The notes beneath the pieces were generated by a model, which made no database searches, had not been told where the DNA came from, and saw only the letters and a program-made list of their open reading frames with translations. Below are positions 1 to 64,000 of a stretch of 64,000 nucleotides of DNA, piece by piece. How positions within the stretch are numbered: the stretch's first letter is position 1; the number at the start of each line of letters is the position of its first letter. Both the position numbers and the translations under genes were made by a program. The stretch is from Eledone cirrhosa (taxonomy: Eukaryota): positions 124,001 through 188,000 of the forward strand of contig CAXHJY010000151.1 of the NCBI GenBank assembly GCA_964016885.1, given 5' to 3'.

Positions 1-279
1 CCCCCCCTCTCTCTCTCTCTAGTAGTAGAGAGAGAGAGAGATATAAACGTATAACCCTAAACCTAACCCATCTCTCTCACTCTCTCTCTCCCCCTCTCTC
101 TCTCTTCTCTCTCTCACTCTCCCTCTACCCCCCCTCTCTCTATTTCTCTCTCTCTCCAGTAGTAGAGAGAGACAAAGAGAGAGAGAGATATAAACGTATA
201 ACCCTAACCAAACCCTAACCCAACTCTAACCCAACCCTAACCCTAACCCCAACCCTAACTCTAACCTAACCCTAACCCA

Positions 280-310
<31 letters not shown>

Positions 311-640
311 ACCCCCTCTCTCTCTCTCTAGTAGTAGAGAGAGAGACAAAGAGAGAGAGAGAGATATAAACGTATAACCCTAACCCATCTCTCTCTCTCT
401 ATTTCTCCCCCCCTCTCTCTCTCTCTAGTAGTAGAGAGAGAGAGACAAAGAGAGAGAGAGATATAAACGTATAACCCTAACCCAACCCTAACCTCTCTCT
501 CTCCCCCCTCTCTCTCTCTATTCCCCCCCTCTCTCTCTCTCTCTAGTAGTAGAGAGAGAGACAGAGAGAGAGAGAGAGATAGATATAAACGTATAACCCT
601 AACCCAACCCTAACCCATCTCTCTCTCTCTCTCTCTCTCT
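1..640. repeat. Compound microsatellite: (CT)n-AGTAGT-(AG)n-ATATAAACGTATAA-CCCTAA-like modules
   Basis: About five modules visible, degenerate CCCTAA run at ~200-280; repeated at ~31410-32112. Confidence 0.85.
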
Positions 641-784
641 CTTTGTTTTTAACATTGTTTTGTTTTTCTTTTCTTTTCTTATTCAGATGACAAACGGCAG
701 AGGATACAACAGAAGAAAAGAACAAAGATAATTATTATTATTATTACTATTATTATTTGTTTTATTATAATCAAAATATGCTGT

Positions 785-1350
785 TAGTTAGATCTGCATT
801 GCGTACATTTTATATAATTTATGCCAGTTCCTTTTCTGCATATCGAACATGGCCATTTCCCTGACGGAATAGAGTTTTGTCCTCTTTCGTGACACAAAGT
901 ACAGCCAGCGGCATCATTGCGGACAGACTTAATCCCGAATTGCACTGACACACTGCCTCGCAATACGGAACACCGCACGTCTTTGATCTTCTTCCCGTCG
1001 ATCAGCCTCCTTGCCATGCTAAGTACACCTGACGTCTAGCTTCTCTCTTAGCGGCGGCTTTATATTCTTCTCTACTCCCACTAATTTTCCAAGCATTCCA
1101 TGCTAGCCTTTAGTCTCCAATGGCCCGATCTACCGTGCTGTCCCACCACCATGTCACTCTCTGTCTGGTTGGAACTCTGATCCAGCCACAAGTTTAATCA
1201 GTAGCCTGCAATAAGTTGTCACATAAGAAAATCGAGTTCTCATGTATGTCATACGACTGTGAATCGTCTTCTTTTTCGTCATACACATATTGAAGGGCTT
1301 TCCTAAATTTCTATTTTAGTGAAATCTCTTTTAGCTTCCAGACCTTTCTT
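785..1350 (-). mobile_element. Decayed RTE-like LINE fragments (Cys-rich finger piece plus pre-RT region)
   Basis: Minus strand encodes SGKWPCSICRKGTGINYIKCTQCRS and a WWWDSTVDRA-like segment homologous to 57945-58548; stops and frameshifts. Copy B at +31472. Confidence 0.7.
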
Positions 1351-1559
1351 TTTTCCACATCTTCCTGTATGTCTCAATCATACCTGGAGCTGTCCAACAT
1401 GACCATTGAAATCCCCTGCTAGCATAACGATGTCTCCGTCCTGTCATTGTGGCTGTTTGTAAAAATTGCTTGTAAATGAAGTCTTTCTTTTCTTTACCTA
1501 GCAGAAGCAATTAACACTAACCCAACTGTAACACTAACCCTAACACTAACTTATGCAGG

Positions 1560-1825
1560 CCTAGGTAAAGACAAGAAAGATAAAACAAGGAGTGATGCTT
1601 CTTGAATTTTGTGATGCAAGTGTTTTAACCATTTGCAAAACCAACTTCCACAAACCTGCCTCACTGCTGCCTAATAACCTACAAATCAGGCAAGCACAGA
1701 AGCCGGATTTCTCGGTAGTTAGGCAGCGAGACAGACAGATGGGGTGTGAAGTACCAGGGTGTGCCCCGGGGAGGAATGTTTCCCACAGCGTGGGTTGGTT
1801 GTTGGTGATGTCTCGGTTATCTTGA
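1560..1825 (+). mobile_element. LINE AP-endonuclease C-terminal fragment
   Basis: LLEFCDASVLTICKTNFHKP resembles the LLEFC..L.I.NT.F.K motif of RTE-type endonucleases; degenerate. Confidence 0.55.
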
Positions 1826-2221
1826 GACGGAGTGAGACGTGCAGGAATACTCTCACGGAATCGCCAAATGAGGTTTATTTTTCAACATAGTCCCTGGAAT
1901 GAAACAATGTGGTTATTAAGAAGAATTGAAATTAATGTAAGATTTCACAGATCTATGATCAATCCTTCACAGTCAGCTTACAAAGTTTTCAGCCAAACCT
2001 TGTGTATTTCCAACATTTCAAACCCTATCTAGGACTACATTATCTAATGTACAGTACAGTAGTTAGTATTAGTGGCTATCAGACATAGTGTATCTAAATG
2101 CAACATTTTTAACATTGTTTTTTTTTTCTTTTCTTTTCTTTTCTTATTCAGATGACAGACGGCAGAGGATACAATAGAAGAAAAGAACAATGATAATTAT
2201 TATTATTATTATTGTTGTTAT

Positions 2222-2615
2222 TCCTTGAATCTCAGTCATTGATGTTGGTTAACTGGAAAGTCCGTTGGAATGAATATCAAGCCACTACCTGCAGCCTCAG
2301 ATATTCAGGACGTATCGGAGGGTTCTTGCTGTTCCAAGCAAGCATGCCTTTTGAAGCGTTCCAAAAAGCGTGAAGGGGCCGATTTTCTTTAACCATCCCT
2401 GGAAACTTTTGGAGATGGACAAAAAACTGGAACACAATAGACCTGACCTGGTGGTTGTGGACAAAGAAAAAAGATCGTGTCTGATTGTGGATGTGGCCTG
2501 CCCGTTCAACACGAGAGTGCAAGAGAAGGAGAGGGAGAAAATTAACCGATACCAGGACCTAAAGTGGGAGGTGAAAAGGATTTGGAACTGCCATGAAGTC
2601 AAAGTGATCCCGATT
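2222..2615 (-). mobile_element. R4/Dong-like non-LTR retrotransposon 3' fragment with internal inversion, in a (TAA)n tract
   Basis: Plus strand ~2395-2615 encodes RLE core HNRPDLVVVDKEKRSCLIVDVACP..EKINRYQDL..IW..VKVIPI; minus strand ~2365-2297 encodes terminal LQKACLLGTARTLRYVLNI*; ATT/TAA runs on both sides. Confidence 0.8.
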
Positions 2616-2616
2616 G

Positions 2617-2657
<41 letters not shown>

Positions 2658-2689
2658 TATTATTTGTTTTATTATAATCAAAATATGCT

Positions 2690-3205
2690 GTTAGTTAGAT
2701 CTGCATTGTGTACATTTTATATAATTTATGCCAGTTCCTTTTCTACATATCGAACATGGCCATTTCCCTGACGGAATAGAGTTTTGTCCTCTTTTCTACT
2801 CATCAACACTCATTCGTGACACAAAGTACAGCCAGCGGCATCATTGCGGACAGACTTAATCCTGATTTGCACTGACACACTGCCTCGCAATACGGAACAC
2901 CGCACGTCTTTGATCTTCTTCCCGTCGATCAGCCTCCTTGCCATGCAAAGTACACCTGACGTCTAGCTTCTCTCTTAGCGGCGGCGGCTGTATATTCTTC
3001 TCTACTCCCACTAATTTTCCAAGCATTCCATGCTAGTCTTTAGTCTCCAATGGCCCGATCTACAGTTTCTGTCTCAACTCGTCTATGCTTGGTCGTTCCC
3101 GCACATTGACATTGCACATCCAACGGAGCATGCTTGCTTCATTTCTCTCCAGCCGTCGCATGTCCTCTGCAGTTGCTGCCCGTGTCTCACTACCATGCAG
3201 CATCG
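2690..3205 (-). mobile_element. RTE-like LINE fragments (local duplicate of 785-1110 plus C-terminal piece)
   Basis: Near-identical to 780-1110, then MLHGSET..EDMRRLERNEASMLRWMCNV, typical of the RTE post-RT region. Confidence 0.75.
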
Positions 3206-3255
3206 CGCATCTAAACCTGGCCCTTACCCTAACCCCAACCTCTTTGGTTTTCGTT

Positions 3256-4090
3256 TTCTCGACGGCTAGCCGCATTTCGTGATCCGCCTTTCGATTGCGC
3301 TTCCGTCGCGGCAAAAGAATTGCCTTTCCAGACCGCCGTCGCCCGACCGGACCCATGATAGAAGACGTTCGTTACCGTTGGAGCAACGCAAATTACTCCT
3401 CGGTTGACGCCAAAAACGAACGCCTTCCCGCCTCGCGCCGCCTTCTCCTCGCCGACCCTCGGCCTCGACGATTAGCCACTTTCCGTCACAGCAGTAGATA
3501 CGCGTCCGTCGTAATAGCCGTCATTTTAACGCAGGAGAAACGCCTAATTGCCCTGCACCGCGTTTGACGGCGATCTACGACGGCGACGATGCGCGCACTC
3601 TTCCTTGCTGCGACGAAGGTTTCGGCTTTTCGTCGTGGACCCGGTCAGGTCATGCCGCTGACCTCGCGTTACGGCGACGCGAGAAGACGTTCGTTACCGC
3701 TGGAGCAACGCAAATTACTCCTCGGTTGACGCCAAAAACGAACGCCTCGCGCCGCCGCTTCCTCCTCGGCCTCGACGATTAGCCGCTTTCCGTCACAGCA
3801 GTAGATACGCGTCCATCGTAATAGCCGTCATTTTAACGCAGGAGAAACGCCTTGACGACGATATACGACGGGTCGACGACGCGCGCACTCTTTCTGCTGC
3901 GACGAAGGTTTTGGCTTTTCGTTGTGGACCCGGTCGGGTCATGCCTCTGACCTCGCGTTGCGTCGCCACCGCCGCGGCGGGCTTGGGTTTAGCCGTAGCT
4001 ACCCTCGTTTTGCCAACGGCGACGCGAGAAGACGTTCGTTACCGCTGGAGCAACGCAAATTACTCCTCGGATGAGGCCAAAAACGAACGC
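3256..4090 (+). repeat. Displaced, diverged copy of the rDNA spacer/ETS-like sequence
   Basis: Shares the 169-bp repeat sequence and the 11530-11820 ETS-like block (present twice here); core motif AGAAGACGTTCGTTACCGCTGGAGCAACGC at ~3360, 3682, 4027. Copy B 34726-35560. Confidence 0.85.
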
Positions 4091-4169
4091 TGAAGAGATA
4101 TTGTCCATGGATATCGGGAATTTTACCCGCCCTAGATAGATAGATAGATAGGGATGTATGTATGTATGT

Positions 4170-4211
<42 letters not shown>

Positions 4212-4590
4212 GTATGTATCTTTCTCATTCTCTCTGTATGTATGTATGTATGTATATATATATAATTATATATTTATAGACATCCTGAAAGCTTTTTAAA
4301 TGTCTGAGAGATTGGCTAAATATGTTTTGCAGGTATGACCAGTAAGAGAGAGGTAAGTTATTTCAAAACAATTCTTTGACCATTATTTTAAGGTACTATC
4401 TCAGTGTATTTTTAAATTGACCTCTTGATAGGATGAAATGACCTGTATAATTTTTTTCATATTTAGATGGAATAGAAGAAAAACAAGAAAAATGAAATGA
4501 ATTCAAACAGAAAATATACACCAATGCCAATGGAGGTATGATTTCAGTTTAATCTTAACCTAATGACCACTTTACAGAGTGTACTGGATA

Positions 4591-4673
<83 letters not shown>

Positions 4674-5124
4674 AGGAAGCTCCAACCGTTAAGGTTGTCT
4701 TTCCATTTATTAATATATTGTGTATTTACTCCACTAAACTGTTGAGTGCTTTATATCAGTTATAAAAAAATTTCAGCTTGTTGAATCCCAAAATAGTTGT
4801 TGAAACAGCCACAGCTCAGCCGTCGGGGTCCTGAATATTTATCATATATATATACGTATGAGTGTGTGTGTTTTGAGAATTAATAATTATATAAACAAGT
4901 TTGTAATGAACAATTTATTTCTTATCAAAACTGTATAAACATGATATTATTTACAGTAAGAATAACAATAATAATGATGGTTTCTAGTAAAGGTGGAAGG
5001 CCAGTAATTTGGGGGAGGGGAAAGTTGATTAAATCGAAGAGAGAAAGAAAGAAAAAACAGAACGGGAAGGAGAGGGGATGGCAAGAGGTCCGGTGTCGCA
5101 GGAGAGAGGGGAGGGTGGTTGAGC

Positions 5125-5625
5125 TTTGAGTCTAGGGCAAGAGGGCAGAAATGCTGCGCCCCACGGATAAGACGGCAAAAATATTCTCGCGGACGATGGC
5201 CAGAGATACCCAATGCAACAACCACCCAACCTCGCGGTGTTCCCTCCTCAGATGGGCTGCTGACTCTCCGATCTTTTGGAGGAGCTCGGCAGTACAAGGT
5301 CCAAGTACTCCTGGGGTCTCGACGTTGACTGGTGCAGAGAGGAAGTGGCCGGACAATCCTCGGTATTTGTTTATTTTACGTTCTTCTGCGAGGTGGGCTG
5401 CGATGCCGGGGTTTGTGACCGAAACGACTTGGAAACGAAGTTGTAGGCGGAGATTGTGTCGTAGCTGGTGGTGTCCCAGATGAGGGACCTACGTCCTTCG
5501 AATGGGAAGAGAGTGATTCCGTCGGGGCGCTTGCCATCTCCGGGACCTGTTGGCCCCAGTTGTGATGGGAAGCCAGCTGCGTCCAGGCTTCTTCTCAATA
5601 TGTCGTTGACAACGACGTGTATCTA
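5125..5625 (-). mobile_element. CRE-like RLE non-LTR retrotransposon 3' fragment
   Basis: Frameshifted RRSLDAAGFPSQL..DGKRPDGITLFPFEGRRSLIWD, then PVNVETPGVLGP..SLAIVREN: restriction-like endonuclease motifs. Copy B 36581-37081. Confidence 0.7.
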
Positions 5626-6164
5626 TTCAATAATTATTTGAATATTGAAATTTTAGGTTTAACTACCTTTTAAACCAAATACATTAAGAAAGGCATGACC
5701 AACACCACATCATTTTTATTTCTATTTTGAAAGTAGGTTTATAAGTATTAAATTTCAGTAGATTCTTATATCCTTCATGGTGGTCTGGTGGGAGATACGA
5801 GAGATGGTGGAGGTTCTGGTCTGGGGTTCAATCCTGCTCAGGAGATACTCTAAGGGGGTTCATACTAAACTTCTTCAGTGTTTCTTATCTCTAGAGACAA
5901 ATATATATACATAAGGTAATCTGGTAAAGTTGTTAGAACATCACATAGAATTCTTTGTAGTATTTTTTCCAGTTCTTCAATCTGAGTTCAACTTTACTTT
6001 TCTTCCATTCGGGGTTGATAATAACGTACCAGTCAAATACTAGGGGTTAATTCTTCCTCTATATCTCTTTCTCACTCTCTGTCTGTTTTATTAAGACCTG
6101 GAGAGGTGATGTACTCTACCAGGTTTTATAATGAGTGATGGGGTCATACCTGCCTGCTACACCT

Positions 6165-6700
6165 CTGTGTACTAAGTGTAGCATATTATATCCTTGTTCA
6201 GGGCCTTCCTGACATTACTGTGTACTAAGGGTAGCATTTTATATCCTTGTTCAGGGCCATCTTAACATTGCTGTGTACTAAGTGTAGCATATTATATCCT
6301 TGTTCGGGGCCTTCCTGACATTAGTGTGTACTGAGTGTAGATTTTAACATCCTTGTTCTGGGCCTTCCTAACATTACTGTGTACTGAGTGTAGATTTTAA
6401 CATCTTTGTTCAGGGCCTTCCTAACATTGCTGTGTACTAGGTGTAGCATATTATATCCTTGTTCAGGGCCCTCCTGACATTACTGTGTACTAAGTGTAGA
6501 TTTTGATATCCTTGTTCAGGGCCATCCTAACATTACTGTGTACTAAGAGTAGCATTATATATCCTTGTTCAGGGCCTTCCTAACATTACTGTGTACTAAA
6601 TGTAGATTTGGATATCCTTGTTCAGAGCCTTCCTTACATTACTGTGTACTAAGTGTAGCATTTCATATACTTGTTCTGGGCCTTCCTAACGTTACTGTGG
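6165..6700. repeat. 53-bp minisatellite (10 units; 6 in copy B at 37621-37944)
   Basis: Unit CTGTGTACTAAGTGTAGCATATTATATCCTTGTTCAGGGCCTTCCTGACATTA; offset change of 212 bp = 4 x 53. Confidence 0.9.
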
Positions 6701-7480
6701 AAATAGTAGTTTATATCCAATATGTAATATAGATATGGATTCTACAGGACTAAAACTCATTAATATGAGGGGTATTAGTAGATTATATGCCATATTTAAT
6801 AGAGAAATGGCTTCTACAAGACTAAAACTCATTAATATGAGGGGTATTACAGTTTATATGCCATATTTAATACAGAAATGGCTTCTAAAGGACTAGAACT
6901 CTTTAAATTGAATAAAATAGTAGTATATATCCTATGTTTAATACAGAAATGCCTTCTAAAGGACTCATTAATATGAGGGTATTAGTAGATTATATAACAT
7001 ATTTAATACAGAAATGGCTTTTAAATTCAGGGACTCGTTAATTTGATGGAAATAGTAGTGTCTATGCAATATTTAATACAGAAATAGCTTCTACAGGACT
7101 AAAACTAATTAATATGAGGGGTATTAGTAGTATATGTGCCATATTTAATACAGAGATGGCTTCTAAATGGAGGTATCTCATTAATTCGATTGAAATGGTA
7201 GTGTATATGCAATATTTAATACAGAAATAGCTTCTACAAGAATAAAACTCATTAATATGAAGGTTATTATTACATTATATGCCATATTTAATACAGAAAT
7301 CGGTTCTAAAGGACTAGAACTCTTTAATTCAAATCAAATAGTAGTATAAAGCAATATTTACTACAGAAATGGCTTCTACAAGACTAAAAATCCTTAATAT
7401 GAGGGGTATTGTTAGATTATATACCATATTTAATACAGAAATGGCTTCTAAATGAAGAAATCTCTTTAATTCGATAGTAA
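6700..7480. repeat. Diverged ~71-bp AT-rich minisatellite
   Basis: ATTTAATACAGAAATGGCTTCTA recurs about every 65-73 bp; copy B ~37945-38725. Confidence 0.8.
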
Positions 7481-8131
7481 TAGTAATAATAATAATAGTA
7501 ATAGTAATAATACAGCCAATTTTCCACGCAATACTTTTAGTTAGCACCCCGAACGCATAATTGGGAATATAATCACTTATTTCCTAATGTTTGTTGAGTG
7601 AGTTGGGAAAAAAAACTTGGGAAATATATTTTCAGGGTCTCAAAATCTTAAAGAGAAAAAAAAGTCCTGTGGAAGGTAGCAAAACAATTAGGAAGAAAAT
7701 GGTTTGAAGTTGGTTGGTGAGTATAAGATTACAGTATCTTGTTGATTTCTATAAAGTTTACTTTTAACTGAATTGGTAAAAATGGATAAATTAGAAGACA
7801 CAATATAATAACTAATATTGTCTTCTAAAACAGGGAATAAAAATATGTTGGTGTATTGGGGGGGGGGGGGGGTAAACATGTGAGTTAATGGGAATGTTTT
7901 TGTTTGTTTTTATTGAAACATATTCAATCTACAGATAGGTTGTTATAGTTATTTAGTCTCGGGTCTGCCATTATCTGCAGATTTATAATTGAGGGGTGTT
8001 CCAGGTGTGACCACCCTACATTATTCCTAGAGATTGTTACTCCTTCATTCTTCAGTCATCTTGGTCTTCTTATGAGATGGTGGTGTAGTCTTATTTATTG
8101 TTAAGGTTATGGTCTTCCTTTGTCCACACTC

Positions 8132-8169
<38 letters not shown>

Positions 8170-8449
8170 AAAGGCTTCCTTCTCTGGAAAAAGATGATTT
8201 AATATTCACAACCATCTGTCTAATTGTTTTCTGATGAGAATAAAGTTAATCTTGCTTGTATGTCTACCTGATCAAATGACTGGCTGATATCTTGAAGTCA
8301 TTTACACCACAGAACTGTAGGAGTCTTGATCCCTCAAGCCATACCTCTAGCCATCATGTACTCCAAAAGAGTCTCACCTTGGTGCTACTCAACATGTCCA
8401 TTAAATTTAGCAGCAAGGATGCCCTCTTCTTAGTGAGAGACAACTACAA

Positions 8450-9200
8450 GAGAGGTTCTTAGAGAAGAATAAGCCACTATAGTTAACTTTTGTTGACATA
8501 GAGAACCCCGATCTGTCATCTGGTGGTCCTTAAGGAAACTAGGTGTAGGGGAATGGCTTGTGAGGACAGTGCAAGCTATGTACAAGGGTGCTGTCAGTAA
8601 AGTGAGAGGAGGAATTCCAGAAACAAAGTAGGTGTACATCAGGGTTCGGTCCTCAGTCCGCTCTTGTTCATTATAGTCCTCCCTCCCTCCCTCCCTCCCT
8701 CCCTCCCTCCAAGCCATAACAGAGGAGGAGTAGTTTAAGACTGGATGCCCATGGGAACTTCTCTATGCTGACGATCTGGTTCTTATAGCAGAATCAGTAG
8801 AGGAGCTAGCTAGAGAATAAATTCTGGCTATGGAAACAGCAGTAGTTGGAATCAAGAAGACTGAGAGTGAACCTAGCTAAGACAAAAGTGTTTATAAGTA
8901 GAAGAGAGGACAAAACTCTGATTCTGTCAGGGAAATGGCCATGTTCGATATGTAGGAAAGGAGTTGGCATAAATTCTATGAAATGTAGTACGCAATGCAG
9001 ATCTTGGCTACACAAGAGATGTAGTGGGATAGCAGGAAAACTGACTGACAGGTAGGGAGAAATACGTATGCAGTAGATGTACAGGGAAATTTGACAGAGA
9101 TTGCAGTGATAGACACATTTTTCAAATGCAGGTGGGATCTATAGAGGGAGTTGATAGCTTCTGATACCTAGGTGATCAGATTAGTAAGGGAGGAGGGTGA
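8450..9200 (+). mobile_element. RTE-like reverse transcriptase pseudogene with downstream Cys-rich (PHD-like) finger
   Basis: Encodes KVGVHQGSVLSPLLF, WELLYADDLVLIAES, LRVNLAKTKV, GKWPCSICRKGVG..WLHKRCSG; interrupted by (CCCT)n and stops. Copy B ~39697-40443. Confidence 0.9.
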
Positions 9201-9731
9201 TATAAAATATATTGTTATCATGACTGTCTTTATTATTTAAATTACCTCTGTCTATTTACAGATTTTACAGAGTGTACTGGGTGCTTTTATGATGGGAGCA
9301 GCAACTCTATACGATTTTACAGAGTGTACTTGGTGCTTTTATCATGGCACATGGCAGCAGCAGCAGCAGCAGCAACTACGATTTTACAGAGTGTACTTGG
9401 TGCTTTTTACTCTGACATCAGCACTGAGGAAGTTGTCATATTTTCAGCTAAATTAATGAGTAGAAAAACCAAGTTTCTGCTACAAAAAATTCTCAGATTC
9501 AAGGGAGACATTCAGTTTAAGTATGGTATACTGTCACTAAGGCAGCAAATTGGCAGAGTCGCTAGAATATCAGATAGCATTCTTTACATTATTTGTTTCA
9601 GCTCTCTGTTCTCTCAATTCAAATCCTGCTCAGGTCAACTTTGCCTTTCATCCATACAAAATAGATTAATAAAAGTACCAGTGTATTACTGGGGTCAATT
9701 CTTCTTCTAACTCTTCTGCACTTCCATTCTC

Positions 9732-9768
<37 letters not shown>

Positions 9769-10029
9769 GCTTCTTTAGAACACATCTGCTGTATTCAGAC
9801 CTGGAGCGGAGATGGGCTCCACCAAGTTTTAAAAATTGCCCTTTAAGCGCTGTATGTCAATATGGTGCCCCTATGATTCCCTCCCTCAGGAGTTATGGGA
9901 CCATAGATACTGTCAATTGTAAAGAATAACAGAGATATTCAGTGCTAGTGTGGTGTTCTGTCAGTTGTGGAGATTGATGAATCTAAACAGAAATATCAAC
10001 AGCACTTTTCATTTCTGAGTAACACATTT

Positions 10030-10190
10030 GTTACCAAGTGCTGCATGGCTGGAATGAAAATCAGTGCTGTGAAAACCAAGACATTCATCCTCTCAAGGAA
10101 GCTTGTGCAGTGCACTCTACATGTAAATGGAGTCCCACTGAAGCAGGTAGAAAAGTTCATGTATCTCGAAGCTGTGTTCACGAGTGATGA
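10030..10190 (+). mobile_element. LINE RT thumb-region fragment
   Basis: GMKISAVKTKT..VNGVPLKQVEKFMYL motif; copy B at +31278. Confidence 0.7.
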
Positions 10191-10331
10191 CAGAGACGGC
10201 AAAGGCACAACACACAACAGAAGAAAAGAACAATGACAATTATTATTATTATTATTATTATTATTATTTGTTTTATTAGTTTTATTATAATAAAAATTGT
10301 GCTGTTAGTTTGCTTGCTATACCATCATGTA

Positions 10332-10416
10332 CCCTAACCCTAAACCTAACACCAACTCCAACTCTGACCCTAAACCTAACCCCAACCCCAACCCTAACCC
10401 TAACCCTAACCCTAAC
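10332..10416. repeat. Interstitial telomere-like (CCCTAA)n tract
   Basis: Degenerate then perfect CCCTAA units abutting the 169-bp array; copy B 41610-41694. Confidence 0.8.
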
Positions 10417-11508
10417 CCACGATAGAAGACGTTCGTTACCGCTGGAGCAACGCAAATTACTCCTCGGTTGACGCCAAAAACGAACGCCTTCTCGACGGCT
10501 AGCCGCATTTCGTGATCCGCCTTTCGATTGCGCTTCCGTCGCGGAAAAAGAATTGCCTTTATAGGCCGCCGCCGCCCGACCGGACCCACGATAGAAGACG
10601 TTCGTTACCGCTGGAGCAACGCAAATTACTCCTCGGTTGACGCCAAAAACGAACGCCTTCTCGACGGCTAGCCGCATTTCGTGATCCGCCTTTCGATTGC
10701 GCTTCCGTCGCGGAAAAAGAATTGCCTTTATAGGCCGCCGCCGCCCGACCGGACCCACGATAGAAGACGTTCGTTACCGCTGGAGCAACGCAAATTACTC
10801 CTCGGTTGACGCCAAAAACGAACGCCTTCTCGACGGCTAGCCGCATTTCGTGATCCGCCTTTCGATTGCGCTTCCGTCGCGGAAAAAGAATTGCCTTTAT
10901 AGGCCGCCGCCGCCCGACCGGACCCACGATAGAAGACGTTCGTTACCGCTGGAGCAACGCAAATTACTCCTCGGTTGACGCCAAAAACGAACGCCTTCTC
11001 GACGGCTAGCCGCATTTCGTGATCCGCCTTTCGATTGCGCTTCCGTCGCGGAAAAAGAATTGCCTTTATAGGCCGCCGCCGCCCGACCGGACCCACGATA
11101 GAAGACGTTCGTTACCGCTGGAGCAACGCAAATTACTCCTCGGTTGACGCCAAAAACGAACGCCTTCTCGACGGCTAGCCGCATTTCGTGATCCGCCTTT
11201 CGATTGCGCTTCCGTCGCGGAAAAAGAATTGCCTTTATAGGCCGCCGCCGCCCGACCGGACCCACGATAGAAGACGTTCGTTACCGCTGGAGCAACGCAA
11301 ATTACTCCTCGGTTGACGCCAAAAACGAACGCCTTCTCGACGGCTAGCCGCATTTCGTGATCCGCCTTTCGATTGCGCTTCCGTCGCGGAAAAAGAATTG
11401 CCTTTATAGGCCGCCGCCGCCGCCCGACCGGACCCACGATAGAAGACGTTCGTTACCGCTGGAGCAACGCAAATTACTCCTCGGTTGACGCCAAAAACGA
11501 ACGCCTTC
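10416..11508 (+). promoter_or_regulatory. 169-bp rDNA spacer-like tandem array (6 full + 1 partial), candidate Pol I spacer promoters
   Basis: Exact 169-bp period; each full unit has CCTTTATAGGCCGCC (TATAGG at 10560 ... 11405); lies upstream of an 18S 5' end. Promoter function is inference. Confidence 0.6.
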
Positions 11509-11865
11509 CGGTTCGGGCGACGTAAAAGTCTGTAGCCTTTTCGCCGATCCTCGACGATTATCCGCCTTCCGAACAACCGCCTTTCCGCCGTCACAGCAGT
11601 AGGTACTCGTCCGTCGTAATAGCCGTCATTTTAATGCAGGAGAAACGCCTAAATGCACTGCGATTGACGACGATCTACAACGCGCTTACTCTTCCTTGCT
11701 GCGACGAAGGTTTCGTTCGGCTTTTCGTCGTGGACCCGGTCAGGTCATGCCGCTGATCTCGCGTTGCGTCGTTACCGCTGGAGCAACGCAAATTACTCCT
11801 CGTTTAACGCCAACATCGAACGCGCTTCGGTTCTCGGTCGTCGTTGTTTTGTTTCGTGCGGAAGA
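11509..11865 (+). other. 5' ETS-like region
   Basis: CpG-rich segment directly preceding the 18S start; copy B 42449-42805. Confidence 0.55.
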
Positions 11866-12050
11866 TACCTGGGTGATCCTGCCAGTAGTCATATGCTTGT
11901 CTCAAAGCTTAAGCCATGCAAGTGGAAGTTCATGCCGTAAACGAAAATGGTGAAACCGCGAATGGCTCAGGAACCGGATCTAATCCTCGGGACCGTATTC
12001 CTCACCGCGAGGAGAGGATAACTGTGGCAATTCTAGAGCTAATACATGCA
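11866..12050 (+). pseudogene. 18S rRNA 5' fragment (~185 nt)
   Basis: TACCTGGGTGATCCTGCCAGTAGTCATATGCTTGTCTCAAAGCTTAAGCCATGCA...GTGAAACCGCGAATGGCTCA...GGATAACTGTGGCAATTCTAGAGCTAATACATGC matches the universal eukaryotic SSU start; collinearity is lost after ~12050. Confidence 0.95.
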
Positions 12051-12056
12051 ATTGAG

Positions 12057-15000
12057 ATCGGAGAGGGAGCGATCCGTCTGCTTGATTCCGATAACGAACG
12101 AGACATTCGTATCCGAAAGAACGTTTGTCTGGAAACTGGTGCAGTCAGTGAGTCGAAAAAAAAATATCTCGGTGGTAGTAGCAAATATTCGAACGAGACA
12201 TTCGTATGCGAAAGAACGTTTGTCGGTGGTAGTAGCAAATATTCGAACGAGACATTCGTATGCGAAAGAACGTTTGTCTGGAAGTGGCGATCCATGCCCG
12301 GTGGATAGTTGGTTCCGGGTTTTACTATGATTGTTGCAAAACAGAAACTTAAAGGGATTGACAGAATTTGCGATTCCGGAGAGAGGGCGATCCGTCTGCT
12401 TGATTCCGATAACGAACGAGACATTCGTATCCGAAAGAACGTTTGTCTGGAAACTGGTGAGTCAGTGAGTCGAAAAAAAAATATCTCGGTGGTAGTAGCA
12501 AATATTCGTATGCGAAAGAAAAGATCTCGGTGGTAGTAGCAAATATTCGAACGAGACATTCGTAGGCGAAAGAAAAATATCTCGGTGGTAGTAGCAAATA
12601 TTCGAACGAGACATTCGTATGCGAAAGAACGTTTGTCGGTGGTAGTAGCAAATATTCGAACGAGACATTCGTATGCGAAAGAACGTTTGTCTGGAAGTGG
12701 CGATCCATGCCCGGTGGATAGTTGGTTCCGGGTTTTACTATGATTGTTGCAAAACAGAAACTTAAAGGGATTGACAGAATTTGCGATTACGGAGAGGGGG
12801 CGATCCGTCTGCTTGATTCCGATAACGAACGAGACATTCGTATCCGAAAGAACGTTTGTCTGGAAACTGGTGAGTCAGTGAGTCGAAAAAAAAATATCTC
12901 GGTGGTAGTGGCAAATATTCGAACGAGACATTCGTATGCGAAAGAACGTTTGTCGGTGGTAGTAGCAAATATTCGAACGAGACATTCGTATGCGAAAGAA
13001 CGTTTGTCTGGAAGTGGCGATCCATGCTCGGTGGATAGTTGGTTCCGGGTTTTACTATGATTGTTGCAAAACAGAAACTTAAAGGGATTGACAGAATTTG
13101 CGATTCCGGAGAGGGGGCGATCCGTCTGCTTGATTCCGATAACGAACGAGACATTCGTATCCGAAAGAACGTTTGTCTGGAAACTGGTGAGTCAGTGAGT
13201 CGAAAAAAAAAATATCTCGGTGGTAGTAGCAAATATTCGAACGAGACATTCGTATGCGAAAGAACGTTTGTCGGTGGTAGTAGCAAATATTCGAACGAGA
13301 CATTCGTATGCGAAAGAACGTTTGTCTGGAAGTGGCGATCCATGCTCGGTGGATAGTTGGTTCCGGGTTTTACTATGATTGTTGCAAAACAGAAACTTAA
13401 AGGGATTGACAGAATTTGCGATTCCGGAGAGGGGGCGATCCGTCTGCTTGATTCCGATAACGAACGAGACATTCGTATCCGAAAGAACGTTTGTCTGGAA
13501 ACTGGTGAGTCAGTGAGTCGAAAAAAAAATATCTCGGTGGTAGTAGCAAATATTCGAACGAGACATTCGTATGCGAAAGAACGTTTGTCGGTGGTAGTAG
13601 CAAATATTCGAACGAGACATTCGTATGCGAAAGAACGTTTGTCTGGAAGTGGCGATCCATGCCCGGTGGATAGTTGGTTCCGGGTTTTACTATGATTGTT
13701 GCAAAACAGAAACTTAAAGGGATTGACAGAATTTGCGATTCCGGAGAGGGGGCGATCCGTCTGCTTGATTCCGATAACGAACGAGACATTCGTATCCGAA
13801 AGAACGTTTGTCTGGAAACTGGTGAGTCAGTGAGTCGAAAAAAAAATATCTCGGTGGTAGTAGCAAATATTCGAACGAGACATTCGTATGCGAAAGAACG
13901 TTTGTCGGTGGTAGTAGCAAATATTCGAACGAGACATTCGTATGCGAAAGAACGTTTGTCTGGAAGTGGCGATCCATGCCCGGTGGATAGTTGGTTCCGG
14001 GTTTTACTATGATTGTTGCAAAACAGAAACTTAAAGGGATTGACAGAATTTGCGATTCCGGAGAGTGGGCGATCCGTCTGCTTGAATCCGATAACGAACG
14101 AGACATTCGTATCCGAAAGAACGTTTGTCTGGAAACTGGTGAGTCAGTGAGTCGAAAAAAAAATATCTCGGTGGTAGTAGCAAATATTCGTATGCGAAAG
14201 AAAAGATCTCGGTGGTAGTAGCAAATATTCGAACGAGACATTCGTAGGCGAAAGAAAAATATCTCGGTGGTAGTAGCAAATATTCGAACGAGACATTCGT
14301 ATTCGAAAGAACGTTTGTCTGGAAACTGGTGAGTCAGTGAGTCGAAAAAAAAAATATCTCGGTGGTAGTAGCAAATATTCGAACGAGACATTCGTATGCG
14401 AAAGAACGTTTGTCGGTGGTAGTAGCAAATATTCGAACGAGACATTCGTATGCGAAAGAACGTTTGTCGGTGGTAGTAGCAAATATTCGAACGAGACATT
14501 CGTATGCGAAAGAACGTTTGTCTGGAAGTGGCGATCCATGCCCGGTGGATAGTTGGTTCCGGGTTTTACTATGATTGTTGCAAAACAGAAACTTAAAGGG
14601 ATTGACAGAATTTGCGATTCCAGAGAGAGGGCGATCCGTCTGCTTGATTCCGATAACGAACGAGACATTCGTATCCGAAAGAACGTTTGTCTGGAAACTG
14701 GTGAGTCAGTGAGTCGAAAAAAAAATATCTCGGTGGTAGTAGCAAATATTCGAACGAGACATTCGTATGCGAAAGAAAAATATCTCGGTGGTAGTAGCAA
14801 ATATTCGAACGAGACATTCGTATGCGAAAGAACGTTTGTCTGGAAGTGGCGATCCATGCCCGGTGGATAGTTGGTTCCGGGTTTTACTATGATTGTTGCA
14901 AAACAGAAACTTAAAGGGATTGACAGAATTTGCGATTCCGGAGAGGGGGCGATCCGTCTGCTTGATTCCGATAACGAACGAGACATTCGTATCCGAAAGA

Positions 15001-18000
15001 ACGTTTGTCTGGAAACTGGTGAGTCAGTGAGTCGAAAAAAAAATATCTCGGTGGTAGTAGCAAATATTCGTATGCGTAAGAAAAGATCTCGGTGGTAGTA
15101 GCAAATATTCGAACGAGACATTCGTATTCGAAAGAACGTTTGTCTGGAAGTTGCGATCCATGCCCGGTGGATAGTTGGTTCCGGGCTTTACTACGATTGT
15201 TGCAAAACAGAAACTTAAAGGGATTGACAGAATTTGCGATTCCGGAGAGGGGGCGATCCGTCTGCTTGATTTCGATAACGAACGAGACATTCGTATCCGA
15301 AAGAACGTTTGTCTGGAAACTGGTGAGTCAGTGAGTCGAAAAAAAAAATATCTCGGTGGTAGTAGCAAATATTCGAACGAGACATTCGTATGCGAAAGAA
15401 CGTTTGTCGGTGGTAGTAGCAAATATTCGAACGAGACATTCGTATGCGAAAGAACGTTTGTCGGTGGTAGTAGCAAATATTCGAACGAGACATTCGTATG
15501 CGAAAGAACGTTTGTCTGGAAGTGGCGATCCATGCCCGGTGGATAGTTGGTTCCGGGTTTTACTATGATTGTTGCAAAACAGAAACTTAAAGGGATTGAC
15601 AGAATTTGCGATTCCAGAGAGAGGGCGATCCGTCTGCTTGATTCCGATAACGAACGAGACATTCGTATCCGAAAGAACGTTTGTCTGGAAACTGGTGAGT
15701 CAGTGAGTCGAAAAAAAAAATATCTCGGTGGTAGTAGCAAATATTCGAACGAGACATTCGTATGCGAAAGAACGTTTGTCGGTGGTAGTAGCAAATATTC
15801 GAACGAGACATTCGTATGCGAAAGAACGTTTGTCGGTGGTAGTAGCAAATATTCGAACGAGACATTCGTATGCGAAAGAACGTTTGTCTGGAAGTGGCGA
15901 TCCATGCCCGGTGGATAGTTGGTTCCGGGTTTTACTATGATTGTTGCAAAACAGAAACTTAAAGGGATTGACAGAATTTGCGATTCCGGAGAGGGGGCGA
16001 TCCGTCTGCTTGAATCCGATAACGAACGAGACATTCGTATCCGAGAGAACGTTTGTCTGGAAACTGGTGAGTCAGTGAGTCGAAAAAAAAATATCTCGGT
16101 GGTAGTAGCAAATATTCGAACGAGACATTCGTATGCGAAAGAACGTTTGTCGGTGGTAGTAGCAAATATTCGAACGAGACATTCGTATGCGAAAGAACGT
16201 TTGTCTGGAAGTGGCGATCCATGCCCGGTGGATAGTTGGTTCCGGGTTTTACTATGATTGTTGCAAAACAGAAACTTAAAGGGATTGACAGAATTTGCGA
16301 TTCCGGAGAGGGGGCGATCCGTCTGCTTGATTCCGATAACGAACGAGACATTCGTATCCGAAAGAACGTTTGTCTGGAAACTGGTGAGTCAGTGAGTCGA
16401 AAAAAAAAATATCTCGGTGGTAGTAGCAAATATTCGTATGCGAAAGAAAAGATCTCGGTGGTAGTAGCAAATATTCGAACGAGACATTCGTAGGCGAAAG
16501 AAAAATATCTCGGTGGTAGTAGCAAATATTCGAACGAGACATTCGTATTCGAAAGAACGTTTGTCTGGAAGTTGCGATCCATGCCCGGTGGATAGTTGGT
16601 TCCGGGTTTTACTATGATTGTTGCAAAACAGAAACTTAAAGGGATTGACAGAATTTGCGATTCCGGAGAGGGGGCGATCCGTCTGCTTGATTCCGATAAC
16701 GAACGAGACATTCGTATCCGAAAGAACGTTTGTCTGGAAACTGGTGAGTCAGTGAGTCGAAAAAAAAAATATCTCGGTGGTAGTAGCAAATATTCGAACG
16801 AGACATTCGTATGCGAAAGAACGTTTGTCGGTGGTAGTAGCAAATATTCGAACGAGACATTCGTATGCGAAAGAACGTTTGTCGGTGGTAGCAAATATTC
16901 GAACGAGACATTCGTATGCGAATGAACGTTTGTCTGGAAGTGGCGATCCATGCCCGGTGGATAGTTGGTTCCGGGTTTTACTATGATTGTTGCAAAACAG
17001 AAACTTAAAGGGATTGACAGAATTTGCGATTCCGGAGAGGGGGCGATCCGTCTGCTTGATTCCGATAACGAACGAGACATTCGTATCCGAAAGAACGTTT
17101 GTCTGGAAACTGGTGAGTCAGTGAGTCGAAAAAAAAATATCTCGGTGGTAGTAGCAAATATTCGAACGAGACATTCGTATGCGAAAGAACGTTTGTCTGG
17201 AAGTGGCGATCCATGCCCGGTGGATAGTTGGTTCCGGGTTTTACTATGATTGTTGCAAAACAGAAACTTAAAGGGATTGACAGAATTTGCGATTCCGGAG
17301 AGGGGGCGATCCGTCTGCTTGATTCCGATAACGAACGAGACATTCGTATCCGAAAGAACGTTTGTCTGGAAACTGGTGAGTCAGTGAGTCGAAAAAAAAA
17401 ATATCTCGGTGGTAGTAGCAAATATTCGAACGAGACATTCGTATGCGAAAGAACGTTTGTCGGTGGTAGTAGCAAATATTCGAACGAGACATTCGTATGC
17501 GAAAGAACGTTTGTCGGTGGTAGTAGCAAATATTCGAACGAGACATTCGTATGCGAAAGAACGTTTGTCTGGAAGTGGCGATCCATGCCCGGTGGATAGT
17601 TGGTTCCGGGTTTTACTATGATTGTTGCAAAACAGAAACTTAAAGGGATTGACAGAATTTGCGATTCCGGAGAGAGGGCGATCCGTCTGCTTGATTCCGA
17701 TAACGAACGAGACATTCGTATCCGAGAGAACGTTTGTCTGGAAACTGGTGAGTCAGTGAGTCGAAAAAAAAATATCTCGGTGGTAGTAGCAAATATTCGA
17801 ACGAGACATTCGTATGCGAAAGAACGTTTGTCTGGAAGTGGCGATCCATGCTCGGTGGATAGTTGGTTCCGGGTTTTACTATGATTGTTGCAAAACAGAA
17901 ACTTAAAGGGATTGACAGAATTTGCGATTCCGGAGAGGGGGCGATCCGTCTGCTTGATTCCGATAACGAACGAGACATTCGTATCCGAAAGAACGTTTGT

Positions 18001-18285
18001 CTGGAAACTGGTGAGTCAGTGAGTCGAAAAAAAAATATCTCGGTGGTAGTAGCAAATATTCGTATGCGAAAGAAAAGATCTCGGTGGTAGTAGCAAATAT
18101 TCGAACGAGACATTCGTATGCGAAAGAAAAATATCTCGGTGGTAGTAGCAAATATTCGAACGAGACATTCGTATTCGAAAGAACGTTTGTCTGGAAGTTG
18201 CGATCCATGCCCGGTGGATAGTTGGTTCCGGGCTTTACTATGATTGTTGCAAAACAGAAACTTAAAGGAATTGACAGAATTTTCG
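12057..18285 (+). repeat. rRNA-mosaic satellite: 18 units of mostly 263 + 54n bp built from 18S and 28S fragments
   Basis: Units contain GATTCCGGAGAGGG(A)GC, GTCTGCTTGATTCCGATAACGAACGAGAC, GGTTCCGGG..GTTGCAAAACAGAAACTTAAAGG(A/G)ATTGAC (18S motifs) and ATCTCGGTGGTAGTAGCAAATATTCGAACGAGA (28S motif); unit markers at 12309, 12722, 13039 ... 17863, 18222. Confidence 0.9.
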
Positions 18286-18317
18286 AATCGACATCAACTC
18301 GGCTACGGCTATCCCGT

Positions 18318-18670
18318 CGAGTACGAGAGTATCGCGGGATCAGAGCAACGGTTTGCTAGGCTGCCTCTGAGCGATAACGGCTGAACGCCTCCTCTAAGCC
18401 GGAACCCTAGCCGGACCCGAGTTGTTTTTCGACAAGCGTCTCGACCTTCTTAAGGCCCATGCCTTAGTTTGGCGATTGCCGTCCGTTCGCCGACGGCGGC
18501 AGCGTCAGCGGAAATGCCATTCTGTGACGACTACGACGATTCGTCGTCGTCGTCGTCCATTCGATTTCCTGAAAGAGATAGAGACTAAAGTGATCAAATT
18601 GTTCGGAGTTACGTGCTTAGTAGAGCAGCTACCACACTGCAATCTATTGAGAGTTTTCTGACGAACGATA
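18318..18670 (+). pseudogene. Degenerate 28S rRNA 3' region (sarcin-ricin loop to 3' end)
   Basis: AGTACGAGAG-TATCGCGGGATCAGA (canonical AGTACGAGAGGAACCGCAGGTTCAGA) at 18320; GGCTGAACGCCTCCTCTAAGCCGGAA; GTAGAGCAGCTACCACACTGCAATCTATTGAGAGT near the LSU 3' end. Confidence 0.85.
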
Positions 18671-19090
18671 CAATCCGCCCACGTGGCGCCAGAAAGGGAG
18701 AAGAAAAGAAAAGTTAGACGCCGCCGATCGATCGGTTCGTTGTTTTACGTGTACACAGCTTGTGTGTGTGTCTGTATGTGATACAAGCCGCCTATCCGTC
18801 TTCCAAGTAAGTTTTGTGTGTAGACTGCGGAAAGAAATCCAATCCGCCGTCTAGGCGGTTCTGCCGCCGACCCATACTTTTGCGAGTCGCTCCCGGGAAA
18901 GACAGGCGGCAAGACGGCGTGTATACACGACGCCTTCCGTCTTCCGCCTCGAACCCGGGCAAACGTTCCTTTATTCGTCCACGCCTTCCCGCTTCGATCG
19001 CGAGAAAGTAATCAATCTGTTTTGTGTGTGTGTCTGTGTGTGATACAAATTTGTTTTCTTAATTTGATAACCATGAATTGTTTCAACACC

Positions 19091-19106
19091 GGCCCTTTTA
19101 AGGGCC
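19091..19106 (+). promoter_or_regulatory. Histone mRNA 3' stem-loop-like element (orphan)
   Basis: GGCCCT-TTTA-AGGGCC followed by AC and preceded by A/C-rich CAACACC, matching the 6-bp stem/4-nt loop metazoan consensus; no histone ORF upstream. Copy B 49702-49717. Confidence 0.65.
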
Positions 19107-19691
19107 ACTTATATTTTCAATAATCAGTTTAAATGGGTTGCACCGTAGCCACTTGGTAATACACTGCAAATCTCCCGTCAATCTATGAAGGTTTTGTAGT
19201 AGATTAGATCAAAACACAATCAGCAAGACAGTAATGGAATGAATAATATAAACATTTGTTTATAATTAAAGCCTTAAGATGTCCCTCCCTCCCTCCCTTC
19301 CTTCCTTCCTTCCTTCCTTCCTTCCTTCCTTCCTTACGATATACACTTTAATAACATTGAAACTTATTTAATAAGTTTAAATTTTAAACACTTTTTATTC
19401 AGACGTACCGCGATAAGTAACTAGATATGTTCTAACGAATAATCCGCGATGTGGCGAGGATTACCGCGATAGGAAATTAGATACGTTCCAAAGAAATATC
19501 CGCGAAAAGTGAACCGCGATATAGCGGGTTCACCAGCCAGTGTATTACTGGTACTTTATTTTATCGACCCCCATAAGGATGAAAGGCAAAGTTAACTGTG
19601 CAATAACAAAGGGAGATAACCTCGTCTTTTTTTTTTTACGGAGTTATTTCCCTTTAAATTTTATCTATTACTTATGATGATACAATTTAAT

Positions 19692-19822
19692 CAGTTCTTA
19701 GCTGTCGAGACACTGCATCCTTTAAAACCTCCATGGAACAAGCTACCTGCAACAGTTGTTAGCTGTCGAGACACTGCATCTTTTAAAACCTCCATGGAAC
19801 AAACTACCTGCATCAGTTGTTA
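19692..19822 (+). mobile_element. Tandemly duplicated ~62-bp LINE (CR1/L2-like) 3' fragment
   Basis: Two copies of TTAGCTGTCGAGACACTGCATC..TTTAAAACCTCCATGGAACAA.CTACCTGCA; translates WNKLPATVVSCRDTASFK. Confidence 0.5.
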
Positions 19823-20091
19823 GGGTCTGAGTTCAAATCACGCCGAGGAGGTTAACTTTGCCTTTCATCCTTACGGGGTCGGTCGGAAAACGAACCATTC
19901 CCGGTTCGCTTTCGAAGCGGGTTTCCGAAAACAGCGCTTCTCTCGACCGGGCCCGTCGTCCGCTCGGCGGTGGTTTTCATCGTCCCAGGCACGGCTAACA
20001 GGCGGAGACGGGACAAACGCGCGTGTTCCTTTTTTTATCAGCCGCAGCGCCGTTCGTATATATGCTTAGGTTGTTTTTTTTTTAAATATCC

Positions 20092-20322
20092 TAAGTTAAG
20101 TTGGGGCTAAGTTAAGTTGGGGCTAAGTTAAGTTGAGGTTAAGTTGAGTTGGGGTTAAGTTAAGTGGGGGTTAAGTTAAGCTGGGGTTAAGTTAAGTTGA
20201 GGTTAAGTTAAGTTGGGGTTAAGTCAAGTTGGGGTTAAGTTAAGTTGGGGTTAAGTTAGGTTGGGGTTAAGTTAGGTTGGGGTTAAGTTAAGTTGGGGTT
20301 AGGTTAGGTTGCGGTTAAGTTA
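20092..20322. repeat. G-rich ~16-bp minisatellite (TTAAGTTAAGTTGGGG / TTAGGTTGGGG)
   Basis: About 14 degenerate units; copy B 50703-50933. Confidence 0.85.
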
Positions 20323-23300
20323 CATTCGCCGCCGGACTTCAGCTTCCTCATTTAGCATGGGCAGTTTTTCTTGAAAATCACACCACACACAGCAAATGTG
20401 TGTCCGCACATGTACCAGTAATTACAGATCGATTCCGGTGAAAATTCACTGAAAACGGGCCATCCGGCCCTGTGCGTCGATCGTGGGCCGGCCGGATGTT
20501 GACGGATCGATGTGTAATTAGAAGTACATGTGCGGACACTCATTGGCTGTGCGTGGTATGCATTTCAGCAAGATATCTCCGTAACATCAAGAGTTATGGC
20601 TGTGGAGGCACACCTAGTCAAACGTAAACAAGGTCTGGAGCGTTTACGCTTCGCGATTTTGTTTACGTTTGACTAGGTGTGCCTCCACAGCCACAACTCT
20701 TGATGTTACGGAGATATCTTGCTGAAATGCATACCGCGCACAGCCAATGAGTGTCCGCACATGTACTTCTAATTACACATCGATCCGTCAACATCCGGCC
20801 GGCCCACGATCGACGCACAGGGCCGGATGGCCCGTTTTCAGTGAATTTTCACCGGAATCGATCTGTAATTACTGGTACATGTGCGGAGACACATTTGCTG
20901 TGTGTGGTGTGATTTTCAAGAAAAACTGCCCATGCTAAATGAGGAAGCTGAAGTCCGCCGGCGAATGGTGTGCTTCGAAGAAAACTAATTCGAAAATGAC
21001 CGTTTGCAGGCGGAGTAACCTTTTCGATCGTGGGCCAGCCGCCCGTGGTGGGATCCATCTGTAATTACTGGTACATGTGCGGACATACATTTGCTGTGTG
21101 TGGTGTGATTTTCAAGAAGAACTGCCCATGCTAAATGAGGAAGCTGAAGTCCGCCGGCGAATGGTGTGCTTCGAAGAAAACTAATTCGAAAATGACCGTT
21201 TGCAGGCGGAGTAACCTTTTCGATCGTGGGCCAGCCGCCCGTGGTGGGATCCATCTGTAATTACTGGTACATGTGCGGACATACATTTGCTGTGTGTGGT
21301 GTGATTTTCAAGAAGAACTGCCCATGCTAAATGAGGAAGCTGAAGTCCGCCGGCGAATGGTGTGCTTCGAAGAAAACTAATTCGAAAATGACCGTTTGCA
21401 GGCGGGGTAACCTTTTCGATCGTGGGCCAGCCGCCCGTGGTGGGATCCATCTGTAATTACTGGTACATGTGCGGACACACATTTGCTGTGTGTGGTGTGA
21501 TTTTCGAGAAAGACTGCCCATGCTAAATGAGGAAGCTGAAGTCCGCCGGCGAATGGTGTGCTTCGAAGAAAACTAATTCGAAAATGAGTATTTGCCGGCG
21601 GAATCACCTTTTCGGTCCTGGTCCGGCCGGATCTTGCCGGATCGATCGGAAATTTGTGGACCATGTTCGGAAGGCCATTGTGCATGTGTGGTGAAAAAAA
21701 TTTGTGTCGAAATCTTCTCGGAAAATAACGGATCGCCGGCGGAGATTGCCATTTCGATCGTGGGCCGGCCGGATCTTGTCGGATCGATTCGGACATATGT
21801 GCATCGTGTTCGCAAGGCCCTTGTCTATGTGTGGTGTGATTTTCATAAAGAAATTCCGAAAAACCCAGTTTTAAATCTGATTTCGCCAAAGAATTTTGGG
21901 TATCAGATCGGGTTGAAAGGTATGGTTTCAGGTCGATCTGAAAGTCTAAAATGGAATTCACTCGGTTAGCTAACTTTTGATATATCGGAGATATCTTTCT
22001 GAAAATCACACCACACACTCCCAATGAGTGTCTGCACATGTACCAGTAATTACAGATGGATCCCACCACGGGCGGCCGGCCCACGATCGAAAAGGTTACT
22101 CCGAAGCACACCATTCGCCGGCGGAATTCATTTAGCATGGGCAGTTTTTCTCGAAAATCACACCACACACAGCCAATGAGTGTCCGCACATGTACCAGTA
22201 ATTACAGATGGATCCCACCACGGGCGGCTGGCCCACGATCGAAAAGGTTACTCCGCCTGCAAACGGTCATTTTCGAATTAGTTTTCTTCGAAGCACACCA
22301 TTCGCCGGCGGACTTCAGCTTCCTCATTTAGCATGGGCAGTTTTTCTCGAAAATCACACCACACACAGCAAATGTGTGTCCGCACATGTACCAGTAATTA
22401 CAGATCGATTCCGGTGAAAATTCACTGAAAACGGGCCATTCTGCCCTGTGCGTCGATCGTGGGCCGGCCGGATGTTGACGGATCGATGTGTAATTAGAAG
22501 TACATGTGCGGACACTCATTGGCTGTGCGTGGTATGCATTTCAGCAAGATATCTCCGTAACATCAAGAGTTATGGCTGTGGAGGCACACCTAGTCAAACG
22601 TAAACAAGCTCTGGAGCGTATACGCTTCGCGATTTTGTTTACGTTTGACTAGGTGTGCCTCCACAGCCACAACTCTTGATGTTACGGAGATATCTTGCTG
22701 AAATGCATACCACGCACAGCCAATGAGTGTCCGCACATGTACTTCTAATTACACATCGATCCGTCAACATCCGGCCGGCCCACGATCGACGCACAGGGCC
22801 GGATGGCCCGTTTTCAGTGAATTTTCACCGGAATCGATCTGTAATTACTGGTACATGTGCGGACACACATTTGCTGTGTGTGGTGTGATTTTCACGAAAA
22901 ACTGCCCATGCTAAATGAGGAAGCTGAAGTCCGCCGGCGAATGGTGTGCTTCGAAGAAAACTAATTCGAAAATGACCGTTTGCAGGCGGAGTAACCTTTT
23001 CGATCGTGGGCCAGCCGCCCGTGGTGGGATACATCTGTAATTACTGGTACATGTGCGGACACACATTTGCTGTGTGTGGTGTGATTTTCGAGAAAGACTG
23101 CCCATGCTAAATGAGGAAGCTGAAGTCCGCCGGCGAATGGTGTGCTTCGAAGAAAACTAATTCGAAAATGACTATTTGCCGGCGGAATCACCTTTTCGGT
23201 CCTGGTCCGGCCGGATCTTGCCGGATCGATCGGAAATTTGTGGACCATGTTCGGAAGGCCATTGTGCATGTGTGGTGAAAAAAATTTGTGTCGAAATCTT

Positions 23301-24350
23301 CTCGGAAAATAACGGATCGCCGGCGGAGATTGCCATTTCGATCGTGGGCCGGCCGGATCTTGTCGGATCGATTCGGACATATGTGCATCGTGTTCGCAAG
23401 GCCCTTGTCTATGTGTGGTGTGATTTTCATAAAGAAATTCCGAAAAACCCAGTTTTAAATCTGATTTCGCCAAAGAATTTTGGCTATCAGATCGGGTTGA
23501 AAGGTATGGTTTCAGGTCGATCTGAAAGTCTAAAATGGAATTCACTCGGTTAGCTAACTATTGATATATCGGAGATATCTTTCTGAAAATCACACCACAC
23601 ACTCCCAATGAGTGTCTGCACATGTACCAGTAATTACAGATGGATCCCACCACGGGCGGCCGGCCCACGATCGAAAAGGTTACTCCGAAGCACACCATTC
23701 GCCGGCGGAATTCATTTAGCATGGGCAGTTTTTCTCGAAAATCACACCACACACAGCCAATGAGTGTCCGCACATGTACCAGTAATTACAGATGGATCCC
23801 ACCACGGGCGGCTGGCCCACGATCGAAAAGGTTACTCCGCCTGCAAACGGTCATTTTCGAATTAGTTTTCTTCGAAGCACACCATTCGCCGGCGGACTTC
23901 AGCTTCCTCATTTAGCATGGGCAGTTTTTCTTGAAAATCACACCACACACAGCAAATGTGTGTCCGCACATGTACCAGTAATTACAGATCGATTCCGGTG
24001 AAAATTCACTGAAAACGGGCCATTCGGCCCTGTGCGTCGATCGTGGGCCGGCCGGATGTTGACGGATCGATGTGTAATTAGAAGTACATGTGCGGACACT
24101 CATTGGCTGTGCGTGGTATGCATTTCACTAAGATATCTCCGTAACATCAAGAGTTATGGCTGTGGAGGCACACCTAGTCAAACGTAAACAAGGTCTGGAG
24201 CGTTTACGCTTCGCGATTTTGTTTACGTTTGACTAGGTGTGCCTCCACAGCGACAACTCTTGATGTTACGGAGATATCTTGCTGAAATTCATACCACGCA
24301 CAGCCAATGAGTGTCCGCACATGTACCTGTAATTACACATCGATCCGACG
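20323..24350. repeat. Fold-back satellite: 196-bp monomers in alternating orientation, 1584-bp higher-order unit
   Basis: Mirror ORFs 20352-/20747+; hairpin centres at ~20645, ~22621, ~24205; periods 1976 (=1584+2x196) and 1584. Confidence 0.9.
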
Positions 24351-24429
24351 ACGGACAGAGTATTCGGTTTATTTTCTTGACATATTTCTTTACATATTGT
24401 CCAGGCATGCACTTTTTCCATGATTAGTT

Positions 24430-24489
24430 CTGTTGACGGCCCGCTTTCCAAAATACCTTATCCTGTGCAACGCCGGGTACCACTGCTAG
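24430..24489 (+). mobile_element. Helitron-type 3' terminus
   Basis: CCTGTGCAACGCCGGG hairpin, short spacer, then CTAG followed by T. Confidence 0.7.
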
Positions 24490-24884
24490 TATATATATGT
24501 GTATGTATATATATATATATATATTGGTAAACGGAATAGAAAATTGTGACAAATTGTTCACAGTGAAAAATAGTTTAATTAGGAATAAGTGATAATTAGT
24601 AATAGTATTGGTTAGTATTAAGTTTTGGTTTTAAGTTTTACCGGTTGCGCATTTCTAATGCTTTTCAAAAATAATTTTGAGATAGAGCGTCCGTGATGTT
24701 TGCTCTGATCTGTATATATATATATATATATATAGACAAACAGTAGAAAGGAAAAAGATTTTTTCAGTAGAAATTGCTGAAGAGATTCTTTCAGTGTAAT
24801 TTCAAAACATTAATTTATTTATAAAGTGGATATTTCCACATTTAATAATGGCACTGGGTTCAGCATTATATACATTGTCAATTG

Positions 24885-25215
24885 TGGATTCTACTTTTGG
24901 CACAAGGGCTGCAATTATCCAGTACATTACTGGTACTTTATTATTTATACAAATAATAATTGTTTCTACTTTTGGCACAAGGGCAGCAATTACCCAGTAC
25001 ATTACTGGTACTTTATTATTTATACAAATAATAATTGTTTCTACTTTAGGCACAAGGTCAGCAATTACCCAGTACATTACTGGTACTTTATTATTTATAC
25101 AAATAATAATTGTTTCTACTTTAGGCACAAGGTCAGCAATTACCCCAGTACTTTATTTTATCGACCCCGTAAGGATGAAAGAAAAGTTAACCTCAACGGG
25201 ATTTGAACTCAGTCT
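24885..25215 (-). repeat. 75-bp minisatellite derived from a SINE tail, plus adjacent SINE fragment (copy A only)
   Basis: About 3.3 units of 75 bp, then TTTATCGACCCCGTAAGGATGAAAG..GTTAACCTC..ATTTGAACTCAG, the reverse complement of the SINE core at 29432. Confidence 0.75.
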
Positions 25216-25303
25216 GTAAAGGGAGGTAACTGCTGGATTAATTTGGTTAATTAAGTTAACAGAAATTATGAACCGGTTTCTACAGAGCCTTCTGGACATT
25301 TAA

Positions 25304-25524
25304 CCCTTTAGCATTTAAACCAGCCATACCTAGCCAGAATACTCTCACATCTTTCTGTTCAAACCAGCCATAACTGGCCACTCATACTGACGTTAAGGTA
25401 TTGTTCTCAATATAAATAATATCAAAATCTCATAGATTCGATATTATATGAGATAATTATGTAAGATAAAGCCTTTACCACAAAAATACAATAGTATATA
25501 TAGAGTAATAAAAATGCTAAAGGG
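25304..25524. mobile_element. piggyBac-like MITE (221 bp)
   Basis: TIR CCCTTTAGCATTT / AAATGCTAAAGGG flanked by TTAA on the left and TAAA on the right. Copy B 58555-58775. Confidence 0.75.
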
Positions 25525-25899
25525 TAAAAGTAGCTTATTATTTTGTGAGCTCTTGCTACTTATTGCTCTTGTGCATCAAGAACATACACAGCTTACATTT
25601 TGTTGCTAATCTCACTGAGATCCAACTACATCTCTTGTTTATCCATAGTTTGGAATTTCTACCTACTCCTTTCCTTTAGAATGATCAAGGCCATTTTCTT
25701 GTGGGGATCTAGGCCCTGTTTTCCTTTCTATTTTGCCAAGTTATCTTACATCACTTTCATTCTAGACCATGCTTCCAGGTTTGGAATTTCTCCTCTAATT
25801 TTACCACAGATTAAGTGACAAGGGTTCAATCATGTGCATACAGGAGTTCCCATGGACAGCCAGTAATATGTAATAGCCTGCAGGATGATAATAAACAGA

Positions 25900-27420
25900 A
25901 GAGGGTTAATTACAGAGCCCTGATAGAGGGTTAATAACAGAGCCCTGATAGACTTGTTCACTCAACTCCTCACTATAGCCATCATTACTTTTAACCTTAC
26001 TGACTGCTCCTCCATACATGGCTTTTACTGCTCTCACAAGCCACTCATATACCCCTAGTTTTCTAAGTTATACACCAGATTAGGGAAGGGGGAAGTCTCA
26101 CAGAAGCTCTCTCTGGGTCAACAAATGCCAAGTAGAGGGGCTTATTTTAGCTAGGTACTACTCTTGCAGTTGCCACACAAGGAAGAGGACATCAGTGGTA
26201 CTTTTACCTGGCACAAATCCAAACTTCATCTCATCTAGGTTAACTTGGTCCCTAATCAGCTGTGTTATAAATCTAACACCTTCATGAAGTGGTCCATCTA
26301 ATATCTCTATAGTTTTCTAGCTCTAGTACATCTCCTTTGCCCTTGTAGCAGTTGATGATGATGATACTACACCATTTATTTGGTATGACACCATTTTGTA
26401 TTACATGCTGTACGATACCAGTGGTTAAGATGTGACCCACCATCCCAGATACTTTCAGTATCTCAGCAACTATCACCAATGGACAAGATACTTTCTCTGT
26501 CTTCATATCCTTAATTACCTTACTTCATATCCTTAATTACCTTACTGCTTACTTGTATGGCTGGACCCTCTGTTGGGCCCACTTTCCGTAGACTATCTTC
26601 CTCCCATGCATTCTCCTCATTCAGTAATCTTTCATAAAGGCATTTCCATGTTACAAAGGTTGGCTGAAAAGTTCATAGACTATCAATGATAGCATGATGC
26701 TAGAGCTGTGAAATCTTGCCTGCATTAATTTCAACTCTTCTTATTAATAACTGCATTGTTTCCTTCCAGGGACTATGTTGAAAAATAAACCTCATTTGGT
26801 CATTCCATGAGTGTATCTTGGTCTGCCTATGAACTTTTCAGCTGACCCTATTCAGCATCAGTGAGCCCAAATGCCCCATTATCATCCTGGACACACTTTA
26901 CCCCAACATCACAATTTGCCCTCACACACTGCCTCACAATCCTGAACATCTCATGTATTTCATCCTCACATCATAAAACCAACTGAAATTATATATTCTC
27001 TGCTTCCCTCCTTGCAAAGAATACTTCTTGCCTAGCTTCCTGTAGTGTACCCTCCAGCTGCCTCCATTCTGCCATTATTCCATGCCTGTCTCTTGGCCTT
27101 AACTGTCTCATCTACCCTAGTGTTTCACCACCAAGATACTCTCCTCTCTGAAGCCCTGCTCCAGCCACAGATCTAGTTTGACACCTTCAGCAAAGGTTCT
27201 TTAAGGAACTCCCACTGTTCCCCTATATTGTATGTTTCTATTTGTTCTTCCTTACTGTTGTAAAGATCAAACAAAATATCTCTAAATTTGGAACTGGCTG
27301 AGGGGTCCTTTAACTTCCATATCCTTCTCCTCCAAGTTGCCCTCAGTCTTCAAGTTCATCTAAGTCTATGAAATCACTAACTACTGGGTTATGTTGGGAG
27401 GTGCATTCTTCCCCAGGGGG
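25900..27420 (-). mobile_element. Decayed RTE-like LINE (pre-RT to RT)
   Basis: GVIPNKWCSIIIINCYKGKGDVLELENYRDI matches the RTE RT N-terminal motif; many stops. Copy B at +33251. Confidence 0.8.
26652..26852. mobile_element. Tc1/mariner-like MITE nested in the RTE fragment
   Basis: Inverted repeats GGTTGGCTGAAAAGTTCATAG / CTATGAACTTTTCAGCTGACC, starting after TA. Copy B 59903-60103. Confidence 0.65.
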
Positions 27421-27563
27421 TGGGGATTGTGTGTTTACAAATGTCAATATCTCATCTTCTGGTGAGGATAAAAATCTGACTGGCATGCTCCTCTGACCAA
27501 TAGGTGTTGAAGTGGTTGTCGGGTAAACGTTAAGACCCTCTGATATACATATATATATATATA

Positions 27564-27630
27564 CTAGCAGTGGTACCCGGCGTTGCACGGGATAACGTAT
27601 TTCGGAACGCGGGCCGCCATCTTCCACTTC
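27564..27630 (-). mobile_element. Helitron-type 3' terminus (same family as 24430-24489), in a TA tract
   Basis: CTAGCAGTGGTACCCGGCGTTGCACGGGATAA is the reverse complement of the 24460-24489 end. Copy B starts at 60815. Internal extent uncertain. Confidence 0.7.
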
Positions 27631-27899
27631 AGCCGGTCGCCCTAAAGTGTTGGCTATTCAGTCTACTTGAGGCCAGTTGGTGAGGGGGGGTAAAGCTTTC
27701 AGTGTGCTACTACCCTCACGGTCAAATAGAAAGGGAGAGGAAGAAAAGTCAGCGTTAATATCGTGCTACACGTTTGAAAGGTTGGATGACCTTAGAGTTC
27801 ACCAGGGTGGGGGGTTCTAAAAGTATCTATCTTGGTATTTTATCTTAGAAGTAATCATTACAGAGTGTACTGGGTGTATTTTAGTGGGCAGTAATTCCA

Positions 27900-28690
27900 T
27901 AAAGAACACAGTATAATCTGTGGACACAAGCCTTGCAGTGTGATTACAGGCAGGTTAATGGGAAAGATAGATTATATATGTGACATGATGTACATGAGAA
28001 GTGAGGACACAGACCACACATGAAATAGATTCCTACAACTGTCAGGGAGGCTCCCTAGAATTACAGATGACATATTTCAATATCTCGGTGATCAAGTTAG
28101 CAGTGGAGGAAGAATCTCTAAAAGTGTAATACCCAGGATAAGGACAGGCTGGAAGAAGTTTAGAGTACTGTTCCATCTGTTGACAACAAAGGGCTTCTCT
28201 CTCAGAATGGAGGCTAGACTGCTTGATACTTATGTGTGGTCTGCAATCTACACCCCAGCCATGCCCCTTCCACTACCACTCCTTAGCTATTTCTCTCCAT
28301 TAATACTCCTCACATTTCAAGCAGTTTTCTCATCTCAATGAAAGAAAAATATTGGGCTCAAGAGAAGTCTTCAGTTATGCCATGGTGTGGCAACCTCCCT
28401 AGGGTTGGGCAGAGTGTAAATGAGAGTGAAATTAGGTATGAGAGGGATCATATGCAGTATACAAGAGAGTAGATTACATTGGTATGGTCATGTGATGGGT
28501 ATAAAGGATGACAGCTGTATAAAAATGTGCTGGGCAATCAAAGTTGATGGAAGTTATGAAGGCGGAAGACCCAGGATGACCTGGGATGAGGTGATAAAAG
28601 ATGACTTTGCACAATTGCAACTCTCAAAGACAATGACACAGGATAGAGATCTTGAGATGTATGCAGCAATACAGAAGGCCTGCTTTCCAA
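27900..28690 (+). mobile_element. RTE-like LINE C-terminal fragments
   Basis: RIRTGWKKFRVL-like piece and RLHWYGHVMGIKDDSCIK..GGRPRMTWDEVIKDD. Copy B ~61151-61941. Confidence 0.8.
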
Positions 28691-28784
28691 TGTGCACGGA
28701 CTCAAACATACATCTAGTAGGCCCCTCCTAACCACTATACTCCTTTCCAAACTCCCACACTCCCACTTCTGTACACACCACCTT

Positions 28785-29352
28785 TAGACTGTAAAGTGGT
28801 AGTGTACAAGTCACAACAAAAGCACCCAGTCCACTCTGTAAAGTTGATGTGTTGGTGTCATAACAAAAGGCACTCAGTCCACTCTGTAAAGAGGTTGTGT
28901 AAGTGTCACAACAAAGACATCTAGTCCACACTGTAAAGTGGTCATGTAGGTGTCACAACAAAAAGTACCAGTCATTATTGTAAAGTGGTTGTATAGGTGT
29001 CATAACAAAAAGCACCCAGTCGACACTGTAAAGTGGTTGTGTAGGTGTCAGAACCAAAAGCACCCAGTCCACCCTGTAAAGTGGTTGTGTAGGTGTCATG
29101 ATAAAAAGCACCCAGTCCACACAGTAAAGTGGTCATGTAGGTGTCACTAAAAAAGCACCCAGTCTACTCTGTAAAGTGGTCATGTAGGTGTCATGACAAA
29201 TAGCACCCAGTCCACCCTGTAAAGTGTTCATGTAGGTGTCATGATGGAGAGTAACCAGTCCACAATGTAAAGTAGCCATGTAGCTGTCACAACAAAGCAC
29301 CCAGTCCACACTGTAAAGTGGTCATGTAGGTGTCATTTCAAAAAGCACCCAG
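28785..29352. repeat. 48-bp minisatellite (~12 units; 4 more in copy B, ~62036-62795)
   Basis: Unit GTCCACACTGTAAAGTGGTCATGTAGGTGTCATGACAAAAAGCACCCA; offset change 192 = 4 x 48; related reverse-strand copies at ~9255-9410. Confidence 0.9.
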
Positions 29353-29354
29353 GT

Positions 29355-29545
29355 CCATGGCTTGGCCTGCTAACCGACGCTATACCCAAGTCGGTCGCCA
29401 TGCTTTCCAGCATAGAGTTACGTCTCTTTATGGTCTGAGTTCAAATCACGCCGAGGTTAACTTTGCCTTTCATCCTTACGGGGTCGATAAAATAAAGCAC
29501 CAGTAATGTACTGGGGTCGATTTAATCGACTTTCCCCTCCTCTGC
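29355..29545 (+). mobile_element. tRNA-derived SINE of octopod type
   Basis: B-box-like GAGTTCAAATC followed by ACTTTGCCTTTCATCCTTACGGGGTCGATAAAATAAAGCACCAG..CTGGGGTCGATTTAATCGAC; fragments also at ~5980-6050, ~9630-9700, ~19545-19600(-), ~19825-19880. Copy B ~62798-62988. Confidence 0.75.
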
Positions 29546-29582
29546 CAAATGACACACACATGCATGGTTCGGGGGAACCTAC

Positions 29583-29650
<68 letters not shown>

Positions 29651-30529
29651 GTAGGTCACTGGTTGAGTCGGTATTAACCACAGTAACTAAGGTACTCAAT
29701 ACATATTAGATATAGGTGTCTTTCTAATTGCTGGCCTTGTTCATAAGGTATACACAAGTATGATGTGTGTCTGTTTAACTGTACGTGTGAAAACATCGCG
29801 AAATTGCGCCTTTTAATATTTGAATATAAACAGTTAAAAAATAATTATTTTAGTAATTTTTAAATATCGATAATGTGTATATAAATATTAGAAATCAATT
29901 TAATTAGTTCAGTAACATTACTCGGAGTTAAGATAAACCTTCATTTGAAGAAATTCGAGATTTGACCAAATAAATAGATTATGTGATCAATAAAAAAAAT
30001 ATGTATACGCGCTGTGACGACGGGTTGCAGACAGTCAGGCATACAGACACATATTTTAAAGCGTGCGACGTTAAAAGTCTTACTCTCTCTCTTTTTAGAT
30101 AGATAGACTTAATTAAAGCAGTTTCACTCTCTCTATATTTCATCAGCTCCCTCTCTCTTAAATTGAAAGATTCATTAAGGCTGAAATAATCTAAACAGTA
30201 ACATCATTTTTCGCCAGCTCTAGCTTGCGTCCAGAGATATACACACACATATATATATATTTTTTTTGTTATCGAGTTGAGCTTTGCCAAGCATAGAATT
30301 CCAAATTTGACCATCTCCACTGAAAATGTTCGTGAAATAGTCTTTAAGAAGCAATTTAATTTTTTCCAACTGAAACTGTAAGTATTTTAAAATTTATTTC
30401 AACATGGTCTTAAAAGATTGTTGGCTTTTTTTAAATTCATAACTATTTACTATGAAATATAAATTATTAAATCCAATTTATTTGATAACCATGATTTGAT
30501 TTTATAATTACCTGAATCACGTTAACATG

Positions 30530-30572
<43 letters not shown>

Positions 30573-30823
30573 GTGTGTGTATATATATATATATATAATA
30601 ATTGTTTCTACGTTACGCAGTGTATTACTGGTACTGTATTTTACGATATTAAATATTAAATATTAACTATTAGATATTAAATATTAAATATTAGATATTA
30701 GATATTAAATATTAAATATGATATCCCTGAAATATATATAATGAAATAAATATGGTTTTATAAATGTAATTTCCATTTGTTTAATATCAAATATATATAT
30801 ATATATATATGTATTTATGTATA

Positions 30824-30891
<68 letters not shown>

Positions 30892-31118
30892 GCAGACACA
30901 GACACAGAATATCGTATATATCACACACACACAATTAAGACTTGACGTGTTGCAGACAGCCAGACATACAGAGAGATATTTTAAAGCGTGCGACCTTAAA
31001 TGCCTTACTCTTTCTCTTATCAAAAGAGAAAGAGTAATGCTAACACTTACGTCTACTTCACGCTCTCTTGAACCGTTACAGAAATTGCATCACATCTAAT
31101 TATAACTTTGTACGTTTG

Positions 31119-31193
<75 letters not shown>

Positions 31194-31199
31194 GCACAC

Positions 31200-31230
<31 letters not shown>

Positions 31231-31233
31231 CAC

Positions 31234-31289
<56 letters not shown>

Positions 31290-31356
31290 GTGTGTGTGTG
31301 TATATATATACACACACACGTGTATATATATATATATATATACACACACACGTGTG

Positions 31357-31389
<33 letters not shown>

Positions 31390-31410
31390 GTGTGTGTATA
31401 TATATATATA
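30530..31410. repeat. (TA)n/(CA)n microsatellite block with CACGTG-centred palindromes
   Basis: Directly visible; explains the YIYI and HTHT ORFs. Confidence 0.9.
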
Positions 31411-31751
31411 TCTGTCTCTCTCCCTGTCTCTCACTCTGCCTCTATCCCCCCTCTCTCTCTCTGTCTCTCCCCCCCCCCCTCTCTCTCTCTCTAGTAGTAG
31501 AGAGAGAGAGAGATATAAACGTATAACCCTAAACCTAACCCATCTCTCTCACTCTCTCTCTCCCCCTCTCTCTCTCTTCTCTCTCTCACTCTCCCTCTAC
31601 CCCCCCTCTCTCTATTTCTCTCTCTCTCCAGTAGTAGAGAGAGACAAAGAGAGAGAGAGATATAAACGTATAACCCTAACCAAACCCTAACCCAACTCTA
31701 ACCCAACCCTAACCCTAACCCCAACCCTAACTCTAACCTAACCCTAACCCA

Positions 31752-31782
<31 letters not shown>

Positions 31783-33688
31783 ACCCCCTCTCTCTCTCTC
31801 TAGTAGTAGAGAGAGAGACAAAGAGAGAGAGAGAGATATAAACGTATAACCCTAACCCATCTCTCTCTCTCTATTTCTCCCCCCCTCTCTCTCTCTCTAG
31901 TAGTAGAGAGAGAGAGACAAAGAGAGAGAGAGATATAAACGTATAACCCTAACCCAACCCTAACCTCTCTCTCTCCCCCCTCTCTCTCTCTATTCCCCCC
32001 CTCTCTCTCTCTCTCTAGTAGTAGAGAGAGAGACAGAGAGAGAGAGAGAGATAGATATAAACGTATAACCCTAACCCAACCCTAACCCATCTCTCTCTCT
32101 CTCTCTCTCTCTCTTTGTTTTTAACATTGTTTTGTTTTTCTTTTCTTTTCTTATTCAGATGACAAACGGCAGAGGATACAACAGAAGAAAAGAACAAAGA
32201 TAATTATTATTATTATTACTATTATTATTTGTTTTATTATAATCAAAATATGCTGTTAGTTAGATCTGCATTGTGTACATTTTATATAATTTATGCCAGT
32301 TCCTTTTCTGCATATCGAACATGGCCATTTCCCTGACGGAATAGAGTTTTGTCCTCTTTCGTGACACAAAGTACAGCCAGCGGCATCATTGCGGACAGAC
32401 TTAATCCCGAATTGCACTGACACACTGCCTCGCAATACGGAACACCGCACGTCTTTGATCTTCTTCCCGTCGATCAGCCTCCTTGCCATGCTAAGTACAC
32501 CTGACGTCTAGCTTCTCTCTTAGCGGCGGCTTTATATTCTTCTCTACTCCCACTAATTTTCCAAGCATTCCATGCTAGCCTTTAGTCTCCAATGGCCCGA
32601 TCTACCGTGCTGTCCCACCACCATGTCACTCTCTGTCTGGTTGGAACTCTGATCCAGCCACAAGTTTAATCAGTAGCCTGCAATAAGTTGTCACATAAGA
32701 AAATCGAGTTCTCATGTATGTCATACGACTGTGAATCGTCTTCTTTTTCGTCATACACATATTGAAGGGCTTTCCTAAATTTCTATTTTAGTGAAATCTC
32801 TTTTAGCTTCCAGACCTTTCTTTTTTCCACATCTTCCTGTATGTCTCAATCATACCTGGAGCTGTCCAACATGACCATTGAAATCCCCTGCTAGCATAAC
32901 GATGTCTCCGTCCTGTCATTGTGGCTGTTTGTAAAAATTGCTTGTAAATGAAGTCTTTCTTTTCTTTACCTAGCAGAAGCAATTAACACTAACCCAACTG
33001 TAACACTAACCCTAACACTAACTTATGCAGGCCTAGGTAAAGACAAGAAAGATAAAACAAGGAGTGATGCTTCTTGAATTTTGTGATGCAAGTGTTTTAA
33101 CCATTTGCAAAACCAACTTCCACAAACCTGCCTCACTGCTGCCTAATAACCTACAAATCAGGCAAGCACAGAAGCCGGATTTCTCGGTAGTTAGGCAGCG
33201 AGACAGACAGATGGGGTGTGAAGTACCAGGGTGTGCCCCGGGGAGGAATGTTTCCCACAGCGTGGGTTGGTTGTTGGTGATGTCTCGGTTATCTTGAGAC
33301 GGAGTGAGACGTGCAGGAATACTCTCACGGAATCGCCAAATGAGGTTTATTTTTCAACATAGTCCCTGGAATGAAACAATGTGGTTATTAAGAAGAATTG
33401 AAATTAATGTAAGATTTCACAGATCTATGATCAATCCTTCACAGTCAGCTTACAAAGTTTTCAGCCAAACCTTGTGTATTTCCAACATTTCAAACCCTAT
33501 CTAGGACTACATTATCTAATGTACAGTACAGTAGTTAGTATTAGTGGCTATCAGACATAGTGTATCTAAATGCAACATTTTTAACATTGTTTTTTTTTTC
33601 TTTTCTTTTCTTATTCAGATGACAGACGGCAGAGGATACAATAGAAGAAAAGAACAATGATAATTATTATTATTATTATTGTTGTTAT

Positions 33689-34082
33689 TCCTTGAATCTC
33701 AGTCATTGATGTTGGTTAACTGGAAAGTCCGTTGGAATGAATATCAAGCCACTACCTGCAGCCTCAGATATTCAGGACGTATCGGAGGGTTCTTGCTGTT
33801 CCAAGCAAGCATGCCTTTTGAAGCGTTCCAAAAAGCGTGAAGGGGCCGATTTTCTTTAACCATCCCTGGAAACTTTTGGAGATGGACAAAAAACTGGAAC
33901 ACAATAGACCTGACCTGGTGGTTGTGGACAAAGAAAAAAGATCGTGTCTGATTGTGGATGTGGCCTGCCCGTTCAACACGAGAGTGCAAGAGAAGGAGAG
34001 GGAGAAAATTAACCGATACCAGGACCTAAAGTGGGAGGTGAAAAGGATTTGGAACTGCCATGAAGTCAAAGTGATCCCGATT
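33689..34082 (-). mobile_element. R4/Dong-like inverted fragment, copy B
   Basis: Same ORF pieces at 33837+ and 33764-. Confidence 0.8.
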
Positions 34083-34083
34083 G

Positions 34084-34127
<44 letters not shown>

Positions 34128-35639
34128 TATTATTTGTTTTATTATAATCAAAATATGCTGTTAGTTAGATCTGCATTGTGTACATTTTATATAATTTATG
34201 CCAGTTCCTTTTCTACATATCGAACATGGCCATTTCCCTGACGGAATAGAGTTTTGTCCTCTTTTCTACTCATCAACACTCATTCGTGACACAAAGTACA
34301 GCCAGCGGCATCATTGCGGACAGACTTAATCCTGATTTGCACTGACACACTGCCTCGCAATACGGAACACCGCACGTCTTTGATCTTCTTCCCGTCGATC
34401 AGCCTCCTTGCCATGCAAAGTACACCTGACGTCTAGCTTCTCTCTTAGCGGCGGCGGCTGTATATTCTTCTCTACTCCCACTAATTTTCCAAGCATTCCA
34501 TGCTAGTCTTTAGTCTCCAATGGCCCGATCTACAGTTTCTGTCTCAACTCGTCTATGCTTGGTCGTTCCCGCACATTGACATTGCACATCCAACGGAGCA
34601 TGCTTGCTTCATTTCTCTCCAGCCGTCGCATGTCCTCTGCAGTTGCTGCCCGTGTCTCACTACCATGCAGCATCGCGCATCTAAACCTGGCCCTTACCCT
34701 AACCCCAACCTCTTTGGTTTTCGTTTTCTCGACGGCTAGCCGCATTTCGTGATCCGCCTTTCGATTGCGCTTCCGTCGCGGCAAAAGAATTGCCTTTCCA
34801 GACCGCCGTCGCCCGACCGGACCCATGATAGAAGACGTTCGTTACCGTTGGAGCAACGCAAATTACTCCTCGGTTGACGCCAAAAACGAACGCCTTCCCG
34901 CCTCGCGCCGCCTTCTCCTCGCCGACCCTCGGCCTCGACGATTAGCCACTTTCCGTCACAGCAGTAGATACGCGTCCGTCGTAATAGCCGTCATTTTAAC
35001 GCAGGAGAAACGCCTAATTGCCCTGCACCGCGTTTGACGGCGATCTACGACGGCGACGATGCGCGCACTCTTCCTTGCTGCGACGAAGGTTTCGGCTTTT
35101 CGTCGTGGACCCGGTCAGGTCATGCCGCTGACCTCGCGTTACGGCGACGCGAGAAGACGTTCGTTACCGCTGGAGCAACGCAAATTACTCCTCGGTTGAC
35201 GCCAAAAACGAACGCCTCGCGCCGCCGCTTCCTCCTCGGCCTCGACGATTAGCCGCTTTCCGTCACAGCAGTAGATACGCGTCCATCGTAATAGCCGTCA
35301 TTTTAACGCAGGAGAAACGCCTTGACGACGATATACGACGGGTCGACGACGCGCGCACTCTTTCTGCTGCGACGAAGGTTTTGGCTTTTCGTTGTGGACC
35401 CGGTCGGGTCATGCCTCTGACCTCGCGTTGCGTCGCCACCGCCGCGGCGGGCTTGGGTTTAGCCGTAGCTACCCTCGTTTTGCCAACGGCGACGCGAGAA
35501 GACGTTCGTTACCGCTGGAGCAACGCAAATTACTCCTCGGATGAGGCCAAAAACGAACGCTGAAGAGATATTGTCCATGGATATCGGGAATTTTACCCGC
35601 CCTAGATAGATAGATAGATAGGGATGTATGTATGTATGT

Positions 35640-35679
<40 letters not shown>

Positions 35680-36058
35680 GTATGTATCTTTCTCATTCTC
35701 TCTGTATGTATGTATGTATGTATATATATATAATTATATATTTATAGACATCCTGAAAGCTTTTTAAATGTCTGAGAGATTGGCTAAATATGTTTTGCAG
35801 GTATGACCAGTAAGAGAGAGGTAAGTTATTTCAAAACAATTCTTTGACCATTATTTTAAGGTACTATCTCAGTGTATTTTTAAATTGACCTCTTGATAGG
35901 ATGAAATGACCTGTATAATTTTTTTCATATTTAGATGGAATAGAAGAAAAACAAGAAAAATGAAATGAATTCAAACAGAAAATATACACCAATGCCAATG
36001 GAGGTATGATTTCAGTTTAATCTTAACCTAATGACCACTTTACAGAGTGTACTGGATA

Positions 36059-36129
<71 letters not shown>

Positions 36130-39100
36130 AGGAAGCTCCAACCGTTAAGGTTGTCTTTCCATTTATTAATATATTGTGTATTTACTCCACTAAACTGTTG
36201 AGTGCTTTATATCAGTTATAAAAAAATTTCAGCTTGTTGAATCCCAAAATAGTTGTTGAAACAGCCACAGCTCAGCCGTCGGGGTCCTGAATATTTATCA
36301 TATATATATACGTATGAGTGTGTGTGTTTTGAGAATTAATAATTATATAAACAAGTTTGTAATGAACAATTTATTTCTTATCAAAACTGTATAAACATGA
36401 TATTATTTACAGTAAGAATAACAATAATAATGATGGTTTCTAGTAAAGGTGGAAGGCCAGTAATTTGGGGGAGGGGAAAGTTGATTAAATCGAAGAGAGA
36501 AAGAAAGAAAAAACAGAACGGGAAGGAGAGGGGATGGCAAGAGGTCCGGTGTCGCAGGAGAGAGGGGAGGGTGGTTGAGCTTTGAGTCTAGGGCAAGAGG
36601 GCAGAAATGCTGCGCCCCACGGATAAGACGGCAAAAATATTCTCGCGGACGATGGCCAGAGATACCCAATGCAACAACCACCCAACCTCGCGGTGTTCCC
36701 TCCTCAGATGGGCTGCTGACTCTCCGATCTTTTGGAGGAGCTCGGCAGTACAAGGTCCAAGTACTCCTGGGGTCTCGACGTTGACTGGTGCAGAGAGGAA
36801 GTGGCCGGACAATCCTCGGTATTTGTTTATTTTACGTTCTTCTGCGAGGTGGGCTGCGATGCCGGGGTTTGTGACCGAAACGACTTGGAAACGAAGTTGT
36901 AGGCGGAGATTGTGTCGTAGCTGGTGGTGTCCCAGATGAGGGACCTACGTCCTTCGAATGGGAAGAGAGTGATTCCGTCGGGGCGCTTGCCATCTCCGGG
37001 ACCTGTTGGCCCCAGTTGTGATGGGAAGCCAGCTGCGTCCAGGCTTCTTCTCAATATGTCGTTGACAACGACGTGTATCTATTCAATAATTATTTGAATA
37101 TTGAAATTTTAGGTTTAACTACCTTTTAAACCAAATACATTAAGAAAGGCATGACCAACACCACATCATTTTTATTTCTATTTTGAAAGTAGGTTTATAA
37201 GTATTAAATTTCAGTAGATTCTTATATCCTTCATGGTGGTCTGGTGGGAGATACGAGAGATGGTGGAGGTTCTGGTCTGGGGTTCAATCCTGCTCAGGAG
37301 ATACTCTAAGGGGGTTCATACTAAACTTCTTCAGTGTTTCTTATCTCTAGAGACAAATATATATACATAAGGTAATCTGGTAAAGTTGTTAGAACATCAC
37401 ATAGAATTCTTTGTAGTATTTTTTCCAGTTCTTCAATCTGAGTTCAACTTTACTTTTCTTCCATTCGGGGTTGATAATAACGTACCAGTCAAATACTAGG
37501 GGTTAATTCTTCCTCTATATCTCTTTCTCACTCTCTGTCTGTTTTATTAAGACCTGGAGAGGTGATGTACTCTACCAGGTTTTATAATGAGTGATGGGGT
37601 CATACCTGCCTGCTACACCTCTGTGTACTAAGTGTAGCATATTATATCCTTGTTCAGGGCCTTCCTGACATTACTGTGTACTAAGGGTAGCATTTTATAT
37701 CCTTGTTCAGGGCCATCTTAACATTGCTGTGTACTAAGTGTAGCATATTATATCCTTGTTCGGGGCCTTCCTGACATTAGTGTGTACTGAGTGTAGATTT
37801 TAACATCCTTGTTCTGGGCCTTCCTAACATTACTGTGTACTGAGTGTAGATTTTAACATCTTTGTTCAGAGCCTTCCTTACATTACTGTGTACTAAGTGT
37901 AGCATTTCATATACTTGTTCTGGGCCTTCCTAACGTTACTGTGGAAATAGTAGTTTATATCCAATATGTAATATAGATATGGATTCTACAGGACTAAAAC
38001 TCATTAATATGAGGGGTATTAGTAGATTATATGCCATATTTAATAGAGAAATGGCTTCTACAAGACTAAAACTCATTAATATGAGGGGTATTACAGTTTA
38101 TATGCCATATTTAATACAGAAATGGCTTCTAAAGGACTAGAACTCTTTAAATTGAATAAAATAGTAGTATATATCCTATGTTTAATACAGAAATGCCTTC
38201 TAAAGGACTCATTAATATGAGGGTATTAGTAGATTATATAACATATTTAATACAGAAATGGCTTTTAAATTCAGGGACTCGTTAATTTGATGGAAATAGT
38301 AGTGTCTATGCAATATTTAATACAGAAATAGCTTCTACAGGACTAAAACTAATTAATATGAGGGGTATTAGTAGTATATGTGCCATATTTAATACAGAGA
38401 TGGCTTCTAAATGGAGGTATCTCATTAATTCGATTGAAATGGTAGTGTATATGCAATATTTAATACAGAAATAGCTTCTACAAGAATAAAACTCATTAAT
38501 ATGAAGGTTATTATTACATTATATGCCATATTTAATACAGAAATCGGTTCTAAAGGACTAGAACTCTTTAATTCAAATCAAATAGTAGTATAAAGCAATA
38601 TTTACTACAGAAATGGCTTCTACAAGACTAAAAATCCTTAATATGAGGGGTATTGTTAGATTATATACCATATTTAATACAGAAATGGCTTCTAAATGAA
38701 GAAATCTCTTTAATTCGATAGTAATAGTAATAATAATAATAGTAATAGTAATAATACAGCCAATTTTCCACGCAATACTTTTAGTTAGCACCCCGAACGC
38801 ATAATTGGGAATATAATCACTTATTTCCTAATGTTTGTTGAGTGAGTTGGGAAAAAAAACTTGGGAAATATATTTTCAGGGTCTCAAAATCTTAAAGAGA
38901 AAAAAAAGTCCTGTGGAAGGTAGCAAAACAATTAGGAAGAAAATGGTTTGAAGTTGGTTGGTGAGTATAAGATTACAGTATCTTGTTGATTTCTATAAAG
39001 TTTACTTTTAACTGAATTGGTAAAAATGGATAAATTAGAAGACACAATATAATAACTAATATTGTCTTCTAAAACAGGGAATAAAAATATGTTGGTGTAT

Positions 39101-39378
39101 TGGGGGGGGGGGGGGGGGGTAAACATGTGAGTTAATGGGAATGTTTTTGTTTGTTTTTATTGAAACATATTCAATCTACAGATAGGTTGTTATAGTTATT
39201 TAGTCTCGGGTCTGCCATTATCTGCAGATTTATAATTGAGGGGTGTTCCAGGTGTGACCACCCTACATTATTCCTAGAGATTGTTACTCCTTCATTCTTC
39301 AGTCATCTTGGTCTTCTTATGAGATGGTGGTGTAGTCTTATTTATTGTTAAGGTTATGGTCTTCCTTTGTCCACACTC

Positions 39379-39416
<38 letters not shown>

Positions 39417-40971
39417 AAAGGCTTCCTTCTCTGGAAAAAGATGATTTAATATTCACAACCATCTGTCTAATTGTTTTCTGATGAGAATAAAGTTAATCTT
39501 GCTTGTATGTCTACCTGATCAAATGACTGGCTGATATCTTGAAGTCATTTACACCACAGAACTGTAGGAGTCTTGATCCCTCAAGCCATACCTCTAGCCA
39601 TCATGTACTCCAAAAGAGTCTCACCTTGGTGCTACTCAACATGTCCATTAAATTTAGCAGCAAGGATGCCCTCTTCTTAGTGAGAGACAACTACAAGAGA
39701 GGTTCTTAGAGAAGAATAAGCCACTATAGTTAACTTTTGTTGACATAGAGAACCCCGATCTGTCATCTGGTGGTCCTTAAGGAAACTAGGTGTAGGGGAA
39801 TGGCTTGTGAGGACAGTGCAAGCTATGTACAAGGGTGCTGTCAGTAAAGTGAGAGGAGGAATTCCAGAAACAAAGTAGGTGTACATCAGGGTTCGGTCCT
39901 CAGTCCGCTCTTGTTCATTATAGTCCTCCCTCCCTCCCTCCCTCCCTCCCTCCAAGCCATAACAGAGGAGGAGTAGTTTAAGACTGGATGCCCATGGGAA
40001 CTTCTCTATGCTGACGATCTGGTTCTTATAGCAGAATCAGTAGAGGAGCTAGCTAGAGAATAAATTCTGGCTATGGAAACAGCAGTAGTTGGAATCAAGA
40101 AGACTGAGAGTGAACCTAGCTAAGACAAAAGTGTTTATAAGTAGAAGAGAGGACAAAACTCTGATTCTGTCAGGGAAATGGCCATGTTCGATATGTAGGA
40201 AAGGAGTTGGCATAAATTCTATGAAATGTAGTACGCAATGCAGATCTTGGCTACACAAGAGATGTAGTGGGATAGCAGGAAAACTGACTGACAGGTAGGG
40301 AGAAATACGTATGCAGTAGATGTACAGGGAAATTTGACAGAGATTGCAGTGATAGACACATTTTTCAAATGCAGGTGGGATCTATAGAGGGAGTTGATAG
40401 CTTCTGATACCTAGGTGATCAGATTAGTAAGGGAGGAGGGTGATATAAAATATATTGTTATCATGACTGTCTTTATTATTTAAATTACCTCTGTCTATTT
40501 ACAGATTTTACAGAGTGTACTGGGTGCTTTTATGATGGGAGCAGCAACTCTATACGATTTTACAGAGTGTACTTGGTGCTTTTATCATGGCACATGGCAG
40601 CAGCAGCAGCAGCAACTACGATTTTACAGAGTGTACTTGGTGCTTTTTACTCTGACATCAGCACTGAGGAAGTTGTCATATTTTCAGCTAAATTAATGAG
40701 TAGAAAAACCAAGTTTCTGCTACAAAAAATTCTCAGATTCAAGGGAGACATTCAGTTTAAGTATGGTATACTGTCACTAAGGCAGCAAATTGGCAGAGTC
40801 GCTAGAATATCAGATAGCATTCTTTACATTATTTGTTTCAGCTCTCTGTTCTCTCAATTCAAATCCTGCTCAGGTCAACTTTGCCTTTCATCCATACAAA
40901 ATAGATTAATAAAAGTACCAGTGTATTACTGGGGTCAATTCTTCTTCTAACTCTTCTGCACTTCCATTCTC

Positions 40972-41046
<75 letters not shown>

Positions 41047-41693
41047 GCTTCTTTAGAACACATCTGCTGTATTCAGACCTGGAGCGGAGATGGGCTCCAC
41101 CAAGTTTTAAAAATTGCCCTTTAAGCGCTGTATGTCAATATGGTGCCCCTATGATTCCCTCCCTCAGGAGTTATGGGACCATAGATACTGTCAATTGTAA
41201 AGAATAACAGAGATATTCAGTGCTAGTGTGGTGTTCTGTCAGTTGTGGAGATTGATGAATCTAAACAGAAATATCAACAGCACTTTTCATTTCTGAGTAA
41301 CACATTTGTTACCAAGTGCTGCATGGCTGGAATGAAAATCAGTGCTGTGAAAACCAAGACATTCATCCTCTCAAGGAAGCTTGTGCAGTGCACTCTACAT
41401 GTAAATGGAGTCCCACTGAAGCAGGTAGAAAAGTTCATGTATCTCGAAGCTGTGTTCACGAGTGATGACAGAGACGGCAAAGGCACAACACACAACAGAA
41501 GAAAAGAACAATGACAATTATTATTATTATTATTATTATTATTATTTGTTTTATTAGTTTTATTATAATAAAAATTGTGCTGTTAGTTTGCTTGCTATAC
41601 CATCATGTACCCTAACCCTAAACCTAACCCCAACTCCAACTCTGACCCTAAACCTAACCCCAACCCCAACCCTAACCCTAACCCTAACCCTAA

Positions 41694-42448
41694 CCCACGA
41701 TAGAAGACGTTCGTTACCGCTGGAGCAACGCAAATTACTCCTCGGTTGACGCCAAAAACGAACGCCTTCTCGACGGCTAGCCGCATTTCGTGATCCGCCT
41801 TTCGATTGCGCTTCCGTCGCGGAAAAAGAATTGCCTTTATAGGCCGCCGCCGCCCGACCGGACCCACGATAGAAGACGTTCGTTACCGCTGGAGCAACGC
41901 AAATTACTCCTCGGTTGACGCCAAAAACGAACGCCTTCTCGACGGCTAGCCGCATTTCGTGATCCGCCTTTCGATTGCGCTTCCGTCGCGGAAAAAGAAT
42001 TGCCTTTATAGGCCGCCGCCGCCCGACCGGACCCACGATAGAAGACGTTCGTTACCGCTGGAGCAACGCAAATTACTCCTCGGTTGACGCCAAAAACGAA
42101 CGCCTTCTCGACGGCTAGCCGCATTTCGTGATCCGCCTTTCGATTGCGCTTCCGTCGCGGAAAAAGAATTGCCTTTATAGGCCGCCGCCGCCCGACCGGA
42201 CCCACGATAGAAGACGTTCGTTACCGCTGGAGCAACGCAAATTACTCCTCGGTTGACGCCAAAAACGAACGCCTTCTCGACGGCTAGCCGCATTTCGTGA
42301 TCCGCCTTTCGATTGCGCTTCCGTCGCGGAAAAAGAATTGCCTTTATAGGCCGCCGCCGCCGCCCGACCGGACCCACGATAGAAGACGTTCGTTACCGCT
42401 GGAGCAACGCAAATTACTCCTCGGTTGACGCCAAAAACGAACGCCTTC
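41694..42448 (+). promoter_or_regulatory. 169-bp spacer array, copy B (4 full + 1 partial)
   Basis: Offset change of 338 bp = 2 x 169. Confidence 0.6.
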
Positions 42449-42805
42449 CGGTTCGGGCGACGTAAAAGTCTGTAGCCTTTTCGCCGATCCTCGACGATTA
42501 TCCGCCTTCCGAACAACCGCCTTTCCGCCGTCACAGCAGTAGGTACTCGTCCGTCGTAATAGCCGTCATTTTAATGCAGGAGAAACGCCTAAATGCACTG
42601 CGATTGACGACGATCTACGACGCGCTTACTCTTCCTTGCTGCGACGAAGGTTTCGTTCGGCTTTTCGTCGTGGACCCGGTCAGGTCGTGCCGCTGATCTC
42701 GCGTTGCGTCGTTACCGCTGGAGCAACGCAAATTACTCCTCGTTTAACGCCAACATCGAACGCGCTTCGGTTCTCGGTCGTCGTTGTTTTGTTTCGTGCG
42801 GAAGA

Positions 42806-42990
42806 TACCTGGGTGATCCTGCCAGTAGTCATATGCTTGTCTCAAAGCTTAAGCCATGCAAGTGGAAGTTCATGCCGTAAACGAAAATGGTGAAACCGCG
42901 AATGGCTCAGAAACCGGATCTAATCCTCGGGACCGTATTCCTCACCGCGAGGAGAGGATAACTGTGGCAATTCTAGAGCTAATACATGCA
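42806..42990 (+). pseudogene. 18S rRNA 5' fragment, copy B
   Basis: Same sequence, with one substitution seen (GGCTCAGAAACC vs GGCTCAGGAACC). Confidence 0.95.
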
Positions 42991-42996
42991 ATTGAG

Positions 42997-45900
42997 ATCG
43001 GAGAGGGAGCGATCCGTCTGCTTGATTCCGATAACGAACGAGACATTCGTATCCGAAAGAACGTTTGTCTGGAAACTGGTGCAGTCAGTGAGTCGAAAAA
43101 AAAATATCTCGGTGGTAGTAGCAAATATTCGAACGAGACATTCGTATGCGAAAGAACGTTTGTCGGTGGTAGTAGCAAATATTCGAACGAGACATTCGTA
43201 TGCGAAAGAACGTTTGTCTGGAAGTGGCGATCCATGCCCGGTGGATAGTTGGTTCCGGGTTTTACTATGATTGTTGCAAAACAGAAACTTAAAGGGATTG
43301 ACAGAATTTGCGATTCCGGAGAGAGGGCGATCCGTCTGCTTGATTCCGATAACGAACGAGACATTCGTATCCGAAAGAACGTTTGTCTGGAAACTGGTGA
43401 GTCAGTGAGTCGAAAAAAAAATATCTCGGTGGTAGTAGCAAATATTCGTATGCGAAAGAAAAGATCTCGGTGGTAGTAGCAAATATTCGAACGAGACATT
43501 CGTAGGCGAAAGAAAAATATCTCGGTGGTAGTAGCAAATATTCGAACGAGACATTCGTATGCGAAAGAACGTTTGTCGGTGGTAGTAGCAAATATTCGAA
43601 CGAGACATTCGTATGCGAAAGAACGTTTGTCTGGAAGTGGCGATCCATGCCCGGTGGATAGTTGGTTCCGGGTTTTACTATGATTGTTGCAAAACAGAAA
43701 CTTAAAGGGATTGACAGAATTTGCGATTACGGAGAGGGGGCGATCCGTCTGCTTGATTCCGATAACGAACGAGACATTCGTATCCGAAAGAACGTTTGTC
43801 TGGAAACTGGTGAGTCAGTGAGTCGAAAAAAAAATATCTCGGTGGTAGTAGCAAATATTCGAACGAGACATTCGTATGCGAAAGAACGTTTGTCGGTGGT
43901 AGTAGCAAATATTCGAACGAGACATTCGTATGCGAAAGAACGTTTGTCTGGAAGTGGCGATCCATGCCCGGTGGATAGTTGGTTCCGGGTTTTACTATGA
44001 TTGTTGCAAAACAGAAACTTAAAGGGATTGACAGAATTTGCGATTACGGAGAGGGGGCGATCCGTCTGCTTGATTCCGATAACGAACGAGACATTCGTAT
44101 CCGAAAGAACGTTTGTCTGGAAACTGGTGAGTCAGTGAGTCGAAAAAAAAAATATCTCGGTGGTAGTAGCAAATATTCGAACGAGACATTCGTATGCGAA
44201 AGAACGTTTGTCGGTGGTAGTAGCAAATATTCGAACGAGACATTCGTATGCGAAAGAACGTTTGTCGGTGGTAGTAGCAAATATTCGAACGAGACATTCG
44301 TATGCGAAAGAACGTTTGTCTGGAAGTGGCGATCCATGCTCGGTGGATAGTTGGTTCCGGGTTTTACTATGATTGTTGCAAAACAGAAACTTAAAGGGAT
44401 TGACAGAATTTGCGATTCCGGAGAGGGGGCGATCCGTCTGCTTGATTCCGATAACGAACGAGACATTCGTATCCGAAAGAACGTTTGTCTGGAAACTGGT
44501 GAGTCAGTGAGTCGAAAAAAAAATATCTCGGTGGTAGTAGCAAATATTCGAACGAGACATTCGTATGCGAAAGAACGTTTGTCGGTGGTAGTAGCAAATA
44601 TTCGAACGAGACATTCGTATGCGAAAGAACGTTTGTCGGTGGTAGTAGCAAATATTCGAACGAGACATTCGTATGCGAAAGAACGTTTGTCTGGAAGTGG
44701 CGATCCATGCTCGGTGGATAGTTGGTTCCGGGTTTTACTATGATTGTTGCAAAACAGAAACTTAAAGGGATTGACAGAATTTGCGATTCCGGAGAGGGGG
44801 CGATCCGTCTGCTTGATTCCGATAACGAACGAGACATTCGTATCCGAAAGAACGTTTGTCTGGAAACTGGTGAGTCAGTGAGTCGAAAAAAAAATATCTC
44901 GGTGGTAGTAGCAAATATTCGAACGAGACATTCGTATGCGAAAGAAAAATATCTCGGTGGTAGTAGCAAATATTCGAACGAGACATTCGTATGCGAAAGA
45001 ACGTTTGTCTGGAAGTGGCGATCCATGCCCGGTGGATAGTTGGTTCCGGGTTTTACTATGATTGTTGCAAAACAGAAACTTAAAGGGATTGACAGAATTT
45101 GCGATTCCGGAGAGGGGGCGATCCGTCTGCTTGATTCCGATAACGAACGAGACATTCGTATCCGAAAGAACGTTTGTCTGGAAACTGGTGAGTCAGTGAG
45201 TCGAAAAAAAAATATCTCGGTGGTAGTAGCAAATATTCGAACGAGACATTCGTATGCGAAAGAAAAATATCTCGGTGGTAGTAGCAAATATTCGAACGAG
45301 ACATTCGTATGCGAAAGAACGTTTGTCTGGAAGTGGCGATCCATGCCCGGTGGATAGTTGGTTCCGGGTTTTACTATGATTGTTGCAAAACAGAAACTTA
45401 AAGGGATTGACAGGATTTGCGATTCCGGAGAGGGGGCGATCCGTCTGCTTGATTCCGATAACGAACGAGACATTCGTATCCGAAAGAACGTTTGTCTGGA
45501 AACTGGTGAGTCAGTGAGTCGAAAAAAAAAATATCTCGGTGGTAGTAGCAAATATTCGAACGAGACATTCGTATGCGAAAGAACGTTTGTCGGTGGTAGT
45601 AGCAAATATTCGAACGAGACATTCGTATGCGAAAGAACGTTTGTCGGTGGTAGTAGCAAATATTCGAACGAGACATTCGTATGCGAAAGAACGTTTGTCT
45701 GGAAGTGGCGATCCATGCCCGGTGGATAGTTGGTTCCGGGTTTTACTATGATTGTTGCAAAACAGAAACTTAAAGGGATTGACAGAATTTGCGATTCCGG
45801 AGAGAGGGCGATCCGTCTGCTTGATTCCGATAACGAACGAGACATTCGTATCCGAAAGAACGTTTGTCTGGAAACTGGTGAGTCAGTGAGTCGAAAAAAA

Positions 45901-48896
45901 AATATCTCGGTGGTAGTAGCAAATATTCGTATGCGAAAGAAAAGATCTCGGTGGTAGTAGCAAATATTCGAACGAGACATTCGTAGGCGAAAGAAAAATA
46001 TCTCGGTGGTAGTAGCAAATATTCGAACGAGACATTCGTATGCGAAAGAACGTTTGTCGGTGGTAGTAGCAAATATTCGAACGAGACATTCGTATGCGAA
46101 AGAACGTTTGTCTGGAAGTGGCGATCCATGCCCGGTGGATAGTTGGTTCCGGGTTTTACTATGATTGTTGCAAAACAGAAACTTAAAGGGATTGACAGAA
46201 TTTGCGATTACGGAGAGGGGGCGATCCGTCTGCTTGATTCCGATAACGAACGAGACATTCGTATCCGAAAGAACGTTTGTCTGGAAACTGGTGAGTCAGT
46301 GAGTCGAAAAAAAAATATCTCGGTGGTAGTAGCAAATATTCGAACGAGACATTCGTATGCGAAAGAACGTTTGTCGGTGGTAGTAGCAAATATTCGAACG
46401 AGACATTCGTATGCGAAAGAACGTTTGTCTGGAAGTGGCGATCCATGCCCGGTGGATAGTTGGTTCCGGGTTTTACTATGATTGTTGCAAAACAGAAACT
46501 TAAAGGGATTGACAGAATTTGCGATTACGGAGAGGGGGCGATCCGTCTGCTTGATTCCGATAACGAACGAGACATTCGTATCCGAAAGAACGTTTGTCTG
46601 GAAACTGGTGAGTCAGTGAGTCGAAAAAAAAAATATCTCGGTGGTAGTAGCAAATATTCGAACGAGACATTCGTATGCGAAAGAACGTTTGTCGGTGGTA
46701 GTAGCAAATATTCGAACGAGACATTCGTATGCGAAAGAACGTTTGTCGGTGGTAGTAGCAAATATTCGAACGAGACATTCGTATGCGAAAGAACGTTTGT
46801 CTGGAAGTGGCGATCCATGCTCGGTGGATAGTTGGTTCCGGGTTTTACTATGATTGTTGCAAAACAGAAACTTAAAGGGATTGACAGAATTTGCGATTCC
46901 GGAGAGGGGGCGATCCGTCTGCTTGATTCCGATAACGAACGAGACATTCGTATCCGAAAGAACGTTTGTCTGGAAACTGGTGAGTCAGTGAGTCGAAAAA
47001 AAAATATCTCGGTGGTAGTAGCAAATATTCGAACGAGACATTCGTATGCGAAAGAACGTTTGTCGGTGGTAGTAGCAAATATTCGAACGAGACATTCGTA
47101 TGCGAAAGAACGTTTGTCGGTGGTAGTAGCAAATATTCGAACGAGACATTCGTATGCGAAAGAACGTTTGTCTGGAAGTGGCGATCCATGCTCGGTGGAT
47201 AGTTGGTTCCGGGTTTTACTATGATTGTTGCAAAACAGAAACTTAAAGGGATTGACAGAATTTGCGATTCCGGAGAGGGGGCGATCCGTCTGCTTGATTC
47301 CGATAACGAACGAGACATTCGTATCCGAAAGAACGTTTGTCTGGAAACTGGTGAGTCAGTGAGTCGAAAAAAAAATATCTCGGTGGTAGTAGCAAATATT
47401 CGAACGAGACATTCGTATGCGAAAGAAAAATATCTCGGTGGTAGTAGCAAATATTCGAACGAGACATTCGTATGCGAAAGAACGTTTGTCTGGAAGTGGC
47501 GATCCATGCCCGGTGGATAGTTGGTTCCGGGTTTTACTATGATTGTTGCAAAACAGAAACTTAAAGGGATTGACAGAATTTGCGATTCCGGAGAGGGGGC
47601 GATCCGTCTGCTTGATTCCGATAACGAACGAGACATTCGTATCCGAAAGAACGTTTGTCTGGAAACTGGTGAGTCAGTGAGTCGAAAAAAAAATATCTCG
47701 GTGGTAGTAGCAAATATTCGAACGAGACATTCGTATGCGAAAGAAAAATATCTCGGTGGTAGTAGCAAATATTCGAACGAGACATTCGTATGCGAAAGAA
47801 CGTTTGTCTGGAAGTGGCGATCCATGCCCGGTGGATAGTTGGTTCCGGGTTTTACTATGATTGTTGCAAAACAGAAACTTAAAGGGATTGACAGGATTTG
47901 CGATTCCGGAGAGGGGGCGATCCGTCTGCTTGATTCCGATAACGAACGAGACATTCGTATCCGAAAGAACGTTTGTCTGGAAACTGGTGAGTCAGTGAGT
48001 CGAAAAAAAAAATATCTCGGTGGTAGTAGCAAATATTCGAACGAGACATTCGTATGCGAAAGAACGTTTGTCGGTGGTAGTAGCAAATATTCGAACGAGA
48101 CATTCGTATGCGAAAGAACGTTTGTCGGTGGTAGTAGCAAATATTCGAACGAGACATTCGTATGCGAAAGAACGTTTGTCTGGAAGTGGCGATCCATGCC
48201 CGGTGGATAGTTGGTTCCGGGTTTTACTATGATTGTTGCAAAACAGAAACTTAAAGGGATTGACAGAATTTGCGATTCCAGAGAGAGGGCGATCCGTCTG
48301 CTTGATTCCGATAACGAACGAGACATTCGTATCCGAAAGAACGTTTGTCTGGAAACTGGTGAGTCAGTGAGTCGAAAAAAAAATATCTCGGTGGTAGTAG
48401 CAAATATTCGAACGAGACATTCGTATGCGAAAGAACGTTTGTCTGGAAGTGGCGATCCATGCTCGGTGGATAGTTGGTTCCGGGTTTTACTATGATTGTT
48501 GCAAAACAGAAACTTAAAGGGATTGACAGAATTTGCGATTCCGGAGAGGGGGCGATCCGTCTGCTTGATTCCGATAACGAACGAGACATTCGTATCCGAA
48601 AGAACGTTTGTCTGGAAACTGGTGAGTCAGTGAGTCGAAAAAAAAATATCTCGGTGGTAGTAGCAAATATTCGTATGCGAAAGAAAAGATCTCGGTGGTA
48701 GTAGCAAATATTCGAACGAGACATTCGTATGCGAAAGAAAAATATCTCGGTGGTAGTAGCAAATATTCGAACGAGACATTCGTATTCGAAAGAACGTTTG
48801 TCTGGAAGTTGCGATCCATGCCCGGTGGATAGTTGGTTCCGGGCTTTACTATGATTGTTGCAAAACAGAAACTTAAAGGAATTGACAGAATTTTCG
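42997..48896 (+). repeat. rRNA-mosaic satellite, copy B (17 units, includes a 2481-bp higher-order duplication)
   Basis: Unit markers 43249/45730, 43662/46143, 43979/46460, 44351/46832, 45358/47839. Confidence 0.9.
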
Positions 48897-48928
48897 AATC
48901 GACATCAACTCGGCTACGGCTATCCCGT

Positions 48929-49281
48929 CGAGTACGAGAGTATCGCGGGATCAGAGCAACGGTTTGCTAGGCTGCCTCTGAGCGATAACGGCTGAACGCC
49001 TCCTCTAAGCCGGAACCCTAGCCGGACCCGAGTTGTTTTTCGACAAGCGTCTCGACCTTCTTAAGGCCCATGCCTTAGTTTGGCGATTGCCGTCCGTTCG
49101 CCGACGGCGGCAGCGTCAGCGGAAATGCCATTCTGTGACGACTACGACGATTCGTCGTCGTCGTCGTCCATTCGATTTCCTGAAAGAGATAGAGACTAAA
49201 GTGATCAAATTGTTCGGAGTTACGTGCTTAGTAGAGCAGCTACCACACTGCAATCTATTGAGAGTTTTCTGACGAACGATA
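48929..49281 (+). pseudogene. Degenerate 28S rRNA 3' region, copy B
   Basis: Same motifs; AGTACGAGAG at 48931. Confidence 0.85.
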
Positions 49282-50933
49282 CAATCCGCCCACGTGGCGC
49301 CAGAAAGGGAGAAGAAAAGAAAAGTTAGACGCCGCCGATCGATCGGTTCGTTGTTTTACGTGTACACAGCTTGTGTGTGTGTCTGTATGTGATACAAGCC
49401 GCCTATCCGTCTTCCAAGTAAGTTTTGTGTGTAGACTGCGGAAAGAAATCCAATCCGCCGTCTAGGCGGTTCTGCCGCCGACCCATACTTTTGCGAGTCG
49501 CTCCCGGGAAAGACAGGCGGCAAGACGGCGTGTATACACGACGCCTTCCGTCTTCCGCCTCGAACCCGGGCAAACGTTCCTTTATTCGTCCACGCCTTCC
49601 CGCTTCGATCGCGAGAAAGTAATCAATCTGTTTTGTGTGTGTGTCTGTGTGTGATACAAATTTGTTTTCTTAATTTGATAACCATGAATTGTTTCAACAC
49701 CGGCCCTTTTAAGGGCCACTTATATTTTCAATAATCAGTTTAAATGGGTTGCACCGTAGCCACTTGGTAATACACTGCAAATCTCCCGTCAATCTATGAA
49801 GGTTTTGTAGTAGATTAGATCAAAACACAATCAGCAAGACAGTAATGGAATGAATAATATAAACATTTGTTTATAATTAAAGCCTTAAGATGTCCCTCCC
49901 TCCCTCCCTTCCTTCCTTCCTTCCTTCCTTCCTTCCTTCCTTCCTTACGATATACACTTTAATAACATTGAAACTTATTTAATAAGTTTAAATTTTAAAC
50001 ACTTTTTATTCAGACGTACCGCGATAAGTAACTAGATATGTTCTAACGAATAATCCGCGATGTGGCGAGGATTACCGCGATAGGAAATTAGATACGTTCC
50101 AAAGAAATATCCGCGAAAAGTGAACCGCGATATAGCGGGTTCACCAGCCAGTGTATTACTGGTACTTTATTTTATCGACCCCCATAAGGATGAAAGGCAA
50201 AGTTAACTGTGCAATAACAAAGGGAGATAACCTCGTCTTTTTTTTTTTACGGAGTTATTTCCCTTTAAATTTTATCTATTACTTATGATGATACAATTTA
50301 ATCAGTTCTTAGCTGTCGAGACACTGCATCCTTTAAAACCTCCATGGAACAAGCTACCTGCAACAGTTGTTAGCTGTCGAGACACTGCATCTTTTAAAAC
50401 CTCCATGGAACAAACTACCTGCATCAGTTGTTAGGGTCTGAGTTCAAATCACGCCGAGGAGGTTAACTTTGCCTTTCATCCTTACGGGGTCGGTCGGAAA
50501 ACGAACCATTCCCGGTTCGCTTTCGAAGCGGGTTTCCGAAAACAGCGCTTCTCTCGACCGGGCCCGTCGTCCGCTCGGCGGTGGTTTTCATCGTCCCAGG
50601 CACGGCTAACAGGCGGAGACGGGACAAACGCGCGTGTTCCTTTTTTTATCAGCCGCAGCGCCGTTCGTATATATGCTTAGGTTGTTTTTTTTTTAAATAT
50701 CCTAAGTTAAGTTGGGGCTAAGTTAAGTTGGGGCTAAGTTAAGTTGAGGTTAAGTTGAGTTGGGGTTAAGTTAAGTGGGGGTTAAGTTAAGCTGGGGTTA
50801 AGTTAAGTTGAGGTTAAGTTAAGTTGGGGTTAAGTCAAGTTGGGGTTAAGTTAAGTTGGGGTTAAGTTAGGTTGGGGTTAAGTTAGGTTGGGGTTAAGTT
50901 AAGTTGGGGTTAAGTTAGGTTGCGGTTAAGTTA

Positions 50934-53900
50934 CATTCGCCGCCGGACTTCAGCTTCCTCATTTAGCATGGGCAGTTTTTCTTGAAAATCACACCACACA
51001 CAGCAAATGTGTGTCCGCACATGTACCAGTAATTACAGATCGATTCCGGTGAAAATTCACTGAAAACGGGCCATCCGGCCCTGTGCGTCGATCGTGGGCC
51101 GGCCGGATGTTGACGGATCGATGTGTAATTAGAAGTACATGTGCGGACACTCATTGGCTGTGCGTGGTATGCATTTCAGCAAGATATCTCCGTAACATCA
51201 AGAGTTATGGCTGTGGAGGCACACCTAGTCAAACGTAAACAAGGTCTGGAGCGTTTACGCTTCGCGATTTTGTTTACGTTTGACTAGGTGTGCCTCCACA
51301 GCCACAACTCTTGATGTTACGGAGATATCTTGCTGAAATGCATACCGCGCACAGCCAATGAGTGTCCGCACATGTACTTCTAATTACACATCGATCCGTC
51401 AACATCCGGCCGGCCCACGATCGACGCACAGGGCCGGATGGCCCGTTTTCAGTGAATTTTCAACGGAATCGATCTGTAATTACTGGTACATGTGCGGAGA
51501 CACATTTGCTGTGTGTGGTGTGATTTTCAAGAAAAACTGCCCATGCTAAATGAGGAAGCTGAAGTCCGCCGGCGAATGGTGTGCTTCGAAGAAAACTAAT
51601 TCGAAAATGACCGTTTGCAGGCGGAGTAACCTTTTCGATCGTGGGCCAGCCGCCCGTGGTGGGATCCATCTGTAATTACTGGTACATGTGCGGACATACA
51701 TTTGCTGTGTGTGGTGTGATTTTCAAGAAGAACTGCCCATGCTAAATGAGGAAGCTGAAGTCCGCCGGCGAATGGTGTGCTTCGAAGAAAACTAATTCGA
51801 AAATGACCGTTTGCAGGCGGGGTAACCTTTTCGATCGTGGGCCAGCCGCCCGTGGTGGGATCCATCTGTAATTACTGGTACATGTGCGGACACACATTTG
51901 CTGTGTGTGGTGTGATTTTCGAGAAAGACTGCCCATGCTAAATGAGGAAGCTGAAGTCCGCCGGCGAATGGTGTGCTTCGAAGAAAACTAATTCGAAAAT
52001 GACTATTTGCCGGCGGAATCACCTTTTCGGTCCTGGTCCGGCCGGATCTTGCCGGATCGATCGGAAATTTGTGGACCATGTTCGGAAGGCCATTGTGCAT
52101 GTGTGGTGAAAAAAATTTGTGTCGAAATCTTCTCGGAAAATAACGGATCGCCGGCGGAGATTGCCATTTCGATCGTGGGCCGGCCGGATCTTGTCGGATC
52201 GATTCGGACATATGTGCATCGTGTTCGCAAGGCCCTTGTCTATGTGCGGTGTGATTTTCATAAAGAAATTCCGAAAAACCCAGTTTTAAATCTGATTTCG
52301 CCAAAGAATTTTGGCTATCAGATCGGGTTGAAAGGTATGGTTTCAGGTCGATCTGAAAGTCTAAAATGGAATTCACTTGGTTAGCTAACTATTGATATAT
52401 CGGAGATATCTTTCTGAAAATCACACCACACACTCCCAATGAGTGTCTGCACATGTACCAGTAATTACAGATGGATCCCACCACGGGCGGCCGGCCCACG
52501 ATCGAAAAGGTTACTCCGAAGCACACCATTCGCCGGCGGAATTCATTTAGCATGGGCAGTTTTTCTCGAAAATCACACCACACACAGCCAATGAGTGTCC
52601 GCACATGTACCAGTAATTACAGATGGATCCCACCACGGGCGGCTGGCCCACGATCGAAAAGGTTACTCCGCCTGCAAACGGTCATTTTCGAATTCGTTTT
52701 CTTCGAAGCACACGATTCGCCGGCGGACTTCAGCTGCCTCATTTAGCATGGGCAGTTTTTCTCGAAAATCACACCACACACAGCAAATGTGTGTCCGCAC
52801 ATGTACCAGTAATTACAGATCGATTCCGGTGAAAATTCACTGAAAACGGGCCATTCGGCCCTGTGCGTCGATCGTGGGCCGGCCGGATGTTGACGGATCG
52901 ATGTGTAATTAGAAGTACATGTGCGGACACTCATTGGCTGTGCGTGGTATGCATTTCAGCAAGATATCTCCGTAACATCAAGAGTTATGGCTGTGGAGGC
53001 ACACCTAGTCAAACGTAAACAAGCTCTGGAGCGTATACGCTTCGCGATTTTGTTTACGTTTGACTAGGTGTGCCTCCACAGCCACAACTCTTGATGTTAC
53101 GGAGATATCTTGCTGAAATGCATACCACGCACAGCCAATGAGTGTCCGCACATGTACTTCTAATTACACATCGATCCGTCAACATCCGGCCGGCCCACGA
53201 TCGACGCACAGGGCCGGATGGCCCGTTTTCAGTGAATTTTCACCGGAATCGATCTGTAATTACTGGTACCTGTGCGGACACACATTTGCTGTGTGTGGTG
53301 TGATTTTCACGAAAAACTGCCCATGCTAAATGAGGAAGCTGAAGTCCGCCGGCGAATGGTGTGCTTCGAAGAAAACTAATTCGAAAATGACCGTTTGCAG
53401 GCGGAGTAACCTTTTCGATCGTGGGCCAGCCGCCCGTGGTGGGATACATCTGTAATTACTGGTACATGTGCGGACACACATTTGCTGTGTGTGGTGTGAT
53501 TTTCGAGAAAGACTGCCCATGCTAAATGAGGAAGCTGAAGTCCGCCGGCGAATGGTGTGCTTCGAAGAAAACTAATTCGAAAATGACTATTTGCCGGCGG
53601 AATCACCTTTTCGGTCCTGGTCCGGCCGGATCTTGCCGGATCGATCGGAAATTTGTGGACCATGTTCGGAAGGCCATTGTGCATGTGTGGTGAAAAAAAT
53701 TTGTGTCGAAATCTTCTCGGAAAATAACGGATCGCCGGCGGAGATTGCCATTTCGATCGTGGGCCGGCCGGATCTTGTCGGATCGATTCGGACATATGTG
53801 CATCGTGTTCGCAAGGCCCTTGTCTATGTGTGGTGTGATTTTCATAAAGAAATTCCGAAAAACCCAGTTTTAAATCTGATTTCGCCAAAGAATTTTGGCT

Positions 53901-55763
53901 ATCAGATCGGGTTGAAAGGTATGGTTTCAGGTCGATCTGAAAGTCTAAAATGGAATTCACTCGGTTAGCTAACTTTTGATATATCGGAGATATCTTTCTG
54001 AAAATCACACCACACACTCCCAATGAGTGTCTGCACATGTACCAGTAATTACAGATGGATCCCACCACGGGCGGCCGGCCCACGATCGAAAAGGTTACTC
54101 CGAAGCACACCATTCGCCGGCGGAATTCATTTAGCATGGGCAGTTTTTCTCGAAAATCACACCACACACAGCCAATGAGTGTCCGCACATGTACCAGTAA
54201 TTACAGATGGATCCCACCACGGGCGGCTGGCCCACGATCGAAAAGGTTACTCCGCCTGCAAACGGTCATTTTCGAATTCGTTTTCTTCGAAGCACACGAT
54301 TCGCCGGCGGACTTCAGCTGCCTCATTTAGCATGGGCAGTTTTTCTCGAAAATCACACCACACACAGCAAATGTGTGTCCGCACATGTACCAGTAATTAC
54401 AGATCGATTCCGGTGAAAATTCACTGAAAACGGGCCATTCGGCCCTGTGCGTCGATCGTGGGCCGGCCGGATGTTGACGGATCGATGTGTAATTAGAAGT
54501 ACATGTGCGGACACTCATTGGCTGTGCGTGGTATGCATTTCAGCAAGATATCTCCGTAACATCAAGAGTTATGGCTGTGGAGGCACACCTAGTCAAACGT
54601 AAACAAGCTCTGGAGCGTATACGCTTCGCGATTTTGTTTACGTTTGACTAGGTGTGCCTCCACAGCCACAACTCTTGATGTTACGGAGATATCTTGCTGA
54701 AATGCATACCGCGCACAGCCAATGAGTGTCCGCACATGTACTTCTAATTACACATCGATCCGTCAACATCCGGCCGGCCCACGATCGACGCACAGGGCCG
54801 GATGGCCCGTTTGCAGTGAATTTTCACCGGAATCGATCTGTAATTACTGGTACATGTGCGGACACACATTTGCTGTGTGTGGTGTGATTTTCGAGAAAGA
54901 CTGCCCATGCTAAATGAGGAAGCTGAAGTCCGCCGGCGAATGGTGTGCTTCGAAGAAAACTAATTCGAAAATGACTATTTGCCGGCGGAATCACCTTTTC
55001 GGTCCTGGTCCGGCCGGATGTTGCCGGATCGATCGGAAATTTGTGGACCATGTTCGGAAGGCCATTGTGCATGTGTGGTGAAAAAAATTTGTGTCGAAAT
55101 CTTCTCGGAAAATAACGGATCGCCGGCGGAGATTGCCATTTCGATCGTGGGCCGGCCGGATCTTGTCGGATCGATTCGGACATATGTGCATCGTGTTCGC
55201 AAGGCCCTTGTCTATGTGTGGTGTGATTTTCATAAAGAAATTCCGAAAAACCCAGTTTTAAATCTGATTTCGCCAAAGAATTTTGGCTATCAGATCGGGT
55301 TGAAAGGTATGGTTTCAGGTCGATCTGAAAGTCTAAAATGGAATTCACTCGGTTAGCTAACTATTGATATATCGGAGATATCTTTCTGAAAATCACACCA
55401 CACACTCCCAATGAGTGTCTGCACATGTACCAGTAATTACAGATGGATCCCACCACGGGCGGCCGGCCCACGATCGAAAAGGTTACTCCGAAGCACACCA
55501 TTCGCCGGCGGAATTCATTTAGCATGGGCAGTTTTTCTCGAAAATCACACCACACACAGCCAATGAGTGTCCGCACATGTACCAGTAATTACAGATGGAT
55601 CCCACCACGGGCGGCTGGCCCACGATCGAAAAGGTTACTCCGCCTGCAAACGGTCATTTTCGAATTCGTTTTCTTCGAAGCACACGATTCGCCGGCGGAC
55701 TTCAGCTGCCTCATTTAGCATGGGCAGTTTTTCTCGAAAATCACACCACACACAGCCAATGAG
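50934..55763. repeat. Fold-back satellite, copy B (truncated on the right)
   Basis: Centres at ~51256, ~53036, ~54620; periods 1780 (=1584+196) and 1584; ends abruptly at CAGCCAATGAGT. Confidence 0.9.
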
Positions 55764-55804
55764 TTTAAAATACTCACCGTTTGATTTGGAAAAACTTAAA
55801 ATGC

Positions 55805-55839
55805 TCACATATATATGTGTATGTATTTATCTATGCATG

Positions 55840-55892
<53 letters not shown>

Positions 55893-56365
55893 TTATCTAT
55901 GTATTTATCTATATGCATGGATATATATATATATATATATATTTATCTATGTATTTATCTATATGCATGGATATATATATATATATATATGTATTTATCT
56001 ATGCATGTATGAATATATAAAATATATATATATATATATGTGTGTATGTATTTATCTATGCATGTATGAATATATAAAATATATATATATATATATATGT
56101 ATGTATTTATCTATGCATGTATATATATATAAAATATATACATAAATATATATATATATATATGTATTTATCTATGCATGTGTGCATACATATATATATA
56201 TATATGTATTTATCTATACATGTATGTATATATATATATATACATATATAAGTATTTATCTATACATGTATGTATATATATATATACATATATATGTATT
56301 TATCTATACATGTATGTATATATATATATATATATATGTATATAAGTATTTATCTATACATGTAT

Positions 56366-56398
<33 letters not shown>

Positions 56399-56419
56399 AG
56401 TATTTATCTATACATGTAT

Positions 56420-56452
<33 letters not shown>

Positions 56453-56945
56453 AGTATTTATCTATACATGTATGTATATATAAAATATTGTCATGTTTAC
56501 AAAAATATTTTTCTAATATCGTGTTTAATATTTTCTATTGTCGTCTGCTTCTCTTCTCACGTGGTTACTTACTCTCTCACCCTCTCTCTCTTTCCCCTCT
56601 CATACAACCCCTTCTTTCTCTTTCTTTCCCCTCTCACACAACCTCTTCTTTCTCTCTCTTTTTGCCAGTCCCTTCTCTCACTCTCTCTCCCTCTTCCTTT
56701 TTTATCTCTTTCTTTCTGTCTCTGTTTCCCTCCTATAGACATTCTCTCTCTCTCTTTCTGCTCTCACTCAGCCTTCTCTCTCTTTCCCCTCTCACACAGT
56801 CTTCTCTCTCTCTCTTTCCCCTCTCACACAGCATTCTCTCTCTCTCTCTCTCTCTTTCCCCTCTCACACAGCATTCTCTCTCTCTCTCTCTCTTTATTTC
56901 CCCTCTCACACAGCCTTCTCTCTCTATCTATCTATCTCTCTCTCT
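55805..56945. repeat. Copy-B-specific (TA)n/TATTTATCTATGCATG and (CT)n/CCCTCTCACACAG compound microsatellites
   Basis: Directly visible; absent from copy A. Confidence 0.9.
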
Positions 56946-57944
56946 GGAGATTTTTTAACACAAAGTCACACAAGGATTAGAAAAATGGCGATAATCACTT
57001 TGAAAGTAACAATTATGCAATAAATAGTTGTTATTGCCACGTCTCGTATCCTCCTTTGGCAATGTGTAAAATGTTAGCGAGATCGAGTGAACAATACACA
57101 AGTTATAATACTTTACAGACGGGACTTATACAGTAGATGTAGCAAAATGCGTAGATTACGATTCTTGAGACGAGATTAAAATATACGATTAGGGGATATT
57201 TTAAGAAGACGAGTAGATGTTTGAGTAGATTTAGCTGCTTTTTCTAGCATTTTTAGTTATACTTTGAAGCACATTTTTTTTGTTACTATTATATTAAAAG
57301 TTATCTGGTTACGTTATTTGACTGGTATTTCTAGCATTTTACAAGGACCACGTGTGTGTTTTATTTAAGGAAGATCTAGTTGTTATTTCTGATATTTTCT
57401 TCATCAAGTTAGTTGCTATTTCCTGCATCCTCTTGAAGACAAGAAATAATAATGAATTAGCTGCTGTTTCTAGTAGGTTCTATGGTAGTGATGAGCGTGG
57501 GAGGGAGGTTTGACTGCTATTTTTAGCAGGTTCTAAGGCATTGAGGTTTATGTTTTACGAGAGATTTGGCTGTTATTTCTAACATGTTATAATGGAGAGA
57601 GAGAGAGAGTATAAGATATACAGAGAGAGGGAGTATAAGATATAGAGAGAGGGGAAACGGCCGATGTTTACGTTGAGAAAACCTAATAAAATTTTATAAA
57701 TGGGTTTATAAAGAATAGAATGAGATAAACAAGACAAAGTTAGATAAAATAAATCAGCTGTAAGGATATTATACGATATATTTATAATATTTTAATATAT
57801 TTTTCCTGGTCGTCTGCTGCCATTGATAGAGAGAGGAGTGGTGGGAGGTAGCCATAACAACCGTGGTAGCAGCACTGAGGTTTGTTTTTAAAGAAGTGAA
57901 TACAAGAAAAACAAGCAACTAAGAATATTAATCTCTTAAACCCT

Positions 57945-58548
57945 TCAAGATGTGTATGACAAGAAAGAAGACGTTTTAGAGTCGTATGACATAGATGATA
58001 ACTGGAAATTCTTACGTGACAACTTACTGCAGGCTACTGAAGAAACTTGTGGCTGGAGCAGAGCTCCGACCAGACAGAGAGTGACCTGGTGGTGGGACAA
58101 CACGGTAGATAAGGCCATTAGAGACAAAAGACTAGCATGGAACACTTGAAAAAATGGTGGGAGTAGAGACCGATACACAGCTGCTAAGAGAGAAGCTAGA
58201 CGTCAGATGTACTTAGCACGCACGGAGGCTGAGAGTAGGAGGTTTGCCAATGTTCTGTGATGGGAAGATCAGAGGCGTGCGGTGTTCCACATTGCAAGGC
58301 ATGGTGTCAGTGTAAATCAGGATGTTGTTGGAGATAAGTGTATCCGGAATGATGCCAGTGTACTTGGTGTCACGAATGATCAAAAAAAGGAGGCCTGGAA
58401 ATATCATTATGAGAGGCTGATGAATTGTGGAGAATGAATGGGAGAGAGGGAAACTATCCCCAGTAGACTCAACAGAGGGACCAGCTATTGAGATTGGGGA
58501 ATATAGGGTACAAGAGGCAATTAAGGAAATGAAGAATGGCAAGGCTAC
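57945..58548 (+). mobile_element. Copy-B-specific RTE-like LINE fragment
   Basis: NWKFLRDNLLQATEETCGWS..RVTWWWDNTVDKAI..; ENEWE..EGPAIEI..VQEAIKEMKNGKA; ends at the piggyBac-like MITE. Confidence 0.85.
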
Positions 58549-61500
58549 ATTTAACCCTTTAGCATTTAAACCAGCCATACCTAGCCAGAATACTCTCACA
58601 TCTTTCTGTTCAAACCAGCCATAACTGGCCACTCATACTGACGTTAAGGTATTGTTCTCAATATAAATAATATCAAAATCTCATAGATTCGATATTATAT
58701 GAGATAATTATGTAAGATAAAGCCTTTACCACAAAAATACAATAGTATATATAGAGTAATAAAAATGCTAAAGGGTAAAAGTAGCTTATTATTTTGTGAG
58801 CTCTTGCTACTTATTGCTCTTGTGCATCAAGAACATACACAGCTTACATTTTGTTGCTAATCTCACTGAGATCCAACTACATCTCTTGTTTATCCATAGT
58901 TTGGAATTTCTACCTACTCCTTTCCTTTAGAATGATCAAGGCCATTTTCTTGTGGGGATCTAGGCCCTGTTTTCCTTTCTATTTTGCCAAGTTATCTTAC
59001 ATCACTTTCATTCTAGACCATGCTTCCAGGTTTGGAATTTCTCCTCTAATTTTACCACAGATTAAGTGACAAGGGTTCAATCATGTGCATACAGGAGTTC
59101 CCATGGACAGCCAGTAATATGTAATAGCCTGCAGGATGATAATAAACAGAAGAGGGTTAATTACAGAGCCCTGATAGAGGGTTAATAACAGAGCCCTGAT
59201 AGACTTGTTCACTCAACTCCTCACTATAGCCATCATTACTTTTAACCTTACTGACTGCTCCTCCATACATGGCTTTTACTGCTCTCACAAGCCACTCATA
59301 TACCCCTAGTTTTCTAAGTTATACACCAGATTAGGGAAGGGGGAAGTCTCACAGAAGCTCTCTCTGGGTCAACAAATGCCAAGTAGAGGGGCTTATTTTA
59401 GCTAGGTACTACTCTTGCAGTTGCCACACAAGGAAGAGGACATCAGTGGTACTTTTACCTGGCACAAATCCAAACTTCATCTCATCTAGGTTAACTTGGT
59501 CCCTAATCAGCTGTGTTATAAATCTAACACCTTCATGAAGTGGTCCATCTAATATCTCTATAGTTTTCTAGCTCTAGTACATCTCCTTTGCCCTTGTAGC
59601 AGTTGATGATGATGATACTACACCATTTATTTGGTATGACACCATTTTGTATTACATGCTGTACGATACCAGTGGTTAAGATGTGACCCACCATCCCAGA
59701 TACTTTCAGTATCTCAGCAACTATCACCAATGGACAAGATACTTTCTCTGTCTTCATATCCTTAATTACCTTACTTCATATCCTTAATTACCTTACTGCT
59801 TACTTGTATGGCTGGACCCTCTGTTGGGCCCACTTTCCGTAGACTATCTTCCTCCCATGCATTCTCCTCATTCAGTAATCTTTCATAAAGGCATTTCCAT
59901 GTTACAAAGGTTGGCTGAAAAGTTCATAGACTATCAATGATAGCATGATGCTAGAGCTGTGAAATCTTGCCTGCATTAATTTCAACTCTTCTTATTAATA
60001 ACTGCATTGTTTCCTTCCAGGGACTATGTTGAAAAATAAACCTCATTTGGTCATTCCATGAGTGTATCTTGGTCTGCCTATGAACTTTTCAGCTGACCCT
60101 ATTCAGCATCAGTGAGCCCAAATGCCCCATTATCATCCTGGACACACTTTACCCCAACATCACAATTTGCCCTCACACACTGCCTCACAATCCTGAACAT
60201 CTCATGTATTTCATCCTCACATCATAAAACCAACTGAAATTATATATTCTCTGCTTCCCTCCTTGCAAAGAATACTTCTTGCCTAGCTTCCTGTAGTGTA
60301 CCCTCCAGCTGCCTCCATTCTGCCATTATTCCATGCCTGTCTCTTGGCCTTAACTGTCTCATCTACCCTAGTGTTTCACCACCAAGATACTCTCCTCTCT
60401 GAAGCCCTGCTCCAGCCACAGATCTAGTTTGACACCTTCAGCAAAGGTTCTTTAAGGAACTCCCACTGTTCCCCTATATTGTATGTTTCTATTTGTTCTT
60501 CCTTACTGTTGTAAAGATCAAACAAAATATCTCTAAATTTGGAACTGGCTGAGGGGTCCTTTAACTTCCATATCCTTCTCCTCCAAGTTGCCCTCAGTCT
60601 TCAAGTTCATCTAAGTCTATGAAATCACTAACTACTGGGTTATGTTGGGAGGTGCATTCTTCCCCAGGGGGTGGGGATTGTGTGTTTACAAATGTCAATA
60701 TCTCATCTTCTGGTGAGGATAAAAATCTGACTGGCATGCTCCTCTGACCAATAGGTGTTGAAGTGGTTGTCGGGTAAACGTTAAGACCCTCTGATATACA
60801 TATATATATATATACTAGCAGTGGTACCCGGCGTTGCACGGGATAACGTATTTCGGAACGCGGGCCGCCATCTTCCACTTCAGCCGGTCGCCCTAAAGTG
60901 TTGGCTATTCAGTCTACTTGAGGCCAGTTGGTGAGGGGGGGTAAAGCTTTCAGTGTGCTACTACCCTCACGGTCAAATAGAAAGGGAGAGGAAGAAAAGT
61001 CAGCGTTAATATCGTGCTACACGTTTGAAAGGTTGGATGACCTTAGAGTTCACCAGGGTGGGGGGTTCTAAAAGTATCTATCTTGGTATTTTATCTTAGA
61101 AGTAATCATTACAGAGTGTACTGGGTGTATTTTAGTGGGCAGTAATTCCATAAAGAACACAGTATAATCTGTGGACACAAGCCTTGCAGTGTGATTACAG
61201 GCAGGTTAATGGGAAAGATAGATTATATATGTGACATGATGTACATGAGAAGTGAGGACACAGACCACACATGAAATAGATTCCTACAACTGTCAGGGAG
61301 GCTCCCTAGAATTACAGATGACATATTTCAATATCTCGGTGATCAAGTTAGCAGTGGAGGAAGAATCTCTAAAAGTGTAATACCCAGGATAAGGACAGGC
61401 TGGAAGAAGTTTAGAGTACTGTTCCATCTGTTGACAACAAAGGGCTTCTCTCTCAGAATGGAGGCTAGACTGCTTGATACTTATGTGTGGTCTGCAATCT

Positions 61501-63025
61501 ACACCCCAGCCATGCCCCTTCCACTACCACTCCTTAGCTATTTCTCTCCATTAATACTCCTCACATTTCAAGCAGTTTTCTCATCTCAATGAAAGAAAAA
61601 TATTGGGCTCAAGAGAAGTCTTCAGTTATGCCATGGTGTGGCAACCTCCCTAGGGTTGGGCAGAGTGTAAATGAGAGTGAAATTAGGTATGAGAGGGATC
61701 AGATGCAGTATACAAGAGAGTAGATTACATTGGTATGGTCATGTGATGGGTATAAAGGATGACAGCTGTATAAAAATGTGCTGGGCAATCAAAGTTGATG
61801 GAAGTTATGAAGGCGGAAGACCCAGGATGACCTGGGATGAGGTGATAAAAGATGACTTTGCACAATTGCAACTCTCAAAGACAATGACACAGGATAGAGA
61901 TCTTGAGATGTATGCAGCAATACAGAAGGCCTGCTTTCCAATGTGCACGGACTCAAACATACATCTAGTAGGCCCCTCCTAACCACTATACTCCTTTCCA
62001 AACTCCCACACTCCCACTTCTGTACACACCACCTTTAGACTGTAAAGTGGTAGTGTACAAGTCACAACAAAAGCACCCAGTCCACTCTGTAAAGTTGATG
62101 TGTTGGTGTCATAACAAAAGGCACTCAGTCCACTCTGTAAAGAGGTTGTGTAAGTGTCACAACAAAGACATCTAGTCCACACTGTAAAGTGGTCATGTAG
62201 GTGTCACAACAAAAAGTACCAGTCATTATTGTAAAGTGGTTGTATAGGTGTCATAACAAAAAGCACCCAGTCGACACTGTAAAGTGGTTGTGTAGGTGTC
62301 AGAACCAAAAGCACCCAGTCCACACTGTAAAGTGGTTGTGTAGGTGTCATGACAAAAAGCACTCAGTCTACATTGTAATGAGGTTGTGTAGGTGTCATGA
62401 CAAAAAGCACCTAGTCCACACTGTAAAGTGGTCATGCAGGTGTCATGACAAAAAGCACCCAGTCCTCACTGTAAAGTGGTCATGTAGGTGTCATGTCAAA
62501 AAGCACCCAGTCCACCCTGTAAAGTGGTTGTGTAGGTGTCATGATAAAAAGCACCCAGTCCACACAGTAAAGTGGTCATGTAGGTGTCACTAAAAAAGCA
62601 CCCAGTCTACTCTGTAAAGTGGTCATGTAGGTGTCATGACAAATAGCACCCAGTCCACCCTGTAAAGTGTTCATGTAGGTGTCATGATGGAGAGTAACCA
62701 GTCCACAATGTAAAGTAGCCATGTAGCTGTCACAACAAAGCACCCAGTCCACACTGTAAAGTGGTCATGTAGGTGTCATTTCAAAAAGCACCCAGGTCCA
62801 TGGCTTGGCCTGCTAACCGACGCTATACCCAAGTCGGTCGCCATGCTTTCCAGCATAGAGTTACGTCTCTTTATGGTCTGAGTTCAAATCACGCCGAGGT
62901 TAACTTTGCCTTTCATCCTTACGGGGTCGATAAAATAAAGCACCAGTAATGTACTGGGGTCGATTTAATCGACTTTCCCCTCCTCTGCCAAATGACACAC
63001 ACATGCATGGTTCGGGGGAACCTAC

Positions 63026-63095
<70 letters not shown>

Positions 63096-64000
63096 GTAGG
63101 TCACTGGTTGAGTCGGTATTAACCACAGTAACTAAGGTACTCAATACATATTAGATATAGGTGTCTTTCTAATTGCTGGCCTTGTTCATAAGGTATACAC
63201 AAGTATGATGTGTGTCTGTTTAACTGTACGTGTGAAAACATCGCGAAATTGCGCCTTTTAATATTTGAATATAAACAGTTAAAAAATAATTATTTTAGTA
63301 ATTTTTAAATATCGATAATGTGTATATAAATATTAGAAATCAATTTAATTAGTTCAGTAACATTACTCGGAGTTAAGATAAACCTTCATTTGAAGAAATT
63401 CGAGATTTGACCAAATAAATAGATTATGTGATCAATAAAAAAAATATGTATACGCGCTTGAACGACGGGTTGCAGACAGTCAGGCATACAGACACATATT
63501 TTAAAGCGTGCGACGTTAAAAGTCTTACTCTCTCTCTTTTTAGATAGATAGACTTAATTAAAGCAGTTTCACTCTCTCTATATTTCATCAGCTCTCTCTC
63601 TCTTAAATTGAAAGATTCATTAAGGCTGAAATAATCTAAACAGTAACATCATTTTTCGCCAGCTCTAGCTTGCGTCCAGAGATATACACACACATATATA
63701 TATATTTTTTTTGTTATCGAGTTGAGCTTTGCCAAGCATAGAATTCCAAATTTGACCATCTCCACTGAAAATGTTCGTGAAATAGTCTTTAAGAAGCAAT
63801 TTAATTTTTTCCAACTGAAACTGTAAGTATTTTAAAATTTATTTCAACATGGTCTTAAAAGATTGTTGGCTTTTTTTAAATTCATAACTATTTACTATGA
63901 AATATAAATTATTAAATCCAATTTATTTGATAACCATGATTTGATTTTATAATTACCTGAATCACGTTAACATGTATGTATATATATATATATATATATA

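Follow-up and report, generated by a model that had tools for sequence, protein, structure and literature searches.

The element described here is a broken copy of the 45S unit of Eledone cirrhosa itself, whose middle has been rebuilt and amplified (table 1). In the reading that we consider probable, this collapsed, promoter-less copy with its amplified mosaic is a likely non-functional passenger in a recently expanded macrosatellite, which likely lies on the Z chromosome. The window analysed is a 64-kb stretch of contig CAXHJY010000151.1 (assembly GCA_964016885.1) and holds the element twice.

Table 1. Layout of the element and of related features; positions are those of the window, and numbers within 18S, ITS1, 28S and the 5′ETS refer to the host 45S unit.
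Feature	Position	Strand	Basis
One macrosatellite period carrying the element	1..31472	.	
Further set of 5′ETS scraps in the same macrosatellite unit, 4.0–7.9% from host rDNA	3255..4090	+	
Degenerate telomere-like tract, 88 bp, 6-bp period ×14.7	10331..10418	+	TRF
169-bp repeat ×6.5, derived from sub-repeats of the 5′ETS at +197 to +561 relative to the putative start motif	10415..11508	+	
5′ETS patchwork: about +301–316, +592–603, +1033–1275, +858–900, +2109–2152	11509..11865	+	
18S rRNA nt 1–186	11866..12051	+	Comparison with host 45S
Mosaic array (A-Bn-C)×18	12059..18290	+	Comparison with host 45S
Module A: 18S 575–592 + 18S 2042–2080 + ITS1 289–307 + linker with A-tract			
Module B, 54 bp: 28S 2076–2113 + ITS1 piece			
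Module C: 28S 1389–1406 + 18S 1843–1896 + 18S 1976–1986			
28S 3′ region matching Rfam (61.6 bits, E 7e-13)	18293..18675		Rfam RF02543
28S rRNA 3′ end (nt 4643–5099), three internal deletions, altered sarcin-ricin loop flank	18294..18682	+	
3′ETS/IGS sub-repeat scraps, without spacer-promoter motif	18717..19048	+	
Half of dispersed palindromic repeat with histone-type 3′ stem-loop	19047..19119	+	Rfam RF00032
Extra 28S piece (expansion-segment region near 5′ end), 3.1% substitutions	19887..20092	+	
Second copy of the whole element, 169-bp ×4.5, m = 17	41609..49741	+	
169-bp repeat block of second copy, ×4.5	41693..42448		
18S 5′ end of second copy	from 42806		

Alignment to the host 45S unit, a check proposed in an earlier note on this DNA, mapped the pieces of the element, every one of them in the sense orientation. 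Much of what that note described is borne out: the 5′ end of 18S is in place in both copies, the ETS-like DNA matches the host as a 5′ETS patchwork, the sarcin-ricin region and 3′ end of 28S are present, the mosaic array put at about 6 kb measures 6.2 kb, and the second copy recurs within an outer tandem repeat (offsets 30.6–33.3 kb, 98.9–99.8% identity within the window). The plus strand was read correctly throughout, whereas native rDNA order holds for the skeleton and fails inside the array, where the path runs backwards in places (28S to ITS1, 28S to 18S and 18S 1986 to 18S 575). The telomere-like start, which has four bases in common with the ETS at their junction, and the histone-type stem-loop at the end had gone unnamed. 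A functional 45S unit would be expected to carry complete 18S, 5.8S and 28S; the element keeps approximately 310 of 2,876 nt of 18S and 430 of 5,099 nt of 28S, with no clear 5.8S. The remainder of the macrosatellite period consists of microsatellites, retroelement remnants, a 16-bp satellite and a 196-bp inverted/direct repeat block; in other units, the 169-bp repeat is present in 4–8 copies. None of five open reading frames reached the Pfam cut-off, and the long minus-strand frames were rejected as genes, being repeat read-through.

The array is made of 11–54-nt pieces from 18S, ITS1 and 28S. A single 318-bp unit contains five exact matches of at least 15 nt to the host 45S unit, compared with none in each of 100 dinucleotide-model shuffles and none on the reverse strand. 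The interior had been described as short conserved rRNA cores; pieces of rRNA they are, apart from one that comes from ITS1 and is not a conserved core. A search of the array for exact 5.8S matches of at least 10 nt found none (the linker resembles 5.8S by eye only). The number of A-Bn-C repeats per array, m, ranges from 2 to 30 among copies; elements measure 2–12 kb and have a mean of 15.5 modules. Genome-wide, the 40-nt linker has 928 matches, which is taken as the number of modules and is about the number expected from 59 arrays; among the 100 of these linker matches that were listed there was no donor outside the arrays, all being array copies. The last module is A-BBB-C in all 25 arrays examined, and 24 of the 25 keep the 28S tail and the stem-loop, which recent common descent explains. 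RNA folding gave no signal (z −0.47 and −0.90).

The motif TATATAGGG recurs in each 709-bp repeat of the host IGS and lies again 2,167 nt before host 18S. It fits the start consensus quoted in the available text of PMC2590618, an arthropod consensus, and the start used here is placed by this motif, unmapped. There are no occurrences in the 64-kb window, and host positions −250 to +196 have no core match in the 31-kb unit. The 169-bp repeats, previously taken for spacer repeats, match host 5′ETS sub-repeats counted from the last TATATAGGG and so lie downstream of the putative start; they are not IGS or promoter repeats, and two changes bring their sequence closer to the start motif. Since these repeats are ETS-derived and TATATAGGG is absent, the transcription unit has lost its 5′ end, contrary to the suggestion that both ends survive. 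A functional 45S unit has a Pol I core promoter and start upstream of its ETS; judged by this motif-based start, the element likely lacks the putative Pol I promoter, which counts against the idea that Pol I drives it.

Nor do the rRNA pieces appear to be held by constraint, as had been supposed. Compared with host rDNA, they carry 70 substitutions in 1,320 aligned sites (5.3%). In a functional 45S unit the rRNA parts evolve more slowly than the spacers; here, the ETS end and 18S start differ at nine of 233 aligned sites (3.9%), the ETS by 3.5–4.9% and the 28S tail by 2.3–9.8%, so that 18S has diverged as much as ETS. The motif at the start of 18S and the flank of the sarcin-ricin loop, both to our knowledge universally conserved, also carry substitutions. 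In 32 arrays with 463 C-A modules altogether, variant alleles numbered 23 on 134 rDNA-matching sites versus 14 on 62 linker sites (p = 0.48), a test of low power in which variants are not independent. There was no excess of CpG decay (8 of 320 CpG sites versus 10 of 415 other C/G sites). The low pairwise divergence of the head (0.06%) and of the tail (0.02%), measured on copies chosen as best matches, was considered as a mark of selection and rejected, the whole unit being equally uniform in an unselected 400 kb: most unique 300-bp windows there have 0–2 variable sites among 7–10 copies, and the retroelement remnants of that unit are at least as uniform as its head and tail. The lack of any sign of constraint is as in an rDNA pseudogene or satellite, at low power because the copies are nearly identical, which makes selection since amplification hard to detect. 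The near-invariance of the whole 31–51-kb unit indicates that amplification was recent.

The assembly contains 59 copies of the element, 43 on C28, 15 on unplaced contigs and one on C18. Those on C28 form a 1.78-Mb tandem array of macrosatellite units, 31–51 kb in length, some with a common 5.7-kb insertion and others without it. Its left flank is at least 90 kb of the 16-bp satellite also contained in the unit. The sole intact R2 target site in the assembly is on C12; the element, derived from its own host's rDNA, sits away from the rDNA array, as an rDNA pseudogene or satellite does. Six chromosomes carry further rDNA units or remnants with an inserted 28S, at least 12 in all. C28 is likely the Z chromosome: at 136.5 Mb it is ordered after the 22-Mb C27, out of order for its size, and it carries one marker gene, amnionless (84–85% identical to Octopus proteins), which is reported as Z-linked in O. 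vulgaris in the portion of 10.1101/2024.12.09.627507 available. In run X1, which covers all 30 bins and may be the assembled sample, depth is 3714–4171 on element contigs and 3373–3692 on host rDNA contigs, placing the copy number of the element at about that of true rDNA. Run X4, from another species, contains the unchanged mosaic unit at a depth of 16.7 with host-type ETS at approximately 4, and the fit of its deep contigs is confined to a short stretch of 18S; sharing with this second species was rejected, as cross-contamination is the probable source. Matches in 15 other foreign data sets, at shares of 0.15–0.22, carry no weight as evidence of sharing.

The element is no plain truncated pseudogene, as the earlier note recognised, but an rDNA derivative that has been rebuilt and internally amplified and that lies within a larger tandem repeat; of the options which the note listed, the satellite is the best supported. 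A plausible history would begin with a whole rDNA unit landing outside the NOR. A telomere-like tract would then have replaced its 5′ end (promoter plus ETS nt 1–196), and deletion and template jumping at the DNA level, in some cases between short words in common, would have scrambled the middle and cut 9.3 kb of 18S–28S to a few hundred bases. A jump from C to A would have closed a 260–430-bp loop, which slippage and unequal crossing-over could have turned into a variable-number array, before the surrounding 31–51-kb block was multiplied to at least 59 copies. Any RNA from the element would be read-through or background transcription. Exact microhomology of at least 5 nt is found at two of 11 junctions (0.7% by chance, P = 0.003), and the 18S and 28S pieces have a 10-nt word in common. 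The signal is modest: three of 11 junctions reach at least 3 nt, with none beyond chance if one mismatch is allowed; 1–9 unassigned bases occur at eight of the 11. These junctions were hand-picked, a twelfth being left out for a missing anchor.

Alternatively, the skeleton could be the product of a retroelement reverse transcriptase that jumped from place to place along pre-rRNA, a route that we regard as unlikely and that would leave the verdict on function unchanged. It would account for the uniform sense strand and for retained inner pieces that are A-richer than the unit (0.28 versus 0.19, P = 0.015); one of the three tail deletions coincides with an unusually stable hairpin, and R2-site insertions attest to retroelement activity in host rDNA. 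For the remaining two deletions, however, the hairpins are not unusual, no poly(A) tail or target duplication is seen at the element, and IGS pieces in its tail reach up to 2.7 kb past the host 28S end, beyond normal pre-rRNA. A single DNA copy that was shredded would be expected to leave such ETS and 28S scraps as lie elsewhere in the macrosatellite unit.

The element might also be a Z-linked repeat RNA locus dosed by copy number, its rRNA words acting on Z chromatin or on the handling of pre-rRNA. Transcription would arise by read-through or from new starts in the 169-bp repeats, yielding long or small RNAs, with an action likened to what MHM, Xist, Rsx and Zmast are thought to do. We doubt this reading, and equally doubtful is its specific form, in which a young Z macrosatellite may make an rRNA-mimic RNA, with a twofold difference in dose between ZZ males and Z0 females, that would titrate pre-ribosome factors, feed small RNAs or tie the Z to the nucleolus. 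Such an RNA would come from dozens to at least 100 copies, each with approximately 15 repeats of 18S/ITS1/28S words and a borrowed histone-type 3′ end. Besides the likely Z linkage, the copy number rivalling rDNA and the fixed end module, 28S 3′ end and stem-loop, this reading draws on Z tandem-repeat lncRNAs in chicken (PMC6771406, in part) and sex-specific Z lncRNAs in octopus (10.1101/2024.12.09.627507, in part). It also draws on a 289-nt contig across mosaic junctions at a depth of 113.9 in run X5 (same species, another sample, kind of run unrecorded). X5 is called RNA-like from the 18-fold excess in depth of its 18S contig over its ETS-end contig (3903 versus 212), compared with a ratio of approximately 1.1 (3692 versus 3325) in the DNA-like X1. 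Divided by 15.5 modules, however, the junction depth is approximately 7 per element, spread over dozens of copies, a low signal that DNA carry-over could equal, and contigs show neither strand nor level. X5 depth is zero at L078:3230–3533, a kind of gap that proves nothing. Among the data sets listed as matching the sequence, none is recorded as RNA. Against an RNA locus also stand the missing promoter match and the unconstrained rRNA words. The terminal stem-loop scores 36.6 bits with RF00032 (cut-off 34) and is of the conserved type that forms histone-type non-polyadenylated 3′ ends, but it was captured along with a dispersed palindromic repeat. No histone reading frame lies beside it, and a neighbouring histone gene cluster was rejected, with no histone motifs within 1.5 kb at any of 30 loci (of 131 matches) with this stem-loop. 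Built from its lineage's own fast-evolving ETS, the element is also probably too recent in origin to be identical with Zmast, a locus that two species share.

A role or selfish advantage at the DNA level, akin to a pseudo-NOR or pairing site, is rather improbable. Binding of rDNA factors, a tether between Z and nucleolus, or pericentromeric satellite drive would have propelled amplification, consistent with a 1.78-Mb array adjoining long 16-bp satellite, recent expansion and an abundance close to that of rDNA. The element lacks, however, both the promoter and the spacer-promoter repeats, to which rDNA factors are known to bind, and it occupies 2–12 kb of a 31–51-kb unit in which nothing sets it apart. 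An assembly artefact, which the earlier note had allowed for, is very improbable: although 15 of 59 copies are on unplaced contigs and the C18 copy could be misplaced, RAD reads from another individual in another study (run X21; beginning at L078:2225–2227 and ending at 2333) cross the C-A junctions, and array lengths differ copy by copy.

Retroposons of the SINE28 type are dispersed copies with marks of retroposition; here, 58 of 59 copies are on C28 or on unplaced array contigs and no poly(A) tail ends the element. It shares with SINE28 and other rDNA-derived elements, as described in part in PMC10946416, the presence of 28S sequence outside rDNA, but is tandem and holds ETS, 18S, ITS1, 28S and IGS together. 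The displaced, degrading rDNA units and rDNA-like pseudogenes of Robicheau et al. (2017, PMC5381670), as far as the available account goes, likewise contain parts of both 45S and IGS at a site away from the NOR, diverge without rRNA constraint and adjoin a large satellite; unlike them, the element has collapsed to an 11–54-nt mosaic of variable number and been re-amplified to approximately rDNA copy number. It resembles chicken MHM1/MHM2 as a tandem-repeat block on what is likely the Z, although MHM has demonstrated sex-biased methylation and lncRNA, whereas the element is known from its sequence, and the available text of PMC6771406 mentions no rDNA origin for MHM. Like octopus Zmast/Zfest (10.1101/2024.12.09.627507), it is a likely Z-linked non-coding locus in an octopod; Zmast is described as one 18-kb locus, expressed at approximately 990 TPM in males and common to two species, and is not called tandem or rDNA-derived in the portion available. 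The literature searched, incomplete in coverage, held no report of a cephalopod rDNA-mosaic macrosatellite or of this element.

As a passenger, the element is a clear case of an rDNA orphon becoming satellite DNA in nested steps and reaching near true rDNA copy number. With some 930 modules carrying conserved 18S/28S words, rDNA FISH, qPCR or k-mer copy estimates in this animal could register a spurious NOR on the Z. The unique junctions would provide a high-copy marker of Z dosage with which animals could be sexed. A junction RNA that proved real and sex-biased would bear on the birth of dosage-related repeat RNAs on the oldest known animal sex chromosome, and the rRNA-mimic reading, if true, would be a sex-chromosome repeat RNA caught at its birth from rDNA.

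The nested structure of the element is genuine and unusual: the remains of an rDNA unit without its promoter enclose an rRNA-mosaic minisatellite (table). At the Rfam gathering level the whole window yielded two histone stem-loops and nothing else; when the threshold was relaxed for 10300-19200, the 28S 3′ end scored 61.6 bits and the 18S 5′ end gave a weak match of 26.5 bits. All 25 copies that were parsed have an array of the pattern (A-Bn-C)m, where A, B and C are modules and n = 1-7, and each has A-BBB-C as its last module; m ranges from 2 to 30 (mean 15.5, 32 arrays). One array unit contains five exact matches of at least 15 nt to host 45S, against none in 100 shuffles. Folding beyond that of shuffles was not seen for the array unit or the 169-bp unit.

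Features of the element and its repeat unit (window positions unless a source is named; + positions count from the putative rDNA start)
Feature	Position	Remarks
Element	~10331-19119	second copy ~41609-49741
5′ start of element		88 bp telomere-like repeat, meeting ETS via 4 shared bases
169-bp repeat	ETS sub-repeats, +197 to +561	derived from these (sequence match)
Downstream of 169-bp repeat, in order		ETS pieces, 18S nt 1-186, mosaic array, 28S nt 4643-5099
28S piece	28S nt 4643-5099	three deletions, then IGS scraps
3′ end of element		73 bp of dispersed palindromic repeat, histone-type stem-loop
Array pieces from 18S	575-592, 1843-1896, 1976-1986, 2042-2080	sense strand
Array piece from ITS1	289-307	sense strand
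Array pieces from 28S	1389-1406, ~2074-2113	sense strand
Extra ETS scraps in 31-kb unit	3255-4090	
Extra 28S piece in 31-kb unit	19887-20092	
138-aa frame	2355-2771	ends in ATT microsatellite
16-bp satellite	20092-20322	G-rich on one strand; 14 copies within each unit
4-kb foldback-like block	20323-24347	196-bp units, direct and inverted; long perfect hairpins; length differs among macrosatellite units

In the 3.0-Gb assembly, where the window is C178:124001-188000, an amnionless exon shows 84-85% identity to proteins of Octopus bimaculoides and O. sinensis, which marks the animal as an octopod. Host 45S units were located via 5.8S (29 matches among 40 scored candidates) and annotated for 18S (2,876 nt), 5.8S and 28S. 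The host IGS consists of 709-bp repeats, each with TATATAGGG, and the final copy lies 2,167 nt upstream of 18S. Because this placement agrees with the arthropod start consensus and spacer-promoter layout in the available part of PMC2590618, we use TATATAGGG as the putative, unmapped rDNA start. The arthropod-like motif, present in the putative host promoter and every 709-bp IGS repeat (L021:6907; IGS of units on chromosomes C12, C25, C4 and C6), is a candidate Pol I start of an octopod.

The R2 target site carries an insertion in all eight host units first fetched (1,158-1,240 nt in the seven measured), and an exact empty site was matched in a single unit of the assembly, which was the reference for divergence. 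At least 12 units or remnants of rDNA bear R2-site insertions (~1.2 kb in seven measured; L022:6972-8208 of C12; C3, C4, C6, C10, C25), and the inserted units are scattered across six chromosomes. Their 3′ junction lies at the usual R2 cut, no Rfam family was found for the insertion, and it is likely a non-autonomous R2-type element. The assembly has probably collapsed the functional rDNA array.

TATATAGGG is absent throughout the 64-kb window, and the macrosatellite unit shares with host -250 to +196 no more than 33 nt of IGS in the tail and a 19-nt scrap of ETS. A stretch at 10552-10573, repeated in each 169-bp unit, carries two substitutions against host ETS that bring it closer to the start motif (seven of nine letters), which may reflect either chance or a new start site.

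Element and host rDNA differ at 70 of 1,320 aligned sites. Divergence is at an equal level in the 18S-start stretch (3.9%) and ETS (3.5-4.9%), and is 2.3-9.8% in the 28S tail; the changes show no preference for CpG sites, and the sarcin-ricin flank and the 18S start motif are both affected. In a set of 463 C-A modules, 23 of 134 rDNA-matching sites have variant alleles, as do 14 of 62 linker sites (p = 0.48); such a comparison is uninformative for module B, which is nearly all rDNA-matching. The head and tail of the element are near-invariant among copies, as are retroelement remnants of the same macrosatellite unit, and constraint tests have little power over the period since amplification.

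Of 11 junctions picked by hand, two have exact microhomology of 5-6 nt (P = 0.003, with 0.7% expected by chance at each) and three have at least 3 nt (P = 0.03), with no excess at these 11 when one mismatch was permitted; one further junction was left out as its anchor was missing. The 18S 2042-2080 and 28S 2076-2113 pieces have a 10-nt word in common, the inner pieces that were kept exceed the unit in A content (P = 0.015) and have slightly less GC (P = 0.048), and a notably stable hairpin makes up one of the three tail deletions. The microhomology, composition and hairpin data fit, without proving, a scheme in which deletion and template jumping on DNA would have produced the mosaic, and slippage and unequal crossing-over would then have built the array. 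A retro-origin, which bears on how the element arose and not on its function, is unlikely.

Self-alignment of the window gave outer repeat offsets of 30.6-33.3 kb (98.9-99.8% identity), and macrosatellite units in an unselected 400 kb are 31-51 kb long. The element-specific 18S variant occurs 59 times in the assembly (43 on chromosome C28, 15 on five unplaced contigs, one on C18) and the array linker pattern 928 times. The C28 array spans ~124.692-126.475 Mb. C28 is likely the Z chromosome, on the basis of one marker and listing order, since it is 136.5 Mb yet listed after C26 (24 Mb) and C27 (22 Mb) and carries amnionless, which is Z-linked in O. vulgaris, with Z synteny reportedly conserved in coleoids (available parts of 10.1101/2024.12.09.627507 and PMC10925132).

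The 16-bp satellite (also L047, L168-L171) adjoins this array on the left for at least 90 kb and is possibly a pericentromeric repeat. At C18:6.71-6.74 Mb (L053-L055) lies a single near-identical macrosatellite unit, rearranged downstream of the 28S tail and without a stem-loop, either a recent move or a misplacement. Some macrosatellite units contain a 5.7-kb insertion, likely a LINE, copied among them at >99.5% identity (L172:1-5749, L152-L153, L120). By eye, the 138-aa frame resembles the endonuclease end of a retroelement of R4/NeSL type; it had no Pfam match. The dispersed palindromic repeat (L085-L114) has two histone-type stem-loops, opposite-facing outward and 51 bp apart; it is densest at C18:4.9-12.7 Mb, and no histone motifs were found near it at 30 loci. 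Of 131 exact histone-type stem-loop matches in the genome, 45 fall in the C28 array.

Four of 23 listed read runs were compared with the shortest element copy (L078:1330-3600, m = 2). Copy numbers of the element and of rDNA are likely similar, because contig depths in X1, a DNA-like run that may come from the assembled sample, are close (3714-4171 for the element, 3373-3692 for host rDNA). X5, a run of unrecorded kind from another sample of the species, appears to be RNA, since its 18S contig is 18 times as deep as its ETS-end contig. Its mosaic contig of 289 nt has a depth of 113.9, or ~7 per element, although such contigs carry neither strand nor level and DNA carry-over is a possible source; that the element is a functional repeat RNA seems improbable, and a DNA-level role slightly more so. 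X4, from another organism, has the unchanged mosaic at 16.7 with traces of E. cirrhosa ETS, which we read as contamination. RAD reads from a different sample and study (X21) span C-A junctions, and an assembly artefact is scarcely credible.

No description of this element was found in the literature searched. It resembles the human displaced decaying rDNA units of PMC5381670 (available part), agreeing in both class tests run; it tested negative as a 45S unit and as a dispersed element of SINE28 type (available part of the review PMC10946416). It has place and tandem build in common with chicken MHM (as far as the available part of PMC6771406 describes it), and place with octopus Zmast. The macrosatellite around it is young and likely Z-linked, and the element itself is probably a passenger.
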